DNA of 64,000 nucleotides, from positions 33,299 through 97,298 of IMG/VR virus record IMGVR_UViG_3300010396_000042; one strand, written 5' to 3'. Made by a program: the position numbers and the translations under genes. The DNA comes from a virus. The notes beneath the pieces were generated by a model that saw only the letters and a program-made list of their open reading frames with translations, was not told the DNA's origin and ran no database searches. This document shows positions 1 to 64,000 of this stretch, piece by piece; position 1 is the first letter of the stretch; every line of letters starts with the position of its first letter.

Positions 1-216
1 AGTAACACCAAGCGTAGGGTCCGAGCGCTCAAGAGCGCATCCACCCGAGCCGCCAGGGAACGCCGCGCAGCCGGCGCCCGTCTCGCGAAGGCCGCGTCCG
101 CGCAGGCCACGCCCGCGTCAGCGGCGACGGAGGCATCGGCGCGCGCCGGGGCTCGTTTCATCGTCATCGAACGCACCGGCAGCGACCGGCGCGAGGCCGA
201 GCCCGGATGCCCGTTC

Positions 217-1233
217 ATGGTGGTGGAGGCCGCGACCACGCAGGTCCCGGAGAACTTCTTCGGCCGCGACTGGATCGGCTACCACTCCACACGGGAGCTC
301 GCCGACATCGAGGCCAACGAACTCAACGCCCTGGCCGGGCACTTCCTCGTCACGACGCAGCCGGTCATCGGCCCGAGCGCGGCACCGGTCATGGCGGACC
401 TTAAGTCCGTGCTCGGCTCGAAGGCGACGGCGTGGGCAGCCGAACTGCTCGCGCCGACACAGGAGATGCCCGCCATCCCGGCCGAGGACGACGAGCCGTC
501 GAGGCTTCCCGGCGCCGAGAACCTGCGCGCGGTGGTCGACGAGATCGCCCACCGTCCCCAGGCGCCTGCTGGGCAGTCGACCGGCGAGCGGTACGCGCAC
601 ATCCTGCGCGCCGCCGGCTGGGAACCGCCGGCGTCCGGGGCCAAGCTCGACGGCCCCTCGGCGCGGGTCCTCGAGGAAAGCTTCCGGAAGGACATCGAGA
701 GCGCCGACGGGCCGGCCGATGCTCCACGCGGGCCCGTCGACGGCGGAGGGCGCCAGGAGCATCGCGACATCGCGCAGCGCACCCTGCAGCTGCCGCGGAT
801 CACCGACACCGTGCACACGAGCCGCCCCGGTCGCGACAGCCACGCGTCCCCGATCATCCCCGGGCTGCGCCGCGCGCTGATCTACGAGATCCTCGCCGGT
901 CAGCAGGTGCTGTGTACCGACGGCTCGTGGCGCACCACCGCGGGCGGCTCGCTGCGCGACGGCGCCGGGATCCTGGTCATGGCAGATCTGACGGAGCACG
1001 CGGTCGACGCGGACGTCCGGTTCTGGGTGCGCGCGCAGCCGACCGCGTCGGCCGCCGCCGGATTGCATCACCGCCCCGCGTGCCCGAACGGCTGCTTCCG
1101 CACCCAGGCCGACTACCGGCTGTGCACCTGCAACTGGGGCTGCGGCTGCTCCCCCCACCCGGCGCCCCGCGCCACCACGGCGCACACCGCCACGGACACG
1201 CGTGAGCTGCACCTGACCGGGGCGGTGGCGTGA
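217..1233 (+). CDS. Hypothetical phage protein (true start may lie upstream)
   Basis: GC3-biased ORF, Cys-rich C-terminus, stop overlaps the next gene. Confidence 0.6.
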   Translation: MVVEAATTQVPENFFGRDWIGYHSTRELADIEANELNALAGHFLVTTQPVIGPSAAPVMADLKSVLGSKATAWAAELLAPTQEMPAIPAEDDEPSRLPGAENLRAVVDEIAHRPQAPAGQSTGERYAHILRAAGWEPPASGAKLDGPSARVLEESFRKDIESADGPADAPRGPVDGGGRQEHRDIAQRTLQLPRITDTVHTSRPGRDSHASPIIPGLRRALIYEILAGQQVLCTDGSWRTTAGGSLRDGAGILVMADLTEHAVDADVRFWVRAQPTASAAAGLHHRPACPNGCFRTQADYRLCTCNWGCGCSPHPAPRATTAHTATDTRELHLTGAVA

Positions 1234-1447
1234 TGGCCGGCGACACCGCGACCTTCGAGGCCGTGGCTGACGCGCTCGTCGCGGTCGGCGCCGGCGACCG
1301 CGCCAAGATCCACATCCTTGCGGCGGCGATGAACGTCGTCGGCGTGCCCGCCCTCTCGCTCCAGCGCTACCAGCAGGACGAGGCGATCGTCGAACTGTTC
1401 GCGTCCCGGGGCGTGTGCTTCGCCGAGCCCCGCGAAGGCGGTGCCCA

Positions 1448-1837
1448 GTGATCGACGACACCCGCAACAGCGTGCACGGACCGTACGAGACCAGCGCGCA
1501 GGCCGACGCCGACGCCGCGCACGTCTACCAGTCCGTCCGCCGGCACCGGTACGCGCCCGCCGACACGATCCCGCTCTCCGGCCTGCACTCGATCCCGGCG
1601 ATCCCGGTCGCGGACCGCATCAACGAGGGTCTTCTGCTCGCCGCCCTGACCGCGGCCGGTGTCGAGCTGGGCGAGCACGACCGGCGCACGATCGGCTGGC
1701 TCGCAGCCTGGGAGCCCTCCATCGTCCAGGTCGTCATCGGATGGGTCGAACGCGCCCACCACGGCGGCCAGGACGACGAGATCGACGCGACGGGCGCCAC
1801 CGAGGGCAGCAACGACGCCGAAAGGACGGTGGCGTGA
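1448..1837 (+). CDS. Hypothetical phage protein
   Basis: GTG start overlapping the upstream stop; segment LTAAGVELGEHDRRTIGWLAAWE resembles an actinophage family. Confidence 0.65.
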   Translation: MIDDTRNSVHGPYETSAQADADAAHVYQSVRRHRYAPADTIPLSGLHSIPAIPVADRINEGLLLAALTAAGVELGEHDRRTIGWLAAWEPSIVQVVIGWVERAHHGGQDDEIDATGATEGSNDAERTVA

Positions 1838-2229
1838 TGCCCGCCCCGCGCAAAAGCGCCGGGATCGACGTGGACGCGTGGATCCGGCAGTCCCAAGTCC
1901 TCGACGACCTTGCGGCGTTCGTGCGCGAACACGGGCCGCGCAGCAAGAACCCGTTGCCGGTGCTGCCGTGGAAGATCGCTACTTACCGCGAGATCTTCGC
2001 CGAGCTGCCCAGCTTCGAGCCGGATGCGCAGCGCATGGCGACGCTCGACGCCTACGCCGCTGCCCTCGGCACTGTGGTGACCTCCCGCGTCGCATCGGAT
2101 CGCACGGTGTACACGGTGCGCGGCCGCATCGGCCGACTCGAGGGCACCGACAAGCAGCCGCGCATCGGCGTGATCATCCAGGCGACCGTGTGGCGTGAGC
2201 TGGACGACGAGCCGGACGGGGGCGCGTGA
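1837..2229 (+). CDS. Hypothetical phage protein
   Basis: TGATG coupling, codon bias. Confidence 0.6.
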   Translation: MPAPRKSAGIDVDAWIRQSQVLDDLAAFVREHGPRSKNPLPVLPWKIATYREIFAELPSFEPDAQRMATLDAYAAALGTVVTSRVASDRTVYTVRGRIGRLEGTDKQPRIGVIIQATVWRELDDEPDGGA

Positions 2230-2567
2230 TGCAACTCCAGTTCGGCCCAATCAAGATCGACACAAAGGGCCTGCCGGCGATCTACTGGCTGCACGTTTTT
2301 GAGCAGGTCGACCAGGACGCGCCGCTGCACGTGGACATCATGCTTGCCGGCAACAAGCGCGCGGCCGTCGAGAAGTGGGCCAAGCGGCTCGGCGGACAGG
2401 TCACCGAGAGGGATGTGCCGGATTCCACCGGCTTCGATGTCCACACACGCGAGATCGAAGCGGTGGTCGAACGCGATGGCTACCGCATCGCCGTGTGGAC
2501 ACGGTTCACCCCCGCCCCGGCGCCGAAGACCGACGCTACGCCCGAGGCACCCGGTGGTGCGTCATGA
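2229..2567 (+). CDS. Hypothetical protein, tandem paralog A
   Basis: GPIKIDTKGLP..EKWAKRLG shared with the next ORF. Confidence 0.7.
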   Translation: MQLQFGPIKIDTKGLPAIYWLHVFEQVDQDAPLHVDIMLAGNKRAAVEKWAKRLGGQVTERDVPDSTGFDVHTREIEAVVERDGYRIAVWTRFTPAPAPKTDATPEAPGGAS

Positions 2568-2851
2568 AGATCACAATCGGCCCGATCACGGTCGACGCCA
2601 AGGGCCTGCCGCGCATCGACCAGATCGCCGTCTACCCGACAAGCCAAGAGGTGATCGCGTACCTGGCCAGCACCAAGCTTCGCGACATCGAGCGATGGGC
2701 TAAGCGCCTCGGTGTGCAGATCAAGGACAGCGACCCGGTCAGCGAACACTGGCGGCACGTCACCGCGACCGTCAACAAGGGCGGGTACCTGCTGCAGGTC
2801 GATGCCCTCGTGTACACGGATAACCCGCAGCCCTTCGGGGGCGCGTCATGA
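2564..2851 (+). CDS. Hypothetical protein, tandem paralog B
   Basis: ATGA overlap; GPITVDAKGLP..ERWAKRLG. Confidence 0.7.
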   Translation: MKITIGPITVDAKGLPRIDQIAVYPTSQEVIAYLASTKLRDIERWAKRLGVQIKDSDPVSEHWRHVTATVNKGGYLLQVDALVYTDNPQPFGGAS

Positions 2852-3363
2852 CGGTTTCGATTCCGGACGCGCTGCGCGCGATCGCGTGGCTGCTGGTCCC
2901 CAGCCACTTGTACGCGATCTACAGCGAGCAAGTCCTCGTGCACGGACTCGCCCTGTTCGCTCTGGCGGTGCTGGCGCGACGGGTGCTGCGACGTTACCGG
3001 CGCGCTCTGGCCGCACTGCTGCTGAGCACGGCGCTGCTGTCCGCCGCGCCGCCTGTCTGGCGCGCCGCGGCCACCCGCTCCCGGTACACCCATCCCCGGC
3101 TCGTGCACGCAGCGCACGCTCCGCGCCGCCCAGTGCGCAAGAGCGCCGCCACAACCGCCTCCGCCGCAGCGAAGAACACCGAGACGGCCGTCGCCGCGAT
3201 TGCGGAGCGGGCGAGCGCCGCGAGCGAGCGGATGCCGGCCCGCCCGGTACCACGGCAGGCCGCACGCCGCCTAAACGAGGCGCAGCTGCTCGCGATCGCC
3301 AACGACACCGTCATCGGACCGCTGATCGAGGCCTGCCGGCAGGCCGCGGGAGGCGCACGGTGA
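2848..3363 (+). CDS. Putative membrane protein
   Basis: Hydrophobic N-terminal segments; ATGA overlap. Confidence 0.55.
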   Translation: MTVSIPDALRAIAWLLVPSHLYAIYSEQVLVHGLALFALAVLARRVLRRYRRALAALLLSTALLSAAPPVWRAAATRSRYTHPRLVHAAHAPRRPVRKSAATTASAAAKNTETAVAAIAERASAASERMPARPVPRQAARRLNEAQLLAIANDTVIGPLIEACRQAAGGAR

Positions 3364-3602
3364 CCAGCTTCTTCTCCCCCGATGTGGTCCTCGCCGTCAT
3401 CGCGATCGCCAGCTTCGCGATCGCCCTGTGCGCGACCGCCGTGATGCTCGCCATCCGCGCGTCGCGCCGTCGCGCCGCCCGACACGCGCTGGCCGCGATC
3501 CGCGTCCCGGCCGCCGAGACAGTACTGAACGGCGAACCGTACCGCGCACTCAAGGACGGTCTCACCACTGCGGCGACGACAGCGAAGGCGGCCCGCCGAT
3601 GA
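3360..3602 (+). CDS. Small single-TM membrane protein
   Basis: GTGA overlap; VVLAVIAIASFAIALCATAVMLAI followed by Arg run. Confidence 0.55.
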   Translation: MTSFFSPDVVLAVIAIASFAIALCATAVMLAIRASRRRAARHALAAIRVPAAETVLNGEPYRALKDGLTTAATTAKAARR

Positions 3603-4213
3603 CTGTGCGCACCGCCGGCGCCGAAGAGCTCTGCGCGCACTGCGCCCTGGTGCCCGCGGACTTCGCCGACGACCTCGGACATGACCACCTCGGCCACTAT
3701 GCCGTCGGCGTGCTGCGAAGGGGCGGCATCGACACCCGGGCGCGCCTCGCGCAGGCCACGGACGCCGAGCTGATGCTCGTGCGCAACCTCGGCCCGCAGG
3801 CACGTGCCCGCGTCCGCCAGGCCTTCCCCGCACCGCAGCCGACCCAGCGCCCCGCCGGCTACAGTCCCCGGGCGTTGCTCGACCGGCTGCCCGCGAGCGT
3901 CGACGTCCCGCACTGGATGCTCACCGACAGCGCAGCCGCGGCGTCCCTGTGGATCCTGACCGCGATCTCCCGCACCGACAAGCGGATCTGGCAGCACCTC
4001 ACCCACCGCATGATCAAATACGCGGACATCGTCCGAGAAGGCGGCTGGTCGCCGTCGGAGCTCGCCCTGCTGCACGCGGCCCGCTGCCTCGCCGGCCAGG
4101 CTCAGATCGGTCCGAACCTCGACGAGCTGGCCGCGTCGCTGGACGAGACACGGTGGGACGCGCTACTCGAGGCGCTGCGCATCCGCCGCACCGGACTGCG
4201 AGGCAGCAGCTGA
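3599..4213 (+). CDS. Protein with RNA polymerase alpha C-terminal-domain-like (HhH) module
   Basis: AVGVLRRGGIDTRARLAQATDAELMLVRNLGPQARARV follows the alphaCTD pattern L-x-R-x-GI-x-T...L...RN-x-G. Confidence 0.65.
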   Translation: MTVRTAGAEELCAHCALVPADFADDLGHDHLGHYAVGVLRRGGIDTRARLAQATDAELMLVRNLGPQARARVRQAFPAPQPTQRPAGYSPRALLDRLPASVDVPHWMLTDSAAAASLWILTAISRTDKRIWQHLTHRMIKYADIVREGGWSPSELALLHAARCLAGQAQIGPNLDELAASLDETRWDALLEALRIRRTGLRGSS

Positions 4214-4617
4214 TGCATCCCGCCGCGCACATCGTCCTGTCCGGCATCGAGGCCTGCCGCCGCTGCCTGCGCCAGCACCCCGGTCAGCCGGTCAAAGCCG
4301 TCGCCCGGCGCTTCGACTACGCCGAGAGCGCGGCTGCCGCCCGCCCGGCCGGCCCGGCGGATCCGGGCGCGCGCCGCTGGGTCGAACTGCGCCCGCACAG
4401 CGCCGGCGTCGCCATCCAGATCGTCACCGAGACCCGACGCACCCTCGCCGAATCCGTGCTCTACCCGGCCACGCCCGACGCGTCCGGCACCGACCGGCTG
4501 TGGCTCGGCATCGACCCCGCCGCGATCACCGCGCCGCCATTCCTGACCACGCTCGCCGCCGCGGCCGACCGCGCGCTCGAGCGACTCGATTCGTTCCCGG
4601 AGCTCCTCCATGGCTGA
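4213..4617 (+). CDS. Hypothetical phage protein
   Basis: TGATG coupling, codon bias. Confidence 0.5.
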   Translation: MHPAAHIVLSGIEACRRCLRQHPGQPVKAVARRFDYAESAAAARPAGPADPGARRWVELRPHSAGVAIQIVTETRRTLAESVLYPATPDASGTDRLWLGIDPAAITAPPFLTTLAAAADRALERLDSFPELLHG

Positions 4618-4999
4618 CACCACAACCGTACCCGCGGCCGCCGTGACGACGACCGCTGTGCCGATGGCCGCGCCGTCCGCGTCGATCCCGGGCCAGCGCC
4701 GCACCATTGCGCTCGACGTCCACACGCCCGCGGGGCTCGAGGTGTGGCAGTTCCCGCTCGCCCGCCACGTCCAAGCCGTGGTCGACACCGGCGTGCACCC
4801 CGCCACCCGGCAGGCGATACACCCCGACGCGGCCGCCACCTGCTTCAGCTGCCAGCACGCCGTCCAGCGGGCCGTCGCCGGAGGCGGAGCGCGCACCCGT
4901 TGCGCGGTGTCGGTCTCCCGCCGCAAGGGACCCGACCTGCTCCCGATCTTCCCCGCCTGCACCCAATACACCCAGCGCCTCGAAGGGCCGACACCGTGA
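4610..4999 (+). CDS. Hypothetical Cys-containing phage protein
   Basis: HPAT..CFSC..C..PAC pattern; overlaps neighbours. Confidence 0.6.
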   Translation: MADTTTVPAAAVTTTAVPMAAPSASIPGQRRTIALDVHTPAGLEVWQFPLARHVQAVVDTGVHPATRQAIHPDAAATCFSCQHAVQRAVAGGGARTRCAVSVSRRKGPDLLPIFPACTQYTQRLEGPTP

Positions 5000-5610
5000 T
5001 CCCTGCTTCCATTCAAGCCCTGCGGCGCGCACGAGGCCTGCACGGCGTCCTCGTCGAGATCCTTGGCCAGCAGATCGTCGACGGCACCGTCGACCCCGGC
5101 AAGCCCCTCGTGCCCGAGGCGGTGGGCGAGAAGTACGAGGTCTCGCGCACGGTCGTTCGCGAAACCCTGCGGGTTCTGGAAACCAAGGGCCTGATCGCCG
5201 CGCGGCCGAACACCGGCACGAGGGTCCGGCCGATCGAGGAGTGGAACCTGCTCGACGCCGACGTGCTGCGCTGGCGCGCCAGCAGCGAAGCGAACGGCGA
5301 TGACGTGCTCGGCGAGCAGGTGCGGGTGTTCACCGGGATGATGCTCGCGCTGCGCCCTGCCCTCGAGGACAACCTGCTTTACCGGCAGCTGCTCGCGGTA
5401 CTCGGCGTCACGCCCGAACCCGCGGCCGACGGCGCGATCGAAGACGCCGCCACGGCCGCGGCGGACGCGGGCGCCGAAGCGGCCGAGGAGCTCGACGGGG
5501 AGGGCATCGAGGAACTAGGTGCGGGCGCGGGCGCCGCCTTCGTCGCAACCGTCCTCGAGGCCGCCTCCCCCACGCCTGCGCTTTCGCAGCACGCTGAGGC
5601 CGCGGCATGA
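4996..5610 (+). CDS. GntR/FadR-family winged-HTH protein, WhiH-like DNA-binding domain, lacking a recognisable FCD domain
   Basis: RGLHGVLVEILGQQIV..LVPE..YEVSRTVVRETLRVLETKGLI.ARPNTGTRVRP..WNLLD; acidic Ala-rich tail. Confidence 0.85.
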   Translation: MIPASIQALRRARGLHGVLVEILGQQIVDGTVDPGKPLVPEAVGEKYEVSRTVVRETLRVLETKGLIAARPNTGTRVRPIEEWNLLDADVLRWRASSEANGDDVLGEQVRVFTGMMLALRPALEDNLLYRQLLAVLGVTPEPAADGAIEDAATAAADAGAEAAEELDGEGIEELGAGAGAAFVATVLEAASPTPALSQHAEAAA

Positions 5611-6023
5611 GACCGGACCTGCCCCCGATCGACAACGAGACCTGGCGGCTCGTCGTCGAGGACACCCAGACCGAGTTCGCCCGCGCCGCCGTGCTGCTGG
5701 GCGAGCACGACCGGCGCGACGGAACCGGCAGGCACGACTACGGCACCCAGGCCGAGCAAGCAGCGTTCTCCGCGCGGCGCGCCCGAGGCAAGAACAAGCT
5801 CACCTGGCGCCATCTGGCCGCCGAGCTGTACTGGGCCACGATCGCGGAAAGCGATGAGCGGGTTCTGCGCGAGCGGCTCCTGCGCCTGGCCGCGCTCGCC
5901 CTGCTCTGGGCTAGCGCCATCGACCGCCGCTCACAGCAAAAGGCCTCCGCGCCATCCAAGACCTCCGGCGCGCCTTCCCCCGCGCCGGAGAACCCTGACA
6001 CCAGTAGACGGGCTGAATCATGA
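5607..6023 (+). CDS. Degenerate MazG-like helical phage protein
   Basis: TWRHL..E....AESD...LRERL..LAALA..W..AIDRR pattern. Confidence 0.45.
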   Translation: MRPDLPPIDNETWRLVVEDTQTEFARAAVLLGEHDRRDGTGRHDYGTQAEQAAFSARRARGKNKLTWRHLAAELYWATIAESDERVLRERLLRLAALALLWASAIDRRSQQKASAPSKTSGAPSPAPENPDTSRRAES

Positions 6024-7342
6024 GCCTGACAACGACGGCATATCGTGAGTTCCTCGCCCGCAAAGCCGCCGGCTTGCCACAGCATGGAGATCCGGTCGAT
6101 CCCGCTGAAGTGCATCCGATGCTGCACCCCTGGCAGCGGCAAATCGTAGCCTGGGCTGTCCGCACCGGCCGTGCAGCGCTGTGGGCTGACACCGGCCTCG
6201 GTAAGTCATTCATGCAGCTGGAGTGGGCACGTCTCTCCACCCCGGCCGCAGGCCGGGCTCTGATCGTCGCACCTCTGGCCGTGTGCCAGCAGACCGCACG
6301 CGAAGCCAGCCGCATCGGTATCGACGCGCGCTATGTTCGCGGCGACGGCCAGGCCGACGGCCCCGGCGTGTGGATCACCAATTACGAGATGATCGAGCAC
6401 TTCGACGCCGCTCGGCTCGACGCGGTAACGCTCGACGAGTCTTCGATCCTCAAGGACGTCACGAGCAAGACCCGCGACTTGCTGATCGCGCACTTCGCGC
6501 CGGTGCGTCGCCGACTGGCGTGCTCCGCGACGCCGGCGCCGAACGACGTGGCGGAGCTGGCCAACCACGCCGAATTCCTCGGCGTCGCCAGCCGCCGGGA
6601 AATGCTCTCCACCTACTTCGTGCACGACCAGGACGGCTGGCGGCCCAAAGGCCACGCCCGCGGGCCGATGTTCCGCTGGATGTCGGGATGGGCGGTCGCG
6701 CTGCGGCGCCCCTCGGACATCGGCTACAGCGACGACGGCTACGTGCTACCCGAGCTGCGAATCGTCCCGCACCTGCTGCCGGTGGACCTCGAGGTTGACG
6801 GCCAGCTGTTCGCCACGAGCCTCGGCGGTGTCGGCGGCCGCGCCAAGGTGCGCCGCGACACTCTCCAAGCGCGCTGCCGCCGCGCGGCCGACCTGGTCGC
6901 CGCAGAGTCGGACCAGCCATGGCTGCTGTGGTGCGGACTGAACGACGAAGCCGATGCCCTCGCCCGGATGATCCCCGGCGCGGTCAACGTGCACGGATCC
7001 ATGACGCCGGAGCAGAAGGCCGAACTGCTGCTCGGCTTCGCCGACGGCGACATCCGCTACCTGATCACGAAGCCGGGGATCGCCGCGTTCGGCCTGAACT
7101 GGCAGCACTGCGCCCGCATGGCTTTCGTTGGCCTCTCCGACTCGTACGAGCAGTACTACCAGGCGATCCGCCGCTGCTACCGCTACGGCCAGGCCCGGCC
7201 CGTGCACGTGCACATCATCCTGTCCGACCTGGAAGGACAGATCGCCGCCAACGTCTCGCGCAAGGAACGCGACGCCGCCCGATTCACCGGCGAACTCGTC
7301 GCCCAGATGCGCGCCACCACCACCTGGAGCCGTGCCGCATGA
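6020..7342 (+). CDS. SNF2/SF2 helicase-like ATPase
   Basis: Walker A DTGLGKS, motif II DESS, motif III SATP, motif VI QAIRRCYRYGQ. Confidence 0.9.
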   Translation: MSLTTTAYREFLARKAAGLPQHGDPVDPAEVHPMLHPWQRQIVAWAVRTGRAALWADTGLGKSFMQLEWARLSTPAAGRALIVAPLAVCQQTAREASRIGIDARYVRGDGQADGPGVWITNYEMIEHFDAARLDAVTLDESSILKDVTSKTRDLLIAHFAPVRRRLACSATPAPNDVAELANHAEFLGVASRREMLSTYFVHDQDGWRPKGHARGPMFRWMSGWAVALRRPSDIGYSDDGYVLPELRIVPHLLPVDLEVDGQLFATSLGGVGGRAKVRRDTLQARCRRAADLVAAESDQPWLLWCGLNDEADALARMIPGAVNVHGSMTPEQKAELLLGFADGDIRYLITKPGIAAFGLNWQHCARMAFVGLSDSYEQYYQAIRRCYRYGQARPVHVHIILSDLEGQIAANVSRKERDAARFTGELVAQMRATTTWSRAA

Positions 7343-8337
7343 CCACCGACACCGTGAACGACCCCTACCTGACCGACGACGCCCGCGGCGAGAACTGGCA
7401 TCTGATGCTCGGCGACTCCTGTGAACGGCTCGCTGAAGTCGCCGACAACTCCGTCGACATGTCGATCTGCTCCCCGCCGTTCGCGCAGCTCTACAACTAC
7501 TCGCCTTCGCCGCGCGACCTGTCCAACTCCCGCGACCGCGCCGAGTTCTTCGAGCACTACCGGTTCATCATCCGCGAGCAGCTGCGCGTCACCAAGCCCG
7601 GCCGGCTCGCGTGCGTGCACGTCCAGCAGATCACCCTGCAGAAGGTGCTGCACGGCTACGTCGGGCTGACCGACTTCCGCGGCCAGGTGATCCGCGCGTT
7701 CGAAGACGAGGGATGGATCTTCCACGGCGAAGTCACCATCGACAAGGACCCGCAGGCGCAGGCGATCCGCACTAAGGCGCAGTCGCTGCTGTTCGTCACC
7801 AAGGACCGCGACTCCTCCATGCTGCGCCCCGCGCTCGCGGACTACGTGCTGTTCTTCCGTGTCCCCGGTGAAAACGCCGTCCCCGTCAAGACCGACGTCA
7901 CGCACGAGGAGTGGATCGAGTGGGCCAGGCCGATCTGGCCCGGCGTGTCCGACCTCGACGCGATGGACGCCATGGAGAACCTGGGGCTCGCACTGCCCCG
8001 GTCCGCCTGGTACGGCATCCGCGAAACCAACACCCTCAACACACGCGTGGCAAGGGAAGACGCCGACGAGCGGCACATCTGCCCATTGCAGCTAGACCTG
8101 GTTGAGCGCCTGGTGCGGCTGTGGTCCAACCCGGGCGAGACGGTCCTGACACCGTTCGCCGGCATCGGCACCGAGGTGTACGTCGCGGTCAAATGCGGGC
8201 GCCGCGGCGTCGGTGTCGAACTTAAGGCCTCTTACTGGCGCAGCGCCGTGGACAACCTGCGGGCTCTCACCGCCGAAATGGCAGTGCCCACGCTAATGGA
8301 TGCACTGTCGGACACTGAAGAGGCCTGCCTCTCATGA
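7339..8337 (+). CDS. DNA amino-methyltransferase (N4-C/N6-A, beta class)
   Basis: Catalytic SPPF precedes SAM-binding TPFAGIGT; HICPLQ motif; ATGA overlap with the helicase. Confidence 0.9.
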   Translation: MTTDTVNDPYLTDDARGENWHLMLGDSCERLAEVADNSVDMSICSPPFAQLYNYSPSPRDLSNSRDRAEFFEHYRFIIREQLRVTKPGRLACVHVQQITLQKVLHGYVGLTDFRGQVIRAFEDEGWIFHGEVTIDKDPQAQAIRTKAQSLLFVTKDRDSSMLRPALADYVLFFRVPGENAVPVKTDVTHEEWIEWARPIWPGVSDLDAMDAMENLGLALPRSAWYGIRETNTLNTRVAREDADERHICPLQLDLVERLVRLWSNPGETVLTPFAGIGTEVYVAVKCGRRGVGVELKASYWRSAVDNLRALTAEMAVPTLMDALSDTEEACLS

Positions 8338-9020
8338 CCGGCCAGCAGACCCCCTTCGAGAGCGTCACCGCCTTCGTCGACGCATGGCGTACCGGCAACG
8401 TTTTCACAATCGAATCAGTACACGACGAACCTGACGCCGTCGCCCTCGTCACCTTCACGTCCGACGGCAAGCTGCTCCTGCGCCGGAGCCACGTGCGCCG
8501 AGTCCTCGACCAGATCGCCTTCCTCGACGGCCGTATTGACTCGCTTACCCGCGAACGCGACGAGGTGGCCGAGAAGCTGGCCGTGGCCATGCGCACCGTG
8601 GCCGCGATCGCCGGCGGCCCAGGCGACCAGAACTCTTCCGCGCCGCACCAGGTCACCGTCACGCAACTGGGCGGCGACTTCGACCTGAGCGACAAGCGGG
8701 AGCACGAGAAGCTCGTCGCAGACGGTGCCACGGGCGGCTGGGTCTCCCACCTCGTCCAGCACCCGCCGGCCTGCCACCAGCTGCGCTACGGCCAGCTGTG
8801 CCCGTTCGACGACGAGTGGGAGAACGGCCAATACACCTACGACGACCTCTCCCCAGGCCTCTACGACGTACTCCCCGGCCACCACGACGTCGGTGACCAC
8901 AACGGCGAGTACTCCCATACCGAGGACTACCTCGTCTACACGCCCATCGGCGACGCACCGCAGCGCCCAGCCCCCGCGGCCGCCATCTGGCCCGGCTACA
9001 GCGAGGAGCCCCCGTTTTGA
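8334..9020 (+). CDS. Hypothetical protein
   Basis: ATGA overlap; ends in acidic EEPPF (SSB-like tail). Confidence 0.6.
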   Translation: MTGQQTPFESVTAFVDAWRTGNVFTIESVHDEPDAVALVTFTSDGKLLLRRSHVRRVLDQIAFLDGRIDSLTRERDEVAEKLAVAMRTVAAIAGGPGDQNSSAPHQVTVTQLGGDFDLSDKREHEKLVADGATGGWVSHLVQHPPACHQLRYGQLCPFDDEWENGQYTYDDLSPGLYDVLPGHHDVGDHNGEYSHTEDYLVYTPIGDAPQRPAPAAAIWPGYSEEPPF

Positions 9021-9979
9021 GCCGCGTCGCCCCCAATCCGTACAGCCCCTTCGCGGACGCCGACCCGCAGCTGCGGCACCTGTTCCCCGTCCCGGCGTTC
9101 ATCTCCGTGCCGCCCGTGCCCGGGAGTCTCGCGCTGACCGGTTGCAGTCGGCTTGCCATGGTCCCGTGGGACGTCACTGAGGCGCCCGCGCGCGAGGAGC
9201 TGCCCGAGGGCACGTGCCCGTTGTGCGCGCGGCCGATGCGGGAGGGCAACCCGCAGCCGGATCAGCGGCCGGTCGCCGCGTGCCACCGCTGCCTGGCCCC
9301 AACCCGGCACGACGGGCTGTGCGCGCTGTGCCGCGTGACCATGCACGAGCACTGGCAGGTCGAGCAAGCCGCAGACGCGGCGAACCAAGGCACGCTCGAC
9401 TACCGCGCGATCCGCCGCGAGCAGCACCCCGGATCCGTGCTGATCGAGAACGCGGCCGCGCTCCTCGACGATCACGGCGAGGGCAGCCGCAGTGCTCTCG
9501 CCGCCGCGGACATGGCCATGCCTCCCGCGCAATGGTGCCGCGCCTACGGTGTCACCATTCTCGACCCCGACGGGTGGCGTCACGGCAACTTCCATCCCTG
9601 GGACGCCCCGGTCACGCTCGCCGAGTTCTCCCGCCGCGCAGCGATGAGCACCACCGACTGCGCTAACCCCGCATGGGAGGGCATCAGCCGGGACCTGAAG
9701 GCGCAGAGCGCGGCCACTCAGCCCCTGCCCGGCCACTCCGGCAAGCTCGCCCAACGCCCCGACTGGTTGGACAAGCCCGAGCGCGCGCTGACCGCCGAGG
9801 AGATCGGCACCTACCGCCTTGACCACTGCGGGACCTGCCGCGACGCCGAGTTCTACGGCTGGAGCGGAACCACCGCCAGCCAGGCACACGCGGAACACCA
9901 GGAGACCAACGACGTCGGGCCGCTAAGAGGCACGCCCTGCCGCTGCCCGAAGTGCACGGACGGTGGCGGCCGCCGATGA
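9017..9979 (+). CDS. Multi-CxxC hypothetical phage protein
   Basis: Several CxxC pairs; ILDPDGW..W..PVT..EF motif. Confidence 0.6.
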   Translation: MSRVAPNPYSPFADADPQLRHLFPVPAFISVPPVPGSLALTGCSRLAMVPWDVTEAPAREELPEGTCPLCARPMREGNPQPDQRPVAACHRCLAPTRHDGLCALCRVTMHEHWQVEQAADAANQGTLDYRAIRREQHPGSVLIENAAALLDDHGEGSRSALAAADMAMPPAQWCRAYGVTILDPDGWRHGNFHPWDAPVTLAEFSRRAAMSTTDCANPAWEGISRDLKAQSAATQPLPGHSGKLAQRPDWLDKPERALTAEEIGTYRLDHCGTCRDAEFYGWSGTTASQAHAEHQETNDVGPLRGTPCRCPKCTDGGGRR

Positions 9980-10359
9980 GCCCTTCGCGCACCACCGCTC
10001 TCGATCTGATCACCGGCCCTGGTCACGTGCCGTTCACGCGGCAGATGGCGCTGGACATGTCCGAGGCCGTACTGCAGAGCCACATCCTCGGCGAGGCGCG
10101 CGATCTCGGCTGGGGTCTGCGTTATCACACCTACGACTCCCGCAAGTCCGAGAAGGGCTTCCCGGATCTCGTGCTCGTTCACGAACGCCAGCGACGCCTG
10201 CTTATCAGCGAGCTGAAGAAGGAGACCGGCCGCCAGAGCCCCGAGCAGAAGGATTGGGAGCGCGCACTGCTGGCTATCGGCCAGGAGTTCTACCTGTGGC
10301 GCCCCACGGACTGGCTCAACCGCTCCGTCACCCGGATCCTGCTGCGGCGGCCCGCGTGA
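9976..10359 (+). CDS. VRR-NUC domain nuclease
   Basis: SE..LQ..YHTYDSRKSEKGFPDLVL..ELK..GR.SPEQ..W..WRP. Confidence 0.88.
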   Translation: MSPSRTTALDLITGPGHVPFTRQMALDMSEAVLQSHILGEARDLGWGLRYHTYDSRKSEKGFPDLVLVHERQRRLLISELKKETGRQSPEQKDWERALLAIGQEFYLWRPTDWLNRSVTRILLRRPA

Positions 10360-10997
10360 CCCACACGCCCCTGAAGGTTCCCTCGCGGATGGCCGGCCTG
10401 CCGCGGGACAAGCACGGCCGCGTCGTGCCCTGGTTCGTCGCCTTCATCGACGGCCAGCCCGATTTCCGGGTCATCCGCGACGACGGCATCAACCTCGCGC
10501 TGCACGCGAGCATCTGCTGGCTGTGCGGCAGGCCGATGGGACGCTTCACGGCATTCGTGATCGGCCCGATGTGCGCGGTCAACCGCGTCACCGCCGAGCC
10601 CGGCTCCCACACGGATTGCGCGCTGTACGCCGTGAAGGCCTGTCCGTTCCTTTCCAACCCCCGCATGCAGCGCCGCGAGATCGAAGGCTGGACTCCTCCG
10701 GCAGGCGTCGGGATCAAGCGCAACCCCGGGGTCGCGCTCGTGTGGGTCACCCGCTCCTTCTCGCTGTTCCCTGACGGTCTGGGCTCCCATCTGATCCGCC
10801 TGGGCGACCCGGCGTCCGTGTTCTGGTTCGCCGAAGGCCGCACCGCGACCCGCGCCGAGGTCCTGGCCTCGATCGACTCGGGGATGCCGATCCTGCGTGA
10901 TGCCTGCGACCAGGACGAGGACCCCGAGCAGTCACGGCGCGATGTCGAAGCCGAATACCGTCGAGCGCTCGCGCTGGTTCCCGGTGATGCGCTATGA
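10356..10997 (+). CDS. Conserved Zn-binding hypothetical phage protein
   Basis: VPWFV..PDFR..CWLCG..GPMC..EP..H..CALYA..CPFL. Confidence 0.7.
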   Translation: MTHTPLKVPSRMAGLPRDKHGRVVPWFVAFIDGQPDFRVIRDDGINLALHASICWLCGRPMGRFTAFVIGPMCAVNRVTAEPGSHTDCALYAVKACPFLSNPRMQRREIEGWTPPAGVGIKRNPGVALVWVTRSFSLFPDGLGSHLIRLGDPASVFWFAEGRTATRAEVLASIDSGMPILRDACDQDEDPEQSRRDVEAEYRRALALVPGDAL

Positions 10998-11389
10998 CCG
11001 ACGATCCGACCCGAGAACAGCACCGCGCGGCGCCCGATCGAGCCAGCGCCACACAACCGCGCCCGCGGATCCTCGCCAAGACCGTCTTGAGCGCGTTCAC
11101 AGGTGCTGGTGTGCTGATCGCGACCGGCGACGTGATGGTCGGCGCGCCCTGGTATGACGCGGCTGGTGCGGCCGCCGTCGCCGTCATCGCCGCGGTGTAC
11201 CTGGGCCGCGTGATCCACATCGGGCAACGGCACTGGGCCATGTGCGGCGACGAGATGTGGCTCGGCGGCGAGCCCGCGTTTATCTGCCGGCGCCGCCGCC
11301 ATCACCGGGGCGATCACCGCGAGGACAACGTCTCCTGGAACCGCGATGGCGGCCCGTACTACACCTGGCGCGGACGGCCGACGCGATGA
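10994..11389 (+). CDS. Putative membrane protein
   Basis: Two hydrophobic segments; ATGA overlap. Confidence 0.5.
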   Translation: MTDDPTREQHRAAPDRASATQPRPRILAKTVLSAFTGAGVLIATGDVMVGAPWYDAAGAAAVAVIAAVYLGRVIHIGQRHWAMCGDEMWLGGEPAFICRRRRHHRGDHREDNVSWNRDGGPYYTWRGRPTR

Positions 11390-11779
11390 GGAACCGTCTG
11401 CTCGACCTTGCGTTCTTCCTGCTCGGCGGCTTCGTCGGCATGATCCCGCTGCCCGTGGCGCAAGAGGCCGCGTCGTTCCTGCTCGTGCTCGCCCTCCTGG
11501 CAGTGCTCAGCCACCTGTGCGGCCGCGCCCTCGCGCTGTTCACCCGCGCCCTGGCCCGGCCTGCGCGCCGCCTGCTCGCGCTCACCCCGGACCGGCCGAG
11601 TCCGCTGCTGACGACACCGGCACGTCGGCGCCTGATCGCGTGGTTGGCGTGGCGCCGCCCGCACTTACATACCGGGTCGCCGAGCCCCGGCCGGCGACGC
11701 CACGAGCACGACGTACCGCTGCCGCTCGCCACGCCACCCCCATGAACATCAGAGCTTTGAGACTAACGGGAGCCCGCAG

Positions 11780-12736
11780 GTGCACGACGACGACGAGCAG
11801 GACGACCCACCCATGGTGGAGCGCAACGACTGGCTGCGCACCATCGAACGGCTCAAAATGCCCTCCACCCGCGTAGGGATCGCCCTCTACATCGCGTGGA
11901 AGGGCAACCAGGACGGCAGCAGCATCACCGTGGGCGAGAAGCGCATCGCCCGCGTCTTCGGGATCGACGTGAGCACCGCGCGACGGCACATGGACGCCCT
12001 GCGCAAGCTGCGCCTTATCTACCGTAAGAGCCGCGGCAGCGGCCGCGGCGGCACGGGCACGATCGCCAGCAGCCACTACCTGTGCTACCCGGATGACATC
12101 ACGAAGCTGCCGTGGCACCACGACGTCGACATGCAGCCCTCCGAGCAGCCGCTCACCGCGCTGCCGGACACCGAGTACACCGTGCACCTGGGTGCGGTGA
12201 AGGCTGTGGACAATCCCGAACACCGCGCACCTGTGCCCGGTGAAGATCCTGTGGATAACCAGGAACACCGCGCACCAGTGCGTGCTGAAGCCGCCGAAAC
12301 GCCTGTGGACAACTTCGAACACCGCGCATCCACGCACGCTGTTTCAGAAGGAACACCGCGCACTGACGACGAGAACACCGCGCACCAGAGCCAGGAACAC
12401 CGCGCACTGACGACGAGAACACCGCGCACCAGTGCGCGGCTACCTAACTACTACCAACCCTCTACCAACCCGAAGACCAACTGTTCTCTCGTAAGCCGGG
12501 TACCTCACGTGCCGAAAACGATCAAGAACGAGGCACCGAGGAATCTCGCTCCGAACCCCGACTACCCCGCCGCCCGCGACACGCTCCTGCTGTTGCCCGA
12601 CCTCGGCGCCATGGTCATGGCGCTCGCAGCCAAGGAGCTGGCCGCCGAAGGCCACGAAGATCCTCCCCTCGAGGCACATGTCATCCGCGCCGCCGAGATC
12701 GCCACCCGGCCCGGGCCCGAGCGGATGTCGGCATGA
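11780..12736 (+). CDS. Phage replication initiator (N-terminal winged HTH) with internal iterons
   Basis: GEKRIARVFGIDVSTARRHMDALRKLRLI HTH; EHRA peptide repeats produced by DNA iterons, as in lambda O-type initiators. Confidence 0.78.
   Translation: MHDDDEQDDPPMVERNDWLRTIERLKMPSTRVGIALYIAWKGNQDGSSITVGEKRIARVFGIDVSTARRHMDALRKLRLIYRKSRGSGRGGTGTIASSHYLCYPDDITKLPWHHDVDMQPSEQPLTALPDTEYTVHLGAVKAVDNPEHRAPVPGEDPVDNQEHRAPVRAEAAETPVDNFEHRASTHAVSEGTPRTDDENTAHQSQEHRALTTRTPRTSARLPNYYQPSTNPKTNCSLVSRVPHVPKTIKNEAPRNLAPNPDYPAARDTLLLLPDLGAMVMALAAKELAAEGHEDPPLEAHVIRAAEIATRPGPERMSA
12205..12470. repeat. Putative replication origin: 7 x GAACACCGCGCA iterons plus 3 DnaA boxes
   Basis: Iterons start at 12218, 12263, 12317, 12351, 12373, 12395, 12417; TGTGGA(C/T)AA at 12205, 12250, 12304; followed by a lower-GC CTAACTACTACCAACC tract. 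Confidence 0.85.
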
Positions 12737-13053
12737 GCGCCCGTCGCACGGTGCTGCGCGGCACCTCGGGCCTACCGCTTGGCCCCAAGGCCCGCGTCAC
12801 GCGCCAGAACCTGCTCGACGCGCTCGCCGAGGTCCTCGCCTGCACCCCGTGGCACCTGGTCACGGTCACCGACGTCGCCTACACGGCGAACACGAGCCCT
12901 GCGACGTTCTACCAGTATTTCGAGTCGCTCGCCGAAGCGGTCCTGGAGCTGGCCGCGGCCGCCGAACGCTCGCGCCGCACCATGCCCGAGCACCTGGAGA
13001 TGATCACCGGGCTGCTGCGGTTCGAGCGACGCGCTCTGGCGGTGCGCCGATGA
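12733..13053 (+). CDS. TetR-family HTH protein (short)
   Basis: TRQNLLDA..VTVTDVA..ANTSPATFYQYFES. Confidence 0.8.
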   Translation: MSARRTVLRGTSGLPLGPKARVTRQNLLDALAEVLACTPWHLVTVTDVAYTANTSPATFYQYFESLAEAVLELAAAAERSRRTMPEHLEMITGLLRFERRALAVRR

Positions 13054-13340
13054 GCACCCGCAACGTCAAAGACCTCCTCGTCGAGATCTGGGAGGGCAAG
13101 CTGCGCGCCGCGGGCGCCCGCAACCCGCACGCCCTGGCCCTGGAGCTCGCAGCGATCGCCGAGGCGCACGGCATCCGCCTGGCCCGCCCCGCGCTCCTGC
13201 ACGACCCGGCAGCCGACTGGAAACCAACCCCGCAGCTGACGGCCGCCGCGCAATCTGCCGACCACGCCTCGAACAACCAGGCCGTCAAAGCGCTGATCGC
13301 GCAGCGCCCGGCCTGCCCCGATCGGCAGGACGGCTCATGA
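13050..13340 (+). CDS. Hypothetical protein
   Basis: ATGA overlaps at both ends. Confidence 0.55.
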   Translation: MSTRNVKDLLVEIWEGKLRAAGARNPHALALELAAIAEAHGIRLARPALLHDPAADWKPTPQLTAAAQSADHASNNQAVKALIAQRPACPDRQDGS

Positions 13341-14413
13341 CCGCCACCCTCGATACACCGCCGGCCACCTCCAGCCGGCGTGTCGGTGCCCCTGGCGCCC
13401 GGCTCAAGCGGGAGCTCGCCGCGACCTTCGCGCGGCTGCGCCCGGCCGGATCCTGGCACGAGCACGCGGCGTGCCGAACCAGCGACCCGGAAGCGTTCTT
13501 CGAGACCACGTCCGCCGACGCGGCCAAGGCCGTGTGCCGCGGCTGCCCGGTCATCGACAAGTGCCTGCGCTGGGCCCTGGAGTCCCAGGAGGCGCACGGC
13601 GTGTGGGGCGGCCTGACCGAACTCGAACGCGGCGAGCTGACCGGTGCGCAACCCGGCTCCCCCGAGCGACGCGCCAAGGCGCTGCGCTACGCCACGCGCC
13701 TCGCAGCGCTCGCACACAGCAAGGAGCAGCGCATGGCCGCACTCAAGGCCGCCCAAACCCCCGCGGCGCATTCCGCGCCGCAGCCTAAGAAGCGCACCGT
13801 GCCCGGCGCGCTACCGCGCTCGGCGCAGGTCAAGCGTCGCAAAGGCTGCCCCGTCGCGCCCACCACGGCGCCGATCGCCATCTATCAGGGCGACCCCTGG
13901 ATCAACCACCGCATCAAACTCGCCGTCGCCCCCGCGCCGCTGCAACCGGGCCACAGCGACGAACGCAAACCCCTGAGCGAGCGCGAAGCCGAAGTCCTCG
14001 ACCTGATGGCCGAAGGGCTGAGCAACAAGCAGATCGGAGCCAAACTCGTCCTCAGTCCGCTGAGCATCAAGACCCACAAGGTCCGCATCGCCGAGCACCT
14101 CGGCGGCTGCGGCGAAACGAGCCACTCGGTGGCGCTCGGCTACGCGCACGGCTACCTGCGCCCGCATCCGCTGTCCCCGAACCACCTGATCAACCCCACC
14201 GAGCGCCCGCTCGAGGTACTGCGCCTGCTGCCGGAAGGGCTGCGCAACAGCGAGATCGGCGCCCGGCTGCACGTGAGCGAGGAAACCGTCAAGAGCCATG
14301 TCGCGCGCCTGCTCAAGATCTACGGCGCGCGCAACCGCGCGCACCTGGTGTCCATCGCGTTCGACACCGGGTTGTTCGTCGCGATCCTCGAGGAAACCGA
14401 GGGGCGCCCATGA
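13337..14413 (+). CDS. WhiB-family Fe-S regulator fused to two LuxR-type HTH domains
   Basis: AAC..DPEAFF..AKAVCRGCPV..CL..GVWGGLTE.ER; LSEREAEVLDLMAEGLSNKQIG..; GLRNSEIGARLHVSEETVKSHVARLL. Confidence 0.9.
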   Translation: MTATLDTPPATSSRRVGAPGARLKRELAATFARLRPAGSWHEHAACRTSDPEAFFETTSADAAKAVCRGCPVIDKCLRWALESQEAHGVWGGLTELERGELTGAQPGSPERRAKALRYATRLAALAHSKEQRMAALKAAQTPAAHSAPQPKKRTVPGALPRSAQVKRRKGCPVAPTTAPIAIYQGDPWINHRIKLAVAPAPLQPGHSDERKPLSEREAEVLDLMAEGLSNKQIGAKLVLSPLSIKTHKVRIAEHLGGCGETSHSVALGYAHGYLRPHPLSPNHLINPTERPLEVLRLLPEGLRNSEIGARLHVSEETVKSHVARLLKIYGARNRAHLVSIAFDTGLFVAILEETEGRP

Positions 14414-14853
14414 GCGTCCCCACCACGACCGGCGTCGTCGTGCGCGTACCGGGGCGCACCGACGCCCGCATCACCCGGCTGATCACCGTCGGAGACGAGA
14501 GCTGGGCGGCTCTGGCGCCGCTGATCCCCCCGCGCACGCGGGGGGCCGGCCACCACAGCGGCCGGCTCCCCCTGGACGACCGCACGGTCCTGGCCGGGAT
14601 CCTCACCGTCCTGGCCAACGGCATCGGCTTCGAGGCACTGCCGGTCGAGCTGGGCTACGGCTCCGGCATGACCTGCTGGCGGCGCCTGCGCCACTGGCAC
14701 CAAGCCGGAGCATGGCCCGCGATCGCCGCGCGGCTGCGCGAAGTCCTGCCGCCCGGCGCGAGCGTGAACCTCTCCCGCGTCGACGGCCTTTTCGCCGGCC
14801 CGCCTCGCGCACGCCGCGCCGCGGCCGCGCACCCGCAGGGCGGCGCCGCGTGA
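14410..14853 (+). CDS. Stand-alone IS5-transposase N-terminal (DUF4096-like) domain protein
   Basis: W..LAPLIP..GR..DDR.VL.GIL.VL..GI..LP.ELGYGSGMTCWRRLR.W..AGAW; no DDE domain. Confidence 0.75.
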   Translation: MSVPTTTGVVVRVPGRTDARITRLITVGDESWAALAPLIPPRTRGAGHHSGRLPLDDRTVLAGILTVLANGIGFEALPVELGYGSGMTCWRRLRHWHQAGAWPAIAARLREVLPPGASVNLSRVDGLFAGPPRARRAAAAHPQGGAA

Positions 14854-15440
14854 GCATCCCGACCGCCGCCCGGGTGCGCTGCCCGATCACGCACTGCCAC
14901 TTCGAGCACATCCCCCGCACCCGGCACGCGGCCGCAGCGGGTCACGCCCTGCCCGACGGCACCCTGCTCGCCGTGCCGGCCATCACCGAGTCGGCGACCG
15001 AGCGGCGCCCCCAGGCACACCTGGTCGCCGGGCACAGCCTCTCCGAGTGGATCACTGAGGTGGTGCGGCTGCGCGAGATCCTCGCCGACCCCGACAGCCA
15101 GGTCGCCGCCGCCCGCGAGGCGCAGCTGCTCACTCTCGAACGCGCCCGCCGCGTCGAGGCCGAACGCGACGCCGCGCTGCGCCAAGTCGAGCAGCTGCGC
15201 GCCAAGCTCGCCGGCCGCGTGGCCAAGCCCGGACCGATCCCGGGCGCCACGCCGAAAGCCATCTGCCCCGTATGCCAGCGCCCGTTCCTGCTGCGCCTCG
15301 ACGGACGCATCCGCATGCACAACCAGCCCGGGAAAACCCAGCAGACCTGCGCCGGATCCGGGGCTCAGATCACCGAACCAACGCCCGCGGCCGCGCACAC
15401 AGGCGCCGCCGCGACTTCGAACCTTGAGAGGACAGCATGA
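14850..15440 (+). CDS. Coiled-coil / Zn-ribbon hypothetical protein
   Basis: CPVCQR..DGRIRMH..CAGSG; GTGA overlap. Confidence 0.6.
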   Translation: MSIPTAARVRCPITHCHFEHIPRTRHAAAAGHALPDGTLLAVPAITESATERRPQAHLVAGHSLSEWITEVVRLREILADPDSQVAAAREAQLLTLERARRVEAERDAALRQVEQLRAKLAGRVAKPGPIPGATPKAICPVCQRPFLLRLDGRIRMHNQPGKTQQTCAGSGAQITEPTPAAAHTGAAATSNLERTA

Positions 15441-16103
15441 ACGAGATCCAGAACACCAGCCGGTTCGTGAAGGAACAGGGGGGGGGCTCAGCTGATCCTC
15501 GCCGAAGCGATGGCCGGCAAGAGCAGCACCGAGATCATCACCGGCATGGAGGCCGCCGGACAGCGGCAGCTCGTCACCTCCCAGCTCCTGCCCGCCAACA
15601 CCTACGGAACGGACGCCGAGTTCGAGGCGGTCGGCTTCGTGTTCGGTGACCCGCTGCCCGACGACCCGATGTTCCGCCCGGCTGCCCTGCCGCAGGGCTG
15701 GTCCAAGCGCGACAGCGACCACGACATGTGGTCGTACGTCGTCGACGAGCACGGCCGTGACCGTGTCTCAGTGTTCTACAAGGCGGCGTTCTACGACCGT
15801 TCCGCGCACATGTGCCTGGAGAGCCTCGGAAGCTACATCAGCGCGTGCCGGTATCACGGCCGCGACATCGTCGCAGATCCGACGTGGGCAACCCCAGCGG
15901 CGATCATGAAGGCTGCCATCGCATCGGCTGAGCACGCCGCCAAGGAAGTCGTGGACTGGCAGCGGCATCTGGATATGGGGTCGAACCCTGAGATGTCCAG
16001 GAAGTACGTGGAGCAGTACACCGCCGAGCGCGAGCAGTACCTCGCGATCGCTGCCCGGTTCAGGGGCGAGACGGCACCGCACAGCGAGGCGATCGCGTCG
16101 TGA
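15437..16103 (+). pseudogene. Phage gene split by an extra G in a G9 homopolymer (or a sequencing error)
   Basis: GAGAGGA RBS and ATG at 15437; G8 instead of G9 at 15478-15486 joins MNEIQNTSRFVKEQGG to AQLILAEAMAGKSSTEII.. of ORF 15510..16103. Confidence 0.7.
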
Positions 16104-16108
16104 GCGGG

Positions 16109-16351
16109 TCAGCCTTCTGCTTCGTCGCTCGGCATGCGCGCCTCCGGGTGGGCGCGCCGGAACGCGCTGATACGCGCCTGCACGTGGGCGCGGATGTCCT
16201 TCGCCCGGTCGGTGCCCTCGGCAGAGCAGACGACCTCGTAGTCGACCCATTCGCCTTCGGGGATTCTGATCGGCCTGTTCTTGGTCACGTTCCAATTCCG
16301 CCAGTTCCGGTTCCGGGAGTGTTTCGGCTGGTCGCTGGCGGGATCGGTCAC
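16109..16351 (-). CDS. Ribbon-helix-helix-like small repressor
   Basis: TKNRPIRIPEGEW..Y..GTDRAKDIRAHV; lone leftward gene diverging from an operator cluster. Confidence 0.7.
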   Translation of the reverse strand: MTDPASDQPKHSRNRNWRNWNVTKNRPIRIPEGEWVDYEVVCSAEGTDRAKDIRAHVQARISAFRRAHPEARMPSDEAEG

Positions 16352-16402
16352 GCCCGTACGGTAACGGCGCCTCGAGCGGCGCGTCTAGGGCGGCACACCG
16401 GA

Positions 16403-16492
16403 CCGCATATGCAGTCGATGCCGTTTCGTGACCAACCCGCCTTGTACTGCATATGCAGCGAGTACTAACCTGAGCTTACTGCATATGCAGTA
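16403..16492. promoter_or_regulatory. Three palindromic GCATATGC operators overlapping a rightward sigma70-type promoter
   Basis: CCGCATATGCAGT 16403-15, TACTGCATATGCAGCG 16445-60, perfect TACTGCATATGCAGTA 16477-92; TTGTAC(16442)-N18-TAACCT(16466). Confidence 0.75.
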
Positions 16493-16504
16493 GCTCTGGG
16501 TTCT

Positions 16505-16578
16505 GGCTCCGTAGCTCAGCGGTTAGAGCAGCGCGCCTTATAAGCCGCAGGTCGCGGGTTCGAACCCCGCCGGAGCTA
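16505..16578 (+). tRNA. tRNA-Ile (anticodon TAT), atypical anticodon stem
   Basis: Acceptor GGCTCCG/CGGAGCT, D arm GCTC/GAGC, loop CT-TAT-AA, T arm GCGGG-TTCGAAC-CCCGC; one extra C in the 5' anticodon strand. Confidence 0.8.
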
Positions 16579-16611
16579 CCCATCCCGATCCCCCAGCGAA
16601 CCAAGGAAGTC

Positions 16612-17313
16612 ATGACGAACAACCAGCACGACGAAGGCGAGTGGCCGACAGTGCCGCGCGTGCCCGCGTGGATCAAGCCGATCCTGCAGGGCGAAGCCGA
16701 GAAGCGCGGCGAGGCAAAGCAGCAGTACGAGGACACCGGACGGCACGCCGCGGAGGCCATCAACCGGTACCTCGCGTCGCTCGGCATCGAGCCGCTGCGC
16801 CCCGCCGAGTGGACGCGGGACGGCCTCAGATATGCGGTGCTTTTGGAGCCCGACCACTGTGGCGTCGACGACTGGGGCGTGCAGGCGGGTTGGAACGGCG
16901 AGGTCTGCCTCTACGCCGTCGCGTCGGACGGGGTGGAGCGGTATTTCGGCCCGCTGAACAGCGTGGAGGACGCCGCCGACGCCCGCCGTGGGCCGCGTGC
17001 GGCCAGGCCCGAGCCGGTCGACCACGAGTGGACCGCAGAGGACGAACTGGCGCGCGCAGTGCACTTCAAGGTGGACGACGCCGACCCGTTCGAGGTCGCG
17101 TTCCTCGCCGGCATCCGTGGCCTGGGCCACGCGGTGCTCGCGCTCAACGAGACCGTCAGCCGCATCGGCGCGCGCCAGGCACTGCGGCAGGCTGCGGCGC
17201 TCGGCGAGATCCCCCTCGACCGGGTCCGGCTCACGCCGCAGGAGAAGACGCTGCTGCGCGATCTGTTCCCGCCGACCGACGTGGACGACGCGCCCGCGGC
17301 CGACGGCAGCTGA
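16612..17313 (+). CDS. Hypothetical phage protein
   Basis: AAGGAAG RBS, codon bias. Confidence 0.7.
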   Translation: MTNNQHDEGEWPTVPRVPAWIKPILQGEAEKRGEAKQQYEDTGRHAAEAINRYLASLGIEPLRPAEWTRDGLRYAVLLEPDHCGVDDWGVQAGWNGEVCLYAVASDGVERYFGPLNSVEDAADARRGPRAARPEPVDHEWTAEDELARAVHFKVDDADPFEVAFLAGIRGLGHAVLALNETVSRIGARQALRQAAALGEIPLDRVRLTPQEKTLLRDLFPPTDVDDAPAADGS

Positions 17314-17399
17314 TATTCGACGGGCGAACCCGGCCGGACCGGCCACCGCCCAATCCGCATCCCAGCCACACAAGAAACGATCTTGAGGGGGAACCCCAG

Positions 17400-17660
17400 A
17401 TGACGACTCTCACCGATGCCCACCCCGAGCTTCCCATCGTCACGGGACCGCTGCCGCTGGACGAGGGCACCTCGCACGCGCTCCTGTTCCGCGCGGCCTG
17501 CGCCGCCGAGGACGACGTCCTGACCGAACTGGCGGCCGCCCAGCGGGCCGGCGACGAGAAGGCCGTGGCGCGGCTGACCGCCGAGCGAGGCCTGTTCGAC
17601 CGCCTGGCCGTCGACCTGCGCACCAACCACCGCGCCCAGTGCTCCCGGGACGCCGGCTGA
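17400..17660 (+). CDS. Hypothetical protein
   Basis: GAGGGGG RBS before ATG 17400. Confidence 0.55.
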   Translation: MTTLTDAHPELPIVTGPLPLDEGTSHALLFRAACAAEDDVLTELAAAQRAGDEKAVARLTAERGLFDRLAVDLRTNHRAQCSRDAG

Positions 17661-18054
17661 TGAACCTGCTGCTGCTGGCCGCGCTCGGCGTGCTCCCCGC
17701 ATCCGAGTCACTGGCCCGCGCCGAATATGCCGTACACCTGCAGGCCTGGTCGCTGCCCGCCCTCGCCGCGATCATCGCGGCCGGGGCGGCTGCGACCGCA
17801 TGGTCGGCTCTCGCGCTCACCCGCACTCCCCCAGCGGTCGGGCAGCTCTGGGAGCAAACCAGCCGCGCCATAAGGGGCATGACGATCCGGATCACCGCGG
17901 TGACGCCCGGCAAGCCCGGCCACGTGGTGGCCGTCATCGCGACGCCGCCGCGCGCCGCGCTGCATGACACCACCGGCCGCGAGATGGACCTGGCCGCCGG
18001 CCGGACCGGACTGCGCGGCTTCCGTCTCCTCGGCACCGAGCGGAGCGCAGCGCG

Positions 18055-19011
18055 ATGACCGGCGAGCAGAAGCGCTCAGGAGCGCACAGCGTCGCGCTGC
18101 AGGACTCGCTCTACGGTCCCCGTTCGGACCTGGTGCTGCGGTTCCTCGAGGACATCCGCCGCCCACGCCTGTGGACTGAGCGGCGCATCGAGCTGTGCCG
18201 CCCGTCGGGCCGCGACTGGCTGCGGCACGCGGCCGCGCGCCGTGCGACCCGCCGCGCCACGCGTTTCCTCGAGGACCGCGACGCGCAGCGCGCCGCCGCC
18301 CTGAACCGTGCGTGGGACGAAGCCGCCACGCACGAGGACACCACCGAGCGGTGCGGCTGGGCCGCCGGATGGGCCGCGGCCGCGCTCAGCGTCATCGACC
18401 TGATCGACACCAAGCACCTTTACATCCTCACCAAGCCGTTCCCCGACCTGATGGTCCGCTACGGCCACACCCGGTACCGCGGGCCGCTGCCGACCAGCGC
18501 ACTGCCCGCCCCGACCGCGACACCACAGCACGGAGACCACATGACCACCACCAAGACCGACACCACGACCACGGCGGCAGCGACGACGACGGCGCACTCC
18601 TCCGACCTTCGCGCCTACCGCAAACTCACCCAGGCCGAGCTGGCCACCGAAGCCACGGAACGCTTCGGCCCCGACACGGCCACCTGGGCGTTCCAGTGCC
18701 CGCGCTGCGGCGACATCGCCGTCGCCGGCCACTTCCCGCAAGGCGAGGAAGGCCGCATCGGCCAGGAATGCGTCGGCCGCTGGCGCGGCGCCCTGACCGG
18801 CCCGGCGAACAGCGACGGCGGCCGGGCCGTGGCCGAACGCGGCTGCGACTGGACCGCCTACGGCCTCATCCGCGGCCCCTGGGAGATCGTCATGCCCGAC
18901 GGCCACTCCGCGTGGGGCTTCCCGCTCGCCCCGGCAACCGCCAGGGCCACGGCCCCGGCTGAAACCGACGGCGCTGTCGGCGACACCAAGCCTGATGGAG
19001 CCGCCGCGTGA
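18055..19011 (+). CDS. Hypothetical protein; the C-terminal Cys-rich domain (possible own start at 18541) resembles a conserved phage family
   Basis: WAFQCPRCGDIA..GQECVGR..GCDWTAYGL; GGAG precedes ATG 18541. Confidence 0.6.
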   Translation: MTGEQKRSGAHSVALQDSLYGPRSDLVLRFLEDIRRPRLWTERRIELCRPSGRDWLRHAAARRATRRATRFLEDRDAQRAAALNRAWDEAATHEDTTERCGWAAGWAAAALSVIDLIDTKHLYILTKPFPDLMVRYGHTRYRGPLPTSALPAPTATPQHGDHMTTTKTDTTTTAAATTTAHSSDLRAYRKLTQAELATEATERFGPDTATWAFQCPRCGDIAVAGHFPQGEEGRIGQECVGRWRGALTGPANSDGGRAVAERGCDWTAYGLIRGPWEIVMPDGHSAWGFPLAPATARATAPAETDGAVGDTKPDGAAA

Positions 19012-19910
19012 GCGAGAGCACCGGAGTCAAGCCGAAGCTGCCGCACTACGCGCGCTGGGGCGCGGTGCCCTCGAATCTCGCCACCGCGACCCGGCTGCGC
19101 GAACTCGACCTGCCGCGCCAGCCCGGGCTGCGGGCCGCCACCGTCGAGGGCGGCGACTACCGCGGCAAGAGCGACGTGTTCGACCTCTACGACATCACCA
19201 CGAGCCCACCCACCACCGCGTCGGCCAAGCAGCTCGAGGCCGCGGCCACACGGCGGAAATTCAGCGAGTGCAGCGAGTGCGGCGCGCACCCCGACACCGG
19301 GCTGAGCCAGGTCACCGGCCGGTGCGAGGCCTGCCTGCACATCGAGCAGATCCGCAAGGCCCAGCTCGAGGCGCAGCGCCACCGCGCAACGTCCGCACAG
19401 TGGGCGGCCAAGCACCTCGACGACCCCAAAACCGTGGTGGCGTGGATCGACGAGCACACCCCGCCGGCGACCGCGTCCAAACCGAAGCGCAAACCGGTCG
19501 CCCACACCCTCACCCTCGTCACCCCGCACGGCAAGCAGCTGCTGCGCATCTGCTACCGCCTCCCCGGCATCGGCCCGCGCGTGCGCGCACTGCCCGAGCA
19601 GGCTCTCGCCTACGAGGACGCGGCCGCGGTCCTCGCCGCGCTCGGCGAGCGGTACTTCATCACCTGGTCCTACAACAACCTGTGGCGCCTGGTGTACATG
19701 TCCACCGGCGAGAACACCAGCTACCTCGCACGGCACGGCAGCGAGATGGATGACCACATCCTGTGGTGGCGCGGAGACATCGACCCGCGCCGCCCGCAAT
19801 ACCCGCGTGCCGCCGTCCCGCCCGGCAACGCTGACCGCCTCGCACTGCTGCTGCGCCGCATGGCCGCCGGGACGCAGCAGACCGTGCAGCCGAGGATGAC
19901 CGATGGCTGA
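19008..19910 (+). CDS. Zn-finger hypothetical protein
   Basis: CSECG..CEAC; coupled overlaps. Confidence 0.6.
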   Translation: MSESTGVKPKLPHYARWGAVPSNLATATRLRELDLPRQPGLRAATVEGGDYRGKSDVFDLYDITTSPPTTASAKQLEAAATRRKFSECSECGAHPDTGLSQVTGRCEACLHIEQIRKAQLEAQRHRATSAQWAAKHLDDPKTVVAWIDEHTPPATASKPKRKPVAHTLTLVTPHGKQLLRICYRLPGIGPRVRALPEQALAYEDAAAVLAALGERYFITWSYNNLWRLVYMSTGENTSYLARHGSEMDDHILWWRGDIDPRRPQYPRAAVPPGNADRLALLLRRMAAGTQQTVQPRMTDG

Positions 19911-20394
19911 TGACACGCGCCACTGGGTCGAAACCGTTGTCGAGGACTGTCTCAGCAAGATCCGCGCACACGGCTTCACCGTGGTCGGCGTCGGAACCGG
20001 GCCACATGGTGCCACGCCACAGTTCGCTTACACGGTCGGCGTGTCGGTCACACGCGGATTCGAGCTGGCGATCAGCGGCCTGCCGATCGAGACCATGCAC
20101 GACGCGCTCAACACCCTCGCGCGCCGCGCCCTGGACGACGCCGACAGCTTCGTCCCAAGCGATGGACTGCTGGTAGACGGCGTATTCGCGCCGCCATTCC
20201 AGCCGCGCCTGAAGCAGGCGCACGAGACATGGCCGTTCGGCATGATCCGCCGCGCGCTCGGCCCCTCCCTGCGGCTCGCTGTCTGGCAGGCGCAGTTCCC
20301 GGATATCGGGTGCCGGTATCCCGGCGACGCCGAATACGCCTACGGCCCAGAACGCCAGACGGACTTCACACAACCGAAGGCGGGCGGCCGGTGA
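19903..20394 (+). CDS. DUF4262-like protein
   Basis: IRAHG..V..FAYTVG..ELAISGL..Q..PD..RYP. Confidence 0.7.
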   Translation: MADDTRHWVETVVEDCLSKIRAHGFTVVGVGTGPHGATPQFAYTVGVSVTRGFELAISGLPIETMHDALNTLARRALDDADSFVPSDGLLVDGVFAPPFQPRLKQAHETWPFGMIRRALGPSLRLAVWQAQFPDIGCRYPGDAEYAYGPERQTDFTQPKAGGR

Positions 20395-20876
20395 CCAGAT
20401 ACGCCGCAGGCACCAGCGTCCCGGTCGACCGGACCCAGGCGGAGATCGGGCGCACCCTCGAGCGCTACGGCGTCGAGGAGTACGCCTTCGGCCGCGCGCG
20501 CCGCCACGCGGAGGTCAGATTCGTCGGCCATGGCCGCCAGATTCGCTTCGTCATCCCGCTGCCGGACCCGACCGGTCGGGAGTTCACCAAGACGCCCACC
20601 CAGCGTGACCGCACGCCCGCCGCCGCCCGCGAGGCATACGAGCAGGCCGTTAAGCAGCGCTGGCGCGCACTGAACCTGCTGATCAAGGCCAAGCTCGAGG
20701 CCGTCGCCGCGAACGTGCAGACCTTCGAGGACGAGTTCCTCGCCTACACGCTGCTGCCCAACGGCATGACGGTCGCCGAGTCAGTGCGCGAACCTCTCGC
20801 CCAGGCCCTCGCCTCCGGCGCGGTGCCCGAGCTGCTTCCCGCGGGCCGCCGCGCGCTCACCCCAGGAGAGTCCTGA
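20391..20876 (+). CDS. Conserved hypothetical phage protein
   Basis: YA..TSVP..EI..L.RYG..RWRAL.L.IKAKLEAV..FE.EFL. Confidence 0.75.
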   Translation: MTRYAAGTSVPVDRTQAEIGRTLERYGVEEYAFGRARRHAEVRFVGHGRQIRFVIPLPDPTGREFTKTPTQRDRTPAAAREAYEQAVKQRWRALNLLIKAKLEAVAANVQTFEDEFLAYTLLPNGMTVAESVREPLAQALASGAVPELLPAGRRALTPGES

Positions 20877-21163
20877 TGCTCGAAGGCGCACTGATTCTGC
20901 TCGCAGGTCTCGTGGTCGGCCGATTTCTGCCCGCGCGCCGCAAGCAGCGCAAAGCCAAGCAGATCAAGCCCGTGTGCGGTTGCGAACACGGCCTGCATGA
21001 CCACGACAAGGCCACCGGCGCGTGCAATGCCCGCAGCCGCACCTACCGCTATGACCAGGCGACCGAGTTCGAGGTGCTCGACGGCTACGTGCCATGCACC
21101 TGCCGCCAGTACACCGGTCCCGAACCGCTCCCCGAGTACTACGCCCCCGAGATCACCGGCTGA
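20876..21163 (+). CDS. Membrane-anchored Cys/His-rich small protein
   Basis: N-terminal TM; CGCEH..H..C..CTCRQY.GP. Confidence 0.65.
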   Translation: MLEGALILLAGLVVGRFLPARRKQRKAKQIKPVCGCEHGLHDHDKATGACNARSRTYRYDQATEFEVLDGYVPCTCRQYTGPEPLPEYYAPEITG

Positions 21164-21203
21164 AGTCGAGCCGCCGCCCAGCCTGACACGAGAAAGGAAA
21201 CCC

Positions 21204-21671
21204 ATGCCCTTCCTGCGTAAACGCACTCGAAGAGCGATCCGCGACGAATACGAGGACGTCGCTCACGCAGCGGCCCTTAGCCCCATCGCGATTCTCGCGG
21301 TGGTGTTCGTCATCGTGCTGATCGCAGGCGCCGTGGCCCTGGTGATCTGGCTTCGGACCGCCAGCTCCGCCGCTCGGGGTAACGCAGGCGTCACCCGCCA
21401 GCACAACTCCACCCAGAACCAAATCGCCCAGAACACCAAGTTGCTCGGCGACAGCGCAACCATCGTGTCCGACCAGCAGAAGATCAGGATCCTGAAAGCG
21501 AGTCAGGTCACCGAGCAGGACCGGATCGACCTGGCCGGCCTCGAACAGAACTGCCAGTCCGACGTCGCCACCTACAACGCCGACGCGCAGAACGTCCTCG
21601 CCACCGGGCTCCTGCCCACCGGCCTTCCCTCCTCTTACCCGACCACCGTCTGTGAGGTCACCGCGCCATGA
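21204..21671 (+). CDS. Single-TM membrane protein with extracytoplasmic coiled coil
   Basis: AGAAAGGA RBS; one TM; YNADA..LP motif. Confidence 0.75.
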   Translation: MPFLRKRTRRAIRDEYEDVAHAAALSPIAILAVVFVIVLIAGAVALVIWLRTASSAARGNAGVTRQHNSTQNQIAQNTKLLGDSATIVSDQQKIRILKASQVTEQDRIDLAGLEQNCQSDVATYNADAQNVLATGLLPTGLPSSYPTTVCEVTAP

Positions 21672-22258
21672 ACCCTTCCACCCGCCTTACTTCGCACCGG
21701 CGCCGCGTGCGCGGCGCCGCACTTGCCCTCGTCGCCCTTCTGACCGGCATCGCCGTCCTCGCCGGCTGCACCTCCTCCGCCTCGTCCGTATCCGGCGGGA
21801 ACCAGGTCGCGCAGACCGAGTACTCCGAGTTCAACGCCGCCGTCCCGTACCCCTTCGGGCACACCGCGCCATCGGACCCGCTAGAGCGCAAGAACCTCGC
21901 CGCCCGGCTCGTCCAGTACAACTCCGCAGGTGACACGAACTACGTCTACATGTTCGCGTGGGGCTCACCGACGCCGATCGGCTACTACGTGATCCGCGGC
22001 AAGGTCTCCTCCACCGGCTCCCAGATGACCTCCGACCAGATCACCACCAACTGCGACGGATCCAACCACGACAGCTGCGCCGTCGTGAACGCGATCGGTG
22101 ACGACGGTTCCTACGGACCCGAAGAAGGCGGCAGCAACGGCGTGTTCTTCTTCACCACCACAGGAACCCTGATCGAGACCGACCAGCCGTTCGTCGTCTC
22201 CTCCGCTCCCATCAAGCTCTACGCGTCCGTACCCCAGCTCGACGCCCCGGCAAAGTAG
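21668..22258 (+). CDS. Lipoprotein
   Basis: Signal peptide with LAGC lipobox; YVY..GYYVIRGKVSS..DDGSYG..GVFFFT. Confidence 0.8.
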   Translation: MNPSTRLTSHRRRVRGAALALVALLTGIAVLAGCTSSASSVSGGNQVAQTEYSEFNAAVPYPFGHTAPSDPLERKNLAARLVQYNSAGDTNYVYMFAWGSPTPIGYYVIRGKVSSTGSQMTSDQITTNCDGSNHDSCAVVNAIGDDGSYGPEEGGSNGVFFFTTTGTLIETDQPFVVSSAPIKLYASVPQLDAPAK

Positions 22259-22271
22259 GCAGACGTCACCG

Positions 22272-22568
22272 ATGGATCCGCTCACGAGTGCAGGCTTGGC
22301 GCTGTTCGTATGCGGGTGGGCCGGGCTGCTCGCGAGGCGCCTGCGGAGACACCACGCCAACGGACTCTTCGCGATCGCCGAGGGCCTGTTCTGCATCGAC
22401 GACATCCGTTTGAACGATCCGGCCGGGACGGTTTTCTGCGCCGCGTTCTGCGCGCTCTACGCGTACTGGTGGTGGCACGGCGGGGGGGGCAACGGTACCA
22501 AGCGCCGTCTGCGTGCCCTGCGACGCAAGTTCCAGGCCAGGCGTCGTACCGCACCGCAACTCACCTGA
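22272..22568 (+). CDS. Small membrane protein
   Basis: Hydrophobic segments, WWWHGGGG, basic tail. Confidence 0.55.
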   Translation: MDPLTSAGLALFVCGWAGLLARRLRRHHANGLFAIAEGLFCIDDIRLNDPAGTVFCAAFCALYAYWWWHGGGGNGTKRRLRALRRKFQARRRTAPQLT

Positions 22569-22637
22569 ACCTTGTTCCAACGTTCTGATTCCCTCGTTCT
22601 GAAAGCAGTCGAACACCTATGAACACCGGCTCGCTGC

Positions 22638-23147
22638 GTGACCCGTTCTCCGCCCGGCCCGTACGGCAGGGTACGACGAAGCAAAGCCCCCCCCACTGCT
22701 GTCGCTGCGCCTTCCGTTGAGCAGCTCCTCGTCGAGGCCGAGCAGTGCCCGGTTGAGCCGGTCCGGATGCTGGCCACGCAGATCCGGGCCGCGATCGAGC
22801 AGCTGCGCGGCAAGCTCGATGAGGTCGCCGCGTTCACCGCCACTCAGCGGGAACTGCTCGACGCCGAGGCCCGCGTCGCCGAGCTGCGCGCGAAGCTCAA
22901 GGTCCTCGCCCACGCCGACGGGCCTCGACCAGCCGGCGGCGGCGAGCCGAAGCAGCGCAGCGCGGCCAGGCCGCCCGCGCCGGCCGTGCCCGCGGCGCCG
23001 GTCACCGCCGCGACGGCTGCGGTCAACGGCAAGGACATCCGTTACTCGAACGCGGTACGCGACTGGGCCCGCGCCCGCGGCATGAAGGTCGCCCCCAGCG
23101 GCCGCATCTCCGACACGATCATCGCCGCCTACCGCGCCGTCCACTGA
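22638..23147 (+). CDS. Coiled-coil protein with C-terminal Lsr2 DNA-binding domain
   Basis: AVRDWARARGMKVAPSGRISDTIIAAY. Confidence 0.8.
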   Translation: MTRSPPGPYGRVRRSKAPPTAVAAPSVEQLLVEAEQCPVEPVRMLATQIRAAIEQLRGKLDEVAAFTATQRELLDAEARVAELRAKLKVLAHADGPRPAGGGEPKQRSAARPPAPAVPAAPVTAATAAVNGKDIRYSNAVRDWARARGMKVAPSGRISDTIIAAYRAVH

Positions 23148-23605
23148 CCGCCCCTCAACCACCACCAGGAGCCCCAATGCCCGACACCCGAATACACCCC
23201 GCTGGCCGCCGCGTCCCTCGTCCGCACCAGCACCGGAGCAACCGTGATCATCCCCGTTCGTGCCCGCACGGATTCCCCCATCACCACCGTCGGAGGCGTG
23301 CGCGCCCCGATTGAACCGGGCCACCCGCTCGCCGACCGCGACTGCCCGGTCTGCGACAAGCCACTGACCGACGCCCCGATCACGCTCGTGCTCGTCGGCA
23401 TCGAGCCACACCGGCGCAAGCCGGACGGCGGCTGGACCACCGCGGCCGCAGTCCCGGTCCATGCCGCCTGCGCCGGCGTCGAGCAATAACCAGGCAAGCC
23501 GCGCCCCCTTGGCCGCCCTGCCTGACCGCATGGCCCGCTCGGCAGCCGCCGCACCGATCTCCTGACCGCTGCAACAACACCGAACCCGGAAGTAGACGAA
23601 GACCC

Positions 23606-23785
23606 GTGTATTCCAAGCCCTCGCTCGGCGCCGCCGCCGGTACCGCCGTCGCCGCCCCCGCCGTCCTCGGCGGCGACGCCACCTGGTACATCCTTTCCGG
23701 CATTCTCGTCCTGGTCGTCGCCGGCCTGGTGACCGTCCGGATCGTCGGGCGCCGGGGCGGCCGCGGCCGCGGCGGGCGGCACTGA
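23606..23785 (+). CDS. 59-aa membrane peptide coupled to the glycosyltransferase (absent from the ORF track)
   Basis: GTG 23606: MYSKPSLGAAAGTAVAAPAVLGGDATWYILSGILVLVVAGLVTVRIVGRRGGRGRGGRH*; TGATG overlap with GT2. Confidence 0.65.
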   Translation: MYSKPSLGAAAGTAVAAPAVLGGDATWYILSGILVLVVAGLVTVRIVGRRGGRGRGGRH

Positions 23786-25116
23786 TGCGCCGCTGCCTGC
23801 AGCGCCACCTACGGCCGCACGTCCCGATCGGCGTTTTCGCCGTGATCGGCGCCGTGCTGTGGTGGGACTGGCGTTTCACCCACGGCCCGAGCTGGTACGG
23901 CATCGCCGTACTCGGGCTGCTGACCGCGAAGCTCGCCCTCTCCCTCGGCTCCCGCCCGTATCAGGCATCCGGGGCCGGCGCTGCCCGCGTCGCGCACCTC
24001 AAGGCCGTGGCGGTGATCACCTGCTACAACGAGAAACCCGACCTGCTGCGCGCCTGCCTGCGTTCCCTGCTGGAGCAGTCCCGCCGCCCGCGGGCCCTGG
24101 TCGTGGTCGACGACGCCTCCACCGACCCGGCCTGCCGCCGCGTCGCCGAGAGCTTCGCGCCGCGCTTCGCCCGCGCCGGCATCGACTTCCGGGTGATCGC
24201 CTTCAAGGAGAACAAGGGCAAGCGCCACGCCCTGGCGGCCGCGTTCGACGCGCACCCGAAGGCCGACGTGTACGTGTGCGTCGACTCCGACACCCACCTG
24301 GACCCGGACGCCGTGCGCAACGTGCTGCAACCCTTCGCGTCCCGCCGCACCAACGCCGTCACCGGCCTCGTCCTGGCCAGCAACGCCCGGCAGAACCTGC
24401 TCACCCGGCTGATCGACCTGCGCTACGCCAACGCGTTCCTCTACGAGCGCGCCGCCTACAGCCTGCTCGGCTCCGTGCTGTGCTGCTGCGGCTCCCTCGC
24501 GGCCTACCGCGGCAGCGTGGTGCGCGAGCACCTCGGGGACTTCCTCGGCCAGCAGTTCCTCGGCCGCGCCTGCACCTACGGCGACGACCGGCGCCTGACC
24601 CAGTACGCGCTGCTGCGCGGCCGCGTCGTCCTGCAACCCAACGCCGTGGCGTGGACCGAGGTACCCAGCAACCTGCCCTGGTACATCCGCCAGCAGAACC
24701 GCTGGAACAAAAGCTTCTTCCGAGAATCCCTGTGGACCGTGACCAGGGCGCGCATGCACCGGCCCGCGTTCTGGCTCGCCGCGGTCGAACTCGGCTCCTG
24801 GGCCACGTTCACCATCGCGCTGCTCACCGCCCTGGTCGCCCTGCCACTGCGCGCAGGGCACGTGCACGGCTCCTGGTCTCTCGCAGGCGCCTACGCGATG
24901 TACGCGATGCTGCTGTCCTACGCCCGCTCCGCCCGGTACGTCGAAGTGCGGCACGTGGCCATGCCCTGGCCCGAGCGGATCGGCAGCTACCTGCTCGCCC
25001 CGCTCTACGGCCTGCTCAACCTCGGGCTGCTGCTGTGGGTGCGCCTCTACTCCCTGGCCACCCTGCGCGACAATGGCTGGGGCACGAGAGCGACTGTCGA
25101 GGCGGTGAGTTCGTGA
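23785..25116 (+). CDS. Processive GT2 glycosyltransferase, hyaluronan synthase/NodC-like
   Basis: DDAS, KGKR, VDSD, CCGSLAAYR, GDDRRLT, QQNRW motifs; flanking TM helices; ends GWGTR. Confidence 0.9.
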   Translation: MRRCLQRHLRPHVPIGVFAVIGAVLWWDWRFTHGPSWYGIAVLGLLTAKLALSLGSRPYQASGAGAARVAHLKAVAVITCYNEKPDLLRACLRSLLEQSRRPRALVVVDDASTDPACRRVAESFAPRFARAGIDFRVIAFKENKGKRHALAAAFDAHPKADVYVCVDSDTHLDPDAVRNVLQPFASRRTNAVTGLVLASNARQNLLTRLIDLRYANAFLYERAAYSLLGSVLCCCGSLAAYRGSVVREHLGDFLGQQFLGRACTYGDDRRLTQYALLRGRVVLQPNAVAWTEVPSNLPWYIRQQNRWNKSFFRESLWTVTRARMHRPAFWLAAVELGSWATFTIALLTALVALPLRAGHVHGSWSLAGAYAMYAMLLSYARSARYVEVRHVAMPWPERIGSYLLAPLYGLLNLGLLLWVRLYSLATLRDNGWGTRATVEAVSS

Positions 25117-26000
25117 TGGTCTCCGACGTCATCGCGAACGTGCGGCCCCGACACAGCTCCGGCGACCTGCGGATGCTCAATCCTGTCGAGCGCAAAGCTG
25201 CACTGATGGCCTGGGGTGGCGCGGACCTGGTGGACATCGCGACCGAGACGGGTATGCCCTTTCAGCACGTCCGGGAAGCCGTCGCATTGCAGGCCAAATG
25301 GAGACGCGAGCCGCCGCCGCCCGGCTGGGATCCTGGTCCGCAACCCGAACCGGTGCCGGATCCGGATCCGGATCCGGATCCGGATCCGCTCGGCGAGGTC
25401 GGCGATCTCTCCTCACCCCTGCCGGTCTACGCAGGCGGCATCGATCGCTTACCAGCCGAGGATCGAGCGGACCTGGAACGCGGGCAGGAAAACATCCAGC
25501 GCCTGCTCGACCAGGCGCAGGCCGAGGAGGGGCGGGACGCCGAACTCGAGCAGCTCGTCCAACCGCGCCCCGCACCACGACCGGTCTCGATCTCGATGGG
25601 CGGAATGGACATCGCGCAAACCGTGCGCGCCGGCGAACGCAGCGACGATGCGCACGCCAGAGCGCTGGCGGGGCGTATCCGCCGCCAGGTCAACGAACTG
25701 AGCGCATACCTCGCCACGAAGACGGAGATCGACCTCGCCCATCAGCGAATCAGCACGCTGCAAGACGAGGTCGAATCCCTCAAGAGGATCGTCCGGCACC
25801 GCGAATCGCACCGCCCGGCCAATGCCCGGGCCGCTGCGAGAGAGCCAACCGCACCCGTGATCAAGGCGACGGACGACATGAGGTACTCGACGACAGTGCG
25901 GGACTGGGCACGACTACACGGCCTTGCGGTCGCAGACAGAGGCCGCATCGCCAACAGCGTCGTCCAGGCGTACCTGGCGGCGCATCCCGCCGAGCGCTAG
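25116..26000 (+). CDS. Protein with N-terminal HTH-like segment, PD repeat and C-terminal Lsr2 DNA-binding domain
   Basis: VRDWARLHGLAVADRGRIANSVVQAY with intact RGR hook. Confidence 0.75.
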   Translation: MVSDVIANVRPRHSSGDLRMLNPVERKAALMAWGGADLVDIATETGMPFQHVREAVALQAKWRREPPPPGWDPGPQPEPVPDPDPDPDPDPLGEVGDLSSPLPVYAGGIDRLPAEDRADLERGQENIQRLLDQAQAEEGRDAELEQLVQPRPAPRPVSISMGGMDIAQTVRAGERSDDAHARALAGRIRRQVNELSAYLATKTEIDLAHQRISTLQDEVESLKRIVRHRESHRPANARAAAREPTAPVIKATDDMRYSTTVRDWARLHGLAVADRGRIANSVVQAYLAAHPAER

Positions 26001-26290
26001 ACGATGGCGGCGCGTCGTGTCCTGCGCATGGCGCGCCGCGCCGCCCGCGTCCCGTTCGCCTCTTTCGCGGCGCGACTCAGTGCCCGGCTGGCCATCACAG
26101 CGCGCCCGATCTTCGCCGCGCAGTGCTCGCCGAGCCGCGCCGCGGTCGACGCCTCGGCATGCACCGGGTGCTTGCACACCGAGCACTTCACCGGGCCCGA
26201 AGCGTCCTGGGCCGCGATCCACGCGCGCTCGTACTCCGCGAAATCCGGATCGAGCTCGAAGATCGAGGTCTGACCCTGCGATACGTCCAT
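25997..26290 (-). CDS. DUF6011-like Zn-binding protein
   Basis: CSVCKHPV..S..RLGEHCA. Confidence 0.55.
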   Translation of the reverse strand: MDVSQGQTSIFELDPDFAEYERAWIAAQDASGPVKCSVCKHPVHAEASTAARLGEHCAAKIGRAVMASRALSRAAKEANGTRAARRAMRRTRRAAIV

Positions 26291-26440
26291 ATCACTATGG
26301 TGCCCGCTGCGTCCGACAATCAGCACCCCGATTACCAGAAAACCCGCACCGGGACACGGGCACCCGCGAACCTCATTTGTTAGGCCGCCACGCGGCGCAA
26401 ATCATTCGCTGCCGGTGATCCGCACGGCTACCGTGATCTC

Positions 26441-26522
26441 GTCCCGGTGCGATAGGCGACGGTTACTTCCTCTCCTCTCCAGAGAACCCAAGAACACCGC
26501 CGCCGGCCTTCGATCTCGGGGC
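26441..26522 (+). ncRNA. Y-RNA-like unit 1 (conserved helix only, no tRNA module)
   Basis: GTCCCG-GTGCGATAGGCGACGG-TTACTTC..CCGCCGCC..TTCGATCT-CGGGGC. Confidence 0.7.
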
Positions 26523-26538
26523 ACACAACTGAACAATG

Positions 26539-26691
26539 ACTGCGAACGCCCGCCAGGTGCGTAGGAGAGAGCTACTTCCAACTTGCTGATTGGGTGGTCC
26601 GGGTTCGAATCCCGGCGGACCTTCGGGTCTGTGGTGTAACGGCAGCACTCTTGTCGCTTTCCCCGATTCGATCTCTGGCGGCACTCGCAGT
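26539..26691 (+). ncRNA. YrlA-like Y RNA unit 2 (T arm, UUCG-closed acceptor stem, D arm)
   Basis: CCGGG-TTCGAAT-CCCGG, CGGACC-TTCG-GGTCTG, TGGTGTAACGGCAGCAC inside the GGTGCG..TTCGATCT helix. Confidence 0.85.
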
Positions 26692-26699
26692 GGAACGCA

Positions 26700-26804
26700 C
26701 CTCCCGGTGCGCAGGCCACAGGTACTTCTTGGTCACCATGGGTTCAAATCCCATCCGCGCCCTGACCGGCGCGGGGTTCCTGCAGCCGCTTCGATCTCGG
26801 GAGG
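26700..26804 (+). ncRNA. Y-RNA-like unit 3 (minihelix: T arm plus closed acceptor stem)
   Basis: ATGGG-TTCAAAT-CCCAT, CCGCGCC-ctgacc-GGCGCGG; closing CCTCCCG/CGGGAGG. Confidence 0.8.
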
Positions 26805-26832
26805 ATCGAACGCTGAACAACTGAATACGGCA

Positions 26833-26986
26833 CCTCCCGGTGCGCAAGGCGAGGAGTTCTTCACAGTCGTCGCGGGTTCAAATCCCGTCGCCCGCAACAC
26901 GTGGGGCGTGGCTGAGCGGCCTAAAGCGCAGGGCCCACGAGGCCCTGTTCGACGGACGAGCCTCACCTGTTCTCGATCTCGGGAGG
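26833..26986 (+). ncRNA. YrlA-like Y RNA unit 4 (T arm, closed acceptor, Ser/Leu-type D arm, extra hairpin)
   Basis: GCGGG-TTCAAAT-CCCGT, CGCCC/GGGCG, TGGCTGAGCGGCCTAAAGC, CAGGGCC/GGCCCTG; closing CCTCCCG/CGGGAGG. Confidence 0.8.
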
Positions 26987-26997
26987 GACAGCATTGG

Positions 26998-27142
26998 GGT
27001 CACGCCCGGTGCGCAGGTAACGGGTCCTTCGGAATCAAGGGTTACTGGTTCGAGTCCAGTCGCCGCCCTCACCGGCGGTGTGGCTCAATTGGTAGAGCAT
27101 TGGTCTAACAACCCCGTCGCCGCTTCGATCTCGGGCGTGGCC
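26998..27142 (+). ncRNA. YrlA-like Y RNA unit 5 (T arm, 7-bp closed acceptor, D arm)
   Basis: ACTGG-TTCGAGT-CCAGT, CGCCGCC-ctcacc-GGCGGTG, TGGCTCAATTGGTAGAGC; closing GGTCACGCCCG/CGGGCGTGGCC. Confidence 0.85.
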
Positions 27143-27186
27143 ACTCTTCTCTCCTCCCACCGCATCCGTTCGATGGGAGTCGAGCC

Positions 27187-28842
27187 TTGTCCCGCTTCAA
27201 CACCCCGGCCGCCAAGCCGGCCGTCCACTCCCCGATCGCCACCCAGGCCGTGGCCACCATCAGCACCCATGAGGGCGCGCCGGGTTATGCCCGATCGGAC
27301 GCTAAGGGTGAGCTGTTTCTGCTCGCGGTCTCCAACCTGGTGGGCAAGAACACCTTCTACGAGCAGGCCGGCGCCCGTGACGAGCGGTTCGAGCGCCTCA
27401 TCCACCAGGTCGCGATCGAGGATCCCGCCTGGCTCTCACGCTTCATCCCCTGGCTGCGCGGCGAGGCCAACATGCGCACCGCGTCCCTGGTCGCGGCCGC
27501 GGAGGCGGTCAAAGCACGCCTGGACGCCGCTAAGGGGACCGCCAACAACCTCGGCGCCCAGCTCACGGTCGGCCAGCAGACCGACGAGCACACCGCGGGC
27601 GGCCAGAACCGCAAGCTGATCGATGCCGCGTGCCAGCGCGCGGACGAGCCCGGAGAGCTGCTCGCCTACTGGACGTCCCGCTACGGTCGCGCGATCCCCA
27701 AGCCGGTCAAGCGCGGCCTGGCCGACGCCGTGCGCCGCCTCTACAGCGAGCGGTCGCTGCTCAAGTACGACACCGACTCCAAGGGCTACCGCTTCGGCGA
27801 CGTCATCGACCTCGTACACCCCTCCCCCGCTGTGGACCGGCGCTGGCAGGGCGAGCTGTTCGAGCACGCCCTCGACCGCCGCCACGGGCGCGACAAACCG
27901 ATCCCCGCCGGCCTGTCCACGCTGATCGACCGCGAGCGGCTGATGGCCACACCGCTCGACCAGCGCCGCGAGACACTGCGCCGACACCCCGAGCTCCTTG
28001 CGCGCGCCGGCATGACCTGGGAGGCCCTCGCGGGCTGGCTGCAGGGCCCGATGGACGCCGAGGCGTGGTCGGCGATGATCCCGTCCATGGGGTACTTCGC
28101 GCTGCTGCGCAACCTGCGCAACTTCGACCAGGCCGGCGTGCCCGACGAGGTCGCCGAGAGCGTGGCCGCGCGCCTCGCGGACCCATCACAGGTCGCATCC
28201 TCCCGCCTGTTCCCGTTCCGGTTCTACGCCGCGCACAAGAACACCGGCTCGCTGCGCTGGGGCCACGCCCTGGAGAAGGCGCTGCGCGCGTCCCTCTCCA
28301 ACATCCCGGCGCTTCCCGGCCGCACGCTGGTGCTCATCGACCAGTCGCCGTCGATGTTCCCCGGCTTCCACTTCTCAACGCCCAGCGACAGCGACATCTC
28401 CGCCGCGGAGAAGGCCGCGCTGTTCGGCGCCGCCGTGGCGCTGCGCGCGCAGAACGCCGACCTGGTCGGGTACGGGCAGAACAACTACCGGGTGCCGTTC
28501 GGCAAGGGCGACGCGGTGTTGGAGGTGATGAAGCGCTTCCGGATGGACGACGGCACGGACACCCCGCGCGCGATGGTCGAGCACTTCCGCGGCCATGACC
28601 GGGTGCTGATCGTCACCGACGAGCAGACCGCGTACTCGAACACCGGCCGCACCGTCGACAACGCCGTGCCGGCCAACGTTCCTGTCTACACCTGGAACCT
28701 CGCCGGTTACCGGCCCGGGCACGCCCCATCCGGCACGAGGAACCGCCACACCTTCGGCGGCCTGACCGACCACGCCTTCAAGATGGTGCCGCTGCTCGAG
28801 GCGGGACGGGGCCAGCAGTGGGATGTCGTATTCGGCAAATAG
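27187..28842 (+). CDS. rsr: Ro60/Rsr TROVE-domain RNA-binding protein with vWA domain
   Basis: MSRFN..THEG..ELFLLAV..TFYE; RADEPGE; MTWEAL; ALLRNLRN; SRLFPFRF; vWA MIDAS DQSPSM and VTDEQ; TTG start with GGGAG RBS. Confidence 0.93.
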   Translation: MSRFNTPAAKPAVHSPIATQAVATISTHEGAPGYARSDAKGELFLLAVSNLVGKNTFYEQAGARDERFERLIHQVAIEDPAWLSRFIPWLRGEANMRTASLVAAAEAVKARLDAAKGTANNLGAQLTVGQQTDEHTAGGQNRKLIDAACQRADEPGELLAYWTSRYGRAIPKPVKRGLADAVRRLYSERSLLKYDTDSKGYRFGDVIDLVHPSPAVDRRWQGELFEHALDRRHGRDKPIPAGLSTLIDRERLMATPLDQRRETLRRHPELLARAGMTWEALAGWLQGPMDAEAWSAMIPSMGYFALLRNLRNFDQAGVPDEVAESVAARLADPSQVASSRLFPFRFYAAHKNTGSLRWGHALEKALRASLSNIPALPGRTLVLIDQSPSMFPGFHFSTPSDSDISAAEKAALFGAAVALRAQNADLVGYGQNNYRVPFGKGDAVLEVMKRFRMDDGTDTPRAMVEHFRGHDRVLIVTDEQTAYSNTGRTVDNAVPANVPVYTWNLAGYRPGHAPSGTRNRHTFGGLTDHAFKMVPLLEAGRGQQWDVVFGK

Positions 28843-28852
28843 GCTCGCTGGC

Positions 28853-29587
28853 ATGGGTCGTCCCCGCCAGCCGTGGAAGCTTCCTTTCGAGGAGGTCCGC
28901 CGCCGATATGAATCAGGCGAGTCCGCACTTTCACTCGCGGTCGAGTGCGGGCTCGCTACCTACCATCCCGTTCTCCAGGCGCTTCGCGAATCGGGTGTCC
29001 CGATCAGGAATCCCGGAGGCCAAGCTGGCCCGCGCCCGAACCATACATCTCAGAAGGAAACGAGGACCTGCAGCGGGCTGAACTGCCAAAACACGTTCAC
29101 GGCTAATCCGTCGATGAACAAGCGATTCTGTTCGCCGTCCTGCCGGTACACGTCACCTGAGTTGGCAGCACTCCGGACCGCGAACATCAAGAACCGTCAC
29201 GAGCTCACATCCGTCGACGAGGAGAATCTCACCGCGACCTGCTCGGTCTGCGGACCTACCGACATCCGGGAGCGCCACGAGAAACGCCGGTTTCCTGGCC
29301 AAAGGAGGTGGCGCTGTCGGGGTGCCGAGCGTGCAGCGGTCTGGGCGCGGCACTACGGCATTGAAGCCGAAACGGTACACAAAATGTGGAGCGCACAGGA
29401 CGAGCGGTGCGCGATCTGCCGGACCGCTTTGGGCCGCAAGTTCTACATCGACCACTGCCATTCGACTGGCCGCGTCCGAGGGCTACTCTGCCACTACTGC
29501 AACGCCGGAATTGGACTGTTTTACGACGATCCAACACGGTTGGCTGCGGCGATCGAGTACTTACTCGCTGCTTCCGCCGCGCACTAA
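28853..29587 (+). CDS. Endonuclease VII-family (His-Me) nuclease with N-terminal HTH/Zn modules
   Basis: Q..RCAIC..IDHCH.TGRVRGLLC..CN..IG..DD..L..AIEYL. Confidence 0.9.
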   Translation: MGRPRQPWKLPFEEVRRRYESGESALSLAVECGLATYHPVLQALRESGVPIRNPGGQAGPRPNHTSQKETRTCSGLNCQNTFTANPSMNKRFCSPSCRYTSPELAALRTANIKNRHELTSVDEENLTATCSVCGPTDIRERHEKRRFPGQRRWRCRGAERAAVWARHYGIEAETVHKMWSAQDERCAICRTALGRKFYIDHCHSTGRVRGLLCHYCNAGIGLFYDDPTRLAAAIEYLLAASAAH

Positions 29588-29606
29588 AGAAGTCGCACCA
29601 TCGAAT

Positions 29607-29645
29607 CGGCCCCGACCGTCGTCCAGACGGTCGGGGCCGCTTGCT
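29607..29645 (+). terminator. Perfect 14-bp hairpin, likely terminator of the Y RNA/Ro operon
   Basis: CGGCCCCGACCGTC-gtcca-GACGGTCGGGGCCG. Confidence 0.7.
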
Positions 29646-29771
29646 GCGCACGCCCGCAGCTGCTGCCGATCCACTACGCACTCCCGACGGTACAAGGCAT
29701 GCGCGAAGCACCCCGGCATTTCGATCGCGGCGAAAAAGTTTTGATATGCGCGGATATGAGACCGTGCGTGT

Positions 29772-30701
29772 ATGCACGCGGATTCACGCTCTAGCGCTGC
29801 CGGAAACCCCCGGCGCGACCGTATCCGCGCTGCGCAGCGCCGCGGGAAGATCGGCGTGGTGACGTTCACCGTGCTCTGGGTCGCGATGTGCACGGCGAGG
29901 ATCAGTGGCTTCGACTTCCTGGCGTGGTGTCTCGCCCCGTTCGCCGCGGCCGCCTTCGCGTTCACCGTGCGCACGATCGTGCTGACGGGCCGGATGCGCG
30001 TGCAATACCAGCGCGAGGTCGACGAGCGCGCGGTTGAGGCTGCGCGGCGCGAGAAGCTGCGCCAGCAGCTGCACACCCTCGTGGCGCCGGACGCCGTCGA
30101 CGGGCAGTGCCCGGTGTGCGGGCTCGACGACCTGGACGAGCTCGCCGCCGTCGACCAGGAGCTCGAGGAAGGCGCTGACAGCCGCTTCACCCGGGTCAGG
30201 ACCTACGGTTCGCACCGTGCCCACGCGGAGTGCGCCGAACTCGTGCCATACAAGCCGAGCCCCACCGAGGCCGCGATCGCAGAACACGAGCTCAACCATC
30301 ACGGCGCGCAGATCGCTCGCATGATTGGGTGCCCGCTGTGCGCGCAGGAGACCCGTGAGCAGCTCGCGAACGATCCCGATCTCGACCAGCCGCCGCCACC
30401 GCCAGCACCGTCGGCCGGGTTCGGCGTCACGATGGCCGAGCTCGAACGGGCACTGCGCAACGCCTTCGGCGTCCAGCCGATGATCCTCGGCGACCCGATG
30501 CGCGTCACGGAGCTAACCGAGCGGCAGCTGCGCGCACAACTCGAAGAGCTGGCCCGGCGCGAACGCGCGCTCTACAAGTACGCCGCGGCCCCCACGGTCG
30601 ATAGGCGGCCCGTCCCCCGTCCCGGCGACATGGTCGGGCCCTGGGTTTTGCAAGGGCTGCCGCTCCCGCCGCGGACTGAAGAGAAAGGCGATCCACGGTG
30701 A
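29772..30701 (+). CDS. Membrane-anchored Zn-binding hypothetical protein
   Basis: Two TMs, CPVC and CPLC. Confidence 0.6.
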   Translation: MHADSRSSAAGNPRRDRIRAAQRRGKIGVVTFTVLWVAMCTARISGFDFLAWCLAPFAAAAFAFTVRTIVLTGRMRVQYQREVDERAVEAARREKLRQQLHTLVAPDAVDGQCPVCGLDDLDELAAVDQELEEGADSRFTRVRTYGSHRAHAECAELVPYKPSPTEAAIAEHELNHHGAQIARMIGCPLCAQETREQLANDPDLDQPPPPPAPSAGFGVTMAELERALRNAFGVQPMILGDPMRVTELTERQLRAQLEELARRERALYKYAAAPTVDRRPVPRPGDMVGPWVLQGLPLPPRTEEKGDPR

Positions 30702-32373
30702 GCACCTCGTCCAGGCCCTCGGCGCATCCGGCCGACGGCGACACCCTCTCCCCGCAGTGTGCGCATTGCGGGGAGGAGATCCGTGCGTGTCCCGGCGAGG
30801 CCGCGCTGCCGCGGTGGAACGACCGCAACAACCCGGTGCCGGCCGCCTGCACGTTCCGCGAGGGCTACGTGCACGCCTCGGGTGAGCGGCCTGGCTCGCA
30901 CGTGTGCGGCAAAGACGGCCGTATCGCCACACCCGCCCTGGGACGCCAGTGAGCGCCCGTCAGGAGACCACCGCGCTCCCGCGATACGAGTTCGGCTTCA
31001 CCTTCGAGCTCGATGACGAAGGCCTCGAGGCCCTGCGCCCGCTGATCGAGGGCGCAACGCTCGACCCCGGCCTGGACGAGCGGATCGCGAACGAGCCGTG
31101 CCCCTCCTGCGGCCGGCGCTTCGCCGACCTGCCACCCGGCCACGCCTGGTCGCTCGACGTGACAACCCGCCAGTACCGGTGCAGCGGGCCGGTCATCCCG
31201 GGCGAGGTCATCGCCCGCAGGGAGGAGCCACGGTGATCGCCGTTCGCGTCGCCTGCAACAAGAGCAACGCCGGCGGCGTTCTCCCGCTCGATCCGCCGTG
31301 CCCGTACGTCGACCTCGACGTCGACCCGAACCGCGCACTCGACCTGCAGATCACCCGCCAGCTCGGGCCGCTCGGCTGGTCCTTCAACGGACCCGACCAG
31401 CAGTTCTGTCCGCGCCATAACCCTGCCCTGATGGGAATTCCGCTTGTCCTGAGCAGGGAGTACATCGAGCCGCTTCCCGGGCTGCGCCTACGACTCGAGC
31501 ACGGCGCCATCAGCCGCGGCGGCGCGGAGGTCCGTATCGAGATGCTGCTGGACAAGGACCGCTACGACGTCGAAGGGCTCCAGCCGGGCGGCAGTTGGTG
31601 CGCGAAACCCGCTGGCACCCGGTGGCCAGTCCAGATCACCTGCGAGAGCTGCCACGACCGCGGTTACGTCCCCGACTTCAGCCAGGGACTCGACGCCGCG
31701 TACGGCGAACCCGGCAAGAAGCCATGCCCGGACTGCCAAAGCACGCAGACGTGACCGAGCCCGAAGAGGCATCGGCCGCGGCGACGCCCGACGAGCGCGT
31801 CGCCGCGGCCGAAGCGCTGACACGTGACCTGGCGGGGCTGCGGCTCACCGGGCTGCCTAAGCCGTGGTCTCTTGAGCAGATGACGCAGTTCCTTCGCCAG
31901 GTCGAGGACGAACGCAAGCATCTGATCTGCTCGCCCGCGCGTGTCCCCGAACTCGAGGCCGCCGTCGCCAAGGCCGGGCTCGGTATGTACGTCGACGTGG
32001 TCGCCTCGCCCTTTGTCGACGACGACCTGGTGATCCTCGCCGCGTCCGACAGGGAGATGCGCGAGCGGCTCCTCGAGGACTTCGGCCAGGAGTTGCGCGA
32101 CAGCCTTGAGGGCGGCCGCCATGGCTGATCCCTTCTACGCCGACTTCGATGCCGTCTTCATCTGGCACCGCAAGGGCGAGATCACCTGGTTCATCGGCTA
32201 TCAGGAGAGCCGAACTATGTACAGGTTCTTCGATGGCACCGCATACAGCCGTCGTGGTGCTGAGCGCGTGGCCCGCAGATTCCAGCGCAAGATTCTGGCC
32301 GCACGGCAGCACGCGCGAAGACTAGACAAGCTGCCACCTCCGGAGATTGTGATCCGCTCAGTCGGGGCGCACG

Positions 32374-32718
32374 ATGACTGACGAACCCAGGGCGCTGCTG
32401 GTCAAGTGCCGCCGCGACGAGGACTTCTACGTTGCCTGGTCGGACATCGTCGAGGCGCCGCTGTGGTGCGGCAACCGCGTCGAGGCGGCCGCATACGGGT
32501 ACTCCGAGGAGCGCATCAAGCGCGCCGACGAGTTCGGCACTTCGTCGCTGCCGAGATGGTATGCATGGTGCGACAAGGGCATGATCGCCGAGCAGCGTGG
32601 TTTCCTGCCGCGCCGGTATCTGCGCGCTTACACGCTGCTCTATGCCGCCGAAGAGATGCAGGCCGCGTTCGACCTGCTCGATCCGTTCCCCGACCTCGCC
32701 GAGGTGCGCCGTGACTAG
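32374..32718 (+). CDS. Hypothetical phage protein
   Basis: DFYVAWSDIVEAP..RADEFGTS pattern. Confidence 0.6.
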   Translation: MTDEPRALLVKCRRDEDFYVAWSDIVEAPLWCGNRVEAAAYGYSEERIKRADEFGTSSLPRWYAWCDKGMIAEQRGFLPRRYLRAYTLLYAAEEMQAAFDLLDPFPDLAEVRRD

Positions 32719-33087
32719 CGTTCGCGCAGCGCTCTTTCCGCGACGGCGGCCGAATACAGCAGCCCCCGATGGAACCGGTTGGATCTGCAGCTGGTGCAGT
32801 CGCATGGGCAACGCTAAGGATCCCGAATCGGCCGCGGCCGCGGTCACTGATCACCAACGAGCGGAGTGCCCGGGCCGCAAAGTCAAGGTCTGGAGCCTCG
32901 GCGACTACTGGGGCTGGACACACATGGGCTGCGAGTCGGCCATGCACGTCGCCTGGAAATGGCCCGATGCGCTGCGTGCAGCCTGGCTACATGTGGCCAG
33001 CCACGACCTCTCACTCACTGCCGAAGAGTCCGCCGAACTGGCGCGTCGTGCGCGCCGCGGAAGCGGATTGATGGGGTGCATCGGGTC

Positions 33088-34053
33088 GTGAGCTGCGTCT
33101 ACTTCCACTCCCAGCATGGCACTGCGAAGCTGCGTGGCAGCGAACGCGCGCACCTCGGCGCGCTCGTCAGCGATCTAACGACCGGGTTTCTGCGCCGCGC
33201 ATACAGCCGCCAGGTCGACCAACTGCTCACGCTGATCCGGCCCGGTCACTACCTGCACGAGATCGACCATGCCGCATCGGGCTGGCTGCATCCGTGGCTT
33301 GACTCGTTCGCCACCGCGCTGGCCACCGGGATCCAGAGCGAACTGCTGGTCTGGAACGGCAGGCCCATCGATCCGTTCGCCGTGTGCCTGAACACCGCGA
33401 TGCGCTACGGCAGCGATCCGGTGCGCCTGGCCGCACGCATCCACGGACAATGCGAAATCCACTGTTACGTCGAGGGCATCAACCGCGCGTGGCTGGCCAA
33501 CCTCGTTGAGCAGGGCCTTGAGGACCGTGTATACCGCGACGGTATCTGGTACGTCGACCGCGTATGCGAAGGACACCCCGCCGCCCAGCCGGACCGCAAA
33601 TGGTGCGACCAGGGCTGGGGCGAGGTCATGAAGCTCCTGCGGGACCGCGATGACGAACCCGTGGTCATGTCGTACTCGGTCTGCGACGGCTTCCCGAACC
33701 AGGAGATCGCAGGGTGGCAGGACACGCAGATGCCTGAGGGCTGGGTGCCCGAGTGGGTGCGCGGCGACGAGGAACGCGTGCTCGAGTGGGAGACTGATTA
33801 TTCGACCGCGCAAGAACGGCAGGAGTGCTACCGCGACTGCACCAGCGGTGGTTGGGGCGAGCTGAGTCAGTCGGAGCAGTGGGAACTCGGCATAGCGGGC
33901 CTGCGGGCGAGCTCCGGCGGCCTGGAGATCTCACCGGACGAGTTCGGCAAGTACTACTTCAGCCCCGGCCTGACGCTCCCGGACCTACTCGCACCAGACT
34001 ATGCCGAGCGTCTGCATCAGGCCCTTGTGCCCGACGTGGAGTCGACGCCGTGA
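33088..34053 (+). CDS. Conserved hypothetical phage protein
   Basis: YFHS..GSERAH..LNTA..RIHGQCEIHCYVEG..PVVMSYSVCDGFPN. Confidence 0.7.
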   Translation: MSCVYFHSQHGTAKLRGSERAHLGALVSDLTTGFLRRAYSRQVDQLLTLIRPGHYLHEIDHAASGWLHPWLDSFATALATGIQSELLVWNGRPIDPFAVCLNTAMRYGSDPVRLAARIHGQCEIHCYVEGINRAWLANLVEQGLEDRVYRDGIWYVDRVCEGHPAAQPDRKWCDQGWGEVMKLLRDRDDEPVVMSYSVCDGFPNQEIAGWQDTQMPEGWVPEWVRGDEERVLEWETDYSTAQERQECYRDCTSGGWGELSQSEQWELGIAGLRASSGGLEISPDEFGKYYFSPGLTLPDLLAPDYAERLHQALVPDVESTP

Positions 34054-34941
34054 CCGACGAGCCGAGGCCGAACGCGGTGCTCGAGGTGACGCGTGAGCTG
34101 GTCGATGACGTGGTGGCGTTCATCCGGGCACGCCTGGATGAGATGGAACAACGGGCGAAGGCGGTCGCGCGGCTGCTCGCCGGATTCGACCGGCCCGCGG
34201 CACCGGATCGGGCGCCGCTTGATCCGCTACGCGAGTTCGCACTCAGCCACAGTCCGCAGCACGAGCTCGCGGACGCCGCCGCGACGCGCCGGCTGCTCGA
34301 TCATCTGCTGTTCATGAACGAGCTGCGGATCACGGCGGTCACGCGCGATCTCGAAGCACTGATCGCACTCGCTTCACGCTGGCGACTGCACCCGGACTTT
34401 CAGGCGCTGCTGCGGCGGCACGCACGCCCGATCGACAACGCCCCAGCGGCCCATCCATCCAACGAAGGAGCAGCAGGTGCCTGACGCGTTTCACGAGCAC
34501 ATGAACCGCTACGTCGAGGAACTGGCCAAGCTCGACCCGAAGTGCATGCGCTGCGAGAACCCGGCCTACTGGGATCTGCGGGCAGTCGGTGCTTTCCAAT
34601 TTATGAACCCGCCGGCGATGCTCTGCCAGCGCTGCATGTCCGGCGTCGACCCGGTGAGCATCCCGGTCTACAGCGATCCACCGGCGAAGATCCCGCTGCG
34701 CCGCTGGCCACGCGAGGCGCACAAGCCGCGCGGCGAGGGCACGATGCCGTGGCTCGGATTTCAGGTGCACCTGGCGATCCTCGGCGCCGACGATGTGCTG
34801 CAGACCAACCAGTTCATCAACAGCCAGGACCTCGGCCACCTCGACGTGGTCCGGATCACGGTCGAAGGCATGGGCCGCCAGCTCGCCGAGGAACTGCGCG
34901 GCCGCCCCTTGGCCGCGCCGCCCGAGTAAGGAAGAGCACGC

Positions 34942-35634
34942 ATGCACATCCTGCTGCAGGGCATCGTCGGCTCGACCGCGTACGGCCTTGCCGGACCCGA
35001 GAGCGACGTCGACCGCGCCGGCGTGTTCGCGCACCCCACCGCGCTGCTGTTCGGCCTATCGAAGCCCGCCGAGTCGATCGTCACCACCAAGCCCGACGTG
35101 ACGTATCACGAGGCTGAAAAAGCGTGTCGGCTCATGCTCAGCTGCAACCCGACCGCGATGGAAACCCTCTGGCTCGAGTCCTGGGAGATCAAGACCGCGC
35201 TCGGGGACGAGCTGGTCGGGCTGCGCTCCGCGTTCCTGTCGGCACGGCGCGTACGCGAGGCGTATCTGGGCTATGCGACCGACCAGTTCCGCAAGGCGAT
35301 CAACTGCGCCGACGGCTCCTTCAATTCCGACATCCCGCCGCGGCGCGCGAGCAAGCACGCCAGGCACCTGATGCGCCTGGTCGAGCAGGGGTTCGAGCTG
35401 TACGCCACCGGGCGGCTGCACATCCGGGTCGAGGACCCGCAGCGCTACATCGACTTCGGTGAACGCACCGCCGCCGACCCGCTCTCCGCGCTGCCGTATC
35501 TGACCGAGGCGCGCCAGCGCTTCGACCGCACGCCCTCAGCGCTGCCGGAGGAACCCAGAAGGGGCGCGGTCGAATCCTGGCTGCGCCGGGTGCGCGCCGA
35601 GTACTACCGCGTTCCGGCGGCCGCCGATGCGTGA
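34942..35634 (+). CDS. RlaP-like (pol-beta superfamily) nucleotidyltransferase
   Basis: GSTAYGLA.PESDVD..G; NP..E.LW; KHARHLMRL; TAAGGAAG RBS. Confidence 0.85.
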   Translation: MHILLQGIVGSTAYGLAGPESDVDRAGVFAHPTALLFGLSKPAESIVTTKPDVTYHEAEKACRLMLSCNPTAMETLWLESWEIKTALGDELVGLRSAFLSARRVREAYLGYATDQFRKAINCADGSFNSDIPPRRASKHARHLMRLVEQGFELYATGRLHIRVEDPQRYIDFGERTAADPLSALPYLTEARQRFDRTPSALPEEPRRGAVESWLRRVRAEYYRVPAAADA

Positions 35635-36259
35635 ACGCGCGCAGCTACCCGAAGCCGTGGTGTTCGATTGTGATGGGACGCTCGTCGACGTCTCCTCGAT
35701 CCGGCACCTGGTGGCCGGCGGCCCGGAGAACGGCTACCGCAAGGACTTCGACTCCTTCCACCGCGAGGCGGTCAACTGCCCGCCGCACCCATGGGTGGTC
35801 CAGGCCGCGCAGGCCGAGCACGCCGCCGGCCGCGCGGTGCTCATCGTCACCGGGCGCTGCGCCGAGTACCGCAATTCCACCGCGTTCTGGCTCGCGATGC
35901 ACGACGTGCCATCGGACGCGATGTGGATGCGGGCCCGCGGCGATTACCGGCCCGACTACGTGGTCAAGGCCGAGATCCTCGCGAAGATCCGCACGCGCTG
36001 GCGTGTGGTGCGTGCGTACGACGACAACCCAAACGTCCTGAGACTCTGGGCCCAGGAACGCATCGCGACCGTCGTCGTCCCGGGATGGGAGCTGCAGAAC
36101 GAGCACCACGACGAGGACGCGGACCGCGAGCAGTTCCGGCGCGAACGCGAGGGCCGCTGGACGGTCAGTCCACCATGCCACACTGATCACGAAGCGAGCG
36201 CGGTGCGTGACCGCGCGAACACCGAACGAGAGAGACGAGCATGGCTACCGGCACGGTGA
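35627..36259 (+). CDS. HAD phosphatase, T4 PNK 3'-phosphatase-like
   Basis: [24 protein letters not shown]. Confidence 0.85.
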
Positions 36260-36444
36260 AGTGGTTCAACGCCGAGAAGGGCTACGGGTTCATCGCCCAG
36301 GACAACGGCGAGCAGGACGTCTTCGTGCACTACAGCGCGATCGACGGCAAGGGCTACCGGGAGCTGGCCGAAGGCCAGAAGGTCAGCTACGAGGTCGAGC
36401 AGGGCCCGAAGGGCCCGCAGGCCGCGAAGGTACGCCTGGCATGA
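36241..36444 (+). CDS. cspA: Cold-shock protein
   Basis: [34 protein letters not shown]. Confidence 0.95.
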
Positions 36445-36601
36445 GGCGCGGCCACGACGGATCACCCCAGGAACCGCAGTGGCCGGCCAACCCCTACTTC
36501 GGGCAGCCGTGGGACGCGCCCGCGGTCGACGGCGCACGGCAGGCCCCCACCCCAGTGGGCAAGCCGTGCGCCGACTCCGTGCACGTATCAATGATTCGAT
36601 G

Positions 36602-36790
36602 TCAGTCTTGGGCGAAGTAGCGCGCGAGCACGAGTTCGAGGGCATTGTGCACGTTGGCTTCGAGTAGCCTCGCGCCTTCCTCGTTCAAATCAAGCGCGCA
36701 CGGGAGCTCCACTCGAACTTCCACCGTCGCCGCGCTGACGTGCGTGTGGAACCGCGCCCCGGGCGTTTGGCACTTGGTGCGCCGAGCCAT
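36602..36790 (-). CDS. Small hypothetical protein
   Basis: AAGGGG RBS; LLEANVHNALELVLARYF. Confidence 0.55.
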   Translation of the reverse strand: MARRTKCQTPGARFHTHVSAATVEVRVELPCALDLNEEGARLLEANVHNALELVLARYFAQD

Positions 36791-36844
36791 TGCTATTCCC
36801 CTTCGGGCCAGTTCTGACCGCGGCGCGGCTTCGCGCCGCCACAC

Positions 36845-36863
36845 GATTCACGAATCGTGAATC
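36845..36863. promoter_or_regulatory. AT-rich 9-1-9 palindrome, candidate operator
   Basis: GATTCACGA-A-TCGTGAATC in an intergenic gap. Confidence 0.5.
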
Positions 36864-37337
36864 ATTCCCTGCTGCGTGCGGCCGCCTTCAGCGCCCGGTC
36901 AGCCTGGGGCCGTCGTCCGAGCTTGAACTGCTCGCGCAGCCACGGGTGCTCGTAGAGCCGGTCGGTCAGCTCCAGCCGCCGTTCCCGGGCCCGCTGCAGG
37001 ACTTCGACGTCGTCGCCGTCGACGAGCGTCTCTATGACGCCGGCGACAGCGTTCCACTCGCGCTGCACCTCCACCAGGTCCAATGGGATCGACCAGGTGG
37101 CGCCCTCGTGCTCGAAGCTGACGTGCTGCTCGGCCTGCTGGGCCGTGCTCTCGCTCATGGCCCGCACGTTACCTGTCCCCACCGACGCCGATCACGGCCG
37201 CCCCTTGAGCCGGACGACGCCGAACACGACGCCAATCGTCACCGGCACCCCAGCGACAGTGGCAAGCCAAACGGAGCCGGTGGCCGCCTGCACGAGCGCG
37301 GCCGTCGCACAGCCGCAGGTGGCTGCAACCAACGCGA

Positions 37338-37856
37338 TCACGGCTCCAACCTCTGTGCTGAGTTGGCCGCTTCGTCCTCACTGGGCTGTTCAGCGAGTTC
37401 GCGCAGCTCCTCGCCGAACTGGGCCATGGCCTTGAACGTGGGCTGCAAGGCGGCCCACACGGATTGCAGAAAACCGTTCATCGTCTTGGCGAAGTCGATG
37501 ACCGCGGTGCAGATCTCCCGCATCTCCACGGTGGCGCGCTCGACGAGAAGGTGCTCGCCGTAGATGCGTTCCTGGTCGAACAGCCACACCAGCAGGTCCG
37601 CCCGGTCGAGGTCGGCCGGCGGCTCGACGCCACGTAGCTGCGGATGCTGGCGCAGCAGCGACCTTCTAGCGATCTCCGCTGCGGTCTTGAGCCGGCTCCA
37701 CTCCTGCAGGTTGATCATGCGTGGGATCGGATCGATGCACAGCATCCACTCCACCAGGTCGCACACGCCCCGCTTCTTGCGCATGGACAGCAGTCGCGGC
37801 GTGGTGACCGACAAGATGTCCGCTAGCGGGAACTCGCGGGTCTCAGGTTCCTGCAT
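37338..37856 (-). CDS. Conserved hypothetical actinophage protein
   Basis: FPLADILSVTT.RLLS..LLRQHPQL. Confidence 0.6.
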   Translation of the reverse strand: MQEPETREFPLADILSVTTPRLLSMRKKRGVCDLVEWMLCIDPIPRMINLQEWSRLKTAAEIARRSLLRQHPQLRGVEPPADLDRADLLVWLFDQERIYGEHLLVERATVEMREICTAVIDFAKTMNGFLQSVWAALQPTFKAMAQFGEELRELAEQPSEDEAANSAQRLEP

Positions 37857-38093
37857 GACGCACTCCCGGGACGAGGGCCGCCGTGGCGTTGAACGCGTCC
37901 GTCAGTGCCTGGGCCGCGGCCTCCATCGGACCTTCGATTGTCAGCGCGGCGTACAGGGTGCCGTCTGTGCAGTCTGAGACCCGCTGCCACAGCACGCCGG
38001 GCGCGTGGTCGAGCAGCTGCTCACGCAACTGGGCGGCGAAGCGCCCGATCGTCTCGGGTTCGCCCTCGAGCGGCAGCCGGAACTCGTAGGTAC

Positions 38094-38531
38094 TCACGCC
38101 GCGGCCCGGCGTCGCGGGTCGGTACACATGACGCGCGGCTCGTTCACGTCGCCTGTCTTCCAGCGGTAAGAACACTGATTGCAGCGTCTGTGGAAGTGCT
38201 CGGGCTCCCCGTCGCGGCAGTAATCGTCCGCGTGCTTGAGCGAGACCGAGTCCGGCGGCCGCAGCCGGCACCCGTCGCAGTACGCCATCATCGTGTCCAG
38301 GCTCGAACACTTGGGGCACGGCAGCGTCTGAGTCTTCGGTACCGGCTTCTTGCCGAGCGCGGCCGCGACTTCGTCCAGATCGAAGCGCCGGTGCCCGCCC
38401 GGCGTCGTCCCGAACGGGATCTTGCCCTGGCGTGCATAGAGCTGGACCGTGGCAGCCGTCAGCCCGAAAGCGTCCGCGACTTCCTTCGTCTTGTGGCGGC
38501 GCCCGCCCAGCGCGTCAGCCATCGCCATCAC
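38094..38531 (-). CDS. BldC-like MerR-type HTH protein with C-terminal Zn ribbon
   Basis: TKEVADAFGLTAATVQLYARQGKIP..TPGGHRRF; CPKC, CDGC, CNQC. Confidence 0.75.
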   Translation of the reverse strand: MMAMADALGGRRHKTKEVADAFGLTAATVQLYARQGKIPFGTTPGGHRRFDLDEVAAALGKKPVPKTQTLPCPKCSSLDTMMAYCDGCRLRPPDSVSLKHADDYCRDGEPEHFHRRCNQCSYRWKTGDVNEPRVMCTDPRRRAAA

Positions 38532-39477
38532 CCGCTTCCGGTGTCTCTGCAACCTTCTGAGCCTTGCAATACGCGTCGCCGCGCCCGTCCTCGAACGAGC
38601 GCAGGAGAACGAAGACCCCGTCCACCTCCCATTCCCAGGCGCGCGAGCCGTCGTCGCCGGCGATGCCTTCGATCGGACTCGCGCCCCTTCCTGAGAGGAT
38701 CACATCTGCGATCCGCAAGGCGTGCCGCTCCGGGACTGTCAGGCCGAGCAGGAACGCTGCCGCTAGCGGAGAGCTGGACTTGGCCTCGGCCTCGAACGCG
38801 AGGCGGGATCCGCCGGGCGGGAACACCACCGCGGCAGGAACGTCGCCGTCGGTCGCACCGCCCAGCAACGGTGGGTGCTGCTCGGTGTCAGCCACGATTC
38901 GCCTCCGCGGTGCCGGGATCGGCGAGCGGCACGATCTGTGCGCGCTCGAGCACCTGGTAGTGCACGACGTCGTTGTTGTCCGTGTGCCGGCGCACCAGGA
39001 CGCTGGTTCGAGCCAGATCGTCGAGCGTGCGGTAGGGGACGGCGATGCTCGGCGTCGGCGCGCCGATGAGGCACCATGCGATGACCCGGTGGGCGTGTTC
39101 CAGCTCGCCGCGCAGCCGCTCTGCCTCCGACTGCTCCATGCGCGTCTGCCTTCCCCAGGGCGGCTTGTGTTATCGCCGCCTGAAAAGCGTGAGCGCCTCC
39201 CGGCGGGGGTCGGGAGGCGCCACAGTAATCCGCTCGCCATGCGTTCGCGACGATATCGCTGCGCCGCCGCGAATTCACGATGGCCCGTCGTTTTGCCCGG
39301 TTCGTCGGCGTGTCACCGCGCCATTTCGTTAGGCCGCGCATATCAAAACTCATTCGGGACTCTTCAGGCCGGGACGGCGGATCGAAAAGGACTACGGTGG
39401 AAAACGAAGGCGCCGCCGACCCGGTGCGGATACACCAGGCCGACGGCTAAACACCACGCCGCCCAAGGAGCGACGAA

Positions 39478-40683
39478 GTGCCTGCCAGAAACCTTAGTGG
39501 CGCCAAGCGAACCGGTCTCGACCCTGGCACCGACACGCCGTCGGGCCCACGCCACGGCCGCCCCGATCCGATCGGCGCCGGCTGGACCGTCCTGACCGCC
39601 GCGATCGGTGCCATGGCCGCCTTGATCGCCCTCGGCGGCATGATCCTCAGTTTCCGCGCCGTCTCCGTGAAGATGATCCCGTCCTTCGGCGCGCAGTGGG
39701 CCTGGCTCGTGCCGATCGTGGTCGACCTGAGCGTCTTCGTGTTCTCCGGCGTCGACCTGGTCCTGGCTCGCCTCGACATGAGCCACCCCCTGGCTCGCTG
39801 GACCGTCTACGGCGCGACCGGCGGCACCGTGTGGCTCAACTACTCCGCCGGCAGCGACGCGGCCGGCCGCGTCGCGCACGTGCTGATGCCCTCGGTGTGG
39901 GTCGTGTTCGTCGAACTCATGCGGCACGTGGTTCGCCGCCAGGTCCTGCTGGCCACCGACAACCACCGCGAGAGCGTCCCGGCCGCCCGCTGGCTGCTCG
40001 CCCCCTACTCCACGCTCAAGCTGTGGCGGCGCATGGTCCTGTGGCGGGTGTACTCCTACCCGCGCGCACTCGATCAGGAGCGCGTGCGGCTGGCCCGGAT
40101 CGCGGCGGCGCGCGAGCAGCTCGGCCGCACGTGGCGCTGGCGCCTGGACGGACCTACACGTCTGTCGATCGCTCTGGGCGAGCGCCACACTCCGGCGATC
40201 GACCTAGCTCCAGCAGCCGACCAAAGCGACACCCTCCAGAGCACCGGGCCGGCCGCTGCGCGCTCTACCGCCGCGCCCCGCCTACCAGAGTCCTCTGCTC
40301 CGGCGACAGTGAAGCCCTCTGCTAATGCGAGAGCGGACCACTCCGATAACCAGAGCGCTCTTCCCGCTCCGTCAGCACAGAGCGCGAACTCCTCTGGCCA
40401 GAGCACCGGCGCATCTGGCGGCAGCCACTCCGGCGATGCTCTGGAGTACCTGAGCCCAGAGGAGACCGACGCTCTGCGCCGCCTCACGGCCTCCTGCGCT
40501 CCGCACATTCCTTCCCAGGGCGCCATCCGCAACGCTCTGCCGGCCGGGCCCGACGGCAAGCGCTGCGGAGCGACCCGCGCGATCCGCATCCAGAAGGCGC
40601 TGCGGGAGCGGGCAGAGCACCCTGACGCTCCGGACCCGCTCAGCGACGCCCTCGACTCAGAGTTCGCAGCCACCAACACCTGA
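39478..40683 (+). CDS. DUF2637-like membrane protein (actinomycete plasmid/AICE spread module)
   Basis: SF.A..AWLVPIVVD..WLN..AH..P..VE..R; RWLLAP..T..LWRRMVLW; C-terminal IRNAL..GATRAIRI. Confidence 0.8.
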   Translation: MPARNLSGAKRTGLDPGTDTPSGPRHGRPDPIGAGWTVLTAAIGAMAALIALGGMILSFRAVSVKMIPSFGAQWAWLVPIVVDLSVFVFSGVDLVLARLDMSHPLARWTVYGATGGTVWLNYSAGSDAAGRVAHVLMPSVWVVFVELMRHVVRRQVLLATDNHRESVPAARWLLAPYSTLKLWRRMVLWRVYSYPRALDQERVRLARIAAAREQLGRTWRWRLDGPTRLSIALGERHTPAIDLAPAADQSDTLQSTGPAAARSTAAPRLPESSAPATVKPSANARADHSDNQSALPAPSAQSANSSGQSTGASGGSHSGDALEYLSPEETDALRRLTASCAPHIPSQGAIRNALPAGPDGKRCGATRAIRIQKALRERAEHPDAPDPLSDALDSEFAATNT

Positions 40684-40797
40684 CGCCCTGCTCTGTTCGC
40701 TCCGCAGAGCGGCAGAGCGCAGAGCCACCCGTCGCGGCAGAGGGCCGGCAAGAGCAGAGCCCTCGAGCGAACCCCACCACGCGCAGGCGTCCAGAGC
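40237..40797. repeat. CAGAGC/GCTCTG repeat field, candidate clt (cis-acting locus of transfer)
   Basis: CAGAGC at 40705, 40713, 40720, 40755, 40792 intergenically, plus many copies in both orientations in the 3' end of the DUF2637 gene. Confidence 0.6.
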
Positions 40798-41048
40798 GCC
40801 GCACACCCGGAGACCCCAGATCCGATGACCACTGCATCTCCTCTCCTTCGCCCGCATCGTGCCGCCGGCTACTTCCAGATTCCGCCCGAGTGCCCCGAGC
40901 GCCCGGCAACGGCGTCCAGCCGCCGATCGCGACGCCCCGGCACTGTCGCGCGTCCTGTCGTCGCCGCTGTCGTCGTGTCGCCAAACGGGCCTCCGACCTC
41001 GCCTCATGCCACGCGACAGGGTCCTACCAGCCATCCCGGAGGCACCAG

Positions 41049-42425
41049 GTGACAGACACGACGACGACACCCGCTCCAGGCCAGCTGCGCGAGCCCAGCC
41101 CCGAACCCGAACCGCAAGCAATCAGCACGCTGCGCGCCGACCGGGAGGCAGCCGAACCCAAGCGGCACTCCATGCGCCGCGTGGCCATCCACGGGACCAC
41201 CGTCTCCGCGGTAGGCGGCGCGGCCACGCTCGCGCACGTCGCCGGCGCCCCCGTCGCCGGCGGCGTGGTCGGCGGCCTGGCCGTCGTCGCCTCCGGCGTG
41301 GTCGCAATTGCCAAACGCAAGCCGGGACCGCGCCGTACCCGCCGTATCCGCTCGGGTTCGGGCTCGCGCACTCGCGCCGCGGCCGCGCGCAGCATCACGA
41401 AGCGCGCGTCCACGACGGCGCGGCCTTCGGCCGGCCGTGCCGCACCGGTACGACGAAGGTCCATCCGCGCGGCGCCCACCGGAGCTTCGCGCCGCCCAGG
41501 CGGACCCGCCACCCGCGCTGCGCCCCGCCGCGCGACCGCCGGCGCCCCGAGCGCACTACGACGCACGGTGCGCCGCCACCACGGCCGTTCACCGGCGCCC
41601 GCACCCCGCCGTGCCAGCCATCCTGGTATCCGCCACGGGCGCCGGCACGGCGGACTATCAACCGGCCGCGCCCACGCGCGAGCCAGCCGCAACGCGGCAC
41701 GCCGCAGCATGGCCGCAACGTTCACGGCCCGCCGCACCCGAGCCGCCACGAGAACCGTCCAGGCGCGGCGTGCGGCGCGCACCGTGACCCGCCGCATGGC
41801 CCGCGGATGGCGCAACGGCATCGCCCTCGGAAAGCGCTACACGCAGTTCATCGACCCCACGCCGAAGAAAACCACCGCGCCCAGGGCGGCGACCGCCAAG
41901 AAGCCACCGGCGAAAACAGCCAAAGCCGCCCCAGGAAAACCAGTTAGCCCGCCGAAGAACTCCCCAGCGCGCAAAACAACCGCCCCGCCCGCAAAGAAAA
42001 CCGCACCTGGGGCCATCCCCAAACCCGGACGCCCCATCGCCGCCCCGGGCCTACCGAAAGCGAGCCCTCCCATGGCAGAGACCGCCGATATCGGCGTAGC
42101 AGCCGTCACAGAAGCCATCCGCGAACACATCGCCGGATTCGAAACACAGCACATGACGCAGATCGCAGGGTTCCTCGGCGGACTCGACGAGATGCTCACC
42201 ACGCTCGGCCAGTCCCTCTCCACCGTCGCCCAGCGCTGGGCCAATGAAGAACCCGTCGACATCGCCGTCACCGAGCATCTCCAGCAGCTCGCCGGCCACG
42301 CCGGCACGCTCGGCGAGTGGGCACGCCAGACCGAGCAGCTCTTCCGCATGGCCCACGACACCGAGATCACCCGCCTGCAGAGCCCCCGTCCCAACGAGCA
42401 GCACTGGGACGTTTCCAACCAGTAG
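41049..42425 (+). CDS. Basic Arg/Ala/Lys-rich membrane-anchored protein with helical C-terminal domain (transfer module)
   Basis: TM hairpin, histone-like low-complexity middle, C-terminal H..EI.RL..PRPNE..WDV. Confidence 0.6.
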   Translation: MTDTTTTPAPGQLREPSPEPEPQAISTLRADREAAEPKRHSMRRVAIHGTTVSAVGGAATLAHVAGAPVAGGVVGGLAVVASGVVAIAKRKPGPRRTRRIRSGSGSRTRAAAARSITKRASTTARPSAGRAAPVRRRSIRAAPTGASRRPGGPATRAAPRRATAGAPSALRRTVRRHHGRSPAPAPRRASHPGIRHGRRHGGLSTGRAHARASRNAARRSMAATFTARRTRAATRTVQARRAARTVTRRMARGWRNGIALGKRYTQFIDPTPKKTTAPRAATAKKPPAKTAKAAPGKPVSPPKNSPARKTTAPPAKKTAPGAIPKPGRPIAAPGLPKASPPMAETADIGVAAVTEAIREHIAGFETQHMTQIAGFLGGLDEMLTTLGQSLSTVAQRWANEEPVDIAVTEHLQQLAGHAGTLGEWARQTEQLFRMAHDTEITRLQSPRPNEQHWDVSNQ

Positions 42426-42446
42426 TCCCGGAAGGAGACCGCGACC

Positions 42447-44435
42447 ATGACCGTCAACCGTTCCGGCGTCCTCGATCTCGAGGTGCACAGCGCCGTCACC
42501 ACCCCGCTGGGCTACGCCTCCGCGCTCTACACGGCGGCCATGGCCGCGTCCTTCTGGCACCGACCCCTCGCCATCGACACCATCGCCGTGTGCGCCGCCA
42601 TGGGTGTCACGCTCGCCGCGATCGCACGACGCACACACCCCACCGTCCTGATGCACCTGGGTGTCACCCTGTTCGCCTCCGCCGCGTGGATGGCCTGGGC
42701 GCAGGCCGTCTCCCCGTTCACCTCCCGCGCCGCCATCCCCTTCGCGATCCTGCTCGTGCTACTCGGCCCGATGTACTGGGCCGTGACCGCGGCCGACCGC
42801 CGCGAGCGGCGGGCAGCACTGGAGAACGCCAGCCGCCTGGTCGGCAAGAAAGCCGCGCGCGGCGACTGGCCCGGCATGCTCGCCGCCCTCGGCGCCCCGG
42901 GCATCGACGTCGAGCGCACCCTGGAAAGCCGCGCCGGATACGTCAAGATCCTCAAACTTCCCGCACACGGGCACGTCACCTACGAACGCATCAGGGGCCT
43001 GATCAAGCAGTTGGAAGTCGTGCTCGCCGTCCAACGCGGCTGCGTGCGCGTCGTACCCGGGGAAGACGCCTCCCTGGTCCAGGTCCACGTCGTCACCCGC
43101 GACGTGATGGCGGAGACGATCGACCTGCCCGACGACGACACCCCGATCAGCGTCAACCGCCCGTTCCCCGTCGGCGTCGACGAGACAGGCGAGGAATTCC
43201 AGCTGCTGTGGCGCCAGATCGCGACGATCATCGCCGGTCTGCGCGGCAAGGGAAAGAGCAACCTCGCCAACGTGCTGATCGCCCAGCTCGCCCGCTGCGT
43301 CGACGTGGTCATCTGGGTCATCGACCTCAAGGGCGGGCGCACCGCGCGCCCCTGGCTCGCGCCCTGGCTCGAAGGACGCACCGCCCGGCCCGTCGTCGAC
43401 TGGGTCGCCACCACGGTCGACGAGGCCAACCTGATGCTGGAGACCGCTCTGAAGGCCGTGCAGATCCGCGCCCACTCCGGCGCCGGCGGCGAGATGATCG
43501 AACCCACCGCTGAGCAACCCGCGATCATCATCCTCTGCGAGGAGGTCGCCACACTCGTCGGCATGCACGCGGAAGCAGCGTCCAAGCCCCGATCGCTCCT
43601 GATGTCCATCACCCAACTCGGCCGCTCTGAAGCGGTCGACCCCATCCTGATCACCCAGCGCAACACGGTCACCATGACCGGCAGCGGCGACTTGATCAGC
43701 CAGTGCCCGCGACGCATCGCGCTCGGCGTCAGCTCGGTCGAGGACGCGCGCCTGGTCACCGGGGAGACGGCCAGCGCCGCCGCCATCGCCGCACTGAGGC
43801 ATCCCGGCTCGATGTACGTACGCGACGGCGATGTCACCCCGGTGCCCGTCAAGGGTTTCCGGGTCGTCTTCGAACGCATCTCCACGCTGGCCGAACGCCG
43901 CTCCCGCATCCGCCCAGGCCTGGAACCTTCCCTCGAGTCCGCGCTCGGCGATGTCTACACCAAGCGGTGGGAACGCGCCGGACACCTGGTCGACGGCAGC
44001 GTCCTGCCGGCCAAGCAACTCGCCACCAGCGTGGCGGCGGCGCCCGTCGCGGCCGCGACACTCCCCCTCATCCCCAAGCCGCCCGCAGACGCCCGGCCCA
44101 CCTACCGCACCGGCCAAGGCATTCCGATCCCGCGCGGAAACGCGAAGCTCTCCAAAACCGAAGTGGACGCTATGTTCGCCGACCTCGAACGCGACCTGAC
44201 CGACGTGACGGGCAACGCCCGCGCTGTGCATCCTGGCCGCGCCCGCATGCTCGGCATCCTCGAAGCGGCCGGCCGAGCCGGCCTCGGGCCGAGCGAACTG
44301 ACGCGGCGCCTGAACGAGGCGGGCATCGACTGTGTACGCCAGACGGTCCACACGTGGCTATCCGACGAAGCACAGGCAGGCAACGTCATCTCACTCGGCG
44401 GCGGCATCTACTTGCACCGGACGCATGCCCCGTGA
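42447..44435 (+). CDS. traB: TraB-like FtsK/SpoIIIE conjugative DNA translocase
   Basis: N-terminal TMs, Walker A GLRGKGKS, IDLKGG, Walker B IIILCEE, GRS..TQR, C-terminal wHTH. Confidence 0.8.
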   Translation: MTVNRSGVLDLEVHSAVTTPLGYASALYTAAMAASFWHRPLAIDTIAVCAAMGVTLAAIARRTHPTVLMHLGVTLFASAAWMAWAQAVSPFTSRAAIPFAILLVLLGPMYWAVTAADRRERRAALENASRLVGKKAARGDWPGMLAALGAPGIDVERTLESRAGYVKILKLPAHGHVTYERIRGLIKQLEVVLAVQRGCVRVVPGEDASLVQVHVVTRDVMAETIDLPDDDTPISVNRPFPVGVDETGEEFQLLWRQIATIIAGLRGKGKSNLANVLIAQLARCVDVVIWVIDLKGGRTARPWLAPWLEGRTARPVVDWVATTVDEANLMLETALKAVQIRAHSGAGGEMIEPTAEQPAIIILCEEVATLVGMHAEAASKPRSLLMSITQLGRSEAVDPILITQRNTVTMTGSGDLISQCPRRIALGVSSVEDARLVTGETASAAAIAALRHPGSMYVRDGDVTPVPVKGFRVVFERISTLAERRSRIRPGLEPSLESALGDVYTKRWERAGHLVDGSVLPAKQLATSVAAAPVAAATLPLIPKPPADARPTYRTGQGIPIPRGNAKLSKTEVDAMFADLERDLTDVTGNARAVHPGRARMLGILEAAGRAGLGPSELTRRLNEAGIDCVRQTVHTWLSDEAQAGNVISLGGGIYLHRTHAP

Positions 44436-44642
44436 ACGCCTACGACGTAAGCACCGAAGGCACAGCCCGTTTCGAGCTGCTCATGGCGGCAGTCGAGCGG
44501 GGGAACCGATCTCTCGCTGCAGGGATGCTTGTGTCGCTTTCCAGCGCTGACCTACTAGCGATCGAGGCGCGACTGCGCCTGGTCGGCACGGACTTCAAAT
44601 CGCTGCTCGCCACCTCAGACAGACCGTGAGGTCCGATCGGCC

Positions 44643-44702
44643 CGTCTGTTGGGTCGTCTATGGGATCGACCTGGATGAACCTCATAGACGACCCAACAGA
44701 CG
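44643..44702. repeat. Perfect 20-bp inverted repeat with 20-bp spacer
   Basis: CGTCTGTTGGGTCGTCTATG / CATAGACGACCCAACAGACG. Confidence 0.85.
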
Positions 44703-44736
44703 AAAAGGAGGTCTCCCATAGCCGTGGGAGACCTCC
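44703..44736 (-). terminator. Intrinsic terminator for leftward transcription
   Basis: GGAGGTCTCCCA-tagccg-TGGGAGACCTCC preceded by AAAA. Confidence 0.6.
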
Positions 44737-45506
44737 GCACCGAGCACTGCACCCCGACTAAGGATCGGCTCCGGTACCCGACCTCACAAGAAGGCGGTTG
44801 CAGGCAATCCAACCCCGCACTCCGGGCTCAGACAAGGACCTCGAGCCAAGTCCGAAAAACCCGCGGGCTGTACGCGGAACCCGGGCAGTGCCCCTGGGAC
44901 GTATCCGGCTCCGTCGCCCGGCACCAGCTCGGCGTCACCCGGTCAGCTCCCGACCCAGCGTCTTCGACGGCAGTTTCACCAGGCGGATGCCCGGCATTCC
45001 GCGCCGTCAGCCTACTGCCGCACGATCCACACCCCGATCTCCTTGTCGGCGCGCTCACGGGATCCCTCGAGCGCCCGGGCGTATCGAGACGCGAGCAGTT
45101 CGTCGATCACTGCTGAGTCAGGCATCTTCCTCGTCCTCCCGTACTGCTCGACGCAGGTCACGCAGCCATCGCGGTGGTGGTGAGCGGCGCCTGCGGTGCC
45201 AGGCGATGCGCGGCTGCGGCTCGTCGTCGTCCTGGTAGTCCTGCGCGTCGGGCATTGCCACCGTTGCTCTCCTCAGGCCAACGAAACCGGCCTATCACTT
45301 GCCCCTGGTCCCCGAGGGTGCAACTGGACTTGCATCCGTTCGGCGCGCCGGAATCTTCGAACCTGCTTGCTGCGTTGATCAGCAGGGGTCACACTCGCCC
45401 CAGAAGATCGAAGGGCGTCCCGGCCGCGAACCGGAACGCCTTGTCATCGACCCTCTTACGCCGCTCTGACTCCAGGCTATCCCCCGGCCAGGTCAGGAGC
45501 CGCCGT

Positions 45507-46559
45507 ATGCCCCGCATCGAGTCCCGCGCGTCGCGTCGCCACGCCGACCAGCTCTACGCGTCCCAGCCGTCCGTGCCGCTGCGCAAGCCGTGTCCGGGCC
45601 GCTGCAACGACCCGTGGCGTGCCGCCCAGGCGGTGCGCCTGCAGGACGCGGTGCCACACGACCTGGTGCCGATCGACGGCGAACCGGTGTGGTGCACCGC
45701 GTGCCGCAACAAGCTCTATTACGCGCTGCTGGGGATGCCGTATCTCACGGTGCTGGTTCAGCTCGAGGTCGCGAACGCGACACCGGCCGAGGCCGAACGC
45801 GTCTCCGGCACCGGCGATAAGCCCCTGCACGACCGCGAGGCGTACACGCTGCTGATCGACACGGTGTGGTCGACGCTGACCGGCTACGAGGACCAGGTCC
45901 GCTACGAGCGCAGCTTCAGCCCGCGCCCGGTGGCGGTGCGCCGCGGCCGCGCGCTGCAGGACGCCGCGGCGTTCCTCACCCGCCAGGTCGACTGGTTCCT
46001 CACGGACCGCCCGGACGACGACGAGGGCCCGGATCCGGAGACCGGCCGGCACACCGAGACCAGCGCCCGCGGGTTCGCCGACCGTATCGCCGGCCTCGAG
46101 CGGCGCCTGCAGCGCGCCACGCACCAGGACGAGCGGCACCCCGAACGGCGTCCCACCATCCCGTGCCCGAGCCCGGACTGCGACCTGATGGCCCTGGAGT
46201 ACGAGCTGGATTGGGAGAAGAAGGCCACCGGCCTGACACGCTGCCGCGCCTGCGGAGCCCGCCACACGCCCGAGCAGATGACCCGGTGGCTCTCCCTGCT
46301 GGCCCACCACGGCCGCCGGTGGCCCGCCGAAGTGCGCGAGTACTACGGCATCCCAGAACCTGAAGATCCGGATAGACCCGTGCCGCGGTGTTCTGCGCCG
46401 AGCGATTCCAGCCGCGATACAGCATCCGAGGAGTGCGTGCTTGACAGCTACGGCTCCTGCGAAACACACCGCGATGACATCTCGCCGTGCCTCTCCGACG
46501 GCGGTAGCCGGTCCCCCGAATCCGAAGGAAACGCCGATCCGGACGGAGCGGACTCGTGA
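45507..46559 (+). CDS. Zn-finger hypothetical protein (possible late regulator)
   Basis: AGGAG RBS; CPGRCN, WCTAC, CPSPDC, CRACG. Confidence 0.65.
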   Translation: MPRIESRASRRHADQLYASQPSVPLRKPCPGRCNDPWRAAQAVRLQDAVPHDLVPIDGEPVWCTACRNKLYYALLGMPYLTVLVQLEVANATPAEAERVSGTGDKPLHDREAYTLLIDTVWSTLTGYEDQVRYERSFSPRPVAVRRGRALQDAAAFLTRQVDWFLTDRPDDDEGPDPETGRHTETSARGFADRIAGLERRLQRATHQDERHPERRPTIPCPSPDCDLMALEYELDWEKKATGLTRCRACGARHTPEQMTRWLSLLAHHGRRWPAEVREYYGIPEPEDPDRPVPRCSAPSDSSRDTASEECVLDSYGSCETHRDDISPCLSDGGSRSPESEGNADPDGADS

Positions 46560-46882
46560 GAATCGTCCAACTCGAACTGTTCGCTCCGCCCTCGGCCGCC
46601 GCGGCCGCGACGCCACTGAACGACTGGGGAGTCTGGGTCAACGAGTGCGTAGTTTTCGCGACGAGGCACGGCGCCGAATGGTGGGCGCTGTTCTCCGCTC
46701 GCTTCGAGCCCACACCGCGCATGACATGTCTCATGCCGTCCATCGCGGGATGCAGCTGGCACGTCGCCTCGGATAGCCGCGAGGACGCGCACATGCTGGC
46801 CGAGCTGATGGTCGAGAACGGTGTGCCGAGATCGGCAGTCAAGGTCAAGCGACTAGCCCAGTGCAAGCGGAGTTCATCGTGA
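46556..46882 (+). CDS. Hypothetical protein
   Basis: GTGA overlaps at both ends. Confidence 0.55.
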
Positions 46883-47541
46883 CGGGCACGTCGATCGAAA
46901 TCCGTTACGGCTACACCCTGAGCGACCTCGACCAGCTCGCCCGCAGGGTCGTGTCGAACAACATGCAATGGTGGCCGGCGGGCGACCGGCGCGACCAACA
47001 CGACACCGCATGGCACGGCATCGTCGAGCATCTATGCGCCGCCAGCGAACCTCCGAGCATCATCGATCTGCTCGAAGCCGGTCGGCGCGCACTCTCCGCA
47101 GAAGTGAAGGGCCACCTGCAGACGCATGGCGCGCGACGCGATTCGAGCAACGATGGTTCGAAATTCGCCACCTACTGGTCCTGGTTCGGCGCCGTGCAAC
47201 CATCACCCGAATCAGCAGTGGTTGAGCGTCTCGCCGTCGACCAGGTTCTGGCAGCGCTCACCCCACGACAACGTGCGGCCTTCGCCACCCTCGCGGCTCG
47301 TGACGACTATGTCGACGCCGCCCGAGCTCTGGGCATCGAACCGCAGACATTCAGAGCCCTGATCGGTCGCGCACGCACAGCGTTCGACGAACTCTGGTAC
47401 GAGGGCGAAACAGCGCCCAAGCGCCGACCCGACAGACGCATCGCGGCGCGTCCAGCAACGAGCGAAGCCGACGCCGTGGCCCGAGCCGCCTACGCGGCCG
47501 CGGCGAGAGAACGGCGCGCGGCGAAGCGAGCGGCGGCATGA
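46879..47541 (+). CDS. Sigma-factor region-4-like HTH protein
   Basis: [36 protein letters not shown]. Confidence 0.65.
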
Positions 47542-47863
47542 CCGAGGCGACCCAGCACCCGATGACCCTGGAAATCCTCACCGGACTCGTGCCGCTGCAC
47601 ATCCTGCGGCTCATGCACCACCCCGGCGAACTCACTCGCGCCCAATGCGAGTCCGGCGAACTGGCCGACACCATCGCCGAATACGGCGACCGTCTCACCA
47701 ATCCTGGCAGCTTCTCAGACCGCGGTCACCGCGCGGAACGCTCTCGGCTCCTCAACGCCATCGCCACGGGCCTCGCGCTCGGAGCCCTCAAGCCCGGCGG
47801 CATCACCTGGGCCGGGCTGCATTGGTGCACCGAAACCCATACTGCCTGCCCTAACCGGAGCTC

Positions 47864-49354
47864 GTGATGGCCGCACCCCGAGAACTCGACCTCACTGTCA
47901 CCCTGGACGACGCGTGGCGTACGTATGAGAAGCACCTGCTCGCCCGCGTCGACGCCGACACGTTCAGCGCCCAGTCCGCCCGCGGCTATCTCGCCTACTC
48001 CCGGCGACTCGTCGACCACCTCGGCCCCCAGCGCACCTGCGACAGCGTCGAGGCAAGCGAGATCGTCGCATGGCTCGCGCACTACCGTTCCAGCGGTGCC
48101 CGCCGACCGACCTACGTCCAGAAGGGCGCCGGCCCGGCGACGCTTCGCCACTGCCACAAGTCCGCCAAGGGCCTCTTCGCGTTCGCCGACTCCAACCGGT
48201 GGCTACGGGAGAACCCGATGCGCGACACCGTCGCACCTCCACTGCCGCGCAAGACCGCCGGACCCGAACGCGCGGCCCTCAGCCGCCCGGAACTCGAAGC
48301 GCTCATCGCGGCGGCCCGCACCGGCAAAGGCTCCTACCGCGGCGACCGCGGAGCCTGGGTGCGCGACGAGATCGTGATCCGGCTCACCGGCGAATCAGGG
48401 CTACGTAACGGCGACGTGCAGAACCTCGACCTCGGTGACATCGAAGCCGACCCCGCGGGCCACTGGGTGGCCCAGATCCGCCGGGGCAAGGGCCGCAAGG
48501 CACGCACCGTTCCGCTCACCGACGCCTGCGCCACACTGATCCGCGACTACATCGACCAGTGGCGCCCGCAGCCGGCCGGCACGCCTGACCGCTACGACAA
48601 GAATCACCACCTCATCAAGGGCGACGCGCAAGCGCTTCTGCTGTCGCCGGACCGGCACCGTTTCAACGCTGCGATGGTCCGCCGGATCGTGGAGCGCTGC
48701 GCACAGTCCGCGCTCGGCCGCCACTATGTGCCGCATGGCCTGCGCCACACCACCGGAACTCTGCTCGCCCGCGAGGCGAAGGCCGACCCGGCGCTGATCG
48801 CGCATATCCTCGGCCACTCCGACATCTCGGTGACATCCGTCTACCTGGACACTACGACCGACGAGGCCGCCGCCGCCGTAAACCGGCGCAAGGTCGGCGC
48901 GCGGGCCAAGGCGCCGAAGGAACTGCCACCGAGCAAGGACGATCCGCGCTGGCCGGAGTGCGGCACCCGCGAGGGCTGGAATCGGCATAAGCGTGAGCGC
49001 ATCCCGCGGTGCTCGCCATGCCGCATGTGGAAACGAGAGGACACGCAACGGGCGGAGCTCAACAGGCTGGAGCGGGACCTCGCGCGAGCGCACCGTACCA
49101 TCGCCGATCAGGCCGAGCAGATCCGTAAACTGCGGGATCAGGCGCAGCGTAGCGCCGTGGGTCTCAGCGCGCGGCCTCGGGGTCGCTGCCCAGTGTGCAC
49201 ACGCCTGATCTCAGTGACGGAGAAGGGCGTGATGCGGGTGCACGACTGTCCCGGCACAGGCCAGCCGCCATTGGCGATTCTCTCGACCGCGCCAATCGTC
49301 GGTGTCGAAGCCAGTCAGTCATCATTCGTGGACGATCTCGCAGGTGCAGCATGA
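47864..49354 (+). CDS. XerC/D-like tyrosine recombinase with C-terminal Zn/coiled-coil extension
   Basis: Complete catalytic set: GLR, GKG.K.R.VP, HGLRH, LGHSD, TSVY. Confidence 0.9.
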   Translation: MMAAPRELDLTVTLDDAWRTYEKHLLARVDADTFSAQSARGYLAYSRRLVDHLGPQRTCDSVEASEIVAWLAHYRSSGARRPTYVQKGAGPATLRHCHKSAKGLFAFADSNRWLRENPMRDTVAPPLPRKTAGPERAALSRPELEALIAAARTGKGSYRGDRGAWVRDEIVIRLTGESGLRNGDVQNLDLGDIEADPAGHWVAQIRRGKGRKARTVPLTDACATLIRDYIDQWRPQPAGTPDRYDKNHHLIKGDAQALLLSPDRHRFNAAMVRRIVERCAQSALGRHYVPHGLRHTTGTLLAREAKADPALIAHILGHSDISVTSVYLDTTTDEAAAAVNRRKVGARAKAPKELPPSKDDPRWPECGTREGWNRHKRERIPRCSPCRMWKREDTQRAELNRLERDLARAHRTIADQAEQIRKLRDQAQRSAVGLSARPRGRCPVCTRLISVTEKGVMRVHDCPGTGQPPLAILSTAPIVGVEASQSSFVDDLAGAA

Positions 49355-49635
49355 CCACGCCCGGGTTCGACCGCGATGATCCGCTGCTGCGCCCGCTGAC
49401 GATTAAGCAGGCCATGGAGTTGACGGGACGTAGCGACCGCACGATCGAGCGGTGGATCCACGACGGCCGGCTGCGCAAGGTCACGCTGCAGGGCGATCCG
49501 CCGCAGCAGGTGCTGATCGAGCGCGAGGTCCTCGAGGTCGAGCGCGCCACCCGACAGGCGTCCCGCCGCGGCCGGCCGCGCGCGAAGACCACCGACACTC
49601 CGTCCGGGGACGAGGTCATTGACGCTGGTGGGTAG
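49351..49635 (+). CDS. Excisionase-like HTH protein
   Basis: LTIKQAMELTGRSDRTIERWIHDGRL. Confidence 0.75.
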   Translation: MTTPGFDRDDPLLRPLTIKQAMELTGRSDRTIERWIHDGRLRKVTLQGDPPQQVLIEREVLEVERATRQASRRGRPRAKTTDTPSGDEVIDAGG

Positions 49636-49757
49636 GGTGGCGCACACTTCGTCATAGTTCGGCGTCGTGTGCACCGCGCGCGGTCGCCCTAACCAAGGCT
49701 CCGCGGGTGCATACACAGCCCACGGGGCCTTCGGCTTTCTGCCCCTCGCCGAACCTT

Positions 49758-49830
49758 GCCCCGGTCGTCTAGCGGCCTAGGATCTCCGGTTCTCAGCCGG
49801 CCAGCACCGGTTCGAATCCGGTCCGGGGCG
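49758..49830 (+). tRNA. tRNA-Glu (CTC)
   Basis: GCCCCGG/CCGGGGC; GTCTAGCGGCCTAGGA; loop TT-CTC-AG; ACCGG-TTCGAAT-CCGGT. Confidence 0.85.
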
Positions 49831-49831
49831 C

Positions 49832-49905
49832 GGCGCCGTCGTCTAGCGGTCCAGGACCCCGGACCTTCAATCCGGCCAGCACCGGTTCGAATCCGGTCGG
49901 CGTCA
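49832..49905 (+). tRNA. tRNA-Glu (TTC) with C33
   Basis: GGCGCCG/CGGCGTC; CCGGA-CCTTCAA-TCCGG; same T arm as the neighbour. Confidence 0.8.
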
Positions 49906-49946
49906 CACCGCATCAGCAATCGCTGACACACGATCAGGAGTCCCCA

Positions 49947-50156
49947 GTGCAGATCCACAAGCACGCGTCCGTCGACCAGTACCAGGGCACGGTGAAGGTC
50001 GTGTTCGAACCGGACGAGAAGGTCGAAGTCGTGCTCGGCAACGGCGACATCGTAGAGGTGTCTCACGACGGCACCTGGACACTTCGCGACTCCCGCGCCG
50101 CCGGCGAGTTCGACCAGTGGCTCGCGCGCGGCACCTTCGAAGCGGACGCGGCCTGA
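49947..50156 (+). CDS. Small hypothetical protein
   Basis: AGGAG RBS, codon bias. Confidence 0.6.
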   Translation: MQIHKHASVDQYQGTVKVVFEPDEKVEVVLGNGDIVEVSHDGTWTLRDSRAAGEFDQWLARGTFEADAA

Positions 50157-50829
50157 TACGTCCGGTCCGGCGCTGTGCAGGCGCATCAGCCATGACCCGC
50201 GCAACGTACGCGGCGAGCTCTTGCGAACTCCTGCACCCGACCCAGAATCGGGCGGCACCGGCCCGGATGCACAGTCTCGCCGTCGCCGTGGGAAGCGGCG
50301 GAGAGCACGCACCGGCAGCGGTCACACGCGAAACCGGCAGCGTTCATGAAACCCCGGCGGTCAGCTCGGTCGAGGCGGAGGGCAAGCCGCGAAGGCGAAC
50401 CCGGGGAAGCCGACGACGCCGGGCCGACCGACCGCCGCACAGAATTCGAATGGCCTGGTCCGCCGATGTGCCGGCGGATGCCGCGCCGTGCCGGCAGCCC
50501 CGCACGGCATCCCGTTCTTCCCGCGCGTCCCCGCACTGGGGGCGAGGGCGCGCGGGAACTCCACCCGTCACCGGGAAGGCGGTCGCGATGAACCAGCGCG
50601 GCCCCCGCATCGTCGCGACCGCGCTCGTCGGGCTCGGGTTCCTCGCCCTGATCGCCGCAGCGACCGCCGAAGCAATCCTCGTCTACGCAGCCCAGCTCGC
50701 CATCGGCGTCGCCGAACGGCTCTAAACGAGCGATCACGGTGTTGCATCAAAGCAACATCTGGCCACCACTGCACCAATGTTGCGAATACGCAACACGTGC
50801 TCTTGAGTCGTTGAGAGCAGGTGACTCGG

Positions 50830-51518
50830 TGCCCGAGCTGCGCGTTGAACGCCTGGATCTGACCGAGGTCGGCAACTGGTCGTTCCGCGACAGCTCCCTG
50901 AGCTGGTCGAACAAGTTCGGGCACGGCGGCACCTACGACCCGTTCCCCGCCTACCCGCATGACCTGGAGCTGGCCCGGGCCACGGCGGAGTATGCCGCGG
51001 AGGTCTGCCCACCGCTCTACGACGTCGAGATCCACCTGGCCAACCGCGAAGAGGTCAGCCGCACCAACGGGTTCTCGATGAACGCCTATCTGCGCGAATA
51101 CGAAGGCGGCGAGTGCGTCCGCAAGACGCCGGCCGGCCTGATCGTGTTCTCCGGCAAGCGGATCCCACCGCACCCGGCCATGACCAAGTACCTGGTCGGC
51201 CACGAGTACGGGCACCACATCTGCTGGATGCTCGGCAGCCTGCGCGGCGGCAAACACCTGCAGGACGACTCCTACCTGCCCGAGTACGCGAAGCTGCGCG
51301 GCCTGGACTTCGACGTGGTCCGGCACCATGGCGCCGGCGGCAACTGGCACAACTCGATCAGCGAGATCTTCGCCTGCGACTTCCGGATCCTGATCCTCGG
51401 CATCGAGCCCGCGTACTGGCCTCACCCCGGCGTCCCCCACCCGGACACCGTCGAAGGCCTCGAAATCTGGTGGACCGAGGCCTACAACCAGCTGCGCGAC
51501 GCGGACCCCATCACGTGA
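50830..51518 (+). CDS. Zincin-like metalloprotease-fold protein
   Basis: GHEYGHH (HExxH) and downstream EIFA. Confidence 0.6.
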
Positions 51519-52351
51519 CCAGCGAGCCAGCGGCCGAGTGCGACGGCGTGGAAGTCAAGGGCGTGATCGCCGAGGCGAACGGCCCTCGCACGTTCCGTCT
51601 CGAGCGCGCCGTGGACATCAGCGGCGTATCCGGGACCGGCCGCGTCGCCGACGGAGTGCTGTGGCCGGACGGATCCGCCACCATCCGTTGGCGCGGGGAG
51701 CGGCCATCGACGGTGAACTGGGCGAGCATGGCGCACGCCGAGGCGGTGCACGGGCACGGTGGGCAGACGCGGATCGTGTTCGACGACGACCTCGTGCCGA
51801 CGGGCCACCAGGGCACCGCACCGGTCGAGGCATCGGGCAGCGACGCGGACGCCGGCAGGGTTCTGTCGGTCTATGTGCAGTGCGCCAAGCGGTTCGCGTG
51901 GACCCCGAAGCAGACCGATGATGCGATGGCGCAGCTCGGCGGTGAAACGCAGCTCCTTGAGTTGCTGAGCGCTCCGGAGCCGCCGGCACCGATCCAGGTC
52001 GGCGTGGGGATGCCTGCGGCGATCCTGCTGGACGCGTTCGGCGAGTGGCTGCACCAGGCGTTCGGAGCGACCGCGTACCTGGTCGGGTCCGCGTTCCGCG
52101 GCAAGAGCTGGCGCGACGTGGATGTGCGCCTGCTGATGCAGGACGAGGCGTTCCACGCGCTGTTCCCCGGCTACCGCACCGCGAACCAGGGCGACAGCAA
52201 GTGGTCGCTGGTGTGCGCCGCGATCAGCGTGCTGGCCAAGCAGCAAACCGGGCTGCCGATCGACTTTCAGATCCAGAGCGTGACCGAGGCGAACGAGCGC
52301 TACCCCGGGCCGCGCAATCCGCTGCGCCTGCGCCGGCATGAGGAGGCCTGA
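51515..52351 (+). CDS. Fusion of a conserved phage domain and a minimal nucleotidyltransferase domain
   Basis: DISGVSGTGRVADGV..DG..RW..HGHGG; YLVGSA..WRDVDVRL..TGLPIDFQIQ. Confidence 0.7.
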   Translation: MTSEPAAECDGVEVKGVIAEANGPRTFRLERAVDISGVSGTGRVADGVLWPDGSATIRWRGERPSTVNWASMAHAEAVHGHGGQTRIVFDDDLVPTGHQGTAPVEASGSDADAGRVLSVYVQCAKRFAWTPKQTDDAMAQLGGETQLLELLSAPEPPAPIQVGVGMPAAILLDAFGEWLHQAFGATAYLVGSAFRGKSWRDVDVRLLMQDEAFHALFPGYRTANQGDSKWSLVCAAISVLAKQQTGLPIDFQIQSVTEANERYPGPRNPLRLRRHEEA

Positions 52352-52353
52352 TC

Positions 52354-52788
52354 GTGCAGCACCACACCGTGCAGCAGCTCGAGCGCGGGCCGCGCGCCGG
52401 CAAGTGGGTGTACACCGGCGGCAACGACCACGGCCGCCACGTGCAGTGCTGTGCGGACTCGATGGTCGAGGTCCTCGGCGCCCCGGGACCTGAGCGGGAC
52501 GAGCACCCGGCGTGGGCCCGCATCGGGCACGACACCCGCGAGCAGGCGTACGCGCACATGCGGCAGCGGCTACTGGAGAAGCTGCGGCTCGAGGTGAGCT
52601 TCGGCGACTGGTCCGGTTGCCGCGCGCCGATGGGCGCCGACCGCGCGATGACCTGCGACGTGCCCACGAAGAAGGGCGCGACGATCCCGCCCTGCCATTT
52701 CAGCGCGCCGCTGTGCGACAAGCACCGCACCCGCGACGTCGTCGAGCGCATGTGGGACGGGCCAGGCGACTGGTCCGGCTCCTGGTGA
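52354..52788 (+). CDS. Cys/His-rich hypothetical protein
   Basis: GAGGAGG RBS; codon bias. Confidence 0.55.
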   Translation: MQHHTVQQLERGPRAGKWVYTGGNDHGRHVQCCADSMVEVLGAPGPERDEHPAWARIGHDTREQAYAHMRQRLLEKLRLEVSFGDWSGCRAPMGADRAMTCDVPTKKGATIPPCHFSAPLCDKHRTRDVVERMWDGPGDWSGSW

Positions 52789-52821
52789 TCGCTCGTCACC
52801 ACGCACTATCCCTCCTGAGCT

Positions 52822-52853
52822 CGGCCGGCCATCCGCACTGTGGCCGGCCGTTC
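52822..52853 (+). terminator. 10-bp hairpin
   Basis: CGGCCGGCCA/TGGCCGGCCG followed by TTC. Confidence 0.45.
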
Positions 52854-52908
52854 ACGTTCCCGCACCTTGTACGACTCCACCCCAGAAACCCCAGAACCGG
52901 AGCAGCTC

Positions 52909-53244
52909 ATGTCTCATCTCGGAGAGCTTTTCGACCGCGTCAAGGCCGCGGCCGAGCACCTGATCCACCACGAGGACCCGCGGCTACACGAGCTCGGTCA
53001 CGACCTGGCCGCGAAGACGCACGCCGCGGAGCAGGAGGTCGTCGCCCAGGCCGAACAGGTCGGCCACGAGGCGGCCGATGACGTGCACACCGTCACCGAG
53101 GAAGCGGACAGCGCGGCTCACGTAGTCGAGTCGAACGCCGAGAAGGCGGCCGCGCCAGTCGAAGCCGAAGCGGCGCACAGCGCCGGTCAGATCGTCGCCG
53201 AGGTCGGCTCGGACCTGGCGGCCGACGCCGCGAAGGACCTGTAG
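52909..53244 (+). CDS. Acidic Ala/His-rich helical protein
   Basis: GGAG RBS; codon bias. Confidence 0.6.
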   Translation: MSHLGELFDRVKAAAEHLIHHEDPRLHELGHDLAAKTHAAEQEVVAQAEQVGHEAADDVHTVTEEADSAAHVVESNAEKAAAPVEAEAAHSAGQIVAEVGSDLAADAAKDL

Positions 53245-53564
53245 GCCATGGCGTCCCCGAACACCGAGGCGTTGCGCCTAGCCCAAGCGCGACTGGAGCC
53301 GCGCCGCCGGTTCGTCGTACGCCGCTCCCTGATCCCGATCACGGAGAAAACTGCGGGCGGCAAGGAGCGCAAGTCCTTCAGGCTGCGCGTGAGCCTCGAG
53401 GACCAGGACTACGCGCTCGACCAGGTCACCGGCGCCGTGATCAACCCGGCGCGCCGCATGAGCGAAGCCGACCGCCGCGCCCTCGGTATCCGCCGCAACG
53501 GCCAGCCCCGCCGCGCTCGCCACGCGGCCGTCTCCGCCACCCCAGACAGGAAGAACGCAGCCTG

Positions 53565-54446
53565 ATGCTCACCGTCAACCGCCGCCCCGGGCCGCCGATC
53601 GACCAGGGCATCAGCGTGATCGTCGACCTGCCGCACATCACCGAGCTGCCCGCGCGCCCGCACCTGTGCTCGATCATGCGGGCCGACACGCACGACCCGA
53701 TCAGGGGCGTGCTCGGCGTCTCCATGCACTTCGACACCAGCCCCTCCGCGGGCAACTACGAACTGTGGCTCGTAGCCGAGCAGCTCGTCGACGCGAACGG
53801 CGCGCCGCTGCCGGTCGGCCACAGGCTCGAGCCGGAGCTCCACCACGAGTACTTCAGCCAGGCGCTGCGCACCGGCCTGTTCCGCTACCGCGTAGCCGGC
53901 TTCACCGCAGGCCCGCTCTTCGACCGCGCCACGGGTCTCCACCGCGACCTGGCCCCGGAAGTCGGGAAGCCGAACACGACGGGCGCCGCCACGAACCTCA
54001 CCGTGTTCCAGGTCACCTTCAAGAACCTGTTCGAGACGCAGGTCGAGGCGCACTACTTCGAGTACGGCGAAGGGTTCGTCACCTTCTATGCCGACGGGTT
54101 CCGGGCGGCCGCCTACAACGCCGGCGACGTGCTCAGCGTGCGCACCATCCCGGGCAAGCGCGTCTTCGTGGTCAACGACGCGCAGCTTCGCGTGCTGCGC
54201 TCTGCGGTGCTGTGGGATACCGAGCGCACGGCCGCCTCCGCGGAGCCGAGCGAGTACCGCCAGGCGCTGCTCGACGTCCTGGTCGACGTGCTCGGCGTGA
54301 TGCCGCCGTCCGAATCCCACGTCAACGAGTGCGCCGCGGCCGGGGAAGCCCCGGATGAGGACGACGCGGACGAGGAGCGCGACGAGCCGAACGAGCGCAC
54401 GCAGCGTGCCGCGCGGCAGCTCGACGGGCTTGTGGCGAGGGCCTGA
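53565..54446 (+). CDS. Hypothetical protein
   Basis: TGATG coupling; strong GC3 bias. Confidence 0.65.
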   Translation: MLTVNRRPGPPIDQGISVIVDLPHITELPARPHLCSIMRADTHDPIRGVLGVSMHFDTSPSAGNYELWLVAEQLVDANGAPLPVGHRLEPELHHEYFSQALRTGLFRYRVAGFTAGPLFDRATGLHRDLAPEVGKPNTTGAATNLTVFQVTFKNLFETQVEAHYFEYGEGFVTFYADGFRAAAYNAGDVLSVRTIPGKRVFVVNDAQLRVLRSAVLWDTERTAASAEPSEYRQALLDVLVDVLGVMPPSESHVNECAAAGEAPDEDDADEERDEPNERTQRAARQLDGLVARA

Positions 54447-55622
54447 GCGCGATGCGGCCTCCCCGCCAGCACAGCCTCATGCCGTGTCTCAACGCGAGCG
54501 GCTACCACATCACCGGACATCCCGGTAGCCACGGCAGCTGGGACCTGCGGGTCGATGCACGTAACGGCGACGCGATCACCGTCGAGGACATCAGCGTCAG
54601 CGAGGCCCAGGCGTTCATCAAGTGCCTGGAGAAGATGCTCATCCACCAGGCGCCCGATCCCCTGTCCGGGCAAGCGACCAGCATCGACGAAGCGCGCGCC
54701 GCGGAAGGCCTGGACGAGCGACGCGACCCACCGCCGCCGGCTGACGATCCGCCGTCCGATCCGAGCGACCAGCCCCGCACGGATCCGCCGTCCACTGGCC
54801 CCGAACCGGCTGCGGCGCAGGAACCGCTCGCGACCGGCGGATGGATTCCTCCGGGTGCGCAGAGCGCGGTGATCGGCGCCGGTGACTACGTGCTGCCGCA
54901 GTCGTGGATCAATCCGCGGCCGGGCCCCTGGCAGGAGATCCGGTTCGATCCGGCGGTGCAGCTCGCCGAGGGCAGGCACTACCAGCTCTCCTTCAACGTG
55001 CCCACACCGGGCTCGACGAGGCACATGGCGCCGCAGCTTGTACACGTCAAGCCGGGCGAGGTGATCAGCCTCGTGTGTTCCTGCCAGCCGATCGCCGGCG
55101 GGACGCTCGCTGACGACCCGAACTGCCGGATGCACCACGCCGTCCCGACCGTGTACGTGTTCGATGGCAGCTGAAACGGTGTCGCTGCACGACGCGCTGG
55201 TACCGCCTCGCGTGATGCTGTCCGGGACGGTGCTGGGCTGGTGCCGCCGCCACCCCTACCACGGCGAGATGGTCGAGCATCTCGCCCTGGATCCGCAGAT
55301 CCGTCAGCTCGCGGACGGGCAGCTGTATCTGGAGCACGCCGACGCACCGGACATCGTGCGCGTCACCCTGATGCTGCTGGATATGGCGGATCCGGCGAAG
55401 CTCACGTTCGACCAGGTCGGCGGCGTGCTGGGCTTCGAGGTGCTGCCGGCGCCGCTGCGCTACCAGGTGCTCTACCCGAGTCCGCTGGGTCTCATGGTCA
55501 CCTGCCGTCTGCTGCGCGCCTAGCCAACCAGCCGGCCTGCGCGCTGCGCAGCCCAGTCTCCCGCGCCGATCAGCCCAACGCCCCCGTAGCCCCGCACTTC
55601 CTAGCGCGAGGGGCGGTGGCCG

Positions 55623-58388
55623 GTGTCGATCCCGTCGAATCTGACCACGATCACGGTCACCGGCGAGTTCCTGGACTCCAACGGCAACCCACTGATCGGC
55701 AGCGTCTCCTTCGCGCCGCCGGTGGACATCTACGACGCCGCTGGCGGCGCCATCATCGGCCGCGTCCCCTATGTGGCGACGCTGAGCCCGTCGACCGGCG
55801 CGTTCAGCATCACATTGCCGTGCACCGACAACGCCGCGATGAGCCCCACGAACTGGGGCTACACCGTCACCGTCAACCTCACGGCCCTCTCCTCCGGGCC
55901 GTATTCGTACGCGAACGTCTCGATCCCGCACACCGCGGGCAACGGCACCACCGTCGATCTCTCGCAACTGCTGCCGCCCGGCGTGCCGACCACGATCACC
56001 CCGAACACCTACGGCCAGCTCGCCGTCTCCCAGACCTGGGCCGGCGTGCAGAGCTACCAGCAGGCCGTCAACGGCACGTTCCTGCAGGCCAACGTCTCCG
56101 GCGACACCAACCAGCGCCTCTCGATCGACACCAGCGGCAAACACCAGTGGGGCCCTGGAAACGCGGCCCTGGACACGGACCTCTACCGGTCCGCCGCCGG
56201 CGTCCTGAAGACCGACGGCTCGTTCGTCGTCGGCGGCACACTGTTCGCCACGAGCATCGCGCCGATCGCAGGCGTGAGCGCCTGGTTCAACGTCAAAGCG
56301 GCCGCGTACGGCGCGAAAGGCGACGGCTCCACCAACGACACCGCCGCGATCAACGCCGCGCACGCCGCGGCCCGCGCCGCCGGCGGCGGAGTCGTCTACT
56401 TCCCGCCCGGCACCTACATGGTCGCCCCGGTCAGCTCGACCACCGCCGCGATCGTCTGGAACAACGGCACCACCGGGGACAAGAACATCCGCTGGATCGG
56501 GGACAGTGCCGGCTCCTCCGTGATCAAACGCTCCTCCGCCGGACCGATCCTGTCGATGTCCGGGCCGTCCACCGACACCACCGGCGCCACGCACTGCGAA
56601 TACTGCGGCCTGGAAGACCTGCTGCTGAGCGGCAACAACCTCACCGGCGCGCTCATGCAGACCTACTACGCCGATGACCTGAGTTTCAGCCGGGTGCGCT
56701 GGGCCAACAGCGCGGATGTGGCGCAGGACTGCGCCGAATACTGGGACAGCCGCTACTACCACTGCGTGTTCGACTCCAATGGTTCGACCACCGCGAACAC
56801 CACCGCCCCGAACCTGTGGCTACGCAACAGCGCCGCCACCTCAGGGTTCGGCTACAGCGCGGATACCACCAACAACATCTACCTGCTGGGCTGCCGCTTC
56901 GAGCAGTACAAGACCGGCGCGATCCGCATGGAACGCGGCCTGGGCGTCAACTCGGGGCAGCCCTACAGCATCTACCTGGTCAACACGAAGATCGAGACCG
57001 CGAACATCAACGGCGGCCCGCACATCTTCGTGGACACCACCGCCCGCGACATCCGCGTGAAGAACATGCACGCCTATGCCGGCGGATTCTTCTCTGGCTA
57101 CTCGACCGCCCAGGACGTGATCACCTTCGGGCCCCAGTTCGGGTGCCTCGAGGACATCCTGATCTTCAACGCGACCGCGGCCGCCGTCGTCGCCAACGGC
57201 GTCACCGTCAACGCGCCACTGGCCGGCGCCACCGTCACGCTGGAGAACGTACGCGGCTCCTACACCGGCGGCGCCACCCCCACCGGCGCGCACATCAACT
57301 TCGGGACGAACACCGGCGGCTTCGCCGTGCGCAACTGCACCGCGGACAACGGAACCCAGTTCGCCGGCAACACACCCAGCAACGCGACCGCCAACGTACA
57401 GACCGGCAGCAGCGCCACCGGCCTGATGTCGCTGACCAACGCGACCACGGTCACCGGAGTCCTCAACTCCGACTGGCAGCTGATCGAAACCGGCGGCGCC
57501 TCGATCGCCTTCGGTATCCGCACCGTCGGCGACACCAACAACCGGTTCACCACCGACGCCTCCGGCAACATGTCCTGGGGCCCGGGCAACGGCGCAGTCG
57601 ACACCACGCTGGGCCGCAACGCGGCCGGCGTGCTGCAGACCGGGCAGTCCTTCCGCGCCGCGAACAACATCGTCGCCGTCCAGAACCTGCGCGCCGGATC
57701 CTCCTCCTCGCTCGGCTCCGACCTGGTCGGCGGTATCGAGCTGGCCAACGCCACCACCACGCCAACCGGCAACCCAAGCGGCGGCGCCGTCGCCTACGGC
57801 GTGAACGGCACGCCGTGGCTGCGCGACCCCAACGGCGCGATCAGCGCGATGATCTCCCCGTCGGAGTTCTCCATCTCCCCCACCGGGTGCCTCGGCGAGA
57901 CGATCCCCCGCGCCCTGGTCAACTCCGCGGCGCAGGCCATCGGCGCCACCACCGGCACCGTGTACATGGCCGGCGTGTGGCTGCCCGCCGGCACGAAGAT
58001 CTCGAGCCTGAACTGGGTGACCGGTTCGACCGCTGCGGGCACCCCGACGCACTGGTGGCTCGGGGTCGCCGACTCCGGCGGCGTGCAGCGCGCGCACAGC
58101 GTGGACCACACCACCTCCGCGATCGCCGCCAACAGCCTGGTCACCACGGCGATGACCGCGGCATACACGACCACCTACACCGGCCTGTACTACTTCCTGC
58201 TGTCGGTCACCGCCACCACCAACCCGACCTCGTCGGGTATCGCCGCGCCGACCAACATGAACGTCACCAGCCCGCTGCTCGCCGGCGTCTCCCCGTCCGC
58301 TGCGCAGAGCGCGCCCGGCACGGACGGCACCACCACCTACACGGCTCCGTCCAGCGCAGGCGGCGTCCCGTACATCTACGCGACCTGA
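55623..58388 (+). CDS. Tailspike/tail-fibre-like protein with pectate-lyase-like beta-helix
   Basis: N-terminal carrier domain; FNVK..YGAKGDGSTNDTAAINAA..GGGVVYFPPGTY; Thr/Gly/Asn-rich. Confidence 0.8.
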   Translation: MSIPSNLTTITVTGEFLDSNGNPLIGSVSFAPPVDIYDAAGGAIIGRVPYVATLSPSTGAFSITLPCTDNAAMSPTNWGYTVTVNLTALSSGPYSYANVSIPHTAGNGTTVDLSQLLPPGVPTTITPNTYGQLAVSQTWAGVQSYQQAVNGTFLQANVSGDTNQRLSIDTSGKHQWGPGNAALDTDLYRSAAGVLKTDGSFVVGGTLFATSIAPIAGVSAWFNVKAAAYGAKGDGSTNDTAAINAAHAAARAAGGGVVYFPPGTYMVAPVSSTTAAIVWNNGTTGDKNIRWIGDSAGSSVIKRSSAGPILSMSGPSTDTTGATHCEYCGLEDLLLSGNNLTGALMQTYYADDLSFSRVRWANSADVAQDCAEYWDSRYYHCVFDSNGSTTANTTAPNLWLRNSAATSGFGYSADTTNNIYLLGCRFEQYKTGAIRMERGLGVNSGQPYSIYLVNTKIETANINGGPHIFVDTTARDIRVKNMHAYAGGFFSGYSTAQDVITFGPQFGCLEDILIFNATAAAVVANGVTVNAPLAGATVTLENVRGSYTGGATPTGAHINFGTNTGGFAVRNCTADNGTQFAGNTPSNATANVQTGSSATGLMSLTNATTVTGVLNSDWQLIETGGASIAFGIRTVGDTNNRFTTDASGNMSWGPGNGAVDTTLGRNAAGVLQTGQSFRAANNIVAVQNLRAGSSSSLGSDLVGGIELANATTTPTGNPSGGAVAYGVNGTPWLRDPNGAISAMISPSEFSISPTGCLGETIPRALVNSAAQAIGATTGTVYMAGVWLPAGTKISSLNWVTGSTAAGTPTHWWLGVADSGGVQRAHSVDHTTSAIAANSLVTTAMTAAYTTTYTGLYYFLLSVTATTNPTSSGIAAPTNMNVTSPLLAGVSPSAAQSAPGTDGTTTYTAPSSAGGVPYIYAT

Positions 58389-58445
58389 CCCATGCGCGAT
58401 GCGGCAGGCGGCATCCGCACCGTACGAGCGCCGGGAGGTGCAGCG

Positions 58446-59024
58446 ATGGCCGACCTTCCACAGCTCGGCGACTTCTTCGTCACCGCGACCCGCGGCCCGC
58501 TGCTGGACCGCACCGCCGCGAAGATCATCGACTGGGCTACCGCGACCCGCGACGGTGAAGGCAACTGGCTCAAAGCCAAGGTCAACCACGCCGGGTTGTA
58601 CGTCGGCCCGACCCGCCAGTTCCCCGAGGGCGCGATCCTCGAAGCGTTACGCCGGGTGCGCTACAGCAGCATCCTGTCCTACCCCGGCGCGATCTGGTCC
58701 ACCGGCAGGCTCCCCGCAGACCTGACCCCGACGCCGCTTCAGCGCCGCCGGATCGTCGACTATGCCGAGAGCCGCATCGGCGACAAGTACAACATCCTCG
58801 ACCTGCTCGCCGTGGGCCTGGCGCAGGAGCGCATGGGCCATCACGTCGACGGCGACGAATGGTGGGTCAAACGCCTCTCGGACGATCACCGGGAGATCTG
58901 CTCACAGCTGGTCGATGCCGCATGGCAGTACGCCGGCATCCACTTCTTCCGCGACGGACGGCTGCCTGGGCTTGTCACGCCGAACGACCTGGATGGTCTA
59001 CTGCTGCCCGCACTAGCCGTCTGA
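58446..59024 (+). CDS. Permuted papain-like NlpC/P60 (YiiX/YebB-type) hydrolase
   Basis: NHAGLY..EA..Y..ICSQLVDAAW..AG..TP.DL; GGGAGG RBS. Confidence 0.75.
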   Translation: MADLPQLGDFFVTATRGPLLDRTAAKIIDWATATRDGEGNWLKAKVNHAGLYVGPTRQFPEGAILEALRRVRYSSILSYPGAIWSTGRLPADLTPTPLQRRRIVDYAESRIGDKYNILDLLAVGLAQERMGHHVDGDEWWVKRLSDDHREICSQLVDAAWQYAGIHFFRDGRLPGLVTPNDLDGLLLPALAV

Positions 59025-59076
59025 GCCACGCCGCGCACGCAGATCAGCGCATAGCCGCGACCGAGGAGGCCGCAGC

Positions 59077-61308
59077 GTGGCGCAGATCGTCAACCAGACC
59101 CCCTGGTCGCTCGGCGCATCGGGCACAGTCACGATCCCGCAGCCAGCCGCAGGAAACACACTGATCTGCGTGAGTTACGGCTTCGCTACCGTGACCTGCA
59201 AATTCGGCGCCACGGCATGGACGAAGCGCGCCGCGTCGCTGTCCACGATGGAAGTCGCCTGCCAGGACTACGCGGCCACCGGCAGCGGCGAAACCAGCGT
59301 CACCGTCACCCTCAACGGGTCACAGCCCGTCAGGGGCTTCATCTACGAGTTCCACAACCTCGGAAGCTTCGTCAACAGCGCCGTGTCGAACTCGCTGACC
59401 CTCGCCAACCACATCGCGACCCTCGGCGGCGTCACCACCACCGGCAACACCCTGATGGTCTCCGCGTTCGCCTACTCCACGGTCACGCACACCACCGCGC
59501 AGGACCGCATGTGGGGCATCGCCCCACTGGGCTGGGTCTACGAGAACGGATACTGGTCCTCGAAATGGTGGGGCCAGGTCGCCCTCAGCGACATCTCCGG
59601 CTCAGGCACCTACGCCGCCTCATCTGGCAATCTGAGCGCGGCGACCCTGCAAGCCGGGTCCTGGTACTACACCGACACCTCCGGCGTTGCCACCAACCCC
59701 AGCTACGCGAACGCGACGGTCGCCGAGAACTCGATCACCGGCACCCACGAGTCCCAGTGGTTCGGCGTCGGCGCCAACGCCAACATCGCCGGCTACTGCG
59801 ACGCGATGTCCTACGCGCCCGGATCGACCGTCAACATGCAGGTCGACTCGAACTCCGCAGGCTTCACCGCCACGATCTTCAGGCTCGGCCAGTACGGCTA
59901 CGCGCCCTTCGGCGCCCGCCAGGTCGCTCAGGTCACTGGCACACCGGCCGCACAGAGCGCCCCGACCGTCGACAGCCTCGGCGCGACCGTGTGCTCCTGG
60001 TCGACCACCGCGTCCTGGACGATCCCCTCGACCGCGCAACCGGGCATCTACCTCGTGCTGTGGCGACGCACCGACAACTCCGCGTTCGTCGCTCAGGGCC
60101 TGTTCGTCGTCCGATCGCCCTCGAATTCAACCGCCGCAGTCGCCGTCATCACCGCCGACCAGACGTGGCAGGCCTACAACGCCTGGGGCGCGACGACGGA
60201 CGCTGCATCGACCTATTCGGGCAAGAACCTGTACGGCGGCAACAACGACGGCATCATCACGCACCGCAGCAGCGCCGTTTCCTACAACCGCCCGCTGGCG
60301 ACCCAGTCGAGCGATGCGATCACCTCGATCTGGGACAGCGAATTCGCGCTGATCAACTTCCTTGAGGCAAACGGATACGACACCGCGTACTACGCGATGT
60401 CAGACCTCGAAGGCAACACGAACATCCTCAAGGGCCACCGCATCGTCATCATCAACGGCCACTCCGAGTACTGGACGTTGAACCAGAGACAGGCCATCGA
60501 GAACGCGCTGCTCAGCGGCGTCAACCTCGCGAGTTTCAGCAGCAACACCATGCTCTGGCGCACCCGCTACGCGACGGCTGATAGCTCGTATCGCTACATG
60601 ATCTGCTACAAGGACACGGTCTCCGGCGCGAGCATCGACCCGGGCGGCTACACCGGCACCTGGCGCGACACCGGCGCGTACAACCCGCTGGTCTGGCCCG
60701 AGGAAAAGCAGCTGGGCCAGCAGTTCCTCGCCTCCGCGAACAACAGCGGTTCCACGACGTGGAGCTCCGCGTACGCCGCCCTGCCGTGCTACCGCAACAC
60801 CGCGAACATCGCCGGATTGACCGGCGCGAGCACATACACGGCGTCCGTAGCGACACTCGGCGAGGAACTCGACTACGTCGCCACCGGCAGCTCCGCGACA
60901 CCCACGAACCTGGTCAGCCTCAACAGCCAGTCGTACAACGCGGTGAACGTCACCTCCGCTGTCGGCTACCCCTACAGCGGCTCCGGCACATACAACATCG
61001 GCCCGACCCTGTACATGCGCTCCAACGGCGCCTTGGCGTTCTGCGCCGGCACCTGGCGCCTCGCCTGCGCCGCAAGCCCATACCGACTCTCAACCTTCGC
61101 CGGCGGCGGCTCGGTCGACACCAACGTGCAGCAGATGATCGTCAACATCCTCGCCGACCTCGGCGCCCAGCCCGGGTCGCTGCTCGACGCCGCACACAAC
61201 GGCACCGCAAGCGGCCTAGTCGCTCCCGGCGCCGCGCGCAACCCCTCCGCCTACGGACTCGGCGTGTACGTCGCCTGCGAAGCCACCCAGCTCGGCGGCT
61301 TCTACTAA
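59077..61308 (+). CDS. Large virion-type protein with N,N-dimethylformamidase-beta-like (DUF6605) domain
   Basis: TWQAYNAWG..NLY..VSYNRP..FLEANGYD..GHSEYW..GVNL..F..N..W..R. Confidence 0.75.
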   Translation: MAQIVNQTPWSLGASGTVTIPQPAAGNTLICVSYGFATVTCKFGATAWTKRAASLSTMEVACQDYAATGSGETSVTVTLNGSQPVRGFIYEFHNLGSFVNSAVSNSLTLANHIATLGGVTTTGNTLMVSAFAYSTVTHTTAQDRMWGIAPLGWVYENGYWSSKWWGQVALSDISGSGTYAASSGNLSAATLQAGSWYYTDTSGVATNPSYANATVAENSITGTHESQWFGVGANANIAGYCDAMSYAPGSTVNMQVDSNSAGFTATIFRLGQYGYAPFGARQVAQVTGTPAAQSAPTVDSLGATVCSWSTTASWTIPSTAQPGIYLVLWRRTDNSAFVAQGLFVVRSPSNSTAAVAVITADQTWQAYNAWGATTDAASTYSGKNLYGGNNDGIITHRSSAVSYNRPLATQSSDAITSIWDSEFALINFLEANGYDTAYYAMSDLEGNTNILKGHRIVIINGHSEYWTLNQRQAIENALLSGVNLASFSSNTMLWRTRYATADSSYRYMICYKDTVSGASIDPGGYTGTWRDTGAYNPLVWPEEKQLGQQFLASANNSGSTTWSSAYAALPCYRNTANIAGLTGASTYTASVATLGEELDYVATGSSATPTNLVSLNSQSYNAVNVTSAVGYPYSGSGTYNIGPTLYMRSNGALAFCAGTWRLACAASPYRLSTFAGGGSVDTNVQQMIVNILADLGAQPGSLLDAAHNGTASGLVAPGAARNPSAYGLGVYVACEATQLGGFY

Positions 61309-61351
61309 CCGCCGCCGCGGCGGCCAACTCCCTCGAGAGGACGGTGCCGCC

Positions 61352-61852
61352 GTGGCCCGGTACGTCACAACCGTCGAATCCGCCGCCGCCCTGCCCGCTT
61401 CGGCGCCCACCGGCAGCACCGCCAACCAGCTGTTCGCGAACCTGTGCGCCTCCGCGAGCTCCGGATACAAGCCGCGCCGCATCACCGTCGGCGTCCGCGC
61501 CGGAGCGAGCGCACCCACCAGCCAACAGCTGACCATCGGGGCCGTGCGCACCACCGCCCGCGGCACAGCGACCACCACTAACACTCCGCAGCCACTGGAC
61601 CCGAACGGCCCGGCCTCCGCGATCACCGGCCTCGACGTCGCGTGGAGCGCCGTGCCGACCGTCGCTTCATGGGCCGCTCCCTACCTGCTGGAGTGGTCGT
61701 TCAACTCGCAAAGCGGCCTCGACCTGCCCTACGAACTACTCGAAGAGCTCTTCGTCACCAAGGGAGCCGGAAACGGGCTCGCATTCATCAACATCGGCAA
61801 CCAGATGCCCGCGAACCACCTCTACACGGTGACATTCGAGCACGAAGAATGA
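61352..61852 (+). CDS. Putative virion structural protein
   Basis: Beta-rich composition, ends FEHEE; GAGAGGA upstream. Confidence 0.6.
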   Translation: MARYVTTVESAAALPASAPTGSTANQLFANLCASASSGYKPRRITVGVRAGASAPTSQQLTIGAVRTTARGTATTTNTPQPLDPNGPASAITGLDVAWSAVPTVASWAAPYLLEWSFNSQSGLDLPYELLEELFVTKGAGNGLAFINIGNQMPANHLYTVTFEHEE

Positions 61853-61908
61853 TCATCGGCGCGTCCCTACCTCTGGCAGGCACTTTTCCCCGCCATTAGG
61901 AGGCCGCG

Positions 61909-62304
61909 ATGTCCAGGCGGTGGCGCGGCGTCCGCGTACGACGCGCAAAGTACTTCGATCCGCCGTTTTCCGCTCCGCTCGTGCCTCCGCAGACCCTGCG
62001 GCCCGCAAGGATGGTCCCCAAGGCCCTCCCGAGGCCTCGCAACGTCCGTTTTTCGCCGATTCCGCCCGCCGCGACGCTCCCAGCCCTTCCCGCGCCGGTT
62101 TTGCGACCCAGAACCCGCAAAACGGCCCTTCGGCCGGCTCGCGGACGGTTTTTCGCCGTTCCCGCGCCCGCGCAGGCCGCCCAAAGCGGCCAGACCGCGA
62201 TTTTCGAGCCCGGAAGCGCGTTCACACGCTGGAACGTCGCCGAACCGCTCGATCGGTGGGAAACCGGCGAGCCGATCTCACGGTGGAGGGTGGAAACGCC
62301 GTGA
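61909..62304 (+). CDS. Pro/Arg-rich hypothetical protein
   Basis: AGGAGG RBS; GTGA overlap with the next gene. Confidence 0.5.
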   Translation: MSRRWRGVRVRRAKYFDPPFSAPLVPPQTLRPARMVPKALPRPRNVRFSPIPPAATLPALPAPVLRPRTRKTALRPARGRFFAVPAPAQAAQSGQTAIFEPGSAFTRWNVAEPLDRWETGEPISRWRVETP

Positions 62305-62642
62305 ACCAGACCGAGCTGCCTCAGATCAGCCTCTCGAGCCTGTCCACCGACTACATCTCGATCCCGGTGACCGCCACAGGCAACAACGGCCTCGCCGTCA
62401 ACCCCACCAGCGACCCTGTGGCCTTCGCATTCAAGGCAGTCGGCGTCAATCCCGCCTCCGGCGACTGGGCGAGCGGATCCTGGGATACCTACCTGCCATT
62501 CGGCTCGAAATACGTCGCCAAGGTCCTCATCGGCCCGGCCGCGAGCGTGAATCCCGGCGTCGGCGTCTGGATCGCCTGGATGAAGATCACCGACAACCCG
62601 GAAGTGCCCGTGCGCCAGGTCGCCGAGCTCACCATCACCTAG
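62301..62642 (+). CDS. Putative structural/baseplate-adaptor-like protein
   Basis: NPTSDPVAFAF..DW..GSW..LIGP..W.KITDNPEVPV. Confidence 0.65.
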   Translation: MNQTELPQISLSSLSTDYISIPVTATGNNGLAVNPTSDPVAFAFKAVGVNPASGDWASGSWDTYLPFGSKYVAKVLIGPAASVNPGVGVWIAWMKITDNPEVPVRQVAELTIT

Positions 62643-62658
62643 CGAGAGCGAGGCGACG

Positions 62659-63492
62659 GTGACCATCCGACTGCAGCCCTACCGCTACGCCAAGCCCCAC
62701 GACCCGGCCGCCTGCCCCGCCTGCGCACCCACCTCGCCCGGGCACTTCCTGTGCCAGCATCCCGGCTGCGACCAGCTCGCCGCCACGCACGTCCAGCGGC
62801 ACGCCACGGCTGAGGAATACGACGCGCTACCCGAACGGCACAAGCCGATCGACGGCATCGCGCACCAGGCCGTCTACGCCTGCGACGAGCACGGAGAAGG
62901 TCTCGAGCCGTTCTGCGAGCACACACCGCCCGATCCTGTGCCGTGCCCGAAGTGCGACGCCACCGGCGCCGATCCATGCGTCAAGAAGAACGGCAAAGCC
63001 AGGGGCGGCCACCACCGCGTGCGCACCGAGGTGCAAACCGCGAACACAGACGTGTGCCGGCACGCACACCGTGAGGACTGCTCGATCTTCACCGGATGCG
63101 AGTGCTCCCAGGACGATCCGCTACCCGAGCGGCCCAAGCGCGTGATCCCGCCGGCGCAGCCGCCCGGACCCGCGCCCGTGCTGCTGCCCATCCACGGCGA
63201 GCTGCGCGCGCTGCTTGAGCACCACGGCGTCGACGTCGACCGGATCCTGCGCACCGAGCTGATCCCCAACGGCGACGGCACCAGCACCGTGAACCTCACG
63301 ATCACCATGGTGGTGCGCCAGCCCAACGGCGATCTGTCCTACGACGAGCACGGCTACCCGCGCACCGAGGTCACCGTCATCGAGCTGAGCATCCCGCGCG
63401 CCACCGACCCGGTCACGCCCGGGCTGCTGCACCGTCCCACGTACGCGCTACCTGCAGGAAATGACCGCAATGCCGCGCCGCCCTTGTCTTGA
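62659..63492 (+). CDS. Cys/His-rich hypothetical protein
   Basis: Many CxxC/H motifs. Confidence 0.6.
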   Translation: MTIRLQPYRYAKPHDPAACPACAPTSPGHFLCQHPGCDQLAATHVQRHATAEEYDALPERHKPIDGIAHQAVYACDEHGEGLEPFCEHTPPDPVPCPKCDATGADPCVKKNGKARGGHHRVRTEVQTANTDVCRHAHREDCSIFTGCECSQDDPLPERPKRVIPPAQPPGPAPVLLPIHGELRALLEHHGVDVDRILRTELIPNGDGTSTVNLTITMVVRQPNGDLSYDEHGYPRTEVTVIELSIPRATDPVTPGLLHRPTYALPAGNDRNAAPPLS

Positions 63493-63838
63493 TTGCGGCG
63501 CATTGCACCGCAATTCCTCGCGCTGCGATTCCTGTCAGGCCCGATGGGACAACGCCCACGAGCAGCGGCGCGGCTCGGCCACCGCCCGCGGTTACGGCTA
63601 CAGCTGGCAGCAGACCAGCAAGCAGGTGCTGGCCGAGCACCAGCGCAACTGTCCGGACCTGTGCCCAGGCTGGCGAAGGCCGGCCCACTACTCCGACGAC
63701 CTGACCGTCGACCACATCATCCCTAAGGCCAAGGGCGGCACGGACGCCCGGGAGAACCTGCAGGTGCTGTGCCGCCCGTGCAACGCGGCCAAGGCAGCGG
63801 ACCTCGCCGAGGACCAGCCACCGCAAACCCGCAGGTAG
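63470..63838 (+). CDS. HNH endonuclease (terminase-associated type)
   Basis: PCLDCG..RRGSATARGYG..W..TVDHIIP..GGT..NLQVLCRPCN. Confidence 0.88.
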   Translation: MPRRPCLDCGALHRNSSRCDSCQARWDNAHEQRRGSATARGYGYSWQQTSKQVLAEHQRNCPDLCPGWRRPAHYSDDLTVDHIIPKAKGGTDARENLQVLCRPCNAAKAADLAEDQPPQTRR

Positions 63839-64000
63839 AAGGCCCAAACTTTTTCGGCAAGCGAAGCCAGGCGCTGCGAGACCGTCGAAATATTTGATCG
63901 AGTGCGCATCACCCCAGGTCAGAGCCTTGCGTCTGCGCATATCAGGGTGCGTAGCCGCATACCGGGGTATGTCATTCTCCGTATACACTTGGACATGGAC

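Follow-up and report, generated by a model that had tools for sequence, protein, structure and literature searches.

The window analysed here, a stretch of 64,000 nucleotides of viral DNA, very probably carries an operon of Y RNAs that belong to the YrlA/YrlB family of actinobacteria, in a temperate actinophage from soil. Five paralogous RNA genes, which have one conserved, covarying handle and different interiors, form an array at positions 26441-27142. As read directly from the letters, the array is located within an 860-bp non-coding gap 5′ of a gene for a TROVE/Ro60 protein. It ends 44 nt before this gene (rsr, 27187-28842) and on the same strand, which places it within the 4 kb of a Ro60 gene that membership in the YrlA/YrlB family asks for. 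The first-pass annotation of the window had described the units as Y-RNA-like, with YrlA as the model, and the Ro60 gene next to them as a phage gene, and this identity is supported by the published module order; the YrlA model of Rfam aligns full-length to two units with scores under its threshold.

Array architecture and covariation

The letters at 26441-27142 confirm the five unit positions proposed earlier and also the scaffold proposed to be common to them, namely GGUGCG..AGG, a stem, (U/C)(A/U/C)CUUC, the payload, a stem, and UCGAUCU, all inside closing stems. The handle is composed of two helices, the closing stem and stem 2, together with GGUGCG, UCGAUCU with its bulged U, and UACUUC, the last of which reads UUCUUC in unit 4 and UCCUUC in unit 5. 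The interiors are variable: none is present in unit 1, unit 3 contains a T arm and an acceptor minihelix, and units 2, 4, and 5 contain circularly permuted tRNA-like domains. The 5′ motif GGTGCG-N2-3-GG-N7-9-YTTC and the 3′ motif TCGATCTCKGG each occur five times in the 64-kb window, every copy being inside the array, with 0.33 (from shuffles) and 0.13 copies expected, respectively. Chance repeats are ruled out by these motif statistics and those of the covariance model described below. In RNAfold predictions, each unit is closed by a terminal stem of its own, and the T arms and acceptor hairpins are recovered. A protein-coding reading of two ORFs overlapping the array (26590-27108 and 26840-27619) was rejected, as they failed a GC3 test that real genes of the genome pass.

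A covariance model designated R1 was built from four units of the window and seven homologues. This kind of check had been recommended with the first-pass annotation, and R1 recognises each of the five units (E 6e-27 to 2e-9), its other matches in the 64-kb window being non-significant (E 0.26-0.78). When R1 was applied to whole genomes of 3-9.6 Mb, 15 of the 16 matches were located in clustered arrays, known rsr loci included, and the sole stray match was weak (E 6.7e-4). In an alignment of 80 distinct homologous units, which was fitted to the model and leans towards structure, 93% of the cells pair versus 36-47% with the partners slid, both partners vary in 28 of 31 pairs, and the covariation score is 0.469 versus 0.05-0.07. 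The stems described as covarying in the first pass do so in all helices of this R1-fitted alignment. GGUGCG is invariant in 75/75 non-redundant units, as are U29, C31, and U32 of the UACUUC region, and A30 is present in 67/75.

Assignment to the YrlA/YrlB family

In a 1-kb search, the Rfam model YrlA (RF02553; gathering score 69) aligned full-length to unit 5 (37.8 bits, E 1.6e-6) and unit 2 (26.2 bits, E 0.0037) with scores under the threshold, and a partial, non-significant match was obtained for unit 4 (15.3 bits, E 5.3). The scan at gathering thresholds yielded no YrlA hit and only a borderline tRNA call in unit 2, and the Rfam model Y_RNA found no match in the array. In practice, annotation at the YrlA threshold misses all units of this kind, and small ORFs are annotated over them. 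The order T stem-loop, closed acceptor-like stem-loop, D stem-loop is present in units 2, 4, and 5; unit 3 has the T and acceptor parts only and is thereby YrlB-like, and unit 1 has none of them. The element YUAY, which marks the start of the V region in family members, is found as UUAC, CUAC, and GUAC in units 1-3, and UUC and UCC replace UAC in units 4 and 5. [quoted passage not shown] T loops of the form UUCRANY and 7-bp acceptor stems in units 3 and 5. GNCGAAN0-1G has been published as a 5′ motif of the family and proposed to be contacted by Rsr; its exact CGAA is found in 0/5 units. The units of the window read GUGCG-(AU/U/C/CA/C)-AGG, and many homologues read GGUGCGAAGG. Judged from these sequences, GUGCG-N-AGG is the form that the motif takes in this clade, and the motif is altered but not missing.

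The individual units

All five units are encoded on the + strand. Unit 1 (26441-26522; R1 49.7 bits, E 2e-9) is identified by the model and by its fold as a small Y RNA with the handle, stem 2, and UACUUC; its interior is pyrimidine-rich with a short hairpin and contains neither a T arm nor any other tRNA-like part. Most related arrays also begin with a small unit of 70-84 nt. Unit 2 (26539-26691; R1 120.4 bits, E 6e-27) is of the YrlA type and has an outer stem (26539-45 with 26685-91) around a core at 26550-26681. Its T arm (26599-615) is preceded by an anticodon-arm-like hairpin of 5 bp with the 8-nt loop CUUGCUGA (26577-94) and followed by a 6-bp acceptor hairpin closed by UUCG (26616-31) and a D arm (26633-49). 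Orthologues of unit 2 are present in the phage contigs L001 (87% identity) and L008 (82%). Unit 3 (26700-26804; R1 90.8 bits, E 1.3e-19) is a YrlB-like minihelix unit consisting of a T arm (26738-54) and a 7-bp acceptor hairpin with the loop CUGACC (26755-74), with no D arm. This type of unit matches the RNA-sense of the published Mycobacterium smegmatis YrlB probe, ..ACUUC-AAGGUUCGA (probe from PMC4201824).

Unit 4 (26833-26986; R1 52.8 bits, E 3.7e-10), a long unit likewise recognised by the model and its fold, contains a T arm (26872-88), an acceptor hairpin (26889-908), a D arm with the loop GAGCGGCCUAAA (~26909-29), and an extra 6-bp hairpin (26930-46); no counterpart was found in L001 and L008, the two closest phage arrays, which have four units each. 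Unit 5 (26998-27142; R1 105.2 bits, E 3.7e-23) is a canonical YrlA with a 12-bp closing stem, an anticodon-stem-like pairing (27034-38 with 27100-104), a T arm (27044-60), a 7-bp acceptor hairpin with the loop CUCACC (27061-80), and a D arm (27083-98) of the form GCUC-AAUUGGUA-GAGC. The module list of the first-pass annotation was correct in outline and left out two elements of unit 2, the outer stem and the 5-bp hairpin with its 8-nt loop before the T arm; its D-arm labels "Gln-type" and "Ser/Leu-type" represent a judgement by eye.

The Ro60 gene and its candidate regulatory elements

The rsr gene (27187-28842, + strand, TTG start) encodes a Ro60/TROVE protein of 551 amino acids with a vWA domain. 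The neighbouring TROVE/Ro60 gene claimed in the first pass is confirmed by matches to Pfam TROVE (5.2e-14) and to PHROG 850 (1.1e-45, residues 25-542), and the product also matches the structures 9KOP/9L5Y of the Ro60 protein of Thermus phage phiLo (4e-22). It carries a DxSxS MIDAS motif (LIDQSPSM), so that the architecture that defines such proteins, a TROVE domain (HEAT-repeat ring) with a vWA/MIDAS domain behind it, can be read from its sequence.

A candidate promoter is located at 26405-26434 (+ strand) and consists of a -35-like TTCGCT (26405-10), an 18-nt spacer, and a -10-like TACCGT (26429-34); it ends 6 nt 5′ of unit 1 and is a weak match to the consensus. A generic scan for sigma-70 promoters found none. 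In most related loci, a TAnnnT hexamer is present at most ~25 nt (mostly 6-14) upstream of the first unit, and a promoter-like sequence of locus L003 reads TTGACA-17-TAAGCT. Core units are 15-28 nt apart, and this leaves no room for internal promoters. The terminator scan found none on the + strand and none before rsr. The spacer motif ACAACUGAA is located at 26525-26533 (+ strand) with a second copy at 26817-26825 and is likely a processing site; the spacers of L001, L008-L013, L015, and L027 contain this motif or one resembling it (ACAACU K N A), and the first spacer of L008 is identical over 26 nt. A hairpin at 27154-27179 (+ strand), in which CUCCCA (27154-59) pairs with UGGGAG (27174-79), buries the rsr Shine-Dalgarno sequence GGGAG, and analogous anti-SD/SD hairpins follow the last unit and precede the start of rsr in L001, L008, L009, L010, L012, L015, and L027. 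Related loci keep all three elements (-10-like hexamer, spacer motif, and SD-burying hairpin), and the order of array, hairpin, and rsr is conserved in related bacteria and phages.

Occurrence of multi-unit arrays

The first-pass annotation took one or two units to be typical of described loci. In a survey with R1, the array of the window is not unusual: one to six units are located upstream of Ro60 on the same strand in 28 of 30 related loci, 24 of which have at least two. Among sampled actinobacterial genomes, units precede Ro60 in 15 of 151, with arrays of up to five units. The loci with units include those of the cultured phages Streptomyces phage BRock (four units) and Gordonia phages VanLee (two or three) and Trax (three). 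Five bacterial loci that were checked have ordinary cellular neighbours, and four of them carry arrays of 3-4 units; we therefore consider the layout to be inherited with the operon rather than built by phages. In this survey of related loci and sampled genomes, the layout is common, although little described, and an array of five units stands at the high end of its range and is not a phage invention; multi-unit actinobacterial loci may have been listed before. The content of the array turns over between close relatives, as in the contig of a ~90-95% identical relative from another soil study the region 26580-26829 (the payload of unit 2 and unit 3) is replaced by 126 other letters. The data sets listed for this stretch are DNA from soil metagenomes, one of which may be its source sample, and none is RNA.

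Proposed function and alternative explanations

The first-pass annotation interpreted the array as a cassette of constant handle and variable payload. This layout is indeed seen; the idea is not new, as it corresponds to the standard modular view of Y RNAs, in which a Ro-binding stem is combined with an effector-binding domain (PMC4201824; 10.1101/312249). In the mechanism we propose, a single promoter just 5′ of unit 1 would give rise to a transcript covering the array and rsr, from which cleavage at the A-rich ACAACU spacers would release five small RNAs. All five would be bound by the phage Ro60 protein through the handle, and the payload would determine what the Ro60 particle engages. Host PNPase may be one partner, yielding a RYPER-type machine for the degradation of structured RNA by analogy to Deinococcus Yrn1 and to Yrl1/2 of phage phiLo, whose Ro60 protein binds the two upstream Yrl RNAs and host PNPase (PMC12135203). 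The tRNA-like payloads would be recognised by tRNA enzymes. [quoted passage not shown]

The tRNA-like payloads might alternatively act as decoys or competitive inhibitors that occupy nucleases or toxins with which the host attacks tRNAs (VapC, MazF, or PrrC-like anticodon nucleases) and thereby protect tRNAs during infection, with Ro60 serving mainly as a stabilising carrier. Decoy action has already been proposed for Salmonella YrlA (Hughes et al. 2020; PMC7790460). In unit 2 and many homologous units, the T stem is preceded at a distance of 3-5 nt by a 5-bp hairpin whose loop is anticodon-like (Y-U-NNN-R, mostly CUNNUAA), and this hairpin is present in 15 of 42 units versus 1.6% of shuffles, a statistic that overstates independence because the counted units share descent. 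Different tRNA classes appear to be represented among the D arms. RlaP, a PNKP-type phosphatase, and a cold-shock protein are encoded 6 kb downstream, and the phage also has tRNAs of its own. However, units 3, 4, and 5 are devoid of the anticodon loop and unit 1 of any tRNA part, and a search of the 97-kb record, which is ~85% complete according to CheckV, for enzymes of RNA ligation and phosphorylation found no RtcB, RNA_ligase, or AAA_33 kinase domain. Arrays of 3-4 units are also found on chromosomes among ordinary neighbours, so that phage counter-defence did not invent the design, and altogether we consider decoys unlikely. A related idea, which we regard as distinctly unlikely, is that the "V" stem-loop of Chen et al. 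is an anticodon-arm mimic in this clade and the array a panel that engages or blocks different enzymes. The mimic arm may consist of a 5-bp stem with the 7-nt loop CU-NNU-AA, the signature of tRNAs for ANN codons, followed by a variable loop of 4-5 nt and the T arm; units like unit 2 may then be near-complete permuted tRNAs, and the members of the panel may differ in D-arm class, in an open or closed acceptor, and in the "anticodon". The targets may be enzymes that read the anticodon loop or tRNA identity, e.g. anticodon nucleases or the t6A machinery, and the panel would, if real, be a Ro60-borne shield for host or phage tRNAs.

An improbable explanation is that the array functions mainly in cis, as a structured leader, in which Ro60 bound to the last unit or units and the SD-sequestering hairpin feed back on rsr translation, with the free small RNAs as a by-product. 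The array and rsr share one strand with no terminator between them, the SD is buried by a conserved hairpin, and the last unit ends 34-75 nt before the start codon in 20 of 29 loci. In L002, L003, and L006, however, the units are spread over 1-2 kb and small ORFs separate the last one from rsr, discrete Rsr-bound YrlA and YrlB RNAs were found in M. smegmatis (PMC4201824), and feedback needs no five different payloads. We consider it extremely improbable that the units are permuted or decayed tRNA genes which give rise to working tRNAs, or the remains of a tRNA array unconnected with Ro60. The 5′ half of unit 2 is indeed called a tRNA by ARAGORN and by the Rfam tRNA model (29.7 bits; threshold 29), and the phages VanLee, Frankenweenie, and GiJojo have tRNAs annotated at this position, but these calls take the Ro handle as the acceptor strand and have no proper D arm. 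The handle is invariant and covarying in 75 units, nearly all of which are beside Ro60, and bacteria have no known route by which permuted tRNAs could be spliced (10.1101/312249). A functional tRNA, which asks for a normally ordered cloverleaf, free acceptor ends, and a D arm behind the 5′ strand of the acceptor, was rejected, as the only tRNA call, in unit 2, has three mismatched D-stem pairs and the Ro handle as its acceptor.

For the preferred reading as a Y RNA operon, the significance lies in the grading of the payload on a single Ro60 handle, which in the arrays of this clade extends from nothing via a minihelix to a complete permuted tRNA that may or may not have an anticodon-like arm and represents a natural deletion series with which the purpose of tRNA mimicry by Y RNAs can be addressed. 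The arrays occur in cultured phages and culturable actinomycetes, so this question is accessible at the bench. In deposited phage genomes, tRNA finders mislabel the 5′ halves of units as tRNAs; the hairpin misread in this way is anticodon-arm-like with CUNNUAA loops. The additions made here are small: a conserved spacer motif, a hairpin hiding the ribosome-binding site before rsr, and the anticodon-arm-like hairpin.

Comparison with known Y RNAs

A close parallel is M. smegmatis (PMC4201824), in which YrlA and YrlB are also encoded upstream of rsr on the same strand. In its YrlA (~147 nt), as here, YUAY/ACUUC is followed by a hairpin and then by the tRNA-like parts in the order T arm, closed 7-bp acceptor stem, D arm, and in its YrlB the T arm directly follows ACUUC as in unit 3. 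The RNA-sense probes for both RNAs align to unit types of the family described here, and CCA-CUUCUAA-UGG of YrlA matches hairpin loops found here. In contrast, two RNAs of a bacterial chromosome were described in that paper and five are recognised by R1 in the phage; unit 1, the small first unit, and unit 4 with its extra hairpin have no described counterpart in M. smegmatis. Salmonella YrlA (RF02553; 6CU1; 10.1101/312249) shows the same circular permutation of T arm, closed acceptor, and D arm on an Rsr-binding stem, but the handle here is GGUGCG-N-AGG instead of GNCGAAN0-1G, and the Rfam scores are 37.8 and 26.2 versus 69. In Salmonella, the RNAs are encoded 3′ of rsr inside the rtcBA repair operon, whereas they are upstream here and no RtcB was found in the 97-kb record.

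In Thermus phage phiLo (PMC12135203), as in the window, a phage Ro60 gene has Y-like RNAs directly upstream, and its protein is the closest solved structure to the rsr product (4e-22). RNA binding and assembly with host PNPase were demonstrated in vitro for the phiLo protein with Yrl1/Yrl2. The two phiLo RNAs were found via the CGAA motif and no tRNA-like domains were described for them, in contrast to five RNAs here, four of which have tRNA-like parts. Deinococcus radiodurans Yrn1/Yrn2 and the metazoan Y RNAs are likewise paralogues with one Ro-binding stem and differing effector parts; 2-4 paralogues are known in vertebrates and four small RNAs upstream of Deinococcus rsr (PMC4201824). The sequence GGUGCG-N-AGG resembles the vertebrate GGUCCGA (quoted in PMC4201824), but the payloads of the Deinococcus and metazoan RNAs are pyrimidine-rich loops, while those of the phage array are tRNA-like except in unit 1.

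Array locus and its surroundings

The five units occupy the plus strand (window positions 26441-26522, 26539-26691, 26700-26804, 26833-26986, and 26998-27142), and their positions, reported in the first-pass annotation, read exactly so in the sequence. The gap that holds them, 860 bp without a credible ORF, is bounded by a DUF6011 gene on the minus strand (25997-26326) and, on the plus strand, the gene for a 551-aa protein (27187-28842). The window makes up the right-hand 64 kb of an IMG/VR virus record of 97,298 bp (69% GC, ~85% complete). Among the genes of this record are those for an integrase, WhiB-like regulators, a TraB/FtsK-like protein, and a tail spike, and near-identical public DNA was found only in soil metagenomes. 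Upstream of the array, an Lsr2 DNA-binding-domain gene (22638-23147) is closely followed by a family-2 glycosyltransferase gene (23785-25116), with a further Lsr2-domain match near 25900-26000. tRNA calls elsewhere in the window include a good tRNA (62 bits) at 16505-16578 with the loop CUUAUAA (Ile-UAU-like) and an extra anticodon-stem base, left untyped by ARAGORN, and a 94-nt "tRNA-Gln" at 50188-50281 on the minus strand, called by ARAGORN and lacking Rfam support.

The 551-aa protein is, from its sequence, a Ro60: it matches Pfam TROVE (5e-14) and, over nearly its whole length, PHROG 850 "RNA-binding protein" (1e-45), its closest solved structure is Ro60 of Thermus phage phiLo (4e-22), and the DxSxS MIDAS motif is kept in its vWA part. 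In the viral contig L008 the Ro60 ORF (3001-5853) encodes 950 aa and has LAGLIDADG and intein-splicing domains inserted around residue 307; close to this position the Ro60 matches in loci L025 (residues 1-307) and L028 (263-545) also break off, which suggests that some Ro60 genes contain an intein.

Common handle and variable payloads

All units share a handle, composed of the closing stem, GGUGCG, a second stem, UACUUC (UUCUUC and UCCUUC in units 4 and 5), and UCGAUCU, which encloses a variable payload. The motifs GGTGCG-N2-3-GG-N7-9-YTTC and TCGATCTCKGG each occur five times in 64 kb, every time in the array, against 0.33 and 0.13 expected occurrences, respectively. Each unit folds separately into a terminal and a second stem, and units 2-5 also form a UUCRANY T arm followed by a hairpin. 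A covariance model with five helices (R1), built from an alignment of four window units and seven homologues, scores all five units with E values of 6e-27 to 2e-9, its other matches in the window being non-significant (E 0.26-0.78). In 80 distinct homologous units obtained with R1, 93% of cells are base-paired (36-47% with slid partners), both-sided changes occur in 28 of 31 pairs, and the covariation score is 0.469 (vs 0.05-0.07), figures biased towards the structure because the alignment was fitted to R1. The closing stems do vary in sequence while staying paired, as had been proposed, the five window copies showing plain differences and the 80 units covariation. All 75 non-redundant units agree in GGUGCG, in U-CUU of UACUUC, in one C:G pair, and in C-U-C with the bulged U in UCGAUCUC.

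Comparison of close relatives indicates, at the sequence level, that payloads change fast and the handle persists. Orthologues of unit 2 in the two closest phage contigs (L001 and L008) are 82-87% identical to it, whereas for the other units the best matches reach only 66-76%; both contigs carry four units and lack a counterpart of unit 4. In a ~90-95% identical relative from a soil metagenome of another study, 126 unrelated letters stand in place of 26580-26829, i.e. of the unit 2 payload (most of unit 2) and the whole of unit 3, leaving a four-unit array.

Distribution of arrays

With the Ro60 protein as query, 30 loci were obtained (8 viral, 22 bacterial), and in 28 of them R1 finds one to six units on the same strand upstream of Ro60. 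Counting the window and these 28 loci, four sequences have one unit, eight have two (including L028 with a non-significant second match), four have three, ten have four (four of them copies of one phage), two have five, and one has six. Usually a small unit is followed by one to four tRNA-like units, and a full YrlA adjoins the Ro60 gene rsr. In five whole genomes (3-9.6 Mb), 15 of 16 R1 hits lie in clustered arrays that include known rsr loci, the single isolated hit being weak (E 6.7e-4); in an even sample of the class, 15 of 151 genomes have hits, among them one five-unit and one four-unit array. Cultured phages also carry arrays (BRock four units, Trax three, VanLee two or three). The layout is thus a common one, with five units at its upper end. 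Ordinary genes (beta-lactamase fold, GNAT, hydrolases, hemerythrin, SDR) flank five bacterial loci (L009, L012, L014, L015, and L022), four of which carry 3-4 units, so that arrays are a native feature of cellular rsr loci. The proposal of an exceptional, purpose-built cassette finds no support in view of the arrays in related loci, sampled genomes, and ordinary chromosomal surroundings.

Expression and possible function

A candidate promoter element, the -10-like TACCGT, ends 6 nt upstream of unit 1; in most loci a TAnnnT hexamer precedes the first unit by no more than ~25 nt (mostly 6-14 nt), and one locus has TTGACA-17-TAAGCT. The spacers between core units measure only 15-28 nt and contain a conserved A-rich motif, ACAACU(G/U)NA, common to bacterial and phage arrays (26525-26533 and 26817-26825 in the window; spacers of L001, L008-L013, L015, and L027); the first spacer of L008 equals that of the window over 26 nt despite only ~65% Ro60 protein identity. 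No terminator was found upstream of rsr. In a hairpin at 27154-27179, CUCCCA pairs with the rsr Shine-Dalgarno sequence UGGGAG; many related loci have a comparable Shine-Dalgarno-burying hairpin in the stretch that separates the last unit from rsr, which suggests translational control of Ro60. In the simplest reading, one transcript would span the array and rsr, and cleavage at the spacers would release five RNAs that bind Ro60, along with the rsr message. [quoted passage not shown]

That the tRNA-like payloads serve as decoys for tRNA-targeting nucleases appears unlikely, and the idea is not new, competitive inhibition of an anticodon nuclease by the YrlA tRNA-like domain having been suggested before (Hughes et al. 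2020; PMC7790460). It draws on the hairpin preceding the T arm, which resembles an anticodon arm: among the 42 units that could accommodate it, a 4-6-bp stem capped by a 7-nt loop is present in 23 (19% in shuffles) and a Y-U-NNN-R loop, mostly CUNNUAA, followed by 3-5 nt and the T stem, in 15 (1.6% in shuffles), although the shuffle statistic overstates independence because the counted units share descent. Units 3-5, however, have no anticodon loop, and the same arrays occur in ordinary chromosomal loci. In favour of the idea, the phage has, 6 kb from the array, three adjacent genes for an RlaP-family nucleotidyltransferase (1e-18), a PNKP-type HAD phosphatase (2e-19), and a cold-shock protein (1e-31; together 34942-36444). 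RtcB, RNA ligase, and AAA_33 kinase domains were not found in the 97-kb, ~85% complete record, and the lack of an RNA ligase speaks against it. A further point in favour is that ARAGORN and genome annotators call such units tRNAs, unit 2 being an example. Just upstream of a Ro-like gene, R1 finds Y RNA units where VanLee is annotated with tRNA-Arg(tct) (L031, 2048-2119), Frankenweenie with tRNA-Pro(tgg) (L032, 2122-2212), GiJojo with tRNA-Arg(cct) (L034, 2268-2342), and Trax with the small hypothetical CDSs gp91-93 (L035, 2070-2480); these calls are probably mis-annotated 5' halves of YrlA-type RNAs.

Relationship to YrlA and YrlB

Units 5 and 2 align over the full length of the Rfam YrlA model, at 37.8 bits (E 1.6e-6) and 26.2 bits, respectively. 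As the gathering score is 69, a routine Rfam scan reports no YrlA. The unit architecture is that published for YrlA, namely a stem proposed to bind Rsr (the Ro60 protein), a YUAY motif, an optional "V" hairpin, the T arm, a closed acceptor-like stem, the D arm, and the return strand (PMC4201824; 10.1101/312249). The identification as Y RNAs adjoining a phage Ro60 was right. Unit 5 (T arm, 7-bp acceptor, D arm) is closest to canonical YrlA, unit 2 (hairpin, T arm, 6-bp acceptor closed by UUCG, D arm) to YrlA, and unit 3 (T arm and 7-bp acceptor, no D arm) to M. smegmatis YrlB; unit 1, with a small hairpin only and no payload, and unit 4, with T arm, acceptor, D arm, and an extra hairpin, have no described counterpart. 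Published M. smegmatis probe sequences support these links: in RNA sense, the YrlB probe GGCGACUUCAAGGUUCGA represents the type with the T arm directly after ACUUC, and the YrlA 5' probe UUAC-CA-CUUCUAA-UG the hairpin type. The proposed Rsr contact motif of YrlA, GNCGAAN0-1G, is present here only as the clade variant GUGCG-N-A-GG, exact CGAA occurring in none of the five window units; many homologues have GGUGCGAAGG at this position. The known YrlA/YrlB-Rsr system has a multi-RNA form that is widespread and under-annotated, and this locus is a large example of it.

Follow-up and report, generated by a model that had tools for sequence, protein, structure and literature searches.

The window, 64 kb long, forms the end of a 97-kb IMG/VR phage record and carries an operon-like triad of genes encoding a DUF2637 membrane protein, a basic membrane protein and a predicted TraB/FtsK-like double-stranded DNA translocase (P0001), whose frames are open at exactly the coordinates listed in Table 1. 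The record opens with genes for the small and large terminase subunits, portal, protease, capsid, adaptor, tail, tape measure and endolysin, and belongs to a temperate tailed phage that presumably infects a filamentous actinomycete of high GC content. It is classed as linear and of metagenome type, has no end repeats and has an estimated completeness of 85%; its GC content is even throughout, with no anomaly. The nearest GenBank relatives of its terminase are phiBT1/TG1-type terminases (36%), and a megablast search with the 39–50 kb region against GenBank phages returned no relatives at the DNA level. The record is also rich in host-development-related regulators, such as a WhiB-LuxR fusion. 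The preliminary description had placed the three-gene module between early and virion genes. The phage context is real, but the virion block occupies positions 57–23683 of the contig, upstream of the window, and the downstream neighbours are mostly non-virion genes, a pectate-lyase-like protein at 55623–58388 being the sole virion-type gene noted just downstream of the module.

Table 1. Features of the module and its surroundings, in window coordinates.
Feature	Position	Strand	Remarks
MerR/HTH_17-type DNA-binding protein	38094..38552	-	Pfam MerR E 2.4e-8, HTH_17 E 3.7e-8; upstream of module
83-aa ORF	38888..39139	-	GC3 0.87; divergent from DUF2637 gene, 338-bp gap
DUF2637 membrane protein, 401 aa	39478..40683	+	Pfam PF10935
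CAGAGC/GCTCTG array, 15 copies, both strands	40171..40792	.	consensus about sCAGAGCr
Basic membrane protein	40890..42425	+	composition; start uncertain: 40890, 41049 or 41172
TraB/FtsK-like dsDNA translocase (predicted), 662 aa, P0001	42447..44435	+	membrane helices, then ATPase, then winged helix
Perfect 20-bp inverted repeat and 12-bp inverted repeat	44643..44736	.	3' of traB
461-aa protein, function unassigned	45174..46559	+	adjoins TraB here and in G001
Tyrosine integrase	47864-49354	+	Pfam E 7.7e-24
Excisionase	49351-49635	+	overlaps integrase; TIGR01764 E 1.2e-6
Two abutting tRNA-Glu genes	49758-49906	+	ARAGORN

The first protein of the module passes the gathering threshold of PF10935 (E 1.4e-19, 71 bits against a cut-off of 22.8), and a six-frame search scored 74.8 bits. 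Hydropathy places its hydrophobic segments within residues 32–99, in a membrane domain spanning residues ~32–200 that is followed by a low-complexity tail. Homologues of this protein were found in 341 actinomycete plasmid records and in the phages VWB and Gilgamesh.

The second protein matched no family in Pfam, PHROGs or NCBIfam. It combines a single hydrophobic, presumably transmembrane, segment (residues 114–143) with a basic region of about 250 residues rich in Arg, Ala, Thr and Pro; overall, 93 Lys and Arg residues stand against 26 Asp and Glu, and the net charge over residues 145–390 is about +60. Its C-terminal domain, encoded at 42084–42422, is a conserved helical hairpin ending in an NPRPxExxWDV-type tail, and AlphaFold modelled it confidently as such (pLDDT 87). 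In 22 of the 27 loci compared, this domain is encoded immediately before the TraB homologue. A structural comparison of the domain with the PDB gave no match with E < 0.5; ESAT-6/CFP-10 and EsxA appeared only at E 1–2.4, so the analogy with type VII secretion is a lead rather than a finding.

P0001 matched the PHROG of FtsK/SpoIIIE-like proteins at E 1.9e-42, and its best NCBIfam match was plasmid_TraB (NF041214; E 8.4e-13, residues 22–459). Since the latter scored 47.7 bits against an equivalog cut-off of 800, the sequence comparison identifies P0001 as a distant relative of this family and not as an equivalog. The gathering threshold of Pfam FtsK_SpoIIIE (PF01580) was also missed (E 0.017, 15 bits against 24), and several P0001 homologues carry this domain. 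The AlphaFold model (mean pLDDT 80) has four N-terminal helices at residues 20–137 and a RecA-like core, and its top Foldseek matches in the PDB were FtsK motor domains (E 1e-16, probability 1.0). The hydrophobic segments 40–61, 67–85 and 87–117 predict membrane association. A Walker A motif, GxxGxGKS, occupies residues 264–271; G267, G269, K270 and S271, together with the acidic E366, are invariant among 25 homologues. The model ends in a winged helix at residues 596–657 (H596-611, H615-624, H631-644, E647-651, E654-657; pLDDT about 90), for which sequence searches gave no significant match. The closest homologues were P0004 (78% identity) and P0005 (74%); in the scan of viral contigs, P0001 as a single query found nothing, and an alignment-based scan recovered the relatives. 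Family searches, hydropathy and structural modelling thus bear out the earlier view of this locus as encoding a TraB-like FtsK ATPase with transmembrane segments and a C-terminal winged helix, alongside a DUF2637 membrane protein.

Around the triad, the inverted repeats 3' of traB are most likely terminators closing the operon, and they are not conserved in the related phages. The 461-aa protein that follows is colinear in G001 at 36% identity and present in G004 at 30%. It matched PHROG 1467, of unknown function (E 7e-6), and only unnamed viral clusters of the atlas; Pfam and NCBIfam gave nothing, and GenBank phages were uninformative. A role as a replication initiator was considered and not adopted, since Pfam, PHROGs, NCBIfam and the atlas gave no Rep family signal. 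On the other side, the 83-aa ORF had no Pfam or NCBIfam match. No GntR regulator of the TraR/Kor type was found, and the MerR/HTH_17-type protein is at most a candidate regulator.

No other hexamer in the entire 97-kb record clusters as significantly as CAGAGC: a stretch of 442 bp holds 13 copies, where 0.35 would be expected per 500 bp (Poisson p 1e-16). The array takes in the DUF2637 gene's 3' tail together with the non-coding stretch after it, with three tandem copies directly past the stop codon. Related loci carry other words at the equivalent place (TGCGAC in G002; CGCGAC and GGTTCC in other relatives). In the TGCGAC array of G002, codons of six different amino acids all keep T at the wobble position, a sign that selection acts on the DNA and not on the protein. 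The five loci in which DUF2637 was located all have their top word cluster between the DUF2637 domain and the C-terminal domain of the basic protein, a pattern defined post hoc, after the data had been viewed; in locating DUF2637, jackhmmer proved less sensitive than the Pfam model. A test fixed beforehand, for word clusters near TraB in 27 loci, gave 12 of 27 against 31% expected and was not significant (p 0.09), and a search for a clt downstream of traB found nothing conserved. Part of each word array falls in low-complexity coding sequence. By analogy, the CAGAGC array is a candidate clt-like site, which it resembles; it could instead be an operator for a repressor.

The preliminary description proposed looking for the module in related phages, and it is present in the three distant related phage records examined. 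Tail and early genes are common to this record and to G001, G002 and G004, at 24–75% identity, and the basic-protein/TraB pairs of these three show 36–46% identity to the pair described here, near the median of the shared genes. The DUF2637 gene stands directly upstream of the basic-protein gene in G001 and G002, and about 4 kb upstream of TraB in G006. A quick tree groups the four phage TraB proteins in a single clade (SH-aLRT 100). None of the nine viral records bearing TraB homologues has a match to this record's terminase; the head and packaging modules are thus different, in contrast to the shared tail and early genes. Among five isolate genomes with TraB homologues, a terminase of phrog_9 was absent from three and matched on other contigs in two, a result that gives no information on the setting of these homologues.

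We propose, with somewhat better than even confidence, that the triad encodes a hexameric double-stranded DNA pump of the TraB/FtsK type with its partners, and that the phage would spread both as virions and by a capsid-free route. In a lysogen or an infected mycelium, TraB would assemble in the membrane at hyphal contacts or septa, where its winged helix would recognise the array of words carried by the phage DNA (CAGAGC in this case). Powered by ATP hydrolysis, TraB would then move this DNA, double-stranded and unprocessed, into the adjoining compartment or a recipient hypha. Its partners, the DUF2637 and basic proteins, may be Spd-like in function, and the phage's own origin, integrase and excisionase would provide for the replication and integration that an AICE requires.

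The pump may instead serve other phage biology, such as loading of phage DNA into prespores as sporulation septa form, segregation of an episomal prophage, superinfection exclusion or manipulation of host chromosome segregation, a reading that we consider unlikely but that has several points in its favour. Several Streptomyces phages of 80–130 kb, for example the Hiyaa group, have genes annotated as FtsK-like, which makes a role in ordinary phage biology possible. PHROGs assigns the family to the moron/host takeover category, and the many host-development-related regulators of the record, including the WhiB-LuxR fusion, fit such a role. Neither ParB_N nor ParA-type AAA_31 was found in G000–G004 (this record being 85% complete), so another segregation device could be useful. 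However, the best curated family match of P0001 is plasmid TraB rather than chromosomal FtsK or SffA, and the gene order and the partner protein agree with those of the pZL12 transfer locus. DUF2637 partners are, moreover, typical of conjugative Streptomyces plasmids, and a private word array beside a private winged helix follows the TraB-clt logic, in which the clt consists of 8-bp repeats (PMC4447253).

A more elaborate form of the transfer proposal would make the phage an AICE as well. After excision and replication from the phage origin, the winged helix of each phage's TraB would load on that phage's private array, and TraB would pump the genome, capsid-free, through septa or into other mycelia, while the basic protein would coat or pilot the DNA and dock through its nearly invariant NPRPxExxWDV tail on the FtsK-family ATPase, in the way that type VII substrates dock on EccC. 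We hold this version to be distinctly improbable.

Still less probable is a recent insertion. The integrase, excisionase and tRNA-Glu genes lie 3.4 kb downstream of the module, and the order tra ... int-xis-tRNA is that of pSAM2-type elements. The genes for DUF2637, TraB, the 461-aa protein, the integrase and the excisionase could accordingly be read as an AICE or plasmid, or its remnant, that recently entered beside the phage-borne tRNA-Glu genes and has no role in phage life. The earlier statement that no RepSA/integrase boundary is evident was too strong, as it had overlooked this block; the block is not conserved with the module. The integrase has only distant matches in GenBank phages, and the closest relative, G001, has no integrase at the equivalent place. 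This shows the block to be mobile relative to the rest, a point in favour of an insertion, but also that it is not the boundary of the module. The 461-aa gene and the triad keep their order in G001, with no integrase adjoining them. No att-like repeats flank the module, contrary to what the preliminary description had named as refuting its reading, and the 97-kb record holds no direct repeat or second copy of the tRNA/integrase region, the only match being that of the two tRNA T-arms to each other. An inserted element would, furthermore, adjoin the 5' side of the tRNAs, an unusual arrangement, and the genes to their right (g108, g114, g118) belong to the phage lineage and not to a host. The 461-aa protein lacks a Rep family signal, and the divergence of TraB equals that of other shared genes, with the four phage TraB proteins monophyletic. 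The att search, the relatives and the TraB tree have thus largely refuted the insertion, and the comparison supports the module as a likely inherited part of the phage genome, in agreement with the earlier preference for a phage-borne module over an inserted AICE.

That the phage and conjugation genes never shared one molecule, owing to chimeric assembly or a host flank, is hardly credible: the record is indeed metagenome-type, linear, 85% complete and devoid of end repeats, but the association recurs in at least three other independent records sharing genes on both sides of the module, as well as in sequenced circular plasmids and phage ZL12, and GC is even across the record.

If the module works as a transfer system, temperate phages of mycelial actinomycetes would gain a second, capsid-free route of spread. 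Resistance based on receptors would not stop such a route, and phage, plasmid and AICE would become harder to tell apart; it would also bear on gene flow among antibiotic producers and on estimates of phage host range.

Among known systems, FtsK/SpoIIIE (PDB 6T8B, 2IUS, 2IUT) matches P0001 in the fold of the motor domain and in a C-terminal winged helix comparable to the FtsK gamma domain. In contrast, identity is about 21%, the N-terminal region of P0001 is short, with four helices, and the context is that of a mobile element with dedicated partners. In Streptomyces, conjugative plasmids and AICEs pass double-stranded DNA from hypha to hypha by means of TraB/Tra/TraA translocases with Spd proteins; those of pSVH1, pIJ101 and pSAM2 (PMC4447253) share with the present locus the succession of membrane anchor, FtsK-like ATPase and C-terminal DNA-recognition domain, the membrane partner proteins and a nearby short-word array. 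Here, however, the candidate site is not at the traB 3' end but upstream of traB, where the DUF2637 gene ends; no GntR TraR/Kor regulator was seen, the score is 47.7 bits against 800, and the carrier is a 97-kb tailed phage. SpdB2-like genes in actinophages have been noted previously (PMC4447253).

Plasmids with similar arrangements were also found. A circular S. anulatus plasmid of 94 kb has genes for DUF2637, a large protein and a TraB-like protein, and 3 kb from them lies a terminase gene; in related Streptomyces plasmids of 86–94 kb, DUF2637 is the first gene and a terminase is nearby, and an 18-kb Streptomyces plasmid combines a GntR regulator, DUF2637 and FtsK.

The idea of a phage-conjugation hybrid is not new. 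Its tested precedent is the plasmid-phage pZL12/phiZL12 (GQ919031; Zhong et al. 2010 J Bacteriol 192:3747, as cited in PMC3583192 and PMC4487206), which PMC4487206 describes as a circular plasmid prophage with ParA/ParB. Like pZL12, the present record carries virion genes and tra homologues on one molecule, in the order membrane protein, large protein, FtsK-like protein (pZL12.73c-72c-71c). The product of pZL12.71c aligns with residues 21–510 of P0001 at 26% identity (E 2e-23), and that of pZL12.72c with the C-terminal domain of the basic protein (E 2e-8). Going by gene order, 71c-73c probably correspond to traA-traC. The two elements differ in that 73c, the first gene, does not resemble the DUF2637 protein, sequence identity is low and, as far as tested, the virion modules are unrelated; in this record and its relatives, ParA/ParB could not be recognised and tyrosine recombinases are present, in this one together with an excisionase. 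Set against plasmid-type pZL12, the locus therefore adds an integrative example that lacks ParA/ParB, a conserved partner domain with a C-terminal tail motif, and phage-specific word arrays that offer a testable candidate loading site for the pump.

The three module genes that the preliminary description had set side by side are indeed open at the positions listed in the table. The DUF2637 protein has hydrophobic segments close to its N-terminus, while the basic protein (93 Lys + Arg vs 26 Asp + Glu) combines a single hydrophobic segment with ~250 residues of basic sequence and a C-terminal domain that is acidic. The latter protein received no family name from the Pfam, PHROG or NCBIfam libraries, and the non-coding look of its first 280 bases makes 41049 or 41172 a possible true start. 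For P0001, the 662-aa product of traB, the top NCBIfam model was plasmid_TraB (NF041214, E 8.4e-13; only 47.7 bits vs a cut-off of 800), and the match to Pfam FtsK_SpoIIIE was sub-threshold (E 0.017). In an AlphaFold model built on 25 homologues (mean pLDDT 80), four N-terminal helices are followed by a small alpha/beta domain, then by a RecA-like core and a C-terminal unit. In a Foldseek search the core matched FtsK motor domains best (E 1e-16), with the TcpA coupling protein, EccC/EssC and HerA next in rank; neither the Walker A residues nor E366 vary across the homologue alignment. Residues 596–657 are modeled as three helices and a beta hairpin. The earlier assignment as a TraB-like FtsK ATPase with transmembrane segments and a C-terminal winged helix thus holds, the winged helix as a prediction of the model only.

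Features of the record (window numbering unless marked contig)
Feature	Position	Strand	Evidence or remark
Virion/lysis block	contig 57-23683		Small and large terminase, portal, protease, major capsid protein, adaptor, tail protein, tape measure protein, 966-aa tail protein, endolysin; PHROG
Tyrosine-recombinase-like protein, 498 aa	contig 28560-30056 (L003:8560-10056)	-	After lysis genes
Iterons	12218-12432		Seven GAACACCGCGCA-type copies inside 318-aa gene
Region with odd tRNA and Ro60 gene	26555-28842
Ro60/TROVE protein	27187-28842		Pfam E 5e-14
RlaP-family nucleotidyltransferase overlapping PNKP-type HAD phosphatase	34942-36259		PF10127, E 1e-18; PF25109, E 2e-19
DUF2637 gene	39478-40683	+	Pfam E 1.4e-19, above cut-off
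CAGAGC/GCTCTG array	40171-40792	both	15 copies, including two outliers
Dense part of array	40351-40792		13 copies in 442 bp
Basic-protein gene	40890-42425	+
C-terminal domain of basic protein	42084-42422		~110 residues
traB	42447-44435	+	PHROG FtsK/SpoIIIE-like, E 1.9e-42
Two perfect hairpins	44643-44736		Downstream of traB
461-aa gene	45174-46559
Tyrosine integrase	47864-49354		Pfam E 7.7e-24; 3.4 kb downstream of traB
Excisionase	49351-49635		TIGR01764; ATGA overlap with integrase
Two tRNA-Glu genes (CTC, TTC anticodons)	49758-49906		Abutting, no spacer
Possible depolymerase or receptor-binding genes	55623-61308

A profile search for TraB homologues recovered nine IMG/VR records and 18 genome loci, and in 22 of the 27 loci the C-terminal domain of the basic protein lies directly upstream of the TraB homologue. 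It ends with a nearly invariant NPRPxExxWDV-type tail (alignment A2, 20 sequences) and is modeled confidently by AlphaFold (pLDDT 87) as a helical hairpin whose tail is disordered. Comparison of the fold with the PDB gave nothing significant, ESAT-6/CFP-10 and EsxA appearing only at E 1–2.4. In type VII secretion, substrate tails are recognised by the FtsK-family ATPase EccC; here, a tailed domain adjoins an FtsK-family ATPase, an attractive analogy by which the partner tail might dock on P0001 in a similar manner.

An unbiased scan of every hexamer, heptamer and octamer across the whole record returned CAGAGC/GCTCTG as the top hexamer cluster, with a density far above the expected 0.35 copies per 500 bp (Poisson p 1e-16). 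Among hexamers it ranks ahead of the iterons, which come second in strength among the word clusters of the record and probably mark the phage origin. Nine of the 15 array copies fall within the low-complexity tail of the DUF2637 gene, eight of these in a single frame that fits the codon bias, and the remaining six occupy ~100 bp past the stop codon, three of them in tandem. Equivalent places in three related viral records hold other words: TGCGAC in G002 (19 copies, the top cluster record-wide), CGCGAC in G004 (19 copies) and GGTTCC in G001 (9 copies). Most G002 copies are framed xxT-GCG-ACx, with the wobble T occurring in Gly, Ala, Arg, Thr, Pro and Ser codons of a gene with 83% GC3, which argues for selection on the DNA word rather than on a peptide repeat. 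In the first 400 bases of G004 (contig 8–394, L038), ~33 copies of a CACCTGGCC-type word were seen, perhaps as a tandem array at the terminus, perhaps through an artefact of assembly.

The DUF2637 domain can be placed in five loci: the record under study (G000), G001, G002 and two further TraB-bearing loci, G006 and L028. Each of the five has its locus-wide top hexamer cluster between this domain and the C-terminal domain of the basic protein, a position with a joint chance of the order of 1e-5 by interval lengths, for an interval chosen after the data were seen. A pre-set test counted the loci whose top cluster falls in the interval from −3.5 kb to +0.8 kb around TraB: there were 12 of 27, where 31% were expected (p 0.09, not significant). 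We read the CAGAGC array as a candidate site for TraB loading, similar to clt, the short-repeat site read by TraB in Streptomyces plasmids, or alternatively as an operator. No conserved site was found downstream of traB, where the two hairpins behave like terminators.

Overall, we favor, with some reserve, an inherited TraB-type module that moves phage DNA without capsids. Membrane-borne TraB hexamers would recognise the word array by their winged helix and translocate double-stranded phage DNA, with the DUF2637 and basic proteins as Spd-like partners; the phage origin, integrase and excisionase would supply replication and integration. An inherited TraB-type module with homology to the pZL12 locus is very probable, while actual capsid-free movement between compartments or mycelia has perhaps slightly better than even chances. 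A different phage role of the pump, in prespore loading, segregation or exclusion, is a lesser possibility.

Three viral records were taken whole: G001 (128.8 kb, 100% complete), G004 (127.5 kb, 100% complete) and G002 (59.6 kb). They have many genes in common with the present record at 24–75% identity, including the 966-aa tail protein, minor tail/lysis-region genes, an HTH_31 regulator, a divergent recombinase and several early genes. Absence from relatives had been proposed as the sign of an insert; the basic-protein/TraB pair is present in all three, at 36–46% identity, about the median of the shared genes. In G001 and G002, DUF2637 directly precedes the pair; in G006, it precedes TraB by ~4 kb. 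When 33 TraB-like proteins were placed in a quick maximum-likelihood tree, in which long branches outside the four-record group are unreliable, G000 grouped with G001 (SH-aLRT 92) and G002 with G004 (100), and the four records formed one group (100).

The preliminary description had seen no integrase boundary and overlooked the integrase, excisionase and tRNA-Glu genes downstream of traB. Their proximity revives the alternative of a recent insertion of an actinomycete integrative and conjugative element (AICE) into the phage, which was therefore examined. The two tRNA-Glu genes have a 27-nt identical T-arm in common. Short-word BLAST of 49300–50700 against the whole record revealed neither an att-like repeat nor a second copy of the tRNA region, the T-arms matching each other only. 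G001, the closest relative, is colinear with the record from g91 via the triad and the 461-aa gene to g108, g114 and g118, but its only integrase-family match sits elsewhere, close to lysis genes. The block is thus an extra of this phage and not the module edge, and the genes on the far side of the tRNAs belong to the phage lineage, not to a host flank. The block may move independently as an integration cassette, or it may be the attP region of the phage. Since there is no att repeat, the module recurs in three related phage records and the TraB proteins of the four records form one group, a recent AICE insertion is quite unlikely; together with synteny and gene order, these observations show that the module is inherited within the phage lineage. 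GC content stays at 66–73% along the whole record without a step at the module, and an assembly chimera is hardly credible.

The record, an IMG/VR virus entry of 97,298 bp, is classed as linear and is 85% complete by CheckV estimate. Genes were called via third-position GC, and nearly all lie on the plus strand. A full virion and lysis block opens the record, every member with a strong PHROG match, followed by the HTH_31 regulator and the divergent tyrosine recombinase. The Pfam match of the latter is limited to the C-terminal motif region (E 2e-4); it is kept in G002 and G004, G001 has a Pfam integrase-family match at the equivalent place, and the protein could be the ancestral integrase of the lineage or a dimer resolvase. 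The closest terminase relatives (36%) belong to phiBT1/TG1-type Streptomyces phages, whose maps begin at the terminase, as does the present contig. The large terminase had no match in any of the nine TraB-bearing viral records. Since tail, lysis-region and early genes are common to the relatives and this record but the terminase is unmatched, an exchange of the head and packaging module seems to have taken place within the lineage.

The window, bases 33299–97298 of the record, holds a long non-structural arm, with a helicase, a WhiB-LuxR fusion, a GT2 synthase, Ro60/TROVE, RlaP, the PNKP-type phosphatase and the iteron cluster. Just upstream of the Ro60 gene, ARAGORN called an odd "tRNA" with a 4-nt anticodon, and the two would suit a Ro60 carried by the phage together with tRNA-like RNAs of Y-RNA character. 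The RlaP and PNKP-type genes, both kept in G004 (54–64% identity), resemble an RNA-repair pair a few kb from Ro60. Remote from the tail block, a 921-aa pectate-lyase-like protein with weak PHROG tail-spike matches and a 743-aa protein with a DMFA2_C domain (E 6e-61) flank a 210-aa enoyl-CoA-hydratase/ClpP-like protein.

A tblastn search against GenBank phages matched Thermobifida phage P1312, the Hiyaa group, Gilgamesh and phage ZL12. In the record of the last, the Streptomyces plasmid-phage pZL12, reportedly described in 2010, the membrane protein 73c and the 766-aa protein 72c precede the FtsK-like pZL12.71c; by gene order, 71c–73c would correspond to traA–traC. 71c aligns with P0001 from the membrane region to the ATPase end (E 2e-23) and 72c with the C-terminal domain of the basic protein (E 2e-8), whereas 73c is dissimilar to the DUF2637 protein. 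Phages VWB and Gilgamesh and 341 actinomycete plasmid records contain homologues of the DUF2637 protein. On a 94-kb circular plasmid of S. anulatus, DUF2637 is accompanied by a large protein and a TraB-like gene, with a terminase following 3 kb further on, and an 18-kb Streptomyces plasmid carries a GntR regulator, DUF2637 and FtsK. pZL12 and pSLE1 are phage-like plasmids with ParA/ParB (PMC4487206). In contrast, ParB_N and ParA-type AAA_31 had no match in the record or its relatives (G000–G004), which have recombinases instead, so by gene content an integrative state seems likelier for the lineage than a plasmid-borne one. The TraB-clt logic and the Spd complex have been described, and Spd homologues in actinophages have been on record since 2015 (PMC4447253). 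This kind of element is already known from pZL12 and these actinophage homologues; to it the present locus adds an integrative case without ParA/ParB, TraB proteins that are monophyletic in four related large phages, word arrays that are specific to each phage and keep a fixed position in the module, and the conserved tail motif of the partner protein.
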